Positions 1 to 54,409 are shown, counted from the stretch's first letter. The stretch is 54,409 nt of DNA from an uncultured Eubacteriales bacterium (GCA_964445305.1 CAYUKK010000016.1:1-54409), one strand, 5' to 3'. The notes: generated from the sequence alone by a model not told the origin. Program-made: numbers and translations.

Positions 1-342
1 CACACCGAAAAACTCTACCTCAACATCAATACCGCCATCCCCTGCGGCCTCATCGTCAACGAGCTCGTCTCCAACGCCTTCAAGCATGCCTTCCCCGAAG
101 GAAGAAGCGGCGAGGTCGAGATAAGCTTCCGGCGGCTGGCCAACGATGGCTATGAGCTGCGGGTGCGCGACGACGGCGTCGGCTTTCCCGAGGGGCTCGA
201 CTTCCGCCAGACAGAAAGCCTCGGCCTCCAAATCGTCTCCACCCTCGTCACCCAGCTGGAGGCGAACCTCAAGCTCGACCGTCAAAACGGCACCACGTTC
301 ACCCTTATCTTCAATGAAGTAGCGCCCAAAAAAAGACCATAG
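1..342 (+). CDS. Sensor histidine kinase, C-terminal HATPase domain (HisKA_2/HWE-type), 5'-partial
   Basis: Frame 1 reads ...AIPCGLIVNELVSNAFKHAFP...VRDDGVGFP...SLGLQIV...NGTTF (N, G1 and G2 boxes) and stops with TAG at 340-342. It lies directly upstream of a response regulator. Confidence 0.9.
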   Translation, partial: HTEKLYLNINTAIPCGLIVNELVSNAFKHAFPEGRSGEVEISFRRLANDGYELRVRDDGVGFPEGLDFRQTESLGLQIVSTLVTQLEANLKLDRQNGTTFTLIFNEVAPKKRP

Positions 343-345
343 CCC

Positions 346-1689
346 ATGGACAAGACCCGTCTTCTCATCGTCGAGGATGAAGGGCTCGTCGCCCGCGACC
401 TCGAGAACATGACCCGAACCATGGGCTATGAAGTCTTGGGTGTGGCCAGCACAGCCGATGAGGCGTTGGTCCAGGTGGCCTGCCTCCATCCCGACCTTGT
501 CCTCATGGACGTCGTCATCAAGGGAACCCTGGATGGAATCGCTGCCGCCGAGAGAATCTGGGAAATCTATCACATCCCCGTCATTTATGTCACGGCCTAC
601 ACGGATGAGGTGACCGTCCAACGGGCGACCCTGAGCCAGCCTTTCGGTTACATCCTTAAGCCCTTCGACGAGCGGGAGCTCAAGATCGCGGTCGAGATGG
701 CCGTTTACAAGTCCCGGATGGCCCTCAAACTCAAGGAAAGGGAGGAATGGCTCTCGGCCCTGCTCAAGAGCATCGGCGACGGAGTCATCGCCACGGACAG
801 CGAAGAAAGGGTCACCTTCCTCAACCCCCTGGCCGAAAAACTCACGGGCTGGAAGCATGAGGAAGCCTTGAAAAGGCCCCTGGCCGAAGTTTTCTCCACT
901 GTCACCCCTGGCCGTGAAGCCTCGCCCATGGATGGAAGATCGCCCGAAGAAACAACCCTCCGCTCCAAGAACGGCTCGACCTTCCCCATCGAAAAAATCA
1001 TCATGCCCATCAACTCTTCAGGCGGAAACTCGAGCGGCTGCGTCATCGTCTTCCGCGATATCAGCGCCCGCAAACAGACGGAACAGGCGCTCAAGGAGAG
1101 CCGGGACAGGCTTCATCAAGCCCTCCAGGGGACCATCCAGGCCATGGCTCTGACCATCGAAATCCGGGACCCCTACACCGCCGGCCACCAGCGCCGGGTG
1201 AGCAAACTCGCCTGCGCCATCGCTGAAGAGATAGGCTTGCCCGAGGAACAGATCGAGGGGCTGCGTGTCGCCGGCGATATACATGATATCGGCAAAATCT
1301 ATGTCCCCGCCGAAATCCTGAGCAAGCCCGGCCAGATCACGGCCATTGAGTACGGCATTATCAAGACTCATCCCCAGGTTGGCTACGATATCCTCAAGAC
1401 CATCAAATTTCCCTGGCCGGTGGCCCAGATTGTCCTCCAGCACCATGAGCGTCTGGACGGCTCGGGCTATCCCCTCGGCCTTTCCGGCGACCAGATTCTC
1501 AAGGAAGCGAGGATCCTCATTGTGGCTGATATCGTCGAAGCGATGTCCTCCCACCGACCTTACCGTCCGGCCCATGGTATCGACAGAGCCCTCGAAGAGA
1601 TAACTCAGAATAAGGGGATTCAATACGACGCTGACGTCGTCGATGCCTGCGTCCGGCTGTTTAGGCAAAAGAACTTTCGCTTCGACTGA
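346..1689 (+). CDS. Response regulator with REC-PAS-HD-GYP domains (probable c-di-GMP phosphodiesterase)
   Basis: REC motifs (LIVEDE, LMD, TA, KP), a PAS domain (DGVIATD...NP.AEKLTGW) and HD-GYP motifs (HDIGK, HHERLDGSGYP). Confidence 0.92.
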   Translation: MDKTRLLIVEDEGLVARDLENMTRTMGYEVLGVASTADEALVQVACLHPDLVLMDVVIKGTLDGIAAAERIWEIYHIPVIYVTAYTDEVTVQRATLSQPFGYILKPFDERELKIAVEMAVYKSRMALKLKEREEWLSALLKSIGDGVIATDSEERVTFLNPLAEKLTGWKHEEALKRPLAEVFSTVTPGREASPMDGRSPEETTLRSKNGSTFPIEKIIMPINSSGGNSSGCVIVFRDISARKQTEQALKESRDRLHQALQGTIQAMALTIEIRDPYTAGHQRRVSKLACAIAEEIGLPEEQIEGLRVAGDIHDIGKIYVPAEILSKPGQITAIEYGIIKTHPQVGYDILKTIKFPWPVAQIVLQHHERLDGSGYPLGLSGDQILKEARILIVADIVEAMSSHRPYRPAHGIDRALEEITQNKGIQYDADVVDACVRLFRQKNFRFD

Positions 1690-1748
1690 CGCCATCCTGC
1701 CTTTAGACGGGAGTTGCCGCGGGAATTTAAATGAGGAAAGTTTATAAA

Positions 1749-1823
1749 CGCCCCCGACGGGATTTGAACCCGTGTTGCCGCCTTGAAAGGGCGATGTCCT
1801 AGTCCTGGCTAGACGACAGGGGC
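1749..1823 (-). tRNA. tRNA-Glu (TTC), CCA not encoded
   Basis: The reverse complement GCCCCTGTCGTCTAGCCAGGACTAGGACATCGCCCTTTCAAGGCGGCAACACGGGTTCAAATCCCGTCGGGGGCG folds as a cloverleaf with anticodon TTC and T-loop TTCAAAT. Confidence 0.95.
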
Positions 1824-1836
1824 GAGGGTTCGAAAA

Positions 1837-1911
1837 TGGTGAGCCGTGCTGGACTCGAACCAGCGACACCCGGCTTAAAAGGCCGGTGCTCTCCCTCTGA
1901 GCTAACGGCCC
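1837..1911 (-). tRNA. tRNA-Lys (TTT)
   Basis: The reverse complement GGGCCGT-TA-GCTC-AGAGGGA-GAGC-A-CCGGC-CTTTTAA-GCCGG-GTGTC-GCTGG-TTCGAGT-CCAGC-ACGGCTC-ACCA gives a full cloverleaf with encoded CCA. Confidence 0.96.
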
Positions 1912-1931
1912 CCGCAGAACGAGAAGCAATA

Positions 1932-1960
1932 TTTATAGATGATTAAGAGAAAAGAGTCAA
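1932..1960 (-). promoter_or_regulatory. sigma70-type promoter for the tRNA-Lys/tRNA-Glu pair
   Basis: Minus strand TTGACT-17 nt-TATAAA, about 20 nt upstream of tRNA-Lys. Confidence 0.7.
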
Positions 1961-1967
1961 TATCGGC

Positions 1968-2669
1968 TCAGCTGATCAGTTCCATTTTGGCGATGACCCA
2001 CCGGCCTCGCCGAACGAGGTTGATGGCCTCGTCCTTAAGCTCATACCTTTTTAAATAGAAGCGGTACGTCTTCACCTGGCCATCCTTGCCCACGATTTTG
2101 ACATCGACTTCCTTGGCGTGAACTGTGCCCGTCAGTTCTCTAATGTTAGGAATATCACCAGCGTCCAGGGAGAATAAGGAAATGTCCTGTTCCCTCTGGG
2201 CGGCGGCTTTAGCTTCGTTGTACTGCTTCTGCAGCTGCCGGTGGATCTCCCTTTCCTCATCAAATTTGGCCTGCAACTCGTCGACCTTCTTCTTCGCTGC
2301 CGCTTTGGCTCCGCCCGTCCGGGCCGCTTTGAGCTCTTCCTGAGCCGCATAGAGAGCGTCTTCGGCATCCATGACCGGACCGACATGGCCTTCCAAGCTC
2401 TTCTTCAACTCCAATTCCTTGGCGTTGAGATCGGGGAGAGTGGCCGGGTCGATTTTCTCCTCGCTGACGCTAATGATTTCCCAGGACTGCACATCGAGAG
2501 AGGTCGGTTCCACGGCCATTTTCGACATCGTCGCTGTATCCTTCAGAGAGACGGCGTGGAAATATCTCTCCAAAAGACCTTTTTCAGGATGGGACTTGCA
2601 GTTCTGGAGGTTGGCCATAACAAAAAGAAAAGTCACGATACCGATAACGATCAACCCTTTTCTTCTCAT
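1968..2669 (-). CDS. Hypothetical exported or lipoprotein with a central coiled coil
   Basis: GGAGG SD precedes ATG 2669. MRRK plus a hydrophobic stretch ends in a Cys (possible lipobox). The middle is long, Ala/Glu/Lys-rich and helical. Confidence 0.75.
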   Translation of the reverse strand: MRRKGLIVIGIVTFLFVMANLQNCKSHPEKGLLERYFHAVSLKDTATMSKMAVEPTSLDVQSWEIISVSEEKIDPATLPDLNAKELELKKSLEGHVGPVMDAEDALYAAQEELKAARTGGAKAAAKKKVDELQAKFDEEREIHRQLQKQYNEAKAAAQREQDISLFSLDAGDIPNIRELTGTVHAKEVDVKIVGKDGQVKTYRFYLKRYELKDEAINLVRRGRWVIAKMELIS

Positions 2670-2764
2670 TATTCCTCCTTCCAACTCAAAGTTAATGTTA
2701 TTGTGCTTGAATTTTACTTTTTTTTCAAGCCAAAAAGCAAGCCTAAAATTTGTCTATTTTTTTG

Positions 2765-2793
2765 TTGACAAAGAAAAGAATTCTCCCTAAAAT
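2765..2793 (+). promoter_or_regulatory. sigma70-type promoter of the hdr/hyd-like operon
   Basis: TTGACA (2765-2770), 17-nt spacer, TAAAAT (2788-2793) in an AT-rich intergenic region. It implies a leader of about 300 nt before hdrC. Confidence 0.7.
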
Positions 2794-2798
2794 CGAAT

Positions 2799-2911
2799 GT
2801 AATTATAAGATAAACTATATTATTCCTATAAATCTTATAGTTACACTAGTCATTGATTGATGCAGGTAATCGAGTACTTTGAGTTGCTCCTTCCCTTTAT
2901 CTTATAATTAC
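2799..2911. repeat. Perfect 16-bp inverted repeat at the start of the hdr operon leader
   Basis: GTAATTATAAGATAAA (2799-2814) and TTTATCTTATAATTAC (2896-2911). A partial third arm ATCTTATA lies at 2832-2839. Confidence 0.85.
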
Positions 2912-3095
2912 CGCTTTCCTGTTGTTTGAAAAAGATGCGAGTTTCAGCTTACAACGTCTCCCCGGTGTGGGGTCCCTGTTCGGCGCACCATCGCCCTCGC
3001 CTTTTTTTCCCAAGGCAAAAGACATCTTGGACAGCCATAGATTCCCAACAGCAAGATGGGGTGACAACAAATGAAATCTTGACAAAGGAGGATGC

Positions 3096-3674
3096 ATGGA
3101 AATCCAGCGAAAAGTGAAGTATGAAGAGGAGTTAGATAGACAGTTCCTTGACCTCATCAAGAACATGTCCGGCTGCGATGATATCGACCGCTGCATCCAG
3201 TGTGGAACTTGCAGCTCCTCTTGCCCCATGGCGGTCTACATGGATTATCCGCCTCGCAAGATCATTGCCATGATCAAGAATGGTTTCCGGGACGAAGCGC
3301 TGCGGAGCTTCACCATCTGGCTCTGTCCATCCTGCTACACCTGCCAGGTCCGCTGCCCCGCCAACATCAAGATTACGGACGTCATGTATGCCCTGAAGAG
3401 GGTTGCCATCGAGAAGGGTGTCTACCCTACCCGATTCGCCATCCCCATCCTGGATAGGGAGATGTCCAAAATCATCGCCACCAACGGCCGCAACTCCGAA
3501 CTCTGGCTGATCCTCAGACTCTACCTCAAGTCCCGCAAACCGCTTGGCCTGCTCAAGATGGCCCCCCTCGGCCTGAAGCTCATGAAAACCGGCCGAATGA
3601 GCTTGAAGAAAGAATCCATCAAGAATAAAAAACAGTTGCGGACGTTATTGAAAGCCTTGAAGGAGGGAGCTTGA
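3096..3674 (+). CDS. hdrC: Heterodisulfide reductase subunit C-like 2x[4Fe-4S] protein
   Basis: Motifs CIQCGTCSSSCP and WLCPSCYTCQVRCP; AGGAGG SD; its stop overlaps the hdrB start. Confidence 0.88.
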   Translation: MEIQRKVKYEEELDRQFLDLIKNMSGCDDIDRCIQCGTCSSSCPMAVYMDYPPRKIIAMIKNGFRDEALRSFTIWLCPSCYTCQVRCPANIKITDVMYALKRVAIEKGVYPTRFAIPILDREMSKIIATNGRNSELWLILRLYLKSRKPLGLLKMAPLGLKLMKTGRMSLKKESIKNKKQLRTLLKALKEGA

Positions 3675-4543
3675 TGAACGGTTACATCTATTATCCCGGC
3701 TGTTCTTTGAAGGGGAATTCCAAGCATTATGAGGAATCCATCCTCCCCGTGTTCAAGGAAGTGGGTCTGCCCCTCGAAGAACTGGAAGACTGGAACTGCT
3801 GCGGCGCAACAGCCTATTTCTCCGTCGATGACGGCATGGCCGCCGCCATCTGCGGCCGCAACCTCTCGCTGGCCGAGAAAGCCGAAAAGGACATCGTCGC
3901 CCCGTGTGCGGGCTGCTATCTCACTCTCAAAAAGTCCAACAAGTTCCTAATCGGGGGGAGCGAAAAAGCGGAGAAAATCCTTGCCGCTCTGGAAAAAGCT
4001 GGCCTGAACTACACCGGCAAGGTGGACGTCAAACATCCCCTGGAAGTCCTCACCCAGGACGAAATGCTGGACAAGATAAGAGCCAGAGTTACCCGTCCTC
4101 TCAAGGGACTGCGTGTCGCCTGCTATTATGGCTGCCAGCTGGTTCGGCCTTACACGGACTTCGATGACCCCGACTACCCCACCTCCCTGGACAGGCTGAT
4201 GGCGGCGACCGGAGCAGTGCCGGTCGATTTTTCGGGCAAAACACGTTGCTGCGGCGGCTCCCTCACCGGCACCATCGAGGAGGTCGGGTTGCGGCTCAAT
4301 TACATTCTGCTCAAAGAAGCGAAAAGAAAGGGCGCGGATGTCATTTCGACCATCTGTCCGCTCTGCCAGTTCAACCTTGAAATCCTCCAGGACAAGATGG
4401 TCAAGAAATACAAGGAGGATGTGAGGATGCCTGTGCTCTATTTTAGCCAGCTCCTCGGGCTGGCCATGGGCCTTGCCAAAGAGGATCTTGGTTTCTCCCG
4501 TTCGATCATCGACCTCAAGCCGATGTGGGAGAAAATCGGATAG
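3674..4543 (+). CDS. hdrB: Heterodisulfide reductase subunit B-like (two CCG domains)
   Basis: YYPGCS...WNCCGA...PCAGC and YYGCQ...RCCGG...ICPLCQFN. Confidence 0.92.
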   Translation: MNGYIYYPGCSLKGNSKHYEESILPVFKEVGLPLEELEDWNCCGATAYFSVDDGMAAAICGRNLSLAEKAEKDIVAPCAGCYLTLKKSNKFLIGGSEKAEKILAALEKAGLNYTGKVDVKHPLEVLTQDEMLDKIRARVTRPLKGLRVACYYGCQLVRPYTDFDDPDYPTSLDRLMAATGAVPVDFSGKTRCCGGSLTGTIEEVGLRLNYILLKEAKRKGADVISTICPLCQFNLEILQDKMVKKYKEDVRMPVLYFSQLLGLAMGLAKEDLGFSRSIIDLKPMWEKIG

Positions 4544-4553
4544 GAGGATGGCA

Positions 4554-5405
4554 ATGAACGAGAACGGTCAACCCCGAATTGGCGTTTTTGTTTGTCACTG
4601 CGGCACCAACATCGCCGGCAAAGTCAATATTACGGAAGTCGTCAACTTCGCCTCCCGCCTGGACAATGTCGTCGTGGCCAGGGAATACAAATTCATGTGC
4701 TCGGACCCGGGCCAAGAATTGATTAAACAGAATATCGAGGAGCACCACCTTAACCGAGTCGTCGTCGCATCTTGCTCGCCGCTCATGCACGAACCGACCT
4801 TCCGCGGCACCACGGCCGCCGGCGGCCTCAACCCCTTCTACTTCCAGATGGCCAACATCCGGGAGCAGGTTTCCTGGGTGACGGTGGACCCAGAGCAGGC
4901 GACCAAAAAGGCCAAGGCTCTCATCTCAGCGGCGGTGCGCCGTGTCGCCCTCCATGACCCTCTGGCCAGAAAAGAAGTGCCCGTCCGGCCCGAAATCCTC
5001 ATCGTGGGCGGAGGAATTGCTGGAATCCACGCTGCCTTGACCTATGCTAACTCCGGCAAGAAGGTTTACCTTATCGAAAAACAACCCTCAATCGGGGGCC
5101 ACATGTCGCTGCTCGACAAGACGTTTCCGACGCTCGATTGCGCCGCCTGCATTCTCACTCCCAAGATGAGCGAAGTGGGAAAGCATCCGAATATCGAGCT
5201 GCTGACCTGGAGTGAAATCGAGGAAATCTCTGGCTATGTCGGAAATTTCAAGGCCAAGATCAAGAAAAAAGCCCGCTATGTAGACATCGATAAATGTAAC
5301 GGCTGCGGCGCCTGCTGGGAAAATTGCCCGACAACCATCACCCCGTCGGAACGAATCATCCGGAAGGGAGATATCATCATCAAGCGAGTGGAGCGCGAAA
5401 ACTGA
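4554..5405 (+). CDS. hdrA: Heterodisulfide reductase subunit A, N-terminal half only (283 aa)
   Basis: RIGVFVCHCGTNI, FMCS, ASCSP..H, ANIREQ, the FAD motif VGGGIAG, KTFPTLDCAAC and ARYVDIDKCNGCGACWENCP, then a stop. AGGAGG SD lies 6 nt before ATG 4554. Confidence 0.9.
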   Translation: MNENGQPRIGVFVCHCGTNIAGKVNITEVVNFASRLDNVVVAREYKFMCSDPGQELIKQNIEEHHLNRVVVASCSPLMHEPTFRGTTAAGGLNPFYFQMANIREQVSWVTVDPEQATKKAKALISAAVRRVALHDPLARKEVPVRPEILIVGGGIAGIHAALTYANSGKKVYLIEKQPSIGGHMSLLDKTFPTLDCAACILTPKMSEVGKHPNIELLTWSEIEEISGYVGNFKAKIKKKARYVDIDKCNGCGACWENCPTTITPSERIIRKGDIIIKRVEREN

Positions 5406-5406
5406 C

Positions 5407-5769
5407 ATGAAGCTTCGAGAAATCCAGGCTCTCCTCAAGGCGGAAGTCGTCTGCGGCGAGGAGTATCTGGACAAGGACATCGAGTATGCCGGCGCTTCGG
5501 ACTTGATGAGCGATGTGCTGGCCTTTGGACGAGCTGGTTTGCTCCTCATCACCGGCCTTTCCAACGCCCAATCCGTCCGGACCGCCGACATCGTGGAAGC
5601 CAAAGCCATCATCTACGTCCGCGGCAAGAAACCCGACAAGGACGGCATCGAGCTGGCCAAAAAGAAGGGGATCCCCCTCCTGTCAACAAGACTGATGATG
5701 TACAAAACCTGCGGACTCCTCTTCAGTCACGGCATCGCCGGAATTCCTGAGTCTGAGGAAACAAAGTGA
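5407..5769 (+). CDS. DRTGG-domain protein (hydrogenase-associated regulatory cassette)
   Basis: ASDLMSDVLAF, LLITGL and IIYVRGK motifs typical of stand-alone DRTGG proteins. Confidence 0.8.
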   Translation: MKLREIQALLKAEVVCGEEYLDKDIEYAGASDLMSDVLAFGRAGLLLITGLSNAQSVRTADIVEAKAIIYVRGKKPDKDGIELAKKKGIPLLSTRLMMYKTCGLLFSHGIAGIPESEETK

Positions 5770-6218
5770 ACCATGGAGAGGAGAATGAGCTCACGCAGAC
5801 TTTCGATATCCAGGGCGGCGATTTCGCCCATGCAGGAAGCGTCTCGACCAAGATCAAAGAAATCCTTAAGGAGGTGGGCATCGACCCGGCGGTCATCCGA
5901 CGGGCTTCCATCGTCGCTTACGAGGCAGAAATGAACGTCGTCATGTATGCCCAGAAAGGAACTTTCACTCTCCGCTTGACACCCGGGCAGATCCATTTCC
6001 GAATCGAGGATGAAGGACCGGGCATTCCTGATATCGACTTAGCCATGCAGGAAGGTTTTTCGACGGCGACTGAAGAGATGCGGGAGATGGGCTTCGGCGC
6101 GGGCATGGGACTCCCCAATATCAAGAAAAACGCCGACCGATTCCTCATCTCCTCTTTGGTCGGCAGGGGCACCATGCTCAGCGTGTACATTTTCCTCCGG
6201 CCGGAGGAGAATCCATGA
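5766..6218 (+). CDS. Anti-sigma-factor-like Ser/Thr kinase (HATPase_c)
   Basis: YEAEMNVV, EDEGPGIPDIDLAMQEGFST, GFGAGMGLPN. Confidence 0.85.
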   Translation: MNHGEENELTQTFDIQGGDFAHAGSVSTKIKEILKEVGIDPAVIRRASIVAYEAEMNVVMYAQKGTFTLRLTPGQIHFRIEDEGPGIPDIDLAMQEGFSTATEEMREMGFGAGMGLPNIKKNADRFLISSLVGRGTMLSVYIFLRPEENP

Positions 6219-7594
6219 GCCAGTATTATTACCATTCCATCCGCTTCGACACCGAGAAATGCCGCGGCCGGATGAAGTGCATGCGGGCCTGCCCGACCAA
6301 AGCCATCCGTGTTCGCAACGGCAAAGCGATGATGATCGAGGAGCGTTGCATCGACTGCGGCGAATGCATCACCGTCTGCCCATCGGGAGCCATTGTCCCC
6401 CTGACCGACCCCTTCGGCGAGCTGACCCGCTTCCGGCATACGGTGGCCATCCCTTCCCCCGCCCTCTACGCCCAGTTCGGACGGGAAATCCTGCCCGATA
6501 AAATCCTCGCCGGACTCAAAAAGCTGGGCTTTGACGACGCCTTCGACCTCGCCTACACGTGCGGCGAAGTGAGCTTTGCCATCCAGGAATACCTTCGCGA
6601 GTACAAGGGGCCAAAGCCCCTCATTTCCAATGCCTGCCCGACGGTTGTGCGGCTCATCCAGGTCAAGTATCCCGACCTCATCGACCTCATCATCCCCATC
6701 AACACGCCGCGTGAGATCGCGGCCAAGGAAATCAAGCAGAAGAAGTCCAAGCAATACGGACTGGCCGAGAAAGAAATCGGGGCTTTCTACATCACTCCCT
6801 GCCCCGTCAAGATGATTTCCATCAAGCAGCCAGCCGAGAAGGGGAAATCCTATCTCGACGGCGCCCTGGCTATCGCGGATGTCTATGGCCCCCTTCTTTC
6901 GGCCATGGAGGGCGTGGAAAAGGAAAGCTACCGAAGGGCCCTGGAAAGCATCTGCATCCTGGGCATCGGCTGGGCCATGGTCGGCGGCATCTGCCGGACG
7001 CTTCGTCTTCGCAATTCCCTCGCCGTCTCTGGGCTCACCGAAATCATCAAGGTTTTCGACGATATTGAGCGAGGCAAGCTCCGCAATATTGACTTTGTCG
7101 AAGCCTACTCCTGCACCCAAGGCTGCGTGGGTGGGTCCTTGACGGTGGAAAACATCTACAGCTCCTACAACAAGATTCTCAAGCTCATCGAGACGCTCGA
7201 ATTCGAGAAAATCAAAGCCTGCCCGGACATTCGCGAGGTGAGAAAACTTTACGCCCAGAATTACTTCTTCCTCGAGAGAAAGATCGAGCCCCGGCCGCTC
7301 ACTCCCCTCGACGAGGACCTCAGCCAGGCTATCCGAAAGAGGCGAGAGAAGGAGGAAATCTACGAATCTTTGCCGAAGATTGATTGCGGGGCCTGCGGTT
7401 CTCCCGATTGCCTGAGTTTCGCCGAGGACGTCATCATGGGGAAAGCTCAGCTCACCGATTGTCTGTTCAAAGTGCCCCAGAAATTCCGAGAGCTGGCCGA
7501 GGAGCTCATCCGGCTTTTTGATAAATCGGTCCTGGTGAACCAGTTCTCCCGCTCGCCAGAGAAAGACGATAAATATAAAAAAGGAAAGGAATAA
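6215..7594 (+). CDS. [FeFe]-hydrogenase-like protein (group C/D-type, putative sensory) with N-terminal 2x[4Fe-4S] and a C-terminal FeS domain
   Basis: N-terminal CRGRMKCMRACP and CIDCGECITVCP. Divergent H-cluster motifs ISNACP, TPCPVK and EAYSCTQGCVGG. C-terminal LPKIDCGACGSPDC...DC. Confidence 0.82.
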   Translation: MSQYYYHSIRFDTEKCRGRMKCMRACPTKAIRVRNGKAMMIEERCIDCGECITVCPSGAIVPLTDPFGELTRFRHTVAIPSPALYAQFGREILPDKILAGLKKLGFDDAFDLAYTCGEVSFAIQEYLREYKGPKPLISNACPTVVRLIQVKYPDLIDLIIPINTPREIAAKEIKQKKSKQYGLAEKEIGAFYITPCPVKMISIKQPAEKGKSYLDGALAIADVYGPLLSAMEGVEKESYRRALESICILGIGWAMVGGICRTLRLRNSLAVSGLTEIIKVFDDIERGKLRNIDFVEAYSCTQGCVGGSLTVENIYSSYNKILKLIETLEFEKIKACPDIREVRKLYAQNYFFLERKIEPRPLTPLDEDLSQAIRKRREKEEIYESLPKIDCGACGSPDCLSFAEDVIMGKAQLTDCLFKVPQKFRELAEELIRLFDKSVLVNQFSRSPEKDDKYKKGKE

Positions 7595-7599
7595 GGCCA

Positions 7600-7941
7600 A
7601 TGAACGTCCGAGAGATTGTTGATGCCCTGGGGCTGCGCGTGTTGACCGCTCCACAGAAGCTGGATGTTGAGGTGAGCGGCGGCTACACGAGCGACCTCCT
7701 CAGCGATGTCATGGCCAACAGCCGGGAAAAGAACATCTGGATTACTCTCCAGGTCCACCAGAACATCGTGGCCGTGGCCAAGCTGAAGGATCTGGCAGCC
7801 ATCCTCCTCGTCAACAACCGTGCTCCCGAGGAAGAAACGGTAAAAAAAGCAGAAGAAGAAGGAGTCCCGATACTCCAAACTTCGGAAACCGCTTTCGTCA
7901 TTTCAGGAAAACTCTACGCCCAGCTGGGCTCGAAAGATTGA
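7600..7941 (+). CDS. DRTGG / HPr-kinase-N-like protein
   Basis: GGYTSDLLSDVMAN, IWITLQ.H.NIVAVA. Confidence 0.8.
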   Translation: MNVREIVDALGLRVLTAPQKLDVEVSGGYTSDLLSDVMANSREKNIWITLQVHQNIVAVAKLKDLAAILLVNNRAPEEETVKKAEEEGVPILQTSETAFVISGKLYAQLGSKD

Positions 7942-8675
7942 CCGTGCTCAAGACATATAAGGCAGACCTCCACATCCACACCTGCCTCTCTCCTTGCGGC
8001 GAACTGGAGATGTCGCCGCGGGCCATTGCCGAGAAGGCCAGAGAAAAAAAGATTGATATTCTCGGCATCTGTGACCATAATTCCGCCGAAAACGTCCCCG
8101 CCCTGAAAGAGGCGGCCCAGCCCTTCCAGATCAGCGTTTTGGCTGGAATCGAAATCGCCTCCCGAGAGGAAGTCCATATCCTCGGCCTCTTCGACGATAT
8201 GGAGGCTGCCTTCCGGGCTCAAGACGCTGTCTACGAGCATTTGCCGGGTGAAAACGATGAGGAGACTTTCGGACTCCAGGTCGTCGTCAACAGCGAAGGC
8301 GAGGTCCTCCGGATCAACAAAAAGCTCCTCATCGGCGCATCCACCCTGGCCTTAGAGAAGGTCGTCGAGCTCATCCATTCCCTGAATGGCCTGGCCATCG
8401 CCTCCCACGTGGACAGGGAAGGCTTCAGCCTCATCGGCCAGCTCGGCTTCGTTCCCGACAACCTCCCCCTCGACGGCCTCGAAGTGTCGCCACGGATTTC
8501 CCTTGACGAGGCCAGGCGAAGGTTTTCCTCTCGACTGCCCTTGATGGCGGGCTCGGATGCCCACCGGCTGGAAGAAATCGGCCTGGCCACGACTTCATTC
8601 CTTCTCCAGGCGGGGACGGTGGCCGAAATCAAGCTGGCCCTCCGCCAGAAGGAGGGAAGAAAAATCCTGAATTAG
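7938..8675 (+). CDS. PHP-domain metallophosphoesterase
   Basis: DLHIHT, CDHN, GIEI, EVHIL, SHVDR, GSDAH. Confidence 0.88.
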   Translation: MTVLKTYKADLHIHTCLSPCGELEMSPRAIAEKAREKKIDILGICDHNSAENVPALKEAAQPFQISVLAGIEIASREEVHILGLFDDMEAAFRAQDAVYEHLPGENDEETFGLQVVVNSEGEVLRINKKLLIGASTLALEKVVELIHSLNGLAIASHVDREGFSLIGQLGFVPDNLPLDGLEVSPRISLDEARRRFSSRLPLMAGSDAHRLEEIGLATTSFLLQAGTVAEIKLALRQKEGRKILN

Positions 8676-8683
8676 GAAGGAAA

Positions 8684-15580: not shown

Positions 15581-17176
15581 ATGAAAAAAACCTGGTTTTT
15601 GTTGACCGCTCTTATTTTTTTTATGTTTGTCCCCTCTCAAGCTCAGGAAATCTGGGAGGGAAGGGGAGTCTGGGCCCACCCGGGGGATTTCGGGAAGAGC
15701 GAAAAAGAAGTGGAGGATTTCTTTTCCCTCCTTAAGAAGTGCCACATCCAGATTGTTGTTCCCCTGATCAAGGACACGGCCGGGCACATCTTCTGGCACA
15801 GTCGCCGGTTTCCGGAAGCGATCCATCCTGAATATAAAGACTTTGACCTTCTCCGCGCCATCACGAATGTTGCTCCCACGTACAAAATCAAAGTCCATGC
15901 CTGGCTGTGCGATTTTCCCGAGGGAAAGGACTCGCCAGCTTTCAAGAGCCATCCCGAGTGGGCGATGCGCAACCCGGAGGGCGGGCTGACCTCGGAGGAA
16001 AAGCTTACTCCAGAGCAAATATACGGGCCTGTTTGGATGTGTCCAGCGCAGCGGCCGGGGTACACTGACCAGTGGCTTCTGCCCATGATCCAGGAAGTCG
16101 TCCAGAACTATCCGGTCGAAGGCATCCATCATGATTACGTCCGCTACCCGGGCGATGTCGCCCCTGATTCCTACTGTTTTTGCGATTACTGTGTGGAAAA
16201 CTATCTCCGTTATAACTTCTTCTATTATCCTTCGCGACCTGAGGCGGCCGTGCCCTTGAAGAATATCCGCTTGCGCCAGGAATCCAACTGGGACCAGGAC
16301 TTCACGGTCAGACCAGCCAACTGGGACCAGATGAGCCGGGAGGAAAAAGCCCGGTTCATCCTTGAGGGGAAATCCATCAACCGGAGCGACCTGGATTATT
16401 TTTTCTATGAGATGCGCTGCGACGCCATCACCCGATTTGTCCGTGAAGCCTGGGAGCTGGCTTCGGCCATCCGGCCGGATATCGAGATGTCAGCGGCCGT
16501 CTTCATCAACCCGATGAAAAGCGGCCGCTTCATCGGCCAGCGCTGGACAGATTTTTTGCCCTGGCTGGACATTACCATGCCCATGACTTATCGGAGCCAT
16601 TTCCAGGGAAGCTTCGAAGATTATCTCCTTTATCTCGGCGATACCGTGCGAGCGCAAGTGGAATGGGTGGCGGAGAGATCGACTCTCCTTGTTGGGCTCG
16701 ATGCCCACTATATTTTCAGGGAAGAGCTCGAGCCCTGGGAGAAGGCCATTCAGCTTCTGAAGTCAGAAAAGGAAGCGAGGTCACCTGATTTTGAAAAAGA
16801 GCTGGCGGGGCTCCTTCAGGCGAATATCGCTTATCTTGCCAGGTTTTCGGCGCCGCGGGCGAAGGAATTGAAGGCGAGGGTCGAGCTTTTCCGGAGGGGA
16901 AAGATTGACCGGGAGGCGATGGCCGAGGCGCTCCGTCGAATTCTCAATGATCCGCCCCCGGGCTTTTTCCCGGGGGACAAACTCATCCGGACGATTGAGG
17001 TGGTGAGGCAGGCTAAAGGCCAGGGAGTTGTTATCTTTGCCGCTTCACACCTGTCAAGAAAGAAGCTCTGGGGAGCGCTCGAGAAAGCTTTTTCCTTTGC
17101 AGCTCAGCCTGCCGAGGAGAAGATTCCCGCCCGAAATCACCTTTCCATCAGAACCTGGAAAGGCCGCCAGAAATAG
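15581..17176 (+). CDS. Secreted glycosyl hydrolase-like 10 (DUF187/YddW-type) protein
   Basis: Signal peptide; RGVW, IKVHAW, HPEW, GIHHDYVRYP, SAAVF, PMTY. Confidence 0.78.
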   Translation: MKKTWFLLTALIFFMFVPSQAQEIWEGRGVWAHPGDFGKSEKEVEDFFSLLKKCHIQIVVPLIKDTAGHIFWHSRRFPEAIHPEYKDFDLLRAITNVAPTYKIKVHAWLCDFPEGKDSPAFKSHPEWAMRNPEGGLTSEEKLTPEQIYGPVWMCPAQRPGYTDQWLLPMIQEVVQNYPVEGIHHDYVRYPGDVAPDSYCFCDYCVENYLRYNFFYYPSRPEAAVPLKNIRLRQESNWDQDFTVRPANWDQMSREEKARFILEGKSINRSDLDYFFYEMRCDAITRFVREAWELASAIRPDIEMSAAVFINPMKSGRFIGQRWTDFLPWLDITMPMTYRSHFQGSFEDYLLYLGDTVRAQVEWVAERSTLLVGLDAHYIFREELEPWEKAIQLLKSEKEARSPDFEKELAGLLQANIAYLARFSAPRAKELKARVELFRRGKIDREAMAEALRRILNDPPPGFFPGDKLIRTIEVVRQAKGQGVVIFAASHLSRKKLWGALEKAFSFAAQPAEEKIPARNHLSIRTWKGRQK

Positions 17177-17347
17177 CCTTCGCTGGCTCCGGGGCGCTTC
17201 GGGCGCTCCTTGGCGCAGCTTCAACTTTGCTTTCGCGTGGGAATCGGTCTGAAGCTGGAGAGGTCCTGACGATTTCCGGTCAATCAAGAAGATAAAGGCC
17301 AGGGATATTGGCCGGCGAAGCCAGAACTGAGGTTAAAAACACGGGCC

Positions 17348-18340
17348 TCAAATATCGACGGTTTGGCCGGGAACACCGGCTTCGCGGGCCAGGCGCAGGA
17401 ATAACCCGGCTATGGCCGCATCCTGTACCCCCAGACCGGTCAGGTCGGCAACCGTGATCTCATGGTCATTCTGCCTGCCGGCCTTCAATCCCAGAACAAG
17501 CTCGCCGATTTCCCCGCTGATTTTGTCCAGAGAAATGGCGCCGCTTTTGAGAGCATGATGAACTTCACCCAGACGCCCGCACTGTTCAACCGAATCGCAG
17601 AAAAGCCGGTCAGCCCTGGCCAGGACTTCCGGAAATAGCTCCTGTTTTTCCGGTCCGTCCGAACCCATGGCTGTAATATGCGCCCCGGGTTTAAGCCATT
17701 CGGCCCTGATAATGGCCTCACGGCTCGGTGTCGCCGTGATGATTAAATCGGCCTCTTTAACCGCCTGCGCGGCCGTGGCGGCACCTGAAAAACTCACCTT
17801 GGGGAAGACCGGCTTCATATCCTCGATGTATTTCCAGACATTTTCAGGCCTCCGGCTCCAGGCGGTGACTTTCTCGAAAGAGCGCACTTCAGCCAGAGCT
17901 TTAAGTTGAAACCTGGCCTGAAAGCCAGAACCGATGACCGCTACCTCCGCGATGGAAGCTTTGGCCAGATACTTGGCCGCCACCGCCCCCGCGGCCGCCG
18001 TCCTCAGTTCAGTCAGGTAGCCGCGGTCGAATAGAATGGCCGCCAGCTCACCGGTCTTCGCCTTAAAGACCTGCATTAACCCGTTGCCAACCGGCAGGCC
18101 CCGGCCAGGATTCTGATAAAACCCCGAAGCCACCTTAATGACATAATATTCTTCCTCTTCAATGTAGGCGGCCTTAACGTGCACCTCGCCCTCAAACTCG
18201 GGCAGGTCGAGATTGATGACGCCGGGCAACACCGCTTTGCCCGAGTTGTAAGCGGCAAAAGAGCTTTCAACGGCCCTGATGGCTTCTCTTAAGTTGACCA
18301 GGTCTTTGATTTCCGGTTCGAAATAAAGTCTCATTCCCAT
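17348..18340 (-). CDS. Ornithine cyclodeaminase / mu-crystallin family protein
   Basis: YLTELRTAAAG, VIGSGFQA, ITATPS, GAHITAMGSD, DLTGLGVQD. Confidence 0.9.
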   Translation of the reverse strand: MGMRLYFEPEIKDLVNLREAIRAVESSFAAYNSGKAVLPGVINLDLPEFEGEVHVKAAYIEEEEYYVIKVASGFYQNPGRGLPVGNGLMQVFKAKTGELAAILFDRGYLTELRTAAAGAVAAKYLAKASIAEVAVIGSGFQARFQLKALAEVRSFEKVTAWSRRPENVWKYIEDMKPVFPKVSFSGAATAAQAVKEADLIITATPSREAIIRAEWLKPGAHITAMGSDGPEKQELFPEVLARADRLFCDSVEQCGRLGEVHHALKSGAISLDKISGEIGELVLGLKAGRQNDHEITVADLTGLGVQDAAIAGLFLRLAREAGVPGQTVDI

Positions 18341-18540
18341 GGTCCTGATCCTGGCTATTTCAGTTCCCCGGGTTGCCGGGGGTTTTCAATCCTGACTGGA
18401 AGCGGAGCTGATCTTCCGGCTTTATCCTGGCCGACAAACATAGTCCGATGCGGGAAAGGTGGGGAAATTTCCTCTCGGTGCGATCTGAATATCAAGGCCC
18501 CGCGATCAGTTATCATCTCCCACGATCCCCGGGCCATAAC

Positions 18541-18569
18541 ATCTTATTTTTTCAAGATGAAATGGTCAA
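18541..18569 (-). promoter_or_regulatory. sigma70-type promoter upstream of the cyclodeaminase gene
   Basis: Minus strand TTGACC-17 nt-TAAGAT, overlapped by the short palindrome CATCTT-N8-AAGATG (18540-18559). Confidence 0.6.
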
Positions 18570-18683
18570 GGAGATGGTGATTCTTCTTGGCTTTTTTTAT
18601 GAGGTCTTTTTCCATCAGGATGGGCCCGGAGTGGGGCGCGAGACCTTCCGGGCGCAGGCTGTTTTCCCCCTCGACAGAGGAAA

Positions 18684-19265
18684 TCAACAGTATTTGTTTC
18701 GGAGCTCTTCAAGAATCGATTCAAAATACTCATGCTTGCCTTCGCCAACGATTTCCTTTTCGACTCGCTCAAATTCTTTTTCCAGTTTTTTCTTGTCCGT
18801 ATCGGTAAGGCGAGCATCGCCCATCGGATAGAGAATGTTATCCTCCTTGAAAATATGTTGATTCAGAATCGAGATATAGGCTCTGGCGTGTCGGGCAAAA
18901 TCAAGCCCAGCCCTTTTCTCCCCTTGAGCCAATCGCCCGACAGCGTCTTTCATAGCCCGGACTTCATTTCGGCCTTCCTCGTGCTCGGCTAACATGACGC
19001 CGATTGGCCCTCCCTGTTGGGGAACGCCCGCCTTTTCCATGGCCGGAAAGAGCAAATCCTCCTCCTTGGCATGATGGCACCGGTCAGCAAAACCAGTGAT
19101 GAATTCAAGTGCCCGCCTGAGATGGTCGATTTCAACTTGTTCTCCGTCCTCCAACTTTTTTGCCAGATTTTCCAGCACTTTCAGCATGGTTTGGATGGCC
19201 TCATGTTCAGCCATGAGAATTTGAGTTGGGCTGAGTTTTTCTCCCGCCGTTTTCTCTTTTTTCAT
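18684..19265 (-). CDS. Hemerythrin-domain (HHE) protein
   Basis: LMAEHE, HHAKEEDLLFP, MLAEHEEGR, QHIFKEDNILYP. Confidence 0.9.
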   Translation of the reverse strand: MKKEKTAGEKLSPTQILMAEHEAIQTMLKVLENLAKKLEDGEQVEIDHLRRALEFITGFADRCHHAKEEDLLFPAMEKAGVPQQGGPIGVMLAEHEEGRNEVRAMKDAVGRLAQGEKRAGLDFARHARAYISILNQHIFKEDNILYPMGDARLTDTDKKKLEKEFERVEKEIVGEGKHEYFESILEELRNKYC

Positions 19266-19714
19266 GGTCTAAACCTCCTCTTATCGATGAGGGCCGACAA
19301 AGAGGCTGGATGGCTTATTCTTGAGAGGTCTTTCAGAGTCAGTTTTTTCAGCTCGTCAACAAGGCTGGCCTCGAGCTCCAGGATCTTTTGTCTTAAAGCA
19401 CAGGTCTTGATGTCCGGGCAGATTTTTTTCTGAAAGAGACATTCCTGAAGCTCAACCTGTCCCTGAAAGGCTTCGATGACGTTGAGAATTCTTATGTCAG
19501 CCGGATCCAGCTCGAGCCAGAAGCCGCCCCCTTTGCCCCTGGATGATTTCAAGAACCCCTTTTTCTGCAAATCCTGAAGAATTCTCCGCAAGAATTGTCG
19601 GGAAATTCCCATCTTTTCGGATAGATTGGCCGTATCGACCCTTTTTCCTTTGGATGGAGCCATCAACAGGAGAGCCTTTAAGGCCGCATCCGTGTCGCGT
19701 CTCAAAAGTTTCAT
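19262..19714 (-). CDS. Rrf2-family transcriptional regulator with three Cys (Fe-S binding)
   Basis: Winged HTH (FLRRILQDL..G.LKSSRGKGGGF) and ECLFQKKICPDIKTC; overlaps the hemerythrin start. Confidence 0.9.
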   Translation of the reverse strand: MKLLRRDTDAALKALLLMAPSKGKRVDTANLSEKMGISRQFLRRILQDLQKKGFLKSSRGKGGGFWLELDPADIRILNVIEAFQGQVELQECLFQKKICPDIKTCALRQKILELEASLVDELKKLTLKDLSRISHPASLSALIDKRRFRP

Positions 19715-19723
19715 TCCATCAAG

Positions 19724-19753
19724 AATGATACTATAATAGTATCATTATTTCAA
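19724..19753 (-). promoter_or_regulatory. Perfect 11-1-11 palindromic operator overlapping the Rrf2 promoter
   Basis: AATGATACTAT-A-ATAGTATCATT (19724-19746); minus-strand TTGAAA (19748-19753), 17-nt spacer, TATCAT (19725-19730). Confidence 0.8.
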
Positions 19754-19970
19754 GAGGATAACAAAATTGAAGATTCTTGGTTTATCATTAGCCCCCCAAT
19801 TCAAGGGTACAGGCGGAGCTCGATCGCCGGGCGCCTTGCCCTTCTCCCTGAGACTTCTCATGAGCTTCTGATGACCGCAGAATTTTCGTTGAACTTTTGA
19901 ATAGGAACCTGAACAGGGATGTTAAGAAGAGGTTAAGAGCGCGGGGAGCTATCCCGGGATGCGACTGAGC

Positions 19971-21929
19971 TCAAGGGTTAGACTTCGCGGGTGGAGGAAG
20001 CCTCCTGTACCATAAGAAATAGAGGCCAGTGAGGGAAATGGCGAGGATAGCCCCGGCAACTGCCGCGGCGCGGTACTGCCGGATGATCAGAAACATGGGC
20101 AACATCAGCATAGTCAGCTGCCAGAAGAAGGCAAAGGGAAGCGACGCCAGGTCGAATTTGTGCTCAGCCTTCATGGCCTCTGCCTCCTCGGCCGAAAGGA
20201 TTTTCCGCAGCGGGCCCCACAGCCCGAAGGGTCTTGTTTTCCGGTAGAATTTCTCGAGAACGGCCCGGTCGGTTGGAGGACGGAGATAGGTGGCGAACAG
20301 GCTGCCGAGCGTGCCCATGGCGACCATGTAGACAATCTGCTGCCACTCCGGCATGACCGGGATGAGAATCCTCTGGACGAGCGCCGCGGCCAGGCCGAGA
20401 AGCGTGCCCAGGGCAAACCCGCTCCCGTTGAACCGCCACCAGTAGAGGCGGAGCACCGTCGGGACCATCGTCCCCCCGACAAGGCCCATGGTCAGCCAGC
20501 CCCAGATGTCGTTGATGTTTTTGGTGGAGTAGGCGGTCGAAAACCCGATGAGCATGACCAGGGCGCCGAACGCGTAGCTCATATGGATCAGCTCTCTATT
20601 TTTTGCCTTGGGTCGGATATAGCCCTGGTAGAGGTCGCGCGTCAGGAACCCGGTGCTTGCGTTAACAATGGCGTTGAACGTGGACATGGCCGCAGCCAGG
20701 AAGGATACGAGAATTAGCCCTCGAAGCCCCACCGGGATGCTCATCAAAAGAACGGCCGGCAGGATCCGCTCCGGGTCCACGGTGCCGTGATAGCTCAGGA
20801 GGCTGAGTTTGGAGCTCCAGTCCTGGCCGAGAAGATGCGCCAACCCGTTGATCAGAGCGGGCGAGAATGCCTGGGGATGATTCATGATTCGGGAGATGAG
20901 CTCCGGCCACTCGTTTTGCGGGACTGAGCCAACCTGCGTCTTGATCAGCTCCGCCGCCTGTGTCAGGACCGTTTGGTCCGGGAAGAGGCTTTTGATGAGG
21001 AGGAGCCCCAGGACGACAAAGCTCATCATCAGCGGCCAGCGGAGCATGAACGTCCAGCCAGCTGTGAAGCTGAGAAGACCACAATCACGGTCGCTCCGGG
21101 CGCCGAAAAACCGCGGGTCGGCGCCAGTGCCCAGGCCCTGGATAATGGTCTTCCCCAGATAAAAAAGCGTCATCATGAGGAGGAAGCTGTACTGTTCGTA
21201 GCCGGCTGGCATCGGAGTTTTCCATTGCGGGAGCGCGCTCAGCCAGTCGGGGTTGCCGGTGACGGAAGTGGCCAGCGACCCGAGGTCGGCGACACCGGCG
21301 ATCCTCGTTACAGCCAGGGCGACAATGAAACCGACGCCGATCCAGATGCAGATGGACTGGAAGATATCGGTGAAGACGACGCCGTAGAACCCCGCCTCGA
21401 TGGTGTAGAGCCCGGTAACGACCATCATGACCAGCGAGCAGACGAGCGGCGAGAGAGGCAGGAACATGGAAAGGAAGAGCCCGGCTCCTTTGAAGGAGTA
21501 CGCAAGGAGCGCCAGGTTGATGATGACCGAAGAGACGACCGACATGAGCCGCGCGAAGTGACCCCAGAAGTCCGTGCCGAAGCGGAAGATCATCCACTCG
21601 GCGCCGGTGATGACTCCCGAACGGCGATGCCATTTTCCCGCCCAGAGCATGAAGAAGATGAGGACAAGGCCCGCCCCGCCGCGGAATTCGACATAAATCC
21701 CGCGCGGTCCGAGAAGAAAGAGGAACGAGGTGATGATCATCGTCCCCGTCATGTCGAACCAGAAGGTCATCTGGGAAAGACCGAGAGCCCACCAGGGAAG
21801 CCGGCGACCGGCCAGGAAATAATGCTCCAGGCTGGTGGCCGCTTTCCTACGGAAATGGGAGCCGATGCCGATGAGGATGACGAAGTAAAGAACGATGACG
21901 ATGTAGTCGCCAGGTCGGAGATATCGCAC
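19971..21929 (-). CDS. Sodium:solute symporter (SSS) family transporter
   Basis: YFLAGRRLPWW, GFYGVVFTDIFQ, AAAMST, RLYWWRFN; many TM helices. Confidence 0.9.
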   Translation of the reverse strand: MRYLRPGDYIVIVLYFVILIGIGSHFRRKAATSLEHYFLAGRRLPWWALGLSQMTFWFDMTGTMIITSFLFLLGPRGIYVEFRGGAGLVLIFFMLWAGKWHRRSGVITGAEWMIFRFGTDFWGHFARLMSVVSSVIINLALLAYSFKGAGLFLSMFLPLSPLVCSLVMMVVTGLYTIEAGFYGVVFTDIFQSICIWIGVGFIVALAVTRIAGVADLGSLATSVTGNPDWLSALPQWKTPMPAGYEQYSFLLMMTLFYLGKTIIQGLGTGADPRFFGARSDRDCGLLSFTAGWTFMLRWPLMMSFVVLGLLLIKSLFPDQTVLTQAAELIKTQVGSVPQNEWPELISRIMNHPQAFSPALINGLAHLLGQDWSSKLSLLSYHGTVDPERILPAVLLMSIPVGLRGLILVSFLAAAMSTFNAIVNASTGFLTRDLYQGYIRPKAKNRELIHMSYAFGALVMLIGFSTAYSTKNINDIWGWLTMGLVGGTMVPTVLRLYWWRFNGSGFALGTLLGLAAALVQRILIPVMPEWQQIVYMVAMGTLGSLFATYLRPPTDRAVLEKFYRKTRPFGLWGPLRKILSAEEAEAMKAEHKFDLASLPFAFFWQLTMLMLPMFLIIRQYRAAAVAGAILAISLTGLYFLWYRRLPPPAKSNP

Positions 21930-21966
21930 GGTCCCCTAAAACCGGTTTCGCATCATCTCGGATGTC

Positions 21967-22314
21967 TCAATATTCCCCGCGGTTCGGCACGATACAGATG
22001 AACTCGAAGTCTTCAGCGAAGGGATTCTCGAATTGGTGCAGGGCGTTCGGGGGGACGAGAGCGAAATCTTTCTCGGCGATTTCGTGCTCTATTCCGTCCA
22101 GGATCAGCCGGCCCTTACCGGACATGACATAATTGACGTGCTCCCAATCGTGCCGATGCTTCGGCGTATGCCCTCCCGGTGCAATCTTGAAGACCCGCAA
22201 CGTATACTGCTCCCAACCTTCATTTTTCCCTAAGGGAATTTTTTTGGTGACTCCCCGAGCGCCCTCCATCGTGACCCGGACTTCTTCCAAATCACCGTAT
22301 TTCCTGACGGGCAT
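21967..22314 (-). CDS. Cupin-2 domain protein
   Basis: AAGGAG SD then MPVRK; PGGHTPKHRHDWEH and VPPNALHQFEN cupin motifs. Confidence 0.88.
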   Translation of the reverse strand: MPVRKYGDLEEVRVTMEGARGVTKKIPLGKNEGWEQYTLRVFKIAPGGHTPKHRHDWEHVNYVMSGKGRLILDGIEHEIAEKDFALVPPNALHQFENPFAEDFEFICIVPNRGEY

Positions 22315-22404
22315 TGTCTTTCTCCTTGCTAATCTATCTACGTTTAAAACCGGTCGATTAGAGTCACGATGACCACTCCCGGAGTGAAGGGGGAGTGGGC
22401 GTCG

Positions 22405-22641
22405 CCTGATGAGCGCGGGGATTATTGTATCGATTCGGGAAATCGCTTTCAACCCGAAGACGAGCTGGGACGCATCCTCTCGCTCCATGATGAAAAGCGA
22501 AAGAATTGGATGCTTGATTTTTGCAGACCGGAACAGCGCCTCATTGTCCCTGACAGGGAGGTTGATATCGCTCCACTACGGATAAAGAGGGCATCTGGAA
22601 GCCGGCGTTAGAAATCCGTCATCAAGCGCCGCAACCTCATC
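22405..22641 (-). pseudogene. Possible degraded receiver (REC) domain remnant
   Basis: Minus strand reads DEVAALDDG...*WSDINLPVRDNEALFRSAKIKHPILSLFIM. This resembles the REC 'D-I-x-L-P-x-x-D-G' region but has an in-frame TAG. Confidence 0.3.
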
Positions 22642-24517
22642 CTGGCTTTTCCCGCCGCGATGAACGGTTTTCTCTTTTATTGTAAACGACAAGAATTGTC
22701 ACGAGAATCGAGGCCAATATCGTCGCTAAAATCTGGCGAGCTCGTGAATGCGGCGGACCCTTGTAGAAAGCGACAACTTCGTAGGTTCCGGGAGGCAAGG
22801 GCCCGATCCTTATTCTTGCATCAGGGCCAAGGCTTTTTCTGATGGATGGCTGGCTTAACTCTCTTTGGTTGACCATTATTTTCCAGTCAGGGAAGTAAAT
22901 TTGGTTAATGGTTATCGTGTCCTTCTTGTGGAGCGTTGTCTTGAAGCGAATTCTGAATGGGGAATGGCCTTTTTGGTAGAAGATCTTACTTCTGGATTCT
23001 GTTTCGACAAGGGGTCGGCCGTTTCCTCTCGGCCCCAACCCGATGACTTTTTCGGCGCCGTTTTTTGGCGTGTATTCCCAGGTGACGGCGAATGTGTGAA
23101 ACCCCGTCCTGAGGTTTCTCAAGAACAAATAATATCCCCTTTTGAAATCGACTCGACTTTGCGGTTTAAAGGCCGGCAGTTGCCAGAGAACGGTGATGCC
23201 GATGAGCGCACCGTAGAGCATTTTTTTTAGAACAGGGATTCTGCCCCTCAAGAAAAGGGCCAGGCCGGAAATGGCCAATGCTTGGAAAATCGCTGTGACC
23301 GAGAGCAAACGCCAAGGAAACTGGACAAACCGGAGGGGCAAAAATTTGTCCCACAGGAGGGTGCTCAATGGGCTCATCATAAGAATGAGGACAAGGTAGA
23401 TAAGGAAGGAATGTCGGATGAGTCTCGTTCTGTAGCTTAAGCAGAAACCAAGACAAGCCACCGTAAAGTGGATTGTCCCCAAGGGAAGGGGCAGGCTGTC
23501 ATCCGGCGAAGGACCGGAATTGCCGAACCCCCAGAACCTTGAAAAAAACTGCGGCCAATGAACAACGTGGGCCGATGCCCGGTAAGGACCCTCGATCAAA
23601 CGATTCATTTGGACATAGGGCCTCATCTGGATAAGGGGAAACCAATAGGACGATGTCCACAAAAAAGCCAAGAGTGCTGCGACTGAGATATGGACCAGGT
23701 ATTGATGGCGATAAGCCAATTCCTTTGCCTGGAGTATGGCCAGCAGAGCGAAAGCCGGGACATAGAAAAGCGCCGTCGCCGGATGGGAAAGGATTACCAG
23801 GCCGAAGAAAAACACAAGAAAAGCCAGATTAAGGATGGAGACTCGGCCGTTTATCTCCATGGTCTTGGCGAATCGAAAGAGGAAGAGAAGGGGCAAGGGA
23901 GTAAGGAGCATAGCCATTAATTCGCTCAGGGCGCCCCGGACGAAAAGGTTAACATAAAGGTAGGGAGTGAGCAGGAACATGATGGCCACAAAGAGAGCGG
24001 CGGAGTATTCCTTGACCAGGAGAAGTGCAATTTCAAAAACAGCTATAGAACCAAGGATAAACAGAAAGAGGAGGAGGACATAGAAAACATAGAGGGGATA
24101 TCCGGGCAAGATGGAGAACAGCAGGCCAGCGAAGAAAAAGCCAGGCTGATAAAAAACGAAAGTCGGATATCCATAGCCGCCAAACAAATCGGGCATCCAG
24201 CGGGGATAAAGATTTCCGCTTAAAAACGATTTCCTCACCTGGTCGAGCAAAACGAAATAGCGCCAGTCCTCATGGGAAGAAAACCAGCTACCGCTAAAAA
24301 CAAGGTTGGAAAGGGCCAGAAGGGCAGACAGACAGATGAAAAGGTAGCAAGCAGCCTTAACGAAGAAGAACCGCTTTTGAACAGAGCGGCCGGGAGGCGC
24401 GTTGGCGCGCTGTTTTGCCGCAATCACCATCGGGAGGAAGAATAAATCATGACTCGAGAATTTGTCAAAGGCATGGCCAGGCCGTCGCTGGGAAGATGGC
24501 GTTGCAATCTTCTCCAA
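22637..24517 (-). CDS. Polytopic membrane protein, GT-C / PTPS-related (YfhO-like) glycosyltransferase
   Basis: YPRWMPDLFGGYGYPTFVFYQP, TPY...RGALSE, VQFPWRLL, YFPDW. The true start may be nearer 24430. Confidence 0.75.
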   Translation of the reverse strand: MEKIATPSSQRRPGHAFDKFSSHDLFFLPMVIAAKQRANAPPGRSVQKRFFFVKAACYLFICLSALLALSNLVFSGSWFSSHEDWRYFVLLDQVRKSFLSGNLYPRWMPDLFGGYGYPTFVFYQPGFFFAGLLFSILPGYPLYVFYVLLLFLFILGSIAVFEIALLLVKEYSAALFVAIMFLLTPYLYVNLFVRGALSELMAMLLTPLPLLFLFRFAKTMEINGRVSILNLAFLVFFFGLVILSHPATALFYVPAFALLAILQAKELAYRHQYLVHISVAALLAFLWTSSYWFPLIQMRPYVQMNRLIEGPYRASAHVVHWPQFFSRFWGFGNSGPSPDDSLPLPLGTIHFTVACLGFCLSYRTRLIRHSFLIYLVLILMMSPLSTLLWDKFLPLRFVQFPWRLLSVTAIFQALAISGLALFLRGRIPVLKKMLYGALIGITVLWQLPAFKPQSRVDFKRGYYLFLRNLRTGFHTFAVTWEYTPKNGAEKVIGLGPRGNGRPLVETESRSKIFYQKGHSPFRIRFKTTLHKKDTITINQIYFPDWKIMVNQRELSQPSIRKSLGPDARIRIGPLPPGTYEVVAFYKGPPHSRARQILATILASILVTILVVYNKRENRSSRREKPG

Positions 24518-24567
24518 GCATCATCTATAATTTTTCCTCCTCTTGAAGCGAGGAAAGTGGATTCAGG

Positions 24568-25632
24568 ATGCGGAGGACAGGGAATGAGAAAAAAAAAGGA
24601 GCAGGGATTCTGGCCACCCTGGCTGTGTTTTTAGTTCTTGGCTTGGCCCAGGAGAAGAAGAACGGACCAACGAACTTTTACGAGAATAGCCTCCACTTCA
24701 CCAACCGGGGGCTGGAATTCTGGTACGCCAAGGAGCAAGGGGGGTTGGAGAGGATAACGGGCCTTCCTTTTTCCGAGCTTCCCTGTGCCGGATGTCACGT
24801 GCGCTCGTGTGATACCTGCCACAAAAAAGAGATGAAGGGTAAGGCTGCCTATTCACTCGAGAGAGCCCGGTCACAGGAGCTTTGCCAGGGTTGCCACAAC
24901 TTTGCTTCGCTCGTCGAGGTCCAGAAAAACCCGACCAGTCCGACGGCCGATGTCCATTTCAGGATGGGACTCCAATGCATGGATTGCCACACGGCGCGCG
25001 AGGTCCACGGCGATGGCATCCCTTATCGTTCGATGCGGGATGCGGGGGCCATGGATGCGCGGTGCGAAAACTGCCATGAGCCGGCACAACTGACCTGCCC
25101 TGGCCTCCACGACCACAAGGGAAAGCTCGACTGCCAAGGCTGCCATGTCCGGGACGTTCCCTCCTGCTACAACTGCCATTTTGAAACCCGGGTTAAGGAA
25201 GGAAAGAGTCGTTCCCTGCCCATCAAGAACTTGCTTTTCCTCGTTAACTTCGATGGCCGAGTGACTTTTGGCAACCTCCATACGTTTGTCTACCAGGGAA
25301 AAACCATGATCACTTTCGCTCCTTCCTTTCCCCACCTGATCATGAAGAAAGGCCGAACCTGCGGCGAATGCCACGCGACCTCGATCCTTCAAGATTTGAA
25401 GGCGGGCCGGCTCAAGCTGATTCGCTTCGAGAACGGCGAGCTTCAAAATATCCAGGGGATTGTTCCCGTCGTCGAGGGGCAAAACTGGGGATTCATCTTC
25501 CTGGATTTTAAGGAGGGACGCTGGGTACCGCTCGAAAACGCTGCTGAACCCCTCGTCAACTATGCCGGGTTCTGCTCGCCCCTCACGCCGGAGCAGCTCG
25601 CCAAGCTGGAGAAAATGCCCGAGCAGAAATAG
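24568..25632 (+). CDS. Exported octaheme cytochrome c
   Basis: Eight CxxCH motifs (CAGCH, CDTCH, CQGCH, CMDCH, CENCH, CQGCH, CYNCH, CGECH) after a signal-like hydrophobic stretch. The start is uncertain (see findings). Confidence 0.88.
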   Translation: MRRTGNEKKKGAGILATLAVFLVLGLAQEKKNGPTNFYENSLHFTNRGLEFWYAKEQGGLERITGLPFSELPCAGCHVRSCDTCHKKEMKGKAAYSLERARSQELCQGCHNFASLVEVQKNPTSPTADVHFRMGLQCMDCHTAREVHGDGIPYRSMRDAGAMDARCENCHEPAQLTCPGLHDHKGKLDCQGCHVRDVPSCYNCHFETRVKEGKSRSLPIKNLLFLVNFDGRVTFGNLHTFVYQGKTMITFAPSFPHLIMKKGRTCGECHATSILQDLKAGRLKLIRFENGELQNIQGIVPVVEGQNWGFIFLDFKEGRWVPLENAAEPLVNYAGFCSPLTPEQLAKLEKMPEQK

Positions 25633-25740
25633 GTCATTAGACCGCCCTGTTCTTAGGCTATCCATGCGCCTCTGAACTCGCGGCAGAGAACAAAACCTTC
25701 CTTATGAGAAAAATCCCTTTCCACCTTCGTTCATGGGGGT

Positions 25741-27153
25741 GTGGGGATAAACGCTGGTTTTTTTTCTTCTTTTCTGGTGAGGCTTCTCGAGGCCCTTGGT
25801 CAAGAGATTCGCTCGGAGCGAGTTGATTTGGCCGTCCTTGGCGAAGGAGAAGGAGAGGAGTTTTCTTTCCAGAGCTCTTGGCCCCAGCCGAATAACCCTG
25901 TTCCGGAGCGTGTCGCGGAGATCATCAGGCAATCCGCCGAGGAGAGGAGAGCCATCTTGATCCCGCGAGAGGAAAGGTGGATGCAAAGCTCTCTTCGTTC
26001 TTTTGGGTCTCTGGATGGAGATAGTTACCTCTGTCTTCCCCTGTCCGTCGCGGAGAGCGTCCACGGGGCTGTATGCCTATCCCGGAATCTTCCGGCGCGG
26101 CCTTATTCCTCTGTTGACCTCGAGATACTCACTATCCTTTCCCGGCCGCTTCTCTCTTTGCTGCGTGATTTCTGGGGAAAGACAAAAAAACAGGCGTCCG
26201 CGCCATGCGAGCCCACCCTCGAACCCATTATTGGCTCCAGCCGGAGTTCCCAGCAGATCCGGATGCTCATTGACCGGGTTAAAGATGCCGAAGCGCCCGT
26301 ATTTATTTATGGGGAAAGCGGAACGGGAAAAGAGCTCATCGCTCGTTCGATCCATGAGCGGGGAGCGAGGCGGCACAAACCCTTCGTCGCTGTCAATTGT
26401 GGGGCCATTCCTGATCACCTTCTGGAGAGCGAGCTTTTTGGTCACACCAAGGGGTCTTTTACCGGTGCCCTCCGGGATAAAGCGGGTCTTATCGAGGAAG
26501 CCAACGGCGGCACTTTTTTCCTTGACGAGGTCGGCGATTTGTCCCTCCCCCTCCAGGCCAAGTTGCTCCGCCTTCTCCAAGAAAGGGAAATCCGGCGAGT
26601 TGGCGAGAACCGGACAAGGAGGGTCGATGTCCGGTTCATCAGCGCCACCAACAAGAATATCGAGGCGGAGGTTGAGCGGGGAAATTTTCGGGTTGACCTC
26701 TACTTCCGGCTGCGCATCCTGACCATCGAAGTGCCCCCGCTTCGGGAAAGGAAGAGCGACCTTTTCCTCCTCATCGATTATTTTATCGATCGATACGCCA
26801 GGCAAATGAAAAAAGAAAAAGTCTACCTTTCCCCGCGGGCTTTGGAACTCATGATGGAGTATTCCTGGCCGGGCAATGTCCGCGAGCTTCAGAACGAAAT
26901 CCAGCGATGCTTGGTCCTGTGCGGTGACGGCGGTTTGATCAAGGAGGAGCATCTCTCACCGAAGATTAACCCCGGGAAGGAGGTTGAGCCTTCAGCTTCG
27001 TTCGATTATCACGAGGCCAAAGCCGAGTTCGAGAAGCGCTTCCTCAACCTGGCCCTTCGTCGCTTCGGATACAGCAAGACGAGAACCGCGCAGGGAATCG
27101 GCGTGACGAGGCAGGGCCTTTTTAAACTCCTCAGGAAGCACGGCTTGGGATAA
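25741..27153 (+). CDS. sigma54-dependent transcriptional activator (GAF-like, AAA+, Fis HTH)
   Basis: GESGTGKE, ESELFGHTKGSFTGA, FFLDEVG, WPGNVREL and a C-terminal HTH. Confidence 0.92.
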   Translation: MGINAGFFSSFLVRLLEALGQEIRSERVDLAVLGEGEGEEFSFQSSWPQPNNPVPERVAEIIRQSAEERRAILIPREERWMQSSLRSFGSLDGDSYLCLPLSVAESVHGAVCLSRNLPARPYSSVDLEILTILSRPLLSLLRDFWGKTKKQASAPCEPTLEPIIGSSRSSQQIRMLIDRVKDAEAPVFIYGESGTGKELIARSIHERGARRHKPFVAVNCGAIPDHLLESELFGHTKGSFTGALRDKAGLIEEANGGTFFLDEVGDLSLPLQAKLLRLLQEREIRRVGENRTRRVDVRFISATNKNIEAEVERGNFRVDLYFRLRILTIEVPPLRERKSDLFLLIDYFIDRYARQMKKEKVYLSPRALELMMEYSWPGNVRELQNEIQRCLVLCGDGGLIKEEHLSPKINPGKEVEPSASFDYHEAKAEFEKRFLNLALRRFGYSKTRTAQGIGVTRQGLFKLLRKHGLG

Positions 27154-27253
27154 AGTCACGGCTCAACATCCGGTGCCTTAACGGAGCCTCGTGGACTTAG
27201 GTGCGAGGGGAGGTCGGAGCTTCCTTCGGCAGTGATTTTCTGATAGATTAGAA

Positions 27254-27541
27254 ATGACCATGGTTGAGCCAAAGCCAAAATCCGGCGTCTTCCAGATTGC
27301 TTGCCCCTGCTGCCAATCAATCCTCTGGGTGGATGGAGTTTCCCAGGAAGTCGTCAAGACGGAAAAGCACGCCGCCCGGAAAAAGGGCAGCCTGGATGAC
27401 CTCCTGGCCAAAGAGAAGAAGAGGCAGGAAGAATTCGAACGCAAGTTTGAGGCCACGGCCGAGCTCGAGCGCCAAAAGAAGGAAAAAGCCAGAGAAGCAT
27501 TTGAGAAGGCATTGGGCGAGGCGGAAAAAGAGGAAGAATAG
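27254..27541 (+). CDS. Small hypothetical protein (CPCC zinc-ribbon-like start, charged coiled coil)
   Basis: IACPCCQSILWVD followed by a Glu/Lys-rich helix. Confidence 0.7.
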   Translation: MTMVEPKPKSGVFQIACPCCQSILWVDGVSQEVVKTEKHAARKKGSLDDLLAKEKKRQEEFERKFEATAELERQKKEKAREAFEKALGEAEKEEE

Positions 27542-27608
27542 ACGGCCACGCCATCCCAGGGGCACACGCGGCGTTGAAGTCCTAAAACCCAGCCTCCAGC
27601 CCCTGCGC

Positions 27609-29027
27609 TCAGCTTCCTATCTGGGTCTCATCATCCCGGACCTTTGGGGCCATGGTGAAGCCTGTCAGGCCAAAAATAATGAGGATGATGACCGCCGTAT
27701 AATTCATGATGGCCCAGGGCAGGTAGGAGAAGGTCGGCACACCGATCGTGCCGGTGATGTAGACGCCGGCCATGCTCCAGGGGATGAGGGGGACGATGAT
27801 GGCGCCGCTTTCCTCGATAATCCGGGAGAGATTCTTGGCGGCGAGCTGTTTTTTCTTATAGACAGGCGCCAAGAGTTCACCCGGGATGATCATCGACAGA
27901 TAGGAGCTTCCCGTGACCATGGCCGTGACGATGGCCGAGACAACAGTCGTCACGACGATGCTCCAGACCTTGTTAGCAAAAGTCATGACCCTGTCCAGAA
28001 TCACAGCCAGCATGCCGGTCCGCTGCATGATGCCGCCGAAGCTGAAGGCGGTGAAGGCGACGAGCTGGGTTTCCATCATGCTCATCATCCCGCCCTTGGA
28101 AATCAGCCTGTCGACCGCTTCAACGCCGGTCTGAGATTGAAAGCCCGTGTTCATGGCCGTGGCCACAGCCGTCACCGAAGCCTTCTGAAAAATGATGGCC
28201 AGCGCTCCGGCGGCGAGAGAAGAGAGGAGCATCCCCGGAATGGTCGGCTTCTTGGTGAAGGCGAAATAGAAGACGATGACCATGGGCAGGAGAAGGAGCA
28301 CGTGGAAGCGGAAATTCTCCCGGAGAGTTTTCAGAATAAGGATGACCGTTTCGGATTCGACGGCCTCGCTCTTGTAGCGCAGCCCGATGAAGAAATAGAT
28401 GATGAGGCCGATGAGCCAGGCAGGGACAGCCGACCAGAGCATGTGTTTGATGTGGTCGAAGAGGTTGGAGCCGGCGGCCACTGGAGCCAGGTTGGTGACA
28501 TCAGAAAAGGGAGACATCTTGTCCCCGAAGTAGGCCCCGGCCACGACGGCGCCGGCAGCCGGACCGAGGGGAATCCCCAGGCCCATGGCGATACCCATGA
28601 AGGCAACGCCGAGAGTCCCGATGGTCCCCCAGCTCGTTCCCGTCGCCAGAGAGGTGATGCTGCAAACGAGGCAGGCGGTGAAGAGGAAATACTGAGGCGA
28701 GATGAGCTTCAGGCCATAGAAGATGATCATCGGGATGGTGCCGCAGGCAATCCAGGAACCGATGAGGATGCCCACGCAGAGCATGATGAGGATGGCCGGC
28801 ATGGCTTTGTGGATGCTGTCGACGACACCGCGTTCCATGTCCCGCCAGGAGAAGCGAAGGAAATAGCCCAACAAGCCAGTAAGGAAGGCAGCGGCGATGA
28901 GAAGGACCTGGGGCCGGATCCGGTAAATCCCGTAGCCGACGCCGAGCAGGATGGCCATGGCCAGAAGGGGAATCAGGGCGACGCCAAATCTCGGCTTTTT
29001 TGGAGGACGGGCGCTTTCTTCACTCAT
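27609..29027 (-). CDS. nhaC: NhaC-family Na+/H+ antiporter or amino-acid transporter
   Basis: GTIPMIIFYGL, TGTSWGTIGTLG, GAYFGDKMSPFSD.TNLA, PLIPW. Confidence 0.88.
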   Translation of the reverse strand: MSEESARPPKKPRFGVALIPLLAMAILLGVGYGIYRIRPQVLLIAAAFLTGLLGYFLRFSWRDMERGVVDSIHKAMPAILIMLCVGILIGSWIACGTIPMIIFYGLKLISPQYFLFTACLVCSITSLATGTSWGTIGTLGVAFMGIAMGLGIPLGPAAGAVVAGAYFGDKMSPFSDVTNLAPVAAGSNLFDHIKHMLWSAVPAWLIGLIIYFFIGLRYKSEAVESETVILILKTLRENFRFHVLLLLPMVIVFYFAFTKKPTIPGMLLSSLAAGALAIIFQKASVTAVATAMNTGFQSQTGVEAVDRLISKGGMMSMMETQLVAFTAFSFGGIMQRTGMLAVILDRVMTFANKVWSIVVTTVVSAIVTAMVTGSSYLSMIIPGELLAPVYKKKQLAAKNLSRIIEESGAIIVPLIPWSMAGVYITGTIGVPTFSYLPWAIMNYTAVIILIIFGLTGFTMAPKVRDDETQIGS

Positions 29028-29036
29028 GGGGTCTCC

Positions 29037-30218
29037 TCAGCTGTCTCGATGAAACGTGCGCTGGGCCAGGAGTCTTGTGCCGGCCATCATCCTCCGTCCC
29101 CGCGAAAAGACATCCGTCAGCTCGAGGTTCTCATCGATGAGGAGAATGTCGGCGTCGTTTCCGATGCGGATCTCGCCTTTATGGAGAAGCTTGTAAGCAT
29201 GGGCAGCGTTGGTCGAGAAGAGCCGGGCGCACTCTTCGAAACCAATGACCTTTTGCTCAATGAGCGAGCGGAATTTCTGGAGCAAATCCCTCTCCGTGGC
29301 GATAGTCAGGCCGATGAGGTGGCCAGCCCTGTCAAAGACGGGCAGACTTCCATTGCTGTCCGAACTGATCGTGATTTGGGTCAAAGGAATCTTTTGCTCC
29401 AGACAAAGGCGGATGGCGTCCTCCACCGTGAGGGCGGTCGTCGCCTCGCCCTCTGGTTTTTCCCCCGCTGTGAGGTCGATCATCCCCCCGGCACGGACAA
29501 AGGCCAGCCCTTCTTCCATCAATTCCCTTTTCCGATTGACGTGGGTGGGGATGATTTGAGAAGGAGGAATTTCTGTCTCCCGGAGGAGTCGAAAAAGAAG
29601 CTCGAGGTGGCGTGGCCCCTCGCCGAGGTGGAGATGAAGGATGCCCGCTTTTCCAGAGAGCATCCCGCCGACCCGGCATTCCGCAGCCAGACGAGCAATC
29701 TCTTCCCAGGTCGGCTGGGAGGAGCGGTGGTCGGAGATGGCGATTTCACCCGCGCCGATAACCTTATCGATGAGGACGATGTCGCGGAGGATGCTCCCGG
29801 TGAGGGTCGGCGGGGGAACCCCGTAGGCGCCAGAAAAAATGTAAGTGGTTACGCCTTCGGCTTCCAGGCCGCGGGCTTTAGCCAGGAGGGATTCGAGATG
29901 GCGGGTGACCGAATCCGTGCCCAGACACCCGATGACGGTGGTGACGCCGCTGGAGATGATTTCTTCGATGGAAATCTCCGGCGCTCGGGTAGCCGGACCT
30001 CCCTCTCCACCGCCGCCGAGGATGTGGACATGCGGGTCGACAAACCCGGGAAGGACAATCTTTCCCGCCGCCTCAACGATGTCCAGAGCCAGTCCTTCGA
30101 TGCGAACCCGGCCCGGCTCGGCGATGTCGATGATCGTCGACCCGGCTACCAGAATATCCTTTATTCCCAAGTCCTCGGGCGCATAGAGATGGCCATTTTT
30201 GATCAGGGTAACCATCAT
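29037..30218 (-). CDS. iadA: Isoaspartyl dipeptidase (beta-aspartyl peptidase)
   Basis: PGFVDPHVHILGGGGEGG, GCLGTD, EIAISDHRSSQP, PTHVNR, SSDSNGSLP. Confidence 0.93.
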   Translation of the reverse strand: MMVTLIKNGHLYAPEDLGIKDILVAGSTIIDIAEPGRVRIEGLALDIVEAAGKIVLPGFVDPHVHILGGGGEGGPATRAPEISIEEIISSGVTTVIGCLGTDSVTRHLESLLAKARGLEAEGVTTYIFSGAYGVPPPTLTGSILRDIVLIDKVIGAGEIAISDHRSSQPTWEEIARLAAECRVGGMLSGKAGILHLHLGEGPRHLELLFRLLRETEIPPSQIIPTHVNRKRELMEEGLAFVRAGGMIDLTAGEKPEGEATTALTVEDAIRLCLEQKIPLTQITISSDSNGSLPVFDRAGHLIGLTIATERDLLQKFRSLIEQKVIGFEECARLFSTNAAHAYKLLHKGEIRIGNDADILLIDENLELTDVFSRGRRMMAGTRLLAQRTFHRDS

Positions 30219-30382
30219 TGCCTCCTCGGCCGGCTCAGTTCGTCTGAACCTTCGTCCATCCGCGCTAAATTATCATGATGGGTCGCGAATTACAAGCCGG
30301 CCTGAGATTCCCGAATATTCAGGGAAAGGCCAGCTCGTTTTGGCCTTTTTCTCTTGGTTTGTTAGAATAATAAGGAAATACA

Positions 30383-31141
30383 ATGGCGACCTTCGAAGAA
30401 GAACTCCGGCGCTTCCAGCCGCTCATCCGGAAGCTGACGTTTCTTGCTCTGCTCGGAAAAAAAGTTGAAGTCAGACGACCGGAGAATTTCGTCACCGAAG
30501 GCCCCAACATTATCGTCGGGAATCACAGCGGCAGCTACAAGGACGTCGCTATCATCCTGAAGTGCGCTCCCCGGCCTGTTTTTTTTACGGCTAACAAGAT
30601 GATCTTCACCAAGGAAGAGTTCGACTTCCTCATCCGCAAACACCTGAGGCGGCATCTCAAGGATTTTGGCCTCGTCGTCAACTCGGCCCTTAAGCCGCTG
30701 AAATATCTTTTCGTGCGCTATTTCTCCGCCAACATCGCCAAGGTCGGCACGATCCCAGTGGACCTGTACTCGAGCAAGCGGGAAGCGCTCCACAGGTGTC
30801 TTGAATATCTTGAGAAGGGGCGGGCGATCATCGCTCTCCAGGGAAGAGGCCGGGTCCATCCGCGGGCGCCCCATCCCTATGTTAGCCCTTTTCGGAGAGG
30901 CGTATCCATCCTCGCTTATCTTCTTTACCAGGAGCATGGGGTGGCTGTTCCCGTAACGCCCATCGCCCTGTTTGGGACTCACATTCCGTTTTTGGTTCCA
31001 GGAAAAATCCGTGTCCACGTTGGCGAGCCGATGCGGATTACCGGCTACCTGGGGGGTGGGTTTGAGAAAACGGTCGAACGCTTCCGCAACGCCCTCGAAA
31101 TGAGGGTGAAAAGCCTTTTTCTCGACCTTCTTCGTTCCTGA
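30383..31141 (+). CDS. Lysophospholipid acyltransferase (PlsC-like)
   Basis: IIVGNHSGSYKD (NH...D motif), VPVTPIALFGT, IRVHVGEP. Confidence 0.75.
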   Translation: MATFEEELRRFQPLIRKLTFLALLGKKVEVRRPENFVTEGPNIIVGNHSGSYKDVAIILKCAPRPVFFTANKMIFTKEEFDFLIRKHLRRHLKDFGLVVNSALKPLKYLFVRYFSANIAKVGTIPVDLYSSKREALHRCLEYLEKGRAIIALQGRGRVHPRAPHPYVSPFRRGVSILAYLLYQEHGVAVPVTPIALFGTHIPFLVPGKIRVHVGEPMRITGYLGGGFEKTVERFRNALEMRVKSLFLDLLRS

Positions 31142-31169
31142 GAGAAAAGGGCTGGAATCTTTCGACCGG

Positions 31170-33095
31170 CTATTCCCTCTCCTCGAAGCGAGAGAGGATA
31201 TCCGCGTTGATCTGGAGGAAGAGGCTGGTGTTGATCTTGACTCCCTTCTCTTCCCGCAGTCGGCTCAGGTAAGCCTGGAGGAACTTGTTCTTCTTCGTCT
31301 CGAGCAAGTTCGATCGCTCGGTGTCCAGCTCTTTTTCGAATTCTTCGCGGCTCGCTTCTTTTCTTTCCAGGACGCGGAGGAGGGCGTAGCCGCTCGAGTA
31401 CTCGATGGGTTCGCTAACCTGGTTGAGGGGAAGCGAAAAGGCCAAACGGTCGACCTCGGGGTTTTCACCGAGGACGGCCACGTACTGCTCGCGCCGGTGT
31501 TCATTGACTGATTTGTGCTCGACTCCAAGCTTGGAAGCCATGTCGTCCCAGTCCTTGCCCTCGACCTGAGCTCGGATCTTCTTGATTCGCTCCAGGGCCA
31601 GGTCCTTTTTCCGCCTGTTCCGGAGTTCCTTTTCCACCTCTTCGCGCACTTCCTCGAAAGTAGCTGGCCTTTTAGGCTCGATTTTTTCTAATTGGACAAT
31701 TCCGACTCCGTTGAACATGGAGAGGGGGGATGAAATTTCTTTTTCCTTGAGGCGAAACAGGGCTTGACTGATCGTTCCCGAGGGGTCGATTTCGCCCAGG
31801 GCTTGACCGGCTTCGAGAAGGCCTGTGGTCTTGACTTTAAGCCCGGCCTTCTGGGCGGCCACGTCCAGGGTGTTTTCTCGCCGGGCGCTTTTTTCCAGGG
31901 CGGCAGCTCTCTCTTCGGCCAACTTCCGGGCTTTCTCGTCCTCGAGGATGGTTCGGATTCGCGAGCTGACTTGCTCCAGGGGCTGAGTTTTTTCGGGCTC
32001 CTTTTCGGTGACCTTGAGGATGGACACACCTTCTTCTGTCTCGATCACACCCGAGACCTCGCCGGCGGCCAATTTTTTGACCTCCTCGCTTTCCTGAGCC
32101 GGGAGCTTGCGCCATTCATAATAACCCCAGTCTCCTCCGGCGCTGGCTTTCTCGTCGCGGGAGGAAGCGCGGGCAACCTGGCCAAAATCCTCGCCGCGGG
32201 TGACTCGCTCTCGAAGGCGCCCGGCTTCCCCGCGGACTGTGGATTTCTCCCCGTCGCCAAAGGGAAGATGGATGCGGCTGACCCGGATTTTCTCGGGCTC
32301 TTTAAACTGGTTGAGGTTATCCTGGTAGTATTTCTCGATTTCGGCTTGGCTGACCTGAATTTCTTTTTTCAACTCTTCGGTTTCGAAGAAGATGTAGGTG
32401 CCTTCCCTTTTTTCCGGGACTTTATACTTGTCCTTGTTCTTTTCGAAATAATCCTTGACTTCGCTGGCCGGGACTTCCTCAGGGAGGTCGACTTTGTTTT
32501 CGTCCAGGAGAAGGTACTCGATTTTGGCTGTTTCCTTCTGGTTTCGGTAATGGTTCCACAATTCTTCCGGCGTGACCGTGATGCCGGCCGTGAGCAAATC
32601 GACGGCTTTTTGGAGAAGAATGTCCCGCATCAAGCTCTCCTCGAACTGAGCGACCGACATCCTGTTCCACTCGAGAATTCTCCGGTATTCCTCGTAGCCG
32701 ATGAATTTTCCGTCTCTCTGGAAGAGGCTGACGATTTTCTCCCGAAGTTCCCTGTCCGTGACGCGCAGGCCCATCGCTTCAGCCTGCTGGAGGAGCAAGC
32801 CCTGCTGGATCATCTGCTCGAGAACCTGCTGGGGAATGTTGAGTTGCTGGATGAACGATTTGTTCAAACCCTTGAGTTCCCGCTGCAGACTCTCCAGCCG
32901 CTCGCGGAGAACATTATAGTAATCTTCGGTCGAGATTTTTTGTTTGCCCAGTGTGGCGATTGTCGCCGCCCCTTCTTTTTCGCCCAGCCGTCCTGCTCCG
33001 CCCCAGACAGCGAAAATGGCGATGATGAAAGCGGCAATGACAATCCACAGCGTTGGGGCGAGGGACTTGACGTTTTTTCTCATCGTTTTGAGCAT
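31170..33095 (-). CDS. SurA-N / PpiD-like peptidyl-prolyl isomerase chaperone
   Basis: N-terminal TM anchor, SurA_N region, and a rotamase region (PEKIRVSRIHL, GEDFGQVA, GGDWG). Confidence 0.85.
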   Translation of the reverse strand: MLKTMRKNVKSLAPTLWIVIAAFIIAIFAVWGGAGRLGEKEGAATIATLGKQKISTEDYYNVLRERLESLQRELKGLNKSFIQQLNIPQQVLEQMIQQGLLLQQAEAMGLRVTDRELREKIVSLFQRDGKFIGYEEYRRILEWNRMSVAQFEESLMRDILLQKAVDLLTAGITVTPEELWNHYRNQKETAKIEYLLLDENKVDLPEEVPASEVKDYFEKNKDKYKVPEKREGTYIFFETEELKKEIQVSQAEIEKYYQDNLNQFKEPEKIRVSRIHLPFGDGEKSTVRGEAGRLRERVTRGEDFGQVARASSRDEKASAGGDWGYYEWRKLPAQESEEVKKLAAGEVSGVIETEEGVSILKVTEKEPEKTQPLEQVSSRIRTILEDEKARKLAEERAAALEKSARRENTLDVAAQKAGLKVKTTGLLEAGQALGEIDPSGTISQALFRLKEKEISSPLSMFNGVGIVQLEKIEPKRPATFEEVREEVEKELRNRRKKDLALERIKKIRAQVEGKDWDDMASKLGVEHKSVNEHRREQYVAVLGENPEVDRLAFSLPLNQVSEPIEYSSGYALLRVLERKEASREEFEKELDTERSNLLETKKNKFLQAYLSRLREEKGVKINTSLFLQINADILSRFEERE

Positions 33096-33099
33096 GGCT

Positions 33100-34254
33100 T
33101 CACCTGATGGAGGAGTCCTTCAAGAGATGGCGGGCAATGACCAGCCGCTGGATTTCGGATGTGCCCTCGTAGATGGACAATACCCGAGCATCCCGATAAA
33201 TTCTCTCGATTTGATATTCTTTAGAATAACCATAGCCACCATGGATTTGGAGGGCAAGGTAAGCGACTCGGTTGGCCGCCTCGGAGGAGTAAAGCTTGGC
33301 CATGGCCGCTTCCTTGGCGTAGGGGAGACCTCGGTCGTACGCATCGGCGGCCCGGTAGGTGAGGAGACGGCTGGCCTCGACGAGAGTGGCGATGTCGGCG
33401 ATCATGAACTGGATGGCCTGGAATTCGGCGATGGGATGGCCGAAGGCTTGCCGTTGTTTGGCGTAGCGAACCGCCAGCTCGAGGGCTTGCTGGGAAAGTC
33501 CGACCGCCTGAGCGGCGATGCCGATCCGGCTCCCATCAAGGAGATGAAGGGCGATGGAGGCGCCCTTCCCCTCTTCCCCGAGCAGGTTTTCGACCGGGAC
33601 GCGACAGTCCTCGAGAGCGATCTCGGCGGTCAGGGAAGAGTGGAGGCCCATCTTTTCCTCGATTCTCGCCACCCGGAAACCAGGAAAATTCCTCTCCACG
33701 ATAAAGGCGCTGAGTTTGCGGGGGCCAGCCTCTTTTTCTGTCTGGGCGAAGAGGATCAAAGCTTCGGCTTCGCTTCCGGTCGTCACCCAGGCCTTAACCC
33801 CGTTCAGGATGTAGTGCCTCCCGTTTCGCACGGCTTTGGTCTTCAGGGCCGTTACGTCCGAGCCCGCGCCCGGCTCGGTCAACGAAAAGGCGCCCACGAT
33901 TTCCCCTCGAGCCGCCCGAGGCAGGTACTTGGCTTTCTGCTCGGCTGTCCCGAACTCGAGGATACCCCTCGCGAAAAGGGAAGCATGGACGCTGAGGAGG
34001 AGACAAATTGTCGGCGAAACCCGGCTCAGCTCCTCCAGGGCGAGGATGAAAGAGAGGGAATCGGTCTTGCTCCCGCCGTACTCCGGCGGGATGGTCATGC
34101 CCATCAACCCGAGTTCGCCCATTTTCCGGACAATTTCAGCCGGGAAAAGATGGTTATCTTCAAAGTGGCTGATGACGGGGGCGATTTCATGGGCGGCAAA
34201 ATCCTGGACCATGTCCCGGAGCATGATTTGCTCTTCGCTCAGCGAGAAGTCCAT
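33100..34254 (-). CDS. Acyl-CoA dehydrogenase
   Basis: MDFSLSEEQ, PEYGG, AFSLTEPGAGSD, LNGVKAWVT, LQIHGGYGY, IYEGTSEIQR. Confidence 0.93.
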   Translation of the reverse strand: MDFSLSEEQIMLRDMVQDFAAHEIAPVISHFEDNHLFPAEIVRKMGELGLMGMTIPPEYGGSKTDSLSFILALEELSRVSPTICLLLSVHASLFARGILEFGTAEQKAKYLPRAARGEIVGAFSLTEPGAGSDVTALKTKAVRNGRHYILNGVKAWVTTGSEAEALILFAQTEKEAGPRKLSAFIVERNFPGFRVARIEEKMGLHSSLTAEIALEDCRVPVENLLGEEGKGASIALHLLDGSRIGIAAQAVGLSQQALELAVRYAKQRQAFGHPIAEFQAIQFMIADIATLVEASRLLTYRAADAYDRGLPYAKEAAMAKLYSSEAANRVAYLALQIHGGYGYSKEYQIERIYRDARVLSIYEGTSEIQRLVIARHLLKDSSIR

Positions 34255-34255
34255 C

Positions 34256-34765
34256 CTATCTCCCCTGATCGAGCTTCTTTTGATAGCTTTGAAAATGGGG
34301 CAAGAGTCGCGCATAGGTTGTGTTCAGGTCTTCGACGATAACGCGAGTCTGGCTGACAAGGGGCATGAAGTTCGCATCGCCATGCCAGCGAGGGATGACG
34401 TGGAGATGGTAATGGTCGACAACGCCGGCGCCAGCACTCTGGCCGAGGTTCATCCCGGCGTTGAAGCCATGGGGGTGGAAGGAGCGGCGGAGAATCCTCA
34501 AGGTAAGCTTGAATAAGTCGGCCAGTTCGTCGCTGGCCTCTTTAGAAGCGCGGTCGAAGGAGGCGACGTGCCGGAGCGGAGCGATCATCAGGTGACCCGG
34601 TGTGTAGGGGAACTTGTTGAGAAGAATGAAATTGTGCTGGCCACGGAAAAGGATGAAGGCAGCCCGGTCATCCTTGAGCCGAAGAGCTCGACAGAAGATG
34701 CAACCCCGCATGCGGCATACCCGCTTGACGTATTCTTCTCTCCAGGGGGCTGAAATATATTTCAT
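34256..34765 (-). CDS. HIT-family hydrolase (Ap4A phosphorylase-like)
   Basis: CIFC, LNKFPYTPGHLM, HYHLHVIPRW. Confidence 0.9.
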   Translation of the reverse strand: MKYISAPWREEYVKRVCRMRGCIFCRALRLKDDRAAFILFRGQHNFILLNKFPYTPGHLMIAPLRHVASFDRASKEASDELADLFKLTLRILRRSFHPHGFNAGMNLGQSAGAGVVDHYHLHVIPRWHGDANFMPLVSQTRVIVEDLNTTYARLLPHFQSYQKKLDQGR

Positions 34766-35046
34766 CCGCGCTTCTTGTTGATGAGTTCTTTGAGGAGTTT
34801 GCTCGGCTTGAAATAAAGGACATTCTTCGGCGGTACTTTGACCGGCTCTCCGGTCCGGGGATTGCGGCCAGCTCGGGAGGTCCGCGTCCGGAATCGGAAG
34901 CTACCGAAGCCGCGGATTTCTATTTCTTCCCCGCGCAGGAGAGCGTCCTTGATGGCCTGGAAAAAGAGGTTGACGCCCTCTTCGGCCTCCAGCTTGGGAA
35001 TGTCCATTTCTTTGGCGATTCGATCGATGAGGTCGGCTTTGATCAT
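34762..35046 (-). CDS. ihfB: Integration host factor beta / HU-family DNA-binding protein
   Basis: EIRGFGSF, GRNPRTGE, FKPSK. It follows rpsA, as ihfB commonly does. Confidence 0.75.
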   Translation of the reverse strand: MIKADLIDRIAKEMDIPKLEAEEGVNLFFQAIKDALLRGEEIEIRGFGSFRFRTRTSRAGRNPRTGEPVKVPPKNVLYFKPSKLLKELINKKRG

Positions 35047-36788
35047 TTTTTTGCCTCCTTTCCCTGACTTGGTTTTTTGGGAGTGGTGATCTTCCTGAGG
35101 TTTTCGCCCATGATGTCGCCGAGAGTCATCCGGTCATCTTGGCCGCGGACGAATTTCTGGTACTCGAGTTTTTGCATCTCGAGCTGGGCCAGCCGGAAGC
35201 TCAGAGAAATCTTTTTTTCCTTGGGGTTCATTTTGATGATCTTGGCGAGGCGTTCTTCCCCGACTTGGAAAGCCTCCTGGGGGTTGTCGATTTTCTTTTC
35301 GTCGAGCTCGGAGAGGAAGACAACACCCTCGATACCCGGCGTGATTTCGACGAAGACGCCGAAATCGGTCATCCGGACGATGCGAACCTTCACCAGGTCT
35401 CCCACTTTCTGTCGGGAAAAGAAATCCTCCCAGATATCGCCGGCCAGTTGCTTGATGCCCAGAGAGATTTTCTGCTTTTCGACATCGATGTTGAGGATGA
35501 TGGCTTCGACTTCCTGGCCGATTTCGAGCTTCTGGGAAGGATGCTTGATCTTTTCCCAGGAGATATCCGAGATATGGATGAGCCCCTCGATGCCTGGCTC
35601 CACCTCCATGAACGCCCCGAAGTCGGTCAGGCTGGTGATCTTACCCCTGATGCGGGAGCCCGGGCTGAACTTCTGTTTAAGGATTTCCAAGGGGTGGGGC
35701 GTCGATTGTTTGAGGCCCAGGGATAACCTCTTCGTCTCGGGGTTGATATCCAGGATCGTGACGACCACTTCTTCGCCGAGGGAAAGGAGCTTCTTCGGGT
35801 GGACGAGTTTTCGCGACCACGTCAGGTCAGAGATATGGACGAGCCCCTCCACGCCTTTTTCCAGCTCGACGAAGGCCCCGAAGTCGGTCAAGCTGACGAC
35901 TCGGCCGCGGACTTTCTGGCCAATCTTGTACCTGTCCAGGATATTTTTCCATGGGTCTTCCGTGAGCTGTTTATAGCCCAGGGAGATTTTTTCTTCTTTT
36001 TCGTTGAAGTCGAGGACAACCACTTCGACCTCCTGCCCCACCTCGAAGAGCTCGGAGGGATGCCCGATTTTTCCCCAGCTCATGTCCGAGATGTGGAGGA
36101 GACCTTCGACTCCGCCCAGGTCGATGAAAGCGCCGAAGCTCGTCAGCGACTTGACCTGGCCTTTGACCTTTTCTCCTTTGACCAGGCGGCCAAAGACCCT
36201 CTTTTTTCTTTTTTCCCTTTCGTCCTGGAGGAAGAGCTTTCTCGACAGGACAGCGTTCTCGCTCTTCCGGTCGAAGCGGATGACCTTGAACTTGAAACTC
36301 TGGCCGATGAGCTTTTCTGGCTCCTTAACGGCCTTGACGTCAGCGTGGGAGTCGGGGAGGAAGGCGTCGATCCCCATCGACACGGTGTAGCCGTTCTTGA
36401 TTCTCTGGGTGATGCGACCCAGAACCCAGCCGTTGGTGTGGTAGGCCTTTTCAAGAAGGTCGATGGCTCGCAAAGCGTCCGCTCTCTTCTTGGAGAGACG
36501 GAGATAGCCCTCCTTGATATCCGTTTTTTCAAGAAGAGCTTCGACCTCGTGGCCTGGCCGCAGCTTCAGGCGCTCGCTCTCCTCGAAATCCTCGGCCGGT
36601 ATAATTCCCTCCGATTTGAACCCGATGTCGACGAGCACGCCAGCCGGGGTGACCTTGATGATTTTTCCCTTGAGAATCTTGCCAGGCGTGATTTCCCGGG
36701 CGCTGAACTGGTACTTGTCGAGAAGATGAGCATAATCTTCTTTGGTTAGCTTTTCTTCTTTTTCGGCTTTTTTTCTTAGCTCTGCCAT
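35043..36788 (-). CDS. rpsA: 30S ribosomal protein S1
   Basis: VDIGFKSEG and repeated S1 domains (FGAFV..GVEGL.HISD..W, ISLG.KQ). Confidence 0.95.
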   Translation of the reverse strand: MAELRKKAEKEEKLTKEDYAHLLDKYQFSAREITPGKILKGKIIKVTPAGVLVDIGFKSEGIIPAEDFEESERLKLRPGHEVEALLEKTDIKEGYLRLSKKRADALRAIDLLEKAYHTNGWVLGRITQRIKNGYTVSMGIDAFLPDSHADVKAVKEPEKLIGQSFKFKVIRFDRKSENAVLSRKLFLQDEREKRKKRVFGRLVKGEKVKGQVKSLTSFGAFIDLGGVEGLLHISDMSWGKIGHPSELFEVGQEVEVVVLDFNEKEEKISLGYKQLTEDPWKNILDRYKIGQKVRGRVVSLTDFGAFVELEKGVEGLVHISDLTWSRKLVHPKKLLSLGEEVVVTILDINPETKRLSLGLKQSTPHPLEILKQKFSPGSRIRGKITSLTDFGAFMEVEPGIEGLIHISDISWEKIKHPSQKLEIGQEVEAIILNIDVEKQKISLGIKQLAGDIWEDFFSRQKVGDLVKVRIVRMTDFGVFVEITPGIEGVVFLSELDEKKIDNPQEAFQVGEERLAKIIKMNPKEKKISLSFRLAQLEMQKLEYQKFVRGQDDRMTLGDIMGENLRKITTPKKPSQGKEAKK

Positions 36789-37660
36789 TGGACGATACTC
36801 TCCCTTGGCGATGAACACTTCGGATTAAAGCACTTCCGAATCTTGCGTACCGCTTCTTCGATATCTTCGGGAGGGGTCGAGGCCCCGCCGGAAAGACCGA
36901 CCTTTTGCGCTCCTCGAAGGAGCTTGGGCACGATTTGGCCAGCGTTTTCGATGAGATACGTGGTGGGCAAAATGCGCCTGGAGATTTCGAAAAGCTGCCT
37001 GGTGTTGGAGCTGTTTTTTCCGCCGATGATGAAGAGGACATCTACCTCTGAGGCCAGCTCGGAGGTCGACTTTTGGCGGGAACGGGTAAAGAGACAAATG
37101 GTGTTATAGACCTCCAGGCTCTCCGTTTTTTCGAGGAGGGCTGCTATCACCCGGCTAAAGACGTAGATATCCTGCGTCGATTGAGCCAGGACGGATCTCC
37201 TTTTGCGCCAGGGCAGGTTTTCGACCTGGGCTTCGTTTTCGATGATGATGGCTTTGCCGCGGCTGTGGCCAAGGAGGCCCATGATTTCCGGATGGTCCCG
37301 GTTGCCAACGATGATGAGCTCCTTCGGCCCGCGACTCAGACGCTCGACCAGGCGCTGGATTTTCTTGACGATGGGACAGGTGGCATCGACAACTTCAACC
37401 CTTTTCTTCTTGAGCTTTTGGATGACCTCGGGCGGAACACCGTGGCTGCGGATGATGACGGGACCTCTTTCGATGGTGTCGACATCGGCCCGAGAATGGA
37501 TCCCTTCCTTTTCCAGTTCGGAGATGACCCGGGGATTATGGATGAGGTCGCCAAGGGTAAAGACCTTTCCCCGGGCCCGGCGGCGGACACTCTTGGCCAG
37601 CTTGAGCGCTCGTTTGACGCCGTAACAGAAGCCACAATTCTTGGCGATGATGATTTCCAT
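36776..37660 (-). CDS. ispH: 4-hydroxy-3-methylbut-2-enyl diphosphate reductase
   Basis: GFCYGVKRA, IHNP, SHG, DATCP, HPE, NTIC, GGKNSSNT, GASTP. Confidence 0.95.
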   Translation of the reverse strand: MEIIIAKNCGFCYGVKRALKLAKSVRRRARGKVFTLGDLIHNPRVISELEKEGIHSRADVDTIERGPVIIRSHGVPPEVIQKLKKKRVEVVDATCPIVKKIQRLVERLSRGPKELIIVGNRDHPEIMGLLGHSRGKAIIIENEAQVENLPWRKRRSVLAQSTQDIYVFSRVIAALLEKTESLEVYNTICLFTRSRQKSTSELASEVDVLFIIGGKNSSNTRQLFEISRRILPTTYLIENAGQIVPKLLRGAQKVGLSGGASTPPEDIEEAVRKIRKCFNPKCSSPRESIVQWQS

Positions 37661-37683
37661 GACGATGGGAAAAATAGTCCTTA

Positions 37684-37712
37684 ATACTATCCCAGATAAA
37701 GCTTTTTGTCAA
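37684..37712 (-). promoter_or_regulatory. sigma70-type promoter for the ispH-rpsA cluster
   Basis: Minus strand TTGACA-17 nt-TAGTAT. Confidence 0.65.
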
Positions 37713-37744
37713 TGTTAAGTGTAGGAAAAATCTTCATTTAGCGG

Positions 37745-38878
37745 CTAGTCAGGCGGGTGGAGGAAGGAACCGAGACCTTGCTCAAGGATGGCGGCGACAG
37801 GAGGAACGTTTTCGAGGCGCACAGCTTTGTCTGGCTCGAGCGTTTCAAGGCTGGAAAGAAGAGCGTTCACAGCGGCAACGTGGCGAGCCACCCGCAGTCG
37901 AAGAGGGATCCCATCTTCTCCGTAAGGAACAAAAAGCCACCCCAGCCGGGAAGCGCGCGCATAGAATTTGTCCTTTCCGTCGACGATGAGGGAGGACGAT
38001 GGCTTGCCCTTGAGCCGGCCGTGCGAGGCGTTGGGCGTTTCGACGAGGACAGCCTTGATTCCGGCATGGTCACCCCACTCCCGGTGGCTTAAGCCGCGCA
38101 GGTTCACCGGCGAAGCTTCGAGACGGATGTCGAAATTCTGCCCCTGGATGTCCATCAGGGCCAGGGCTGCCAGCTCGGCGCTGTTTTCGTGGAAGACAAT
38201 GGCGTTGATGACGGGATATTCGGGAGCGGATTCATGGAGGTCGATGCCCAGGTCGATCTTCTCCCGGCGGATAAGTTCCATGATGGCATAGGCAATCTTT
38301 TCGGTTAGATTCCCGCTGGCTTTTCCCGGGTAGCAGCGATTGAGATTTCTGGCCTCCATGCCGGAGAGCTTTTGGCCGGGTGGGTTGAGGTAGATGGCAG
38401 GGTCAGGCCACTGGTGAACAGGGTTGGTCAAGCGCGAGCCGAGGCGGAAAAGCCTCGCTCCCCCGGCCGTCGGTATGGCGAACCGCTGCGGGTTTCCCTC
38501 CTGCGGGTCACTGTGGGTGAAACCACTGTTGTTGGCCCGCGGGATGATGAAGAGGCTTCCCCGCACGACCCGGATATTCTCGATAAGGAGGACGGCGGTG
38601 ATGAACCCGGCCGGTTCGTTCGGGTGTTCGCCGCCGAGGAGGAGGATTTTCCCTCCAGCCTCGTTCCCTTGAAAAATATAGATTTCGGTGTCGCCGGGAG
38701 TGTCCTTGAGGCCGGGCAGGTAAGCGCTCAGCATCCGGCGCTCGGTGAGAGCCGGGCCGGGGAAGAGAGGCTCGGGTTCGTGGAGGCTGAGGAAACTCTG
38801 GCCGGTGAAAAAAGTCAGCGCTGCGGCCAGAAAAAGAAAAAGAACGGCCGAGAGCCAGGACGGTGAAATTTTCCCCAT
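37745..38878 (-). CDS. Succinylglutamate desuccinylase/aspartoacylase (M14-like) family Zn peptidase, exported
   Basis: N-terminal TM/signal; GGEHPNEPAG (HxxE), RNLNR, DLHE, VLVET. ATG 38878 lies 2 nt after the upstream small-ORF stop. Confidence 0.82.
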   Translation of the reverse strand: MGKISPSWLSAVLFLFLAAALTFFTGQSFLSLHEPEPLFPGPALTERRMLSAYLPGLKDTPGDTEIYIFQGNEAGGKILLLGGEHPNEPAGFITAVLLIENIRVVRGSLFIIPRANNSGFTHSDPQEGNPQRFAIPTAGGARLFRLGSRLTNPVHQWPDPAIYLNPPGQKLSGMEARNLNRCYPGKASGNLTEKIAYAIMELIRREKIDLGIDLHESAPEYPVINAIVFHENSAELAALALMDIQGQNFDIRLEASPVNLRGLSHREWGDHAGIKAVLVETPNASHGRLKGKPSSSLIVDGKDKFYARASRLGWLFVPYGEDGIPLRLRVARHVAAVNALLSSLETLEPDKAVRLENVPPVAAILEQGLGSFLHPPD

Positions 38879-38880
38879 GG

Positions 38881-39027
38881 TCACTTTATGGAGAGGAGAC
38901 GGAGGAGGAAGAGGACAAAGACGAGGACAAGGGAAGCCTGATTCCATAATTTTTTTTGGCGAAAGAGATATCCAATCATATGCAAGCTCCAATAGAGCAC
39001 CATGAGGAGGTAGAGGAAGCGCAACAT
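38881..39027 (-). CDS. Unannotated 48-aa two-helix membrane protein
   Basis: MLRFLYLLMVLYWSLHMIGYLFRQKKLWNQASLVLVFVLFLLRLLSIK*. AGGAGG SD at 39041-39046; it fills the gap between the DctM-like gene and the peptidase. Confidence 0.75.
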   Translation of the reverse strand: MLRFLYLLMVLYWSLHMIGYLFRQKKLWNQASLVLVFVLFLLRLLSIK

Positions 39028-39045
39028 CTTAAATCTTATCCCTCC

Positions 39046-40314
39046 TTATAGAAATTTATCCAGAAGGGGAGCAAGGAGGAGCATCCCCATTCCTGCCGCC
39101 ATCTGAAGAAGAGCGGGAACGAGGCAATAACGGATGACTTTAAAGAAATTCTTCTCCCCGACTACTTGGGCGGCGAAACGGCCGGAGATGGCGGCGGGCG
39201 GAACGAGGTCCCCGAGGCTGGTGATTGCGGAGAGAGCCGCGGAGGTGAGGAGAGCGTTCTTGTTGACGAGAGCGAGCATGAAGGGAATGCCCAGGATGGA
39301 GGCTGACCCGAAGGTGGAAACGCCGCCGAAGGCCGGCATGCTCAAGCTGATTCCGAGGTAGAGTAGAAAAGAGGGTAAAGAAAGGATGGCCATGACCGTC
39401 CAACCACGGGCGCCGGTCAGGGTCATGACCTGGATGAACATCCCCACCCCAGCCAGAATGGCCAGAATGGGCATGGCCTCTTCGAGAGCTTTGGCTGAGG
39501 CTTTAAGAAAATTGAAACGCCGGCCGCAAAAAATTCCCACCAGGCTCGAAGCCATGAACACACCGGGAATGCCGATGTCGGGGATTATGCGGGGGAATAG
39601 CCCGGGTCCGGCCATCAGCGCAGCCAGGACAATGAAGGGGACATACAGCCTGAAGCCCACCCGGGAGCGGATGGACGGAGGGAGAAGGCTGAGCATTTCC
39701 TCCCGGCTGATTGCCCTCAAGTCTCGGTAGCCGATGACGAGCGGGATCAGGATGGCAAGCGGGATGACGAGGAGGAGAAGGGGCAAGGTTACTCCCACAT
39801 AGGGCATGTCCACTCCTCCACCCATGATCATGATCAGGATATTCACTGGCGGTGCAATCATACCCAGGATGCCGCCCATGCAGATGAGAGCGCCAGTCTT
39901 CAACCGCGGCAGGCCCAGCTTCATCATGACCGGAGCGATGATCGGTCCGGTGCTGAGGATGGCGGCCGTCGAAGAGCCGGTGAGCATGCCGGGGAACATG
40001 AGGACGAGCATGACGACAAGCAGGAGCATGATTCGACTGCGGTAGAATGTCTGGAGCAGGAGAGCCGTGACGCTGTCCAGTATGCCCGAGGCCTCGAGAA
40101 CTTTGATAAATAGAGTGGCCGTGAGAATGATCAGAATAGTGTCGAAATAGCCGAAGCTTCCCTCGATGAGATGGCGAAAACTCAGTCCCTCCCCGCCGGC
40201 GAGCAAACCGGCCAGAGCGGAAAAAGCGAGGGCTATCCCGATGGGGAGCCTGGCCGTCATGGCCAGGAGAATGAACACGGCCAGCATGATGGAAAAGAGG
40301 AGAGCTTCGGACAT
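39046..40314 (-). CDS. TRAP DctM-like (ion-transporter superfamily) permease
   Basis: LPIGIAL, GMLTGSS, GMIAPPVN, GDLVPP; about 11-12 hydrophobic segments. Confidence 0.8.
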   Translation of the reverse strand: MSEALLFSIMLAVFILLAMTARLPIGIALAFSALAGLLAGGEGLSFRHLIEGSFGYFDTILIILTATLFIKVLEASGILDSVTALLLQTFYRSRIMLLLVVMLVLMFPGMLTGSSTAAILSTGPIIAPVMMKLGLPRLKTGALICMGGILGMIAPPVNILIMIMGGGVDMPYVGVTLPLLLLVIPLAILIPLVIGYRDLRAISREEMLSLLPPSIRSRVGFRLYVPFIVLAALMAGPGLFPRIIPDIGIPGVFMASSLVGIFCGRRFNFLKASAKALEEAMPILAILAGVGMFIQVMTLTGARGWTVMAILSLPSFLLYLGISLSMPAFGGVSTFGSASILGIPFMLALVNKNALLTSAALSAITSLGDLVPPAAISGRFAAQVVGEKNFFKVIRYCLVPALLQMAAGMGMLLLAPLLDKFL

Positions 40315-40374
40315 CGGCCAATCTGCCTCAAAATTCCTTTCCGGGCGCCTCGCTACGCTCGCCTTCGGCCTGGA

Positions 40375-40935
40375 TTATCGGAATGCCTTGCGGAGCGGCT
40401 CGAGGGCTTCGGCTGCTTTCTCCACTTCGACGAGGGGTATGTTTTTCTCTCGGCAAATTCGGGTGAAAAAGCCGTCGGCGTTGCCGGATTTGACGACAAT
40501 GGCCATCTTGGCCAGGGGAAGGAACTCGGCCATGAGGTCATCCGTCTGCTGACCCCGTCGCGATTCTCCGCCCAGGTGAAGGCAAAGAATGGGGATTCCC
40601 TTTTTCCCAGCCTCGGCGGTAAGGCCTCTGACTCGCTCCCTCTCCTTGTCTATGTCCAGTCCGGCCGCTCCCAATCCTTTCATGCTGGCGCCGAGGACGA
40701 GGCCAAGCGTTTTCATATTCTCAAGGTCGACGCCTGTTGCCAGCTTCTCAAGTCGGTAATTCAGGCCCGCCCGCTTGGCCAGGACGGCGGCCAGCTGAAC
40801 CTCAGCATTCTGACCTGCCGAAGTGATGAGGAGGGGCTGCTCGAAGAGGCTGGTTTCCTCCATCGTGGCGTGAATAAGAATGGGCGAAAGGGTCAGGAGG
40901 ATCGGGATGGGAAAAGCATTGAGGAGTTTCTTCAT
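40375..40935 (-). CDS. Exported protein resembling the DUF6305 family
   Basis: AAGGA SD then the MKKLL signal peptide; LITSAGQ, GASMKGLGAAG, LHLGGESRRG. The family name is from memory and unverified. Confidence 0.65.
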   Translation of the reverse strand: MKKLLNAFPIPILLTLSPILIHATMEETSLFEQPLLITSAGQNAEVQLAAVLAKRAGLNYRLEKLATGVDLENMKTLGLVLGASMKGLGAAGLDIDKERERVRGLTAEAGKKGIPILCLHLGGESRRGQQTDDLMAEFLPLAKMAIVVKSGNADGFFTRICREKNIPLVEVEKAAEALEPLRKAFR

Positions 40936-40975
40936 TTGGCTATCCTTTCTTTGATTCTTCAAGTGTTCTTTCCAT

Positions 40976-42718
40976 TCAATACCCGGCGCCCCAACCATCA
41001 CGTCGGGAGTCGGCGGCGCCGAGGATGATTTTCCTGTCGCGCCAGACCAGGATTCCCTGGGCTCCGCCAAAATACTTGTCGTAGGCTTCCCTGACCCGGA
41101 CTTCATGGCCCAGCCGGCGGAGCTCCGCGACGGTCGCCTCGGCGATGCGCGATTCGAGGGCGATGGGCCGAGGCTGGCCGCCAACGGAATAGGAGAAGAA
41201 GCGAGGAGCTTCGATCGCCTCATCGAGGGACATCCTGAATTCCGTGATGTTGAGGATAATCTGGGCCAGAGAGGAAAAGATTCGCGTCCCGCCAGGAGAG
41301 CCAAGGACAAGAAACGGCTTGCCATCGCGGAAGAGGATGAGCGGCGCCATCGAGCTCACGGGACGATGCCCGGGCGCGGGCGCATTCAGAGAATCGGGCG
41401 ACGACGAAAAATCTGCCATCTGGTTATTGAGCAGGAAACCTGTTCCTTCAGGCACGATCCCGGTGCCGAAAAAATCGTTGATCGACTGGGTCAGGGAGAC
41501 GATGTTTCCTTCACGGTCGATGACACAAAGATGGGTGGTGTTACTTCGCCTGTCGCTCTCGTTATCGAACTCGCCGGGAGGGTAGGAGCCGAGCGCCCGG
41601 TCAGGCCGGATAGCCGAAGCGATAGAGGCAGCATATTCTCTCGACAGCAGCTTTTCCACCGGCACGGCGATAAAATGAGGGTCCCCCAAATAGCGCTCCC
41701 GGTCGGCAAAGATGAAGCGGAGAGCTTCACTCAGATGGTGGATGTAAAGGGATGAATTGTGGCCCCAGCCGCGGAGGGGCCAGTTTTCAGCGATGCGAAG
41801 GAGCTGGAGGAGGTGGAGGCCACCTGAAGCCGGGGGAGGAGCAGTGACGAGGGCAAAGTTTTTGTAAGTTCCCCGGAGAGGGCTGACTTCTTCGGCCTCG
41901 TAAGCGGCCAGGTCTTCGAGGGTCAGAATTCCCTGCTTAGCCTGCACGGCCGCGACGATCCTTCGGGCAATATCTCCCCGGTAAAATTCCTCGATGCCTT
42001 TTTCGGCCAGGACCCGGAAAGTCCGGGCTAAATCAGGATTCCTGTAATCCTCGCCGGGCTCATAGGGGAAGCCATCTTTAAGGTAACAACTTCCCTCTTC
42101 CAGGTTGAGGGCCAGCCTTTCGTACTCATCCTTATTGATGTCGCTAAAAGTTTGGCTGACGGGGAATCCTTGTTCGGCGATTTGGATGGCTCGCTGGGCT
42201 GCTTGGGCGAGGGAGCGTGTACCATAGCGACGGAGAGCCAGGGCCCAGCCCGCTGGCGCTCCGGGTACGGCCACAGCCAGGCCGGTCGCTGTCCGCCAGT
42301 GGTCCTCCGCTTCTCCCTTTTCCTTGAACATGGTCGGCCAGGCACCGGCGGGTGCTTTTTCTCGATAGTCGATCACAGCCACCTGGCGGGATTTGGCCAG
42401 ATAAAGGACCATGAACCCACCGCCTCCTATCCCGGAGGCAAAAGGCTCGGCGGCGTTCAAGGCGAAGGCTGTCGCCACCGCCGCATCGACGGCGTTGCCG
42501 CCACTTTTAAGCATGTCGAGGCCGGCTTCAACAGCCAGGGGGTTGGCAGCAACGACCAGGCCATGTCGACCGATATAATGGACGGGCGTGTGCCGGTCAA
42601 CGGGCGGAGGCGGGGAAACGCGCGGCTGGTTCTGGCAAGAGACCAGGAAAGAGAAGCCAACGAGCAGCTCGATTGCCAGGCTCAAGGCCAGGGAAGATGG
42701 CTTATCTTTTGGGTTCAC
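40976..42718 (-). CDS. ggt: Gamma-glutamyltransferase (lipoprotein)
   Basis: GGNAVDAAVA, SGIGGGGF, DYRE.AP, catalytic NTTH, LLNNQM.DF, RP.SSM.P, GSPGG, ADSRR; lipobox LVSC. Likely GTG start at 42718. Confidence 0.93.
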   Translation of the reverse strand: MNPKDKPSSLALSLAIELLVGFSFLVSCQNQPRVSPPPPVDRHTPVHYIGRHGLVVAANPLAVEAGLDMLKSGGNAVDAAVATAFALNAAEPFASGIGGGGFMVLYLAKSRQVAVIDYREKAPAGAWPTMFKEKGEAEDHWRTATGLAVAVPGAPAGWALALRRYGTRSLAQAAQRAIQIAEQGFPVSQTFSDINKDEYERLALNLEEGSCYLKDGFPYEPGEDYRNPDLARTFRVLAEKGIEEFYRGDIARRIVAAVQAKQGILTLEDLAAYEAEEVSPLRGTYKNFALVTAPPPASGGLHLLQLLRIAENWPLRGWGHNSSLYIHHLSEALRFIFADRERYLGDPHFIAVPVEKLLSREYAASIASAIRPDRALGSYPPGEFDNESDRRSNTTHLCVIDREGNIVSLTQSINDFFGTGIVPEGTGFLLNNQMADFSSSPDSLNAPAPGHRPVSSMAPLILFRDGKPFLVLGSPGGTRIFSSLAQIILNITEFRMSLDEAIEAPRFFSYSVGGQPRPIALESRIAEATVAELRRLGHEVRVREAYDKYFGGAQGILVWRDRKIILGAADSRRDGWGAGY

Positions 42719-43256
42719 CGCTTTTTTCTTCTCCCAGGAGGCTGGCGATTTCTTCTTCACTCGGCAGGTCGTCGAGGCTATTCAACCCGAAGTGGGCGAG
42801 GAACCTGTCAGTTGTCCGGTAGATCAAAGGCTTGCCCGGACTCTGCTTGCGGCCGACAATCCGGATGAGCTTTTTTTCGAGGAGTGTTTTGAGTGTGTAA
42901 GAAGAATCGACGCCGCGCAGGGCCGAAATCTCGGAGAGAGTGATGGGTTGATGGTAGGCAATGATGGACAGCGTCTCCAGGGCAGCCGAAGAAAGCTTGC
43001 TTTTTTTGTCAATCTTGAGGAGGCGCTTGACCCAGGGATGACAAGCCGGCTTGGTGCAGAAAATGTAACCGCCACCGGTTTGGGTAATCTGGATGCCGTG
43101 ACCGTCCTGCTGGTAGCATTGAATGAGTTCCGCGAGAGCTCGCTCGACCTCGGCCTCCGGCACGTCGGCCAGGACTTCCCGGATTCTGTCGAGCGTCAGG
43201 GGCTCGAGAGAAACGAAGATGAGCGATTCGATGATGTCCTTCAATCCCGCGTTCAT
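42702..43256 (-). CDS. scpB: SMC-Scp complex subunit ScpB
   Basis: IESLIF, LS.AALETL.IIAY.QP.T, RGV, PG.P.IY.TT..FL..FGL..L.DLP. Confidence 0.95.
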   Translation of the reverse strand: MNAGLKDIIESLIFVSLEPLTLDRIREVLADVPEAEVERALAELIQCYQQDGHGIQITQTGGGYIFCTKPACHPWVKRLLKIDKKSKLSSAALETLSIIAYHQPITLSEISALRGVDSSYTLKTLLEKKLIRIVGRKQSPGKPLIYRTTDRFLAHFGLNSLDDLPSEEEIASLLGEEKSGEPKR

Positions 43257-44011
43257 GCCCGTTTGGTGTCCTTGCGGAGCCAGACTTTAATGGATTGGAA
43301 AAGCCTTTCCTGAACAGCCAGGACCAGCTTGGCTTTGATGAGCTCGAGAAGGCTGAAGAAGGAGATGACCGCCTCCTCGAGGGATTCTTGCTGGTTGAAG
43401 TAATCAAGAAAATCCAGCACCGATTGCTCTTCGAGGCGAGCGATGATTTCGCGCATCTTTTTCTCGACCGAAACATTTTTCCCTTGGAGGAGCCTGAAGT
43501 TTTCCCCCTCCTTCCTCTTCATCAGGGTAAAGAAGGTTTCGGCCAGCTCAAAAAGGGAGATTTCCTCCAGATCCACCTCGCCTGTCTGGTCGAAGGGCGG
43601 TGGGACCATTCTTGTCCAGAGGAGGGACTGGGCTTCTTCCCTTTCTCGAAGGAGAGTCGAAGCCGCCTTCATCTTTTGATGTTCGATGATTTGGTCAACG
43701 AGAAAGCGGCGAGGGTCTTCCTCAAGCTCAGGCTCCTCCCTGGGCAGGAGCATCTGTGACTTGATGTGGATGAGGAGGGCGGCCATGAGCAGGAACTCTG
43801 CTTCTCGGTCGAGGTTGATTCTCTCTTTGTGCTGGAGGTATTCGAGATAATCCCGGGTGATGACGGCCATGGGAATGTTGTGGACGTCGATTTTCTTTTT
43901 CCGGATGAGGAAGAGAAGCAAATCCAGCGGTCCCTCGAAAACCTCGAGCCGGACGCGATAAGGAGGATGATCGGCTTCGAGGACCGTCCCGGCGAGCTTT
44001 GTTTCCTCCAT
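43253..44011 (-). CDS. scpA: SMC-Scp complex subunit ScpA (kleisin)
   Basis: FEGPLDLLL.LI, EFLLMAA.LI.IKS..LLP, F..LLEL. Confidence 0.95.
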   Translation of the reverse strand: MEETKLAGTVLEADHPPYRVRLEVFEGPLDLLLFLIRKKKIDVHNIPMAVITRDYLEYLQHKERINLDREAEFLLMAALLIHIKSQMLLPREEPELEEDPRRFLVDQIIEHQKMKAASTLLREREEAQSLLWTRMVPPPFDQTGEVDLEEISLFELAETFFTLMKRKEGENFRLLQGKNVSVEKKMREIIARLEEQSVLDFLDYFNQQESLEEAVISFFSLLELIKAKLVLAVQERLFQSIKVWLRKDTKRA

Positions 44012-44012
44012 T

Positions 44013-44708
44013 TCAGGTGAAGATGACGTTGAGGATGAATATTTCGACGGGTCGGATGATCAACCGGAGGATACCCAGGTAGACGAGGGCCAGGATGATG
44101 AGGAAGCCAAAAGGCCTGAGCCGCTCATATTTCTGGACGCTCTCGTCGGAGAGAAGCCCCATGAGCACCCCGCTTCCGTCAAGGGGAGGGATAGGAATGA
44201 GGTTGAAGACAGCCAAGTAGACGTTGACCAAAACACCGTAGAAGAGGATGAGGCTGAGGCCCTCAAGAGGGTAAAAGCCCTGCGGCAGGACGTGGCGACC
44301 GAGGAGGAAGTTCCTCAGGAAAAAAGCAACCCCCGGGCTTACGCTCTTGAGAAGCACAATGACCACAAGGCAGAGCCCGGCCACGGTCAGGTTAGAAGCC
44401 GGCCCGGCCGCCGAGATCCAAAGGTTATCCCGACGGGGATGGCGGAGGTTGAAGGGGTTGACGGGCACGGGTTTGGCCCAGCCGAAGGGAAGAGCGCCCA
44501 CGAGAACGAGAAGGAGAGGAAGTAATACTGTTCCTATCGGGTCTATATGAACAATAGGGTTTAGGGATATCCGGCCCATCCTCCAGGCCGTGTCATCACC
44601 GAACCGAAGCGCTGCCCAACCGTGAGCGGCTTCATGAACAGTGATGGCGAAGAGGAGAACGAAGAGGCTAATGATGAGCGTGATCGCATTCATGGAAACG
44701 ATTGGCAT
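44013..44708 (-). CDS. Site-2 protease (M50 family)
   Basis: HEAAH, WAKPVP, AGPASN, FNLIPIPPLDG. Confidence 0.92.
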   Translation of the reverse strand: MPIVSMNAITLIISLFVLLFAITVHEAAHGWAALRFGDDTAWRMGRISLNPIVHIDPIGTVLLPLLLVLVGALPFGWAKPVPVNPFNLRHPRRDNLWISAAGPASNLTVAGLCLVVIVLLKSVSPGVAFFLRNFLLGRHVLPQGFYPLEGLSLILFYGVLVNVYLAVFNLIPIPPLDGSGVLMGLLSDESVQKYERLRPFGFLIILALVYLGILRLIIRPVEIFILNVIFT

Positions 44709-44781
44709 TTATTTATAACACAAGAAGCAAAGGAGGTAAAGAAGTCAGCTGGCCGAGCCCGGAGGAGAGCCGCCCACATTT

Positions 44782-44810
44782 TTGACAGGCTCGTGACCCT
44801 GTGCTATAAG
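44782..44810 (+). promoter_or_regulatory. sigma70-type promoter for the fucosidase gene
   Basis: TTGACA-17 nt-TATAAG with a TGn extended -10. Confidence 0.7.
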
Positions 44811-44855
44811 CCTTGATGCTGTGAAATTATCTCTATAAAAACCCGAGGAGGCGTT

Positions 44856-46241
44856 TTGATGAAAACAGCCAATTTTCTTTCTTTGGGCCTTTTCTTTTTA
44901 CTCTTGGCCGTACCTTTTGCTTCTGCTTCTGGCCAGGAGACGGAGGCCCAGCGCGAGGCCAGGATGAAGTGGTGGACGGAGGCCCGTTTCGGGATGTTCA
45001 TCCACTGGGGTCTCTACGCGCTTCCGGCGCGGCATGAATGGGTGAAGCAGCACGAGGCTATGACCGACGAGGTATACGAGAAGTATTTTGCCCATTTCAA
45101 CCCTGACCTCTATGACCCGAGGGAATGGGCCCGCTTGGCCAAGGCCGCCGGGATGAAATACTTCGTTGTCACAACCAAACATCATGAGGGCTTTTGTCTT
45201 TGGGATTCGAAATACACGGATTACAAGGTCACCAACACTCCTTACGGCAAAGACCTGATTAGGCCGATGGTTGAGGCCTTCCGAGCTGAAGGTCTCCGCG
45301 TCGGGTTCTACCATTCTCTTCTCGACTGGCACCATCCGGATTATCCGGTTGACCGCTTCCACCCCATGTTTCAAAACGCCGAGTTCCGGGAGAAGGCCAA
45401 GCATCGGGATGTCCGCAAATACGCCCAATACCTCCACAACCAGGTCAGGGAGCTTCTGACGGAGTTTGGCCCGATCGACTGCCTGTTCATGGATTTCTCG
45501 TTTCCAGGGGAAAACGGCAAGGGTCGGAATGACTGGCAGTCGGAGAAACTCCTCAAGATGATCCGTGAGCTCCAGCCGTCCATCATCCTCAACGACCGGC
45601 TTGATCTGCTCGATGTGCCAGGCGGCTGGGATTACCGGACACCCGAGCAGTTCATGCCCCGCGAATGGGTGAAGATGAACGGCAAGCGCGTGCCATGGGA
45701 AACCTGTCAGACTTTTTCTGGCTCCTGGGGCTACCACCGCGATGAGGCCACCTGGAAGAGCGTCCGGCAACTCGTGGTCATGCTCATCGAAACGGTGAGC
45801 AAGGGCGGGAACCTCCTCCTCAACGTCGGACCGACAGCTCGGGGGACGTTCGATGAACGGGCCAGGGAGAGGCTCGAGGGAATCGGCCGGTGGATGAGAG
45901 AGCACAGCCGGTCGATTAACGGCTGCACCCAGGCACCCGAGGAGTTCCGACCGCCCCAGAATTGTCTCCTCACCTATAACCCGGAGACAAAACGTCTTTA
46001 TGTCCACGTCCTCGATTGGCCGATCGGAGCCCTCCATCTCGATGGTTACGCGGGGCGGGTCGAGTACGCACAGCTCCTCAACGATGCCTCGGAGATCAAG
46101 TTCATCGAGGAAAGCAGGTCGTCAGAAATTGGCTACCTCCCCGGAGAAAGAAAAGAGACGGCGGCCGCCAACCTGATTCTCCGCTTGCCCGTTCAGCCGC
46201 CGAATGTCACCGTTCCTGTCATCGAGCTGTTCTTAAAATGA
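44856..46241 (+). CDS. Alpha-L-fucosidase (GH29), exported
   Basis: Signal peptide; ARFGMFIHWG, TKHHEGFCLW, YHSLLDW, INDR-like, SWGY, GGNLLLNVGP. Confidence 0.93.
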   Translation: MMKTANFLSLGLFFLLLAVPFASASGQETEAQREARMKWWTEARFGMFIHWGLYALPARHEWVKQHEAMTDEVYEKYFAHFNPDLYDPREWARLAKAAGMKYFVVTTKHHEGFCLWDSKYTDYKVTNTPYGKDLIRPMVEAFRAEGLRVGFYHSLLDWHHPDYPVDRFHPMFQNAEFREKAKHRDVRKYAQYLHNQVRELLTEFGPIDCLFMDFSFPGENGKGRNDWQSEKLLKMIRELQPSIILNDRLDLLDVPGGWDYRTPEQFMPREWVKMNGKRVPWETCQTFSGSWGYHRDEATWKSVRQLVVMLIETVSKGGNLLLNVGPTARGTFDERARERLEGIGRWMREHSRSINGCTQAPEEFRPPQNCLLTYNPETKRLYVHVLDWPIGALHLDGYAGRVEYAQLLNDASEIKFIEESRSSEIGYLPGERKETAAANLILRLPVQPPNVTVPVIELFLK

Positions 46242-46377
46242 GGTCGACGCGCCAAAAATATGAAGCGAAAACAAAGCGACGAGGTCGGTCCCATTGTTTG
46301 ACCTCATTTCGAATGATGGATTAAAATGCCATCTTGATTCCATGACCAAGGATAAAGCTTATCTCGAGGAGGTTAAA

Positions 46378-47739
46378 ATGAAACCGGAAGCTTGGAGTCG
46401 AAGGTCATTCCTCCGCACCGTCGGCGCGACGGGCATGTTTGCCTTTTCCTGGAGGCCGGAGAGTCTGGAAAGGGTTGAGGCGGCGTCAAAATCCGTGGCC
46501 GACCTTTCCCCTGATGAGGTGGCCAGGGACGAATTCTACTGGAGGGAAGTCCAGTTGGGGTTCAAGCTCGACCGCTCCCTCATCAACCTCAACAACGGGT
46601 TCACCTGCCCCTGTCCCCGCGTTGTCCTCGAATCCGCCTTCCGCTACACGGAGATGATCAACATGCTCCCCGTCCATTATCAGGGGATGGTCGCCGGCAA
46701 CATCGAGACCATCCGGCGGCGGATGGCCAAGGAGTTCGGTTGTTCGCCCGAGGAGCTGGCTTTGACGCGCGGGGCGAGTGAGGCCATGCAGATCGCCATC
46801 AACGGCATTGACCTTGAGCCGGGCGATGAAGTCATCACCACCGAACAGGATTACCCCCGGATGCTGACGACATGGGACCAGCGGATGAGGCGGGAAGGAA
46901 TCAAGGTGACGCGTCTTCAGTTTCCCGTGCCGGCAACGCAGGATTATCTTTACACCATGTTCGAGAAAGCCATCACGCCGCGCACCAAGGTCTTCCATTT
47001 TTGCCACATCACCAACCTCACCGCCCAGCTTTTTCCTGTCCAGCGGCTGAGCCGACTGGCTCGCTCACGGGGGATCGTCACCATTGTCGACGGGGCGCAT
47101 GCCCTGGGGCACTTTCCGTTCCAATTGCGCGACCTCGAGTGCGATGCTTACGGCGTCAGCTTGCACAAATGGCTCTTGGCGCCTATCGGCAATGGCTGTC
47201 TTTACGTGCGGCGGGACATGATTCCCAAATTCTGGCCTCTTCAGGCCGCGCCCGAGCAGCAGGACGATGATATCCACAAGTTCGAGGCCATCGGCACTCA
47301 TCCGTGGGGAATTCGGGCGGCTCTGGGCGAAGCTCTGGCTTACCACCAGGCCATTGGCGCTGAACGCAAGGCAGCCCGCCTCCGTTATCTCAACCTCCGC
47401 TGGGTCAACGCTCTCAAAAAATATCCCCAAGTCAAAGTCTTGACCGATTTCTCTGAACCAGCCCAGGCCTGGGGCGTAGCCGCGGTGACGATCGATGGCA
47501 TTGACGTCAGGTCCCTGGCCAGGTTCCTTCGCCAGAAATACCGCATCATCGTTGTCCCTCTTGTCGGAGGAGCGCCACCCAACCAGGTCTTTGACTACCA
47601 GGCTATCCGTGTTTCACCCAACATCTACACGACGCTTGAAGAAATCGATACGTTCATCGAGGGAATGGAGGATGCGGTGAAAAGCGGTGTGCCGGAGGAT
47701 GAATTCCCGCCCGAAGCGGATGGCCCTGTCGACCTGTGA
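46378..47739 (+). CDS. Tat-exported class V PLP-dependent aminotransferase (isopenicillin-N-epimerase-like)
   Basis: GGAGG SD; SRRSFL twin-arginine signal; INLNNG, VDGAH, SLHKWL. Confidence 0.87.
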   Translation: MKPEAWSRRSFLRTVGATGMFAFSWRPESLERVEAASKSVADLSPDEVARDEFYWREVQLGFKLDRSLINLNNGFTCPCPRVVLESAFRYTEMINMLPVHYQGMVAGNIETIRRRMAKEFGCSPEELALTRGASEAMQIAINGIDLEPGDEVITTEQDYPRMLTTWDQRMRREGIKVTRLQFPVPATQDYLYTMFEKAITPRTKVFHFCHITNLTAQLFPVQRLSRLARSRGIVTIVDGAHALGHFPFQLRDLECDAYGVSLHKWLLAPIGNGCLYVRRDMIPKFWPLQAAPEQQDDDIHKFEAIGTHPWGIRAALGEALAYHQAIGAERKAARLRYLNLRWVNALKKYPQVKVLTDFSEPAQAWGVAAVTIDGIDVRSLARFLRQKYRIIVVPLVGGAPPNQVFDYQAIRVSPNIYTTLEEIDTFIEGMEDAVKSGVPEDEFPPEADGPVDL

Positions 47740-47771
47740 GTCGATGATGAGAAAAGAAAGGGGGAAGGGAG

Positions 47772-48197
47772 ATGAAACAGAAGAGCCTAACAGTTTTGGC
47801 CTTTCTGGTCATTTTTTCTGCTGCCCCGCTGATGGCAGCCATTGGCCAGGCGACCTTCAAGATTCCCTTCAAGTTTAAAGTAGAGGGGAAGAACTTGCCG
47901 GCTGGTGAATACGTCCTCGAAGAAGGAGGCGAGGGTCAACTTCTCCTCCGTCAACTGGCGACGGGCAAGGAGCTTCAGGTTCCCTATTCTGAGAAGCTGG
48001 CCCCGCCTTCCCCGCCTGTAGCTGAACCGCGCCTCGTCTTCGATGAGGTGGGCGATTTTGCTCCTTCCTACACCGAATACTTTACCGTCTATGTGCTCTC
48101 AGAAGTCTGGCTTTCGGAGAACGATGGTTTTCTTGTTCACACGACGAAAGGGTCGCACCAGCACAAGACCATTATGGGGACTAAGGCCGAAAAATAG
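47772..48197 (+). CDS. Secreted hypothetical beta-rich protein
   Basis: Signal peptide; IPFKF.V....LPAGEY motif. Confidence 0.7.
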   Translation: MKQKSLTVLAFLVIFSAAPLMAAIGQATFKIPFKFKVEGKNLPAGEYVLEEGGEGQLLLRQLATGKELQVPYSEKLAPPSPPVAEPRLVFDEVGDFAPSYTEYFTVYVLSEVWLSENDGFLVHTTKGSHQHKTIMGTKAEK

Positions 48198-48216
48198 AAA
48201 TTAAGCAAAAAGACGA

Positions 48217-49797
48217 TTAGCTCTTGAGAATTTTTTCGACTTCGTCCCTATCGACATCCAGGATGTAGGGGATGCCGCTCACCCGGGCTGCATCCTGGGT
48301 GAGGGCAGCGATGTCGTCGCGGGTGATGTAGCCGAGGCCGAACTTGCGGTTTCCGGCCATGAGCTGACGCAAGCCCTGGCTCAGCCGCTTGAAATAGGAA
48401 TAGAGTCCCAGCGCACCGGTCGGGATATCGTTGAACTTCTCGCCGTATTTTCTCTTGAGCTCCGGCGCCGTGACGAAGATTTCTTCGGCCGTGCTGCCGA
48501 AGCGCTCGACATAGACGGGAATCTGCCCCTCGGCGATGCGCTTGCCGATGGTTTTCCCGACCATGGTCGCGGCCATCGGTCCCCTGGCCATGCCCACAGC
48601 CTTGGCATAGGGAGCGCCCAGGGCTAAAGCCTTGAAAATCTGGTCCTCGAAGGTGATCCCGCCGCCGAAGACAATATCCGGGACATATTGGCCGGTCTTC
48701 GCCAGCCGATGGGCATACTGGTAGGTGAGAGACCAGATTTCTACTCCCGGGATACCCCATTCGTTCATCATCCGCCACGGGCTCATGCCCGTGCCGCCCC
48801 CAGCGCCGTCGACCGTGAGGAGGTCAATCCTGGCCTTGGAGGAATACTTGACCGCCCGGGCCAAATCAGCGGGACGGTAGGCGCCGGTCTTGAGGAAGAT
48901 ATACTTGGCGCCAGCGCGGCGGAGTTCCTCGACGCGGCGGAGAAAGCTCTCCTCCTCGACCATGCCCAGCCGGGAGTGGCGCTCGAACTCTTTGAAGCTT
49001 CCTTTTTCGAAAGCCTGGATAACACTCGGGTCGTCCGGGTCGGGCAGCACGATGTAGCCCCTTCTCTTGAGCTCCTGCGCTTTGGCCAGGCTCTTGATCT
49101 TGACCTCGCCGCCGATATCCTTGGCTCCCTGCCCCCACTTGAGCTCAACCGCCTCAACCCCCAGTTTTTCGATGACGTATTCCTGGACTCCCAGGCGGGT
49201 GTCCTCGACATTTGCCTGGACGACAACGGCGCCGTAGCCATCGTCCTGCCATGTCTGGAAAAGCTTGACCCGGGTCTCCATATCCGGAGAGCGGACGATG
49301 CGGCCATTCTTAATTTCTGCCTCCTCGTCCATGGCGCAGACGTTCTCACCGATGGTCAGGATGGTCCCGGCCAGGGCGGCTCCGATGGCCAACCCGGCCC
49401 AGTTCTGCTTGGCTACGTTGGTGGATCCCATTCCCGAGATGATGAAGGGAACTCGGAGCTTAATCCCCTTATCTCGGCCGACCCGAGTTTCGATGGTGAC
49501 TTTTTCGAAGGTGGCTTTGTCGGGGTCGGCCTCAACGCCATAAGCGCCCGCGGCCGTGCCCATGATGGTGAAGTGGGAGAGGTCAACAGGGTAATCTTTT
49601 TCCGAAGCGGCAGTGATGATGCCGAAAGGCTGGGGGTAGAGGACTTCGGCTCCGCGGTAGGCAGACTTGCCGATTTCGCACATGCCGATGCAGCCGTCCA
49701 CACAGGTGACGCACATGCCGCTAAACGGGCTGATCGATCCTTCGGTTCTGTTCTTGGTTAAAGTCGCTGCACTCCGGTTGAGTTTTGTGTAGGCCAT
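48217..49797 (-). CDS. Stand-alone FMN-binding glutamate synthase domain protein with an N-terminal Cys cluster
   Basis: CVTCVDGCIGMC, IGENV, ELKWGQGAK.IGG, LKTG, VDGAGGGTG, FGGG, KALALGA. No glutamine amidotransferase domain. Confidence 0.85.
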   Translation of the reverse strand: MAYTKLNRSAATLTKNRTEGSISPFSGMCVTCVDGCIGMCEIGKSAYRGAEVLYPQPFGIITAASEKDYPVDLSHFTIMGTAAGAYGVEADPDKATFEKVTIETRVGRDKGIKLRVPFIISGMGSTNVAKQNWAGLAIGAALAGTILTIGENVCAMDEEAEIKNGRIVRSPDMETRVKLFQTWQDDGYGAVVVQANVEDTRLGVQEYVIEKLGVEAVELKWGQGAKDIGGEVKIKSLAKAQELKRRGYIVLPDPDDPSVIQAFEKGSFKEFERHSRLGMVEEESFLRRVEELRRAGAKYIFLKTGAYRPADLARAVKYSSKARIDLLTVDGAGGGTGMSPWRMMNEWGIPGVEIWSLTYQYAHRLAKTGQYVPDIVFGGGITFEDQIFKALALGAPYAKAVGMARGPMAATMVGKTIGKRIAEGQIPVYVERFGSTAEEIFVTAPELKRKYGEKFNDIPTGALGLYSYFKRLSQGLRQLMAGNRKFGLGYITRDDIAALTQDAARVSGIPYILDVDRDEVEKILKS

Positions 49798-49831
49798 GAT
49801 TACCTCCTCATGTTCGCGATATCTATAAAAC

Positions 49832-50554
49832 TCACTCTTTTCTTTGGTTAGATGGATTTACTTCTTTTTTTGGGGCCAGAGCTTCTTGAACACAGGTGCC
49901 GCACCGGCCAGCATCGTACATCCAGCACTGAAGCTCGTCGTAGACGTCAAGGCAGGTCGGCTCCATTGTCAAGCAGGCGTTGCAGACATCTGTGTCCGGC
50001 TGGGGTCCCTGGCAACGCAGCTGGCAAGCCGGACAGATGTAGATACAGCCGCCGCAGAGGCGGCACTCCTCGGAGCGAATATCGAACGGGGTCGAGATTT
50101 TCCGGTTGTGGCCGCGGTTCTGAAAGCCGATGGCCCGGCCTTCCATCTGCTCGGCACACATGCGGACGCAGAGGCCGCACAGGATGCACTCCTCATTGCG
50201 GACCTTGAATCGCATCCGGCTGACGCCAAACTTAGAGGCGAGGTCCTGGATCGTCTTGGAGTTCGGGGCAACCGAGAGCATGAGCTCAATCATCATCCGG
50301 CGGGCTTCGATGACTCTCTTCGTATCAGTGCGGACAATGAGTCCATCTTCAGCCGGATAAGTGCAGGAAGAGACGAGTTTTGTGCGCGGTTCCTGGCCGA
50401 TTTCAACCAGGCAGAGGCGGCAACCGCCGAAAGGGCTCAATCCCTCGTGATAACAGAGAGTCGGAATTTCCAGGCCATAAAATTTGGCCGTCTCGAGCAC
50501 CGTCCATCCTTCTTCGGCTTTGACTTCAAGTCCGTTTAGAGTCAGCGTGATCAT
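49832..50554 (-). CDS. NuoG/HydA N-terminal-like Fe-S protein with a Cys-rich tail
   Basis: MITLTLNG, IPTLC..GGCRLC..SSC, CILCGLCVRMC, CRLCGGCIYICP, then eight further Cys. ATGA overlap with the upstream gene. Confidence 0.88.
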   Translation of the reverse strand: MITLTLNGLEVKAEEGWTVLETAKFYGLEIPTLCYHEGLSPFGGCRLCLVEIGQEPRTKLVSSCTYPAEDGLIVRTDTKRVIEARRMMIELMLSVAPNSKTIQDLASKFGVSRMRFKVRNEECILCGLCVRMCAEQMEGRAIGFQNRGHNRKISTPFDIRSEECRLCGGCIYICPACQLRCQGPQPDTDVCNACLTMEPTCLDVYDELQCWMYDAGRCGTCVQEALAPKKEVNPSNQRKE

Positions 50555-52452
50555 TGTTTTTCCTCCACGATGCGGATTGCTTCCTCTCTCTGGGCTTCGA
50601 CAGCCTCGTAGCGGCAAGCCTCGAGGCAGGCACCACACTTGATGCACTTGGCGTGGTCAATGACGTGGATTTCCTTAAGGGCACCCTTGATGGCCTCACT
50701 TGGGCATGCCTTCATGCAGGCCAAGCACCCGACGCACTTTTCTGGGACGACGACATACCTGATCAGGGCTTTGCACACTCCAGCTGGACACCTTTTTTCT
50801 TTGATGTGAGCTTCATATTCTTCTTTGAAGTAGCGGAGGGTTGACAGCACGGGGTTGGCGGCTGTTTGACCGAGGCCGCAAAGGGAGGCGTCCTTGACAG
50901 CGAGGGCCAACTCCTCGAGTAAATGGATATCTTCTTCTTTCCCCCTTCCTTGGGTGATATCGCTAACGATTTCCCACATGCGCTGGGTGCCCTCGCGGCA
51001 GGAAATGCACTTGCCGCATGACTCGTCTCGGAGAAAATTCAAAAAGTACTTGGCCACATCGACCATGCAGGTCTTTTCGTCCATGACGATCATGCCCCCC
51101 GAGCCCATGATCGACCCCGCTTTGGTCAGGCTCTCGTAGTCGATGGGCAAGTCCAGAAGCCTTTCGGGGAGACAGCCACCCGACGGTCCGCCCGTCTGGA
51201 CGGCTTTGAACTTTTTCCCATCGGGAATCCCACCTCCGATATCGAAAATGATTTCACGGAGAGTGATGCCCATCGGAACCTCAACCAAGCCGGTGTTGTT
51301 GATTTTGCCAACGAGAGAGAAAATCTTGGTTCCCTTGCTGCCGTTTGTCCCGATGCGGGCATACCATTCAGCGCCTTTATCGATGATGATGGGGACGGTA
51401 CCCCAGGTTTCCACGTTGTTGATGGTCGTCGATTTTCCCCACAGACCTTTGACCACCGGGAACGGAGGTCTTTGCCTCGGCTCGCCGACACGGCCTTCGA
51501 TCGAGGCAATCATGGCCGTCTCTTCGCCACAGACAAACGCGCCAGCTCCTTTGGCGATATGAAGGTCAAAACTGAAGTCTGTGCCGAGGATGTTGTCTCC
51601 GAGAAGGCCGAGCTCCCTGGCCTGCTCGATGGCCAGGCTGACGTGCTTTACGGCCAGAGGATATTCGTCGCGGACATAAACATACCCTTCCCTGGCACCA
51701 ATGGCATAGGCGCCGATGAGCATGCCTTCGAGCACCCGATGAGGATTTCCTTCGAGAAGACTCCGGTCCATGTAAGCCCCTGGGTCTCCCTCATCCGCGT
51801 TGCAGATAATGTATTTAAGGTCGCCCCGTGCTTTCCGGGCAAGGTCCCATTTTGCACCTGTGGGAAAGCCGGCCCCACCACGTCCCCTCAGGCCAGAGGC
51901 TTTAATTTCGCCGATGACTTGCTCCGGAGGCATCGAGCTCACCACCTTAACAAAGGAAAGATAGCCGCCGATGGAAAGATAATCATCAATCTCGGTTGGG
52001 TCGATGAGCTCATTATCGCCAAGGACGATTCTTTTCTGCTTTCGGTAAAAGGGAATCTCCTTTTCCTGGATGAATTTTTCCCCCGTTACGGGGTCCATGT
52101 AGAGGAGGTTTTCGAGGACCCTGTTGTGGAGAATGGTTTCAGTGATGATGGCCTGAGCGTTTCGGCCATCGACCTTTTGGTAGAAGATTTGTTGGGGATA
52201 AATGATGATGTTTGGCTCGGCTTCACAAAAACCGTGGCAACCCGTGACCCGGATCGACACTTCATCTTGTAGGTTTTCCTTCTTGATCACTTTTTTTAGG
52301 GCATCGACAACTTTGAGCGAGCCCCTCGCCTGACCGCACGTGCCAGCCGAGACAGTCAAAACGGGTCTTGTCTCGGCCTGTCTCTCTGCTTGGCGTCGGG
52401 AGACAAGCTCCTTGAAGTCATCAATCGAGCTGATCTTTTTTCTCGATTTCAT
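50551..52452 (-). CDS. NuoF/HydB-like FMN/NAD-binding diaphorase subunit (long form), paralog 2
   Basis: GLRGRGGAGFPTG, ADEGDPGAYMDR, GGPSGG, CGKCISCREG, HIKEKRCPAGVC, CVGCLACMKACP, CIKCGACLEAC. Confidence 0.93.
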   Translation of the reverse strand: MKSRKKISSIDDFKELVSRRQAERQAETRPVLTVSAGTCGQARGSLKVVDALKKVIKKENLQDEVSIRVTGCHGFCEAEPNIIIYPQQIFYQKVDGRNAQAIITETILHNRVLENLLYMDPVTGEKFIQEKEIPFYRKQKRIVLGDNELIDPTEIDDYLSIGGYLSFVKVVSSMPPEQVIGEIKASGLRGRGGAGFPTGAKWDLARKARGDLKYIICNADEGDPGAYMDRSLLEGNPHRVLEGMLIGAYAIGAREGYVYVRDEYPLAVKHVSLAIEQARELGLLGDNILGTDFSFDLHIAKGAGAFVCGEETAMIASIEGRVGEPRQRPPFPVVKGLWGKSTTINNVETWGTVPIIIDKGAEWYARIGTNGSKGTKIFSLVGKINNTGLVEVPMGITLREIIFDIGGGIPDGKKFKAVQTGGPSGGCLPERLLDLPIDYESLTKAGSIMGSGGMIVMDEKTCMVDVAKYFLNFLRDESCGKCISCREGTQRMWEIVSDITQGRGKEEDIHLLEELALAVKDASLCGLGQTAANPVLSTLRYFKEEYEAHIKEKRCPAGVCKALIRYVVVPEKCVGCLACMKACPSEAIKGALKEIHVIDHAKCIKCGACLEACRYEAVEAQREEAIRIVEEKQ

Positions 52453-52945
52453 CTTTCTTCTCTTTCTTTCCGTACTTTTTCAGGATGGAGGCGACTTTGC
52501 GGATGGACGTTTGAGCGTGGTAATCGCCATCGACGACAACCACTGGCCCGATGGCGCAGCAGCCTAAGCAATTGACTGTTTCCAAGGTAAATTCCCTGTC
52601 GGCGGTTGTTTCGCCCGCCTGGATGTTGAGAATTCGCTCAAACTCCTGGAGAATCTTGGGTCCTCCCCGAACATGGCAAGCTGTACCGAGACAGACAGTA
52701 GCCACATGCTTTCCTCGCGGCTTGAGGCTGAAGGCCCGATAGAAAGTGGCCACGCCGACGACGTCTATGAGGGGAATGCCGAGCGAGTGCGAGACGAGTT
52801 TGAGCGCATCTTGAGGAAGATAGTTGTATTCGGCCTGAATCTCCTGAAGGATAGCGATGAGAGCTCTCTTCCGGGCCTCATGCTTGGCGATGATGGATCT
52901 TATCTTGGTCTCGATGGCTGGCACGTTTTCCTCCGCGTTAGCCAT
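52421..52945 (-). CDS. NuoE/HydC-like [2Fe-2S] subunit, paralog 2
   Basis: LIAILQEIQ..YNYLP, VCLGTACHVRG, NCLGCCAIGP. Confidence 0.92.
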   Translation of the reverse strand: MANAEENVPAIETKIRSIIAKHEARKRALIAILQEIQAEYNYLPQDALKLVSHSLGIPLIDVVGVATFYRAFSLKPRGKHVATVCLGTACHVRGGPKILQEFERILNIQAGETTADREFTLETVNCLGCCAIGPVVVVDGDYHAQTSIRKVASILKKYGKKEKKDEIEKKDQLD

Positions 52946-53103
52946 GGCTTGAGGGGGAAAATGGAGTCATGGCGAGACTTTGAGCTTGGCTCCGTAGGGA
53001 AAGGAAAGATATAAGGAGTTGGTGATGTCGAAAGCCGAATAATATTTATGACTCCTTCTTATAAATATGAACCGAAAATATTATATCAAAAAAATGAGGC
53101 CCT

Positions 53104-53133
53104 TATATAACAGAGAGAATTCCCCTTTGTCAA
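53104..53133 (-). promoter_or_regulatory. sigma70-type promoter of the nuoE/F/G'-glutamate synthase operon
   Basis: Minus strand TTGACA-17/18 nt-TTATAT/TATATA with TGn. Confidence 0.6.
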
Positions 53134-53146
53134 GGCCGAGAGGGAC

Positions 53147-53455
53147 CCCAAAATTGGCGTTAGAAATACCCGATTAATCCTGTCGTGGTTCACCCCCCAT
53201 GAGGTTCGGGGTTGGGATTGCGAAGCACGCTCGTTTCCCCAGCGAGGAAACTCGCTCCGACTCAGCCTTCGCTCTTCTCTCGCTTGGCTCGAGAAACCGT
53301 GCCCGCTCAGGCTTCGACGGGCTTTCTCACCCAAACTCCTCGCCTGTTCCCCCTGGCATCAAACGCTCCGGTCAGCGTTCCGAGACGCTATCGAAAGCTT
53401 TGTTTTTTATATATTAACCATCCCTTGATGATAATTCTCTATCGCCAAATTTGGG
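53147..53455. repeat. Self-complementary non-coding repeat element, copy 2 (short form)
   Basis: Inverted ends CCCAAAATTGGCGTTAGA (53147-53164) and TCTATCGCCAAATTTGGG (53438-53455); same orientation as copy 1. Confidence 0.85.
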
Positions 53456-53657
53456 CTTCGCGCCCCTCCGTGGCCTCTTTTGCCAAGGGAGAATTCGCGT
53501 CGAGGAGCAAAAAAATCGGCTTTTTTTGGAAAAATTTTGCGCAGAATCCAGAAAAAAAGGGATTTCTGATGTATCTTATTTATAATAAATAAGATGGATA
53601 AAAAAAAGATCTTCTGGAAAGGGTCTTTAGGCGGTATTTTCCCCTGAAAATAGCGAT

Positions 53658-53686
53658 TTGACGAGGGCTTTTTCTTGTGGTATAAG
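53658..53686 (+). promoter_or_regulatory. sigma70-type promoter for the JAB gene
   Basis: TTGACG-17 nt-TATAAG with TGn. Confidence 0.65.
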
Positions 53687-53781
53687 GTTAGGGCTTCCCC
53701 AGGTGTTGAATCGGGGGATTAAAATCAAGAATCGTTCATCTGGCTGAGGCTTCTGAGCCGGCGCCAGGCGGAAAGCTTTCT

Positions 53782-54219
53782 ATGAAACTGCTGATTAACG
53801 AGAGTGACCTCAGGAAGTTCAAGCGGCGCGCCAGCCGCGGCTATCCCCGTGAAGTCTATGGAATCATGCTGGGTAAGAGGCTGGCCAACCGGACTTTCAA
53901 GATACTGAGAATCATCATTCCCCCGGTTGTCGAATCGACCTACGATTATGTCATCCCCGATTACGAGACGATCGATAAAATCGTCGCTTCGAGCGGCCTT
54001 GAGTATATCGGTTCGATCCATTCCCATCCCCAGGCCCCTCCGACTATCTCGGCCCATGATTATCAGCACTGGGACGGGGACAGGGTCGTTGGTATCCTGA
54101 GCGTCCGCAAGCGGAATATTTACAAGGTCACGGAGCTCAAGTTCTGGCGTCGGAATGCCGCCCTACCAGTCCGCTTCAAAACCTTCAGACCGGGCGAAAA
54201 CGGCAAAACCAAGTCCTGA
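53782..54219 (+). CDS. JAB/MPN (Mov34) metalloprotease
   Basis: YPREVYGIMLG (catalytic Glu) and IGSIHSHPQAPPTISAHD (JAMM motif HxH-x7-S-x2-D). Confidence 0.85.
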   Translation: MKLLINESDLRKFKRRASRGYPREVYGIMLGKRLANRTFKILRIIIPPVVESTYDYVIPDYETIDKIVASSGLEYIGSIHSHPQAPPTISAHDYQHWDGDRVVGILSVRKRNIYKVTELKFWRRNAALPVRFKTFRPGENGKTKS

Positions 54220-54370
54220 GGGATGCCGGCCTCCTTCCACGGCCTGCGCCTTAAGGTAATTCCTTAATAGCGTCCTCGAGCTGTCGAGCGAGCCCATCAG
54301 GAGCGAAAGAAGATCCGTTCAATTAAAGGGCCAGGTATGGTATAAAAGAGTTCCCGAGACTCGAAGCGAT

Positions 54371-54409
54371 ATGCAGCAACGCAAGAAGAAAGTCGTCGTC
54401 GTCATGCCG
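54371..54409 (+). CDS. Probable family 2 glycosyltransferase, 3'-partial
   Basis: MQQRKKKVVVVMP resembles the GT2 'vvvvmPayN' start; only 13 codons are visible. Confidence 0.45.
   Translation, partial: MQQRKKKVVVVMP

Follow-up and report, generated by a model that had tools for sequence, protein, structure and literature searches.

A conserved four-gene cassette predicted to pair a Bfu-type NADH module with a divergent, glutamate synthase-like FMN barrel

Among described systems, WorABCSL from Acetomicrobium mobile (PDB 9MQX) is one of the closest to the locus presented here. This tungsten aldehyde oxidoreductase-Bfu belongs to 'Type 2' of the Bfu scheme in PMC9304861. In the part of PMC12318220 drawn on here, its catalytic module is a separate one, joined downstream of cluster A4 and docked on the C-terminus of BfuA. 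The Nfn-Bfu/StnABC transhydrogenases, as far as the excerpts of PMC12018979 and PMC7483475 go, combine a Bfu core with a GltD-like NADPH/FAD module. The BfuB subunits carry a site, B2, in which Cys, Cys/Thr, His, Cys and Cys span the B1 motif (C438, C476, H525, C531 and C536 in A. mobile); non-bifurcating homologues are without the His, and both the B2 His/Cys site and the clusters B3 and B4 are reported missing from characterised non-bifurcating homologues (PMC9304861). On the catalytic side, the related systems are GltBD and its split archaeal and putative F420-dependent forms (excerpts of PMC8097209, PMC3448663, PMC3087415), in which an FMN barrel with KxxQGAK, RHS and DGGTGxSP motifs receives electrons through FeS clusters. 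The pyridine-nucleotide module that supplies them is either a separate protein or a fused one.

The locus lies in a window of 54,409 nt, the whole stretch of DNA analysed, from an uncultured Eubacteriales bacterium. It consists of four packed genes on the minus strand (Table 1), and every ORF was found where the first-pass annotation had placed it, including the 34-nt gap between the nuoG-like gene and the FMN gene. The nuoE-like and nuoF-like genes overlap by 32 nt, and the nuoG-like gene overlaps the nuoF-like stop in an ATGA. The nuoG-like start is most likely the ATG at 50554 (MITLTLNG), which is favoured because homologues begin there; the 97-nt nuoF/nuoG overlap implied by the longest ORF (49832-50647) was rejected on the same ground. 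The NuoE-like protein matches 2Fe-2S_thioredx in Pfam (E 1.2e-49) and carries CxxxxC and CxxxC motifs, and its scores against the NCBIfam HoxE/NuoE models are below cut-off except for NF005722 (143.7 vs 141). A putative TTGACA-17 nt-TTATAT promoter, lying ~160 nt before the nuoE-like gene begins, is noted as a lead only.

Table 1. Features of the four-gene cassette, in window coordinates
Feature	Coordinates	Strand	Basis
NuoE/HoxE/BfuC-like thioredoxin-like [2Fe-2S] subunit, 174 aa	52421..52945	(-)	Pfam, motifs
BfuB/HydB-type NuoF homologue, 633 aa	50551..52452	(-)	Pfam, ligands, PDB matches
Domains of the BfuB-like protein: N-terminal thioredoxin-like (3 Cys), FMN/NADH core, B1 [4Fe-4S], B2 site, C-terminal 2x[4Fe-4S] ferredoxin domain			
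Short BfuA-like (NuoG-N-terminal-like) FeS subunit, 240 aa	49832..50554	(-)	Pfam, Cys conservation
Divergent GltS-type FMN TIM-barrel, 526 aa, presumed catalytic subunit	48217..49797	(-)	Pfam Glu_synthase
Putative sigma-70-type promoter, TTGACA-17 nt-TTATAT	53105..53133	(-)	Direct reading; consensus scan did not call it

The NuoF-like protein has Pfam matches to Complex1_51K (1.8e-46), SLBB and NADH_4Fe-4S (7.3e-34), with Fer4, Fer4_10 and Fer4_9 at its C-terminus (residues 566-623). The HydB-type features that had been claimed for it were all present, namely GAYMDR, GGPSGG, the TC..H..C..C site and two C-terminal [4Fe-4S] motifs. The B1 [4Fe-4S] ligands (Cys 479, 482, 485 and 525) are invariant in the alignment, and the B2 site, to which the TC..H..C..C of the annotation corresponds, is formed by C462, T500, H549, C555 and C560. 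Their spacing (+38/+49/+6/+5) is the one that PMC9304861 gives for the A. mobile residues; the site may hold Zn or a [2Fe-2S] cluster. The motifs for B3 and B4 are two copies of CxxCxxCxxxC (C573/576/579/583 and C603/606/609/613). As the annotation had also noted, there are only three Cys in the N-terminal [2Fe-2S] (B5) region (C39, C72 and C76), with Ser35 at the first-Cys position of the window's other HydB-like protein, and just three Cys positions are kept there across 82 aligned homologues. The best PDB matches are full-length ones to bifurcating B subunits (7t2r_B, 802.5 bits); NfnB of Nfn-Bfu (9n5u_B) scores 737.7 bits, 9mqx_B of WorABCSL 728 bits, and Nqo1 (2fug_1) 406.6 bits, over the core only. 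With the B1–B4 ligands and these top matches the proposed Bfu-family placement held up, and, judged from its sequence, the protein is a Bfu-type B subunit with all the Bfu-specific ligand sets but one B5 Cys.

The BfuA-like ORF matches Fer2_4 (4.9e-17) and a 4Fe-4S dicluster domain (Fer4_7). The ligands of [2Fe-2S] A1 (C34, C45, C48 and C64) and the [4Fe-4S] motifs of A2 and A4 (C123-133 and C164-174) are conserved in 36 homologues; no His/Cys motif for a His-ligated A3 occurs at residues 85-122 in the 36-sequence alignment, and Pfam gave no match to NADH-G_4Fe-4S_3. By its predicted cluster set (A1, A2 and A4, without A3 or a catalytic domain) the protein is a Type 2, WorA-like BfuA. Indeed, its closest solved relative is WorA itself (9mqx_A, E 2.5e-36, residues 3-209). 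Its C-terminal tail, which reaches beyond the part that can be aligned with WorA, has ~8 conserved Cys (177, 181, 191, 194, ~201, 210, 218 and 221) and is kept in 36/36 of the cassette homologues aligned and modelled by AF2 at a pLDDT <50. The cassette and WorABCSL are thus alike in having a BfuBC core and a short BfuA that lacks A3 and a catalytic domain. They differ in the tail, which in the available part of the WorABCSL description is a 4-Cys zinc finger with an adaptor helix by which the catalytic module is recruited, and in the partner, which there is tungstopterin WorL with polyferredoxin WorS and here a single FMN barrel of the Glu_synthase family.

The FMN protein, encoded by a single-copy gene in the genome, matches the Pfam Glu_synthase profile at E 7.9e-19 (68.5 bits, the cut-off being 20.4), although this match is partial, with its best stretch at profile positions 185-310 of 369; NCBIfam gave no match. 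When it was aligned by hhalign with six canonical GltB FMN domains (probability 81%, E 1.2e-5, 222 columns), KxxQGAK, RHS and DGGTGxSP were found to be retained, and the K and R of these motifs, presumably involved in 2-oxoglutarate binding, are invariant (K226 and R273) in 13/13 cassette-linked orthologues. In the same alignment the Q of the GGQ motif is replaced by E231, a 40-residue insertion separates QGAK and RHS, and the PPPHHDIYSIEDL block of canonical GltB is lost. The Cx5Cx4C [3Fe-4S] motif, seen in all six canonical domains (C365, C371 and C376), has no Cys in the corresponding post-barrel region of the FMN protein. Its sole Cys cluster is instead an N-terminal CxxCxxxCxxxC (C29-x2-C32-x3-C36-x3-C40), which accounts for all but one (Cys154) of its five Cys. 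The AF2 model (pLDDT 87.7) matches FMN-barrel folds at Z 26-28 and resembles alpha-hydroxy-acid oxidases and type-2 IPP isomerase no less than GltS: L-lactate oxidase, flavocytochrome b2, glycolate oxidase and IDI-2 give equal or better matches. In Foldseek GltS 1ofd takes rank 10, and by VIA Z it falls outside the top 50 entries. PDB searches with phmmer and with a 39-sequence profile, each up to E 1, retrieved no GltS chain. Because the Cx5Cx4C [3Fe-4S] motif, the amidotransferase and the GXGXG domain are all missing, the protein is not a canonical glutamate synthase, and the name 'glutamate synthase' conveys resemblance, not membership.

The cassette is conserved as a unit. In a survey of linkage in other genomes, 77 of the 98 related loci showed the full E-F-G-B order (B being the FMN subunit), so that a reading in which the FMN gene is unlinked elsewhere was not borne out. 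Of the complete loci, 75 score above 100 bits, and the other two (L108 and L112) have a weaker match for the E gene; 17 of the 98 are interrupted by contig ends and four truly deviate. The loci carry more than 15 phylum labels in their records, archaeal labels among them, and the FMN subunit is 67-92% identical across the best 80 loci; neighbours beyond the four genes are common to the nearest relatives only. Relatives of the FMN protein also occur without the NuoEFG-like module: L114 (68% identity) has FeoAB upstream, and L045 (43% identity) adjoins a CCG-domain protein. A more distant relative (P0253, 39% identical) is fused to an FrhB-like domain, recalling the F420-dependent glutamate synthases proposed for methanogens, as portrayed in the excerpts of PMC3448663 and PMC3087415. 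A literature search found no description of the four-gene cassette, which is kept in hundreds of anaerobes, is so far unstudied and may link glutamate/ammonium chemistry to low-potential electrons.

In 45/80 relatives NuoF ends not in the ferredoxin-type domain but in a GltD-like module for NAD(P)H (Fer4_20 and Pyr_redox_2). These 45 long forms are interleaved with the 35 short forms on the NuoF core tree, and the short form of the window is 78% identical to the long form of L046 over residues 1-564. This replacement suggests that either ferredoxin or NAD(P)H can serve as the third partner. In the GltD-bearing form classical Fd-dependent bifurcation is unlikely, and hence what is conserved may be some function other than bifurcation. 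In Nfn-Bfu, according to the same partial accounts, the GltD-like domain sits on BfuA rather than on the BfuB C-terminus as in the long form, and a GltB-like subunit, present in the cassette, is missing. The window copy, unlike Nfn-Bfu, has no GltD-like domain.

The claimed lack of an amidotransferase or GltD-like gene nearby was confirmed for the 48 window ORFs scanned, and could be extended: PF00310 (amidotransferase, GATase_2) and PF01493 (GXGXG) have no match in the 92.8%-complete genome, with matches in 13/14 and 14/14 reference genomes, respectively, as controls. The amidotransferase, central and GXGXG domains of GltBD are missing from both the cassette operon and the genome. The genome has genes for ELFV dehydrogenases and glutamine synthetases, two of each, so the cassette is not needed for glutamate production. 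GXGXG is missing from 17/17 class genomes searched, eight with the cassette and nine without, so it would be too simple to see the cassette as a substitute for GOGAT. Neighbouring genes include a GDH gene in 14/98 loci, NrpR in 4/98, class I/II aminotransferases in 4/98 and, in L037, a 2-oxoglutarate dehydrogenase. NtrC-type sigma-54 activators (response regulators) lie beside the cassette in 26/98, and nitrogen control is not the specific role of such receiver-domain activators. Together with the retained QGAK and RHS, these gene neighbours suggest that the cassette may be tied to glutamate/ammonium chemistry.

We consider it slightly more likely than not (roughly 0.55) that the four proteins form one BfuABC-type FeS-flavoprotein complex, in which the FMN barrel interconverts 2-oxoglutarate plus free NH3 and glutamate, without glutamine. 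BfuC (NuoE-like) and BfuB (NuoF-like) would make up an NADH/FMN core with the extra sites that mark bifurcation, and the C-terminal 2x[4Fe-4S] domain of BfuB is thought to be the ferredoxin docking place. The short BfuA, with A1, A2, A4 and the Cys-rich tail, would carry electrons between this core and the FMN subunit, the tail probably contacting the N-terminal four-Cys cluster of the barrel, which would pass electrons to or from the FMN in place of the canonical [3Fe-4S]. In this the cassette would resemble GltBD, with NuoE/NuoF/BfuA as the input module. The reaction at the barrel FMN would most likely be 2-oxoglutarate + free ammonia <-> glutamate. Its coupling to ferredoxin could take either of two forms: NADH might reduce ferredoxin while 2-oxoglutarate/NH4+ serves as the high-potential acceptor, or the amination might be driven by NADH together with reduced ferredoxin.

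The same complex might instead act on another substrate, such as a different 2-oxo/imino acid, an alpha-hydroxy acid (lactate, 2-hydroxyglutarate) or a C=C or C=N bond of an unrelated kind. The likeness to GltS would in that case reflect shared barrel ancestry only. The equal or better fold matches outside GltS, the failure to find PDB GltS chains by sequence or profile, the QGAK-RHS insertion and the lost block would all be consistent with this, as would the glutaminase partner not found in the genome and flanks that are mostly unrelated to nitrogen metabolism (84/98 loci have no GDH neighbour). We nevertheless think it rather unlikely, given the three motifs that align with GltB, their invariant K226 and R273, the recurring GDH, NrpR, aminotransferase and 2-oxoglutarate dehydrogenase neighbours, and the fusion of GltD, the natural partner of GltB, into the cassette in so many relatives. 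A reductase of 2-oxoglutarate/NH4+ would not need to bifurcate: by standard potentials this reduction by NADH is exergonic and ferredoxin is not needed, so that NADH alone suffices energetically. The cassette might then encode a plain NADH-dependent reductase, with NuoEF standing in for GltD as the pyridine-nucleotide input and the NuoF ferredoxin-type domain or GltD-like module feeding the FMN subunit rather than an external ferredoxin. The repeated swapping of these C-termini at the same position on the core tree and the one Cys lacking at B5 point in this direction, as does GOGAT, where GltD clusters feed GltB (PMC8097209, in the part consulted). Such a reductase is rather unlikely, however: direct wiring of NuoF to the FMN subunit would leave a conserved BfuA with its special tail superfluous, and the B2 His/Cys site, B3 and B4 are those absent from characterised non-bifurcating homologues (PMC9304861); the closest solved NuoF relatives are, moreover, all bifurcating enzymes.

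That the subunits assemble as one complex is predicted from the genes, and a free NADH:ferredoxin module might simply be co-regulated with a separate, ferredoxin-dependent FMN enzyme. The two FMN-protein relatives without the module and the one with an FrhB-like fusion would fit such an arrangement, and in a weak search of longer proteins neither E, F nor G turned up fused to the FMN protein. The arrangement is nonetheless improbable: the gene order and its translational-coupling overlaps are invariant in the complete loci across phyla, every aligned BfuA homologue keeps the Cys-rich tail, which reaches past the WorA-like part, and WorABCSL, in the portion of PMC12318220 cited above, provides a precedent for a catalytic module docked on this very terminus.

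The window holds a further HydB-type module, at 9228-13697, whose BfuBC pair is wired to HdrA-like parts rather than to a hydrogenase. The earlier suggestion of two modules with different outputs agrees with this, in that two BfuBC pairs with different partners were found.

The first-pass annotation had described this cassette as a NuoE-like, a NuoF-like and a short NuoG-like gene (genes 1–3; E, F and G) followed by a gene for a GltB-type FMN domain (gene 4; B). All four proved to be consecutive minus-strand open reading frames, and all of the motifs that it had named were found. The best-supported reading is that the cassette encodes a predicted Type-2-like Bfu complex, with a divergent GltS-type flavoprotein as its catalytic subunit. 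Both the open reading frame listing and the translation give an overlap of 32 nt between genes 1 and 2, genes 2 and 3 meet in an ATGA that combines the stop codon of the former with the start codon of the latter, and gene 4 follows gene 3 after 34 nt. The start of gene 3 is most likely the ATG giving MITLTLNG, since 35 homologues begin likewise. Scans for promoters and terminators gave 3 and 7 sites, respectively, not above shuffled sequence, and the sigma-54 promoter pattern gave 19 matches where 20.4 were expected, with none within 52946–53400.

Positions of the cassette genes and of other features in the window
Feature	Position	Strand	Length and domain matches
Gene 1, NuoE/BfuC-like	52421-52945	minus	174 aa; Pfam 2Fe-2S_thioredx 1.2e-49
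Gene 2, NuoF/BfuB-like	50551-52452	minus	633 aa; Pfam Complex1_51K, SLBB, NADH_4Fe-4S, C-terminal Fer4 motifs
Gene 3, short BfuA-like	49832-50554 most likely (longest ORF 49832-50647)	minus	240 aa; Pfam Fer2_4 and 4Fe-4S dicluster
Gene 4, FMN subunit	48217-49797	minus	526 aa; Pfam Glu_synthase 7.9e-19, 68.5 bits
First module	3096-13697	plus	
HdrC/HdrB-like genes	3096-4543		
HdrA N-terminal part	4473-5405		HdrA positions 1-258
HydS-like homologue	6215-7594		
BfuA/HoxU-HdrA protein	11940-13697		585 aa
Protein of no Pfam match at E 1e-5	22637-24517	minus	626 aa
Protein of no Pfam match at E 1e-5	27264-30278	plus	1004 aa
Glutamate-themed run	37745-42760	minus	
Gamma-glutamyltranspeptidase	40976-42760		

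Judged by its motifs and relatives, the electron module of gene 2 is Bfu-type. The B1 cluster cysteines lie at 479, 482, 485 and 525, and the B2 site comprises C462, T500, H549, C555 and C560, with the same spacing as the A. mobile residues given in PMC9304861. According to that paper, the B2 His is missing from just 8 of 1558 BfuB sequences, and non-bifurcating homologues are without it. The C-terminus carries two CxxCxxCxxxC motifs (B3 and B4). In the N-terminal [2Fe-2S] domain (B5) there are three cysteines, with Ser35 replacing the first; the entire cassette family shares this trait, and only three Cys positions are conserved in it. The best solved relatives (7t2r_B at the top with 802.5 bits, then 7q4v_B, 8a6t_B, 9n5u_B, 9mqx_B and 7p5h_B) are B subunits of bifurcating enzymes, matched over the full length; complex I Nqo1 is matched in the core alone (406.6 bits).

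Gene 3 retains the A1, A2 and A4 cysteine sets, its sequence is devoid of the His-ligated A3 motif, and its tail holds about eight conserved cysteines. Among solved structures it is closest to WorA of WorABCSL (9mqx_A, E 2.5e-36), which it resembles in being a short BfuA without A3; according to PMC12318220, the catalytic module docks at the C-terminus of WorA. For the BfuA-like protein, AF2 gave a mean pLDDT of 63.3, with the tail below 50, and this model was left out of the fold search. Candidate docking partners for the FMN protein would be the BfuA tail or the C-terminal domain of BfuB, and we think it quite probable that the cassette subunits form a complex.

The window's first module, its other NuoEF/HydB-like gene set, is not a hydrogenase. 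Its 585-aa protein joins a BfuA/HoxU-like N-terminus (residues 2–187) to a C-terminal HdrA part (HdrA2 model positions 262–639), and the N-terminal part of HdrA is a separate gene beside HdrC/HdrB-like genes. Between the two halves lie a homologue of HydS-like sensory [FeFe]-hydrogenases and DRTGG, HATPase and PHP genes. The arrangement resembles a Bfu core joined to an HdrA in two pieces.

The AF2 model of gene 4 is confident (pLDDT 87.7) and shows an FMN TIM barrel. By Foldseek and VIA-align, alpha-hydroxy-acid oxidases, type-2 IPP isomerase and GltS are about equally near (Z 26–28), and GltS 1ofd ranks tenth by Foldseek and, when entries are ordered by VIA Z, does not reach the top 50. Since many FMN barrels score nearly equally, the fold does not decide the substrate. 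In the PDB, at E ≤1, the gene 4 sequence (phmmer) and a 39-sequence profile matched designed TIM barrels alone and no chain of GltS, and gene 4 is without an NCBIfam match; its Pfam Glu_synthase match covers profile positions 185–310 of 369 in the best stretch. When the gene 4 family was compared, profile to profile, with the FMN domains of six canonical GltB proteins of the window's own phylum, the probability was 81% (E 1.2e-5, 222 columns). The alignment pairs ELKWGQGAK with IKMAQGAK, FERHS with RVRHS and DGAGGGTGMSP with SGxDGGTGASP. We take the Lys and Arg of the QGAK and RHS motifs to bind 2-oxoglutarate in GltS; K226 and R273 are invariant among the 13 cassette-type sequences (alignment A3) and variable in more distant relatives. 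The canonical GltB Cx5Cx4C [3Fe-4S] motif has no counterpart in the gene 4 protein, four of whose five cysteines belong to an N-terminal motif.

The gene 4 family is small and distinct, with 1122 matches at E ≤0.001 and 189 at E ≤1e-30 among 1.84 billion cluster representatives. At E 1e-30, none of 7999 candidates was a longer fused relative, which is weak evidence. One 800-aa protein, P0253, is a natural fusion of 2x[4Fe-4S], an FrhB/FdhB-like F420-type domain and a relative of the FMN subunit (39% identity), recalling the F420-dependent glutamate synthases proposed for methanogens.

A gene 4 homologue is present in 20 of 201 genomes of the phylum. A scan of species-representative genomes, with an alignment of the 13 closer sequences as query, gave 605 candidate stretches, of which at least 597 code for a relative. 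Among the best 80 of these, the relatives are 67–92% identical and the labels, which for MAGs are perhaps unreliable, include Zixibacteria, Ignavibacteria, Planctomycetota, Bacteroidetes, Dehalococcoidia, Latescibacterota, Desulfobacterota lineages, Bacillota, Thermoplasmata, Methanobacteriota and Altiarchaeales. The four-gene linkage noted in the first-pass annotation is borne out by a survey of 98 loci (a set of 18 and one of 80, which may overlap): the E-F-G-B order is complete in 77, 17 are cut by contig ends and 4 depart. The departing loci have gene B alone (L114), a 43% relative adjoining a CCG-domain protein (L045), a truncated G preceded by mobile-element genes (L052) and no E that could be recognised (L058). 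In L052 (1651–6971), TraG/TrwB-like, Mrr-like and HTH genes occupy the place expected for nuoE and nuoF, upstream of the truncated BfuA-like gene; perhaps a mobile element has broken up the cassette, or perhaps the contig is a chimera. Second copies of the FMN-subunit gene (572–733 bits) stand beside the cassette at L062:1129–2712, L068:9183–10781, L094:8987–10576 and L091:3–1703. L062, a carrier of the cassette, comes from a MAG with the label Dethiobacter alkaliphilus. The window's wider neighbours are common only to its nearest relatives.

The NuoF homologues come in two forms. Among 80 with a full core, 35 end, as in the window, in a ferredoxin-type domain (short form), and 45 end in Fer4_20 plus Pyr_redox_2, a GltD-like NAD(P)H/FAD module (long form). 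Short and long forms are interleaved in a FastTree built from the core, rooted on the window's other HydB-like protein and read without regard to support values. Over residues 1–564, the cassette NuoF of the window (short form) and the long form at L046 share 78% identity, the likeness stopping just past the B2 site. Elsewhere in the window's genome is an orphan long form, whose core shares 72.6% identity with the HydB-like protein of the first module and 54% with the cassette NuoF. It follows that the C-terminal module was exchanged repeatedly. At L057 (264–8581, in an Aminicenantes-labelled MAG) the genes run long NuoF-GltD, NuoE, short NuoF, a second BfuA-like protein (259 aa), cassette-type BfuA and FMN subunit; by this order two modules are nested at one locus, which could be an intermediate of such an exchange.

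For the neighbour survey, 684 flanking open reading frames were clustered without bias and one representative per cluster was scanned by Pfam. Receiver-domain sigma-54 activators flank the cassette in 26 of the 98 loci. The other recurrent neighbours are ELFV (glutamate-type) dehydrogenases (14 loci), an unknown protein of 125 aa (9), PPDK_N-like proteins (8), and NrpR-type regulators and class I/II aminotransferases (4 each); at L037 the cassette adjoins a 2-oxoglutarate dehydrogenase. NrpR is a 2-oxoglutarate-sensing nitrogen repressor, and its genes (Pfam NRD1_2) lie immediately downstream of the cassette at L070, L078 (6113–7120), L092 and L096.

We also considered whether the cassette replaces GOGAT. 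Of the 20 genomes in the phylum with a homologue, 3 have a GXGXG match, just one of them strong and in a frame of about 1500 aa, compared with 81 of the 181 others (including an unpublished genome, G049, without a homologue); the domain is also absent from four of five carrier genomes of other phyla. However, all 17 genomes of the class are without GXGXG, with or without the cassette, so the contrast follows phylogeny and was dropped as evidence.

Retained motifs, GltD fusions and neighbours suggest 2-oxoglutarate, NH4+ and glutamate as the putative substrate couple, at somewhat short of even odds; ferredoxin-coupled bifurcation by the enzyme is a more tentative proposal. NADH lies at about −320 mV, ferredoxin at about −450 to −500 mV and the 2-oxoglutarate+NH4+/glutamate couple at about −130 mV, so that NADH-driven ferredoxin reduction and chemistry assisted by reduced ferredoxin are both allowed. 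With a probability of about 0.3, the cassette would define a putative novel Bfu class with this high-potential couple as third substrate, in which glutamate is formed or oxidised without an amidotransferase or ATP, with flavin-based bifurcation or confurcation as the link to NADH and ferredoxin, and existing in two interchangeable versions, ferredoxin-linked (as in the window) and NAD(P)H-linked via GltD fused to BfuB. If this is true, anaerobes of many phyla could connect their low-potential electron pool directly with the assimilation of nitrogen or the fermentation of amino acids. The cassette could also explain how many uncultured anaerobes without GOGAT handle glutamate, and the exchange of a ferredoxin domain for GltD would offer a natural experiment in module swapping on the low-potential side of a bifurcating core.

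In known Bfu enzymes, the partners of NADH and ferredoxin are H2, formate, NADPH and aldehydes, and a Bfu enzyme with a glutamate-synthase-type flavin subunit would bring an amino-acid/nitrogen reaction into the family. A full-text literature search found no description of a NuoEF/Bfu module with a GltB-like subunit; in the portions considered, PMC5736913, PMC6338057, PMC6349859, PMC4758237, PMC6037941 and PMC3362086 were unrelated to such a cassette. Of 57 BfuB clades, 18 are uncharacterised according to PMC9304861, the main text of which (the supplement with the clade lists aside) makes no mention of glutamate, and the cassette clade may be among them.

The window's genome is 92.8% complete and has gene 4 in one copy; a second Glu_synthase site, on contig C179, is a weak match and corresponds to IMP dehydrogenase. 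Neither GATase_2 nor GXGXG domains were found in it at this completeness. It holds two ELFV dehydrogenases, two glutamine synthetase genes and, on other contigs, one free GltD-like gene and the orphan NuoF-GltD fusion (1050 aa, L139:4098–7250, contig C178), which has no NuoE-, BfuA- or GltB-like neighbours. Close gene 4 homologues are named as Aminicenantes MAGs, and the stretch is present in two hot-spring metagenome DNA runs, with no RNA run among those listed. A second gamma-glutamyltranspeptidase gene (L139:9452–11311) lies 2 kb downstream of the orphan fusion. The window's own copy is about 5.5 kb from the cassette, in a run with a glutamate theme that also holds an AstE/AspA-like deacylase, a DctM-like transporter and DUF6305, and parts of this run are common only to the nearest relative, L028.
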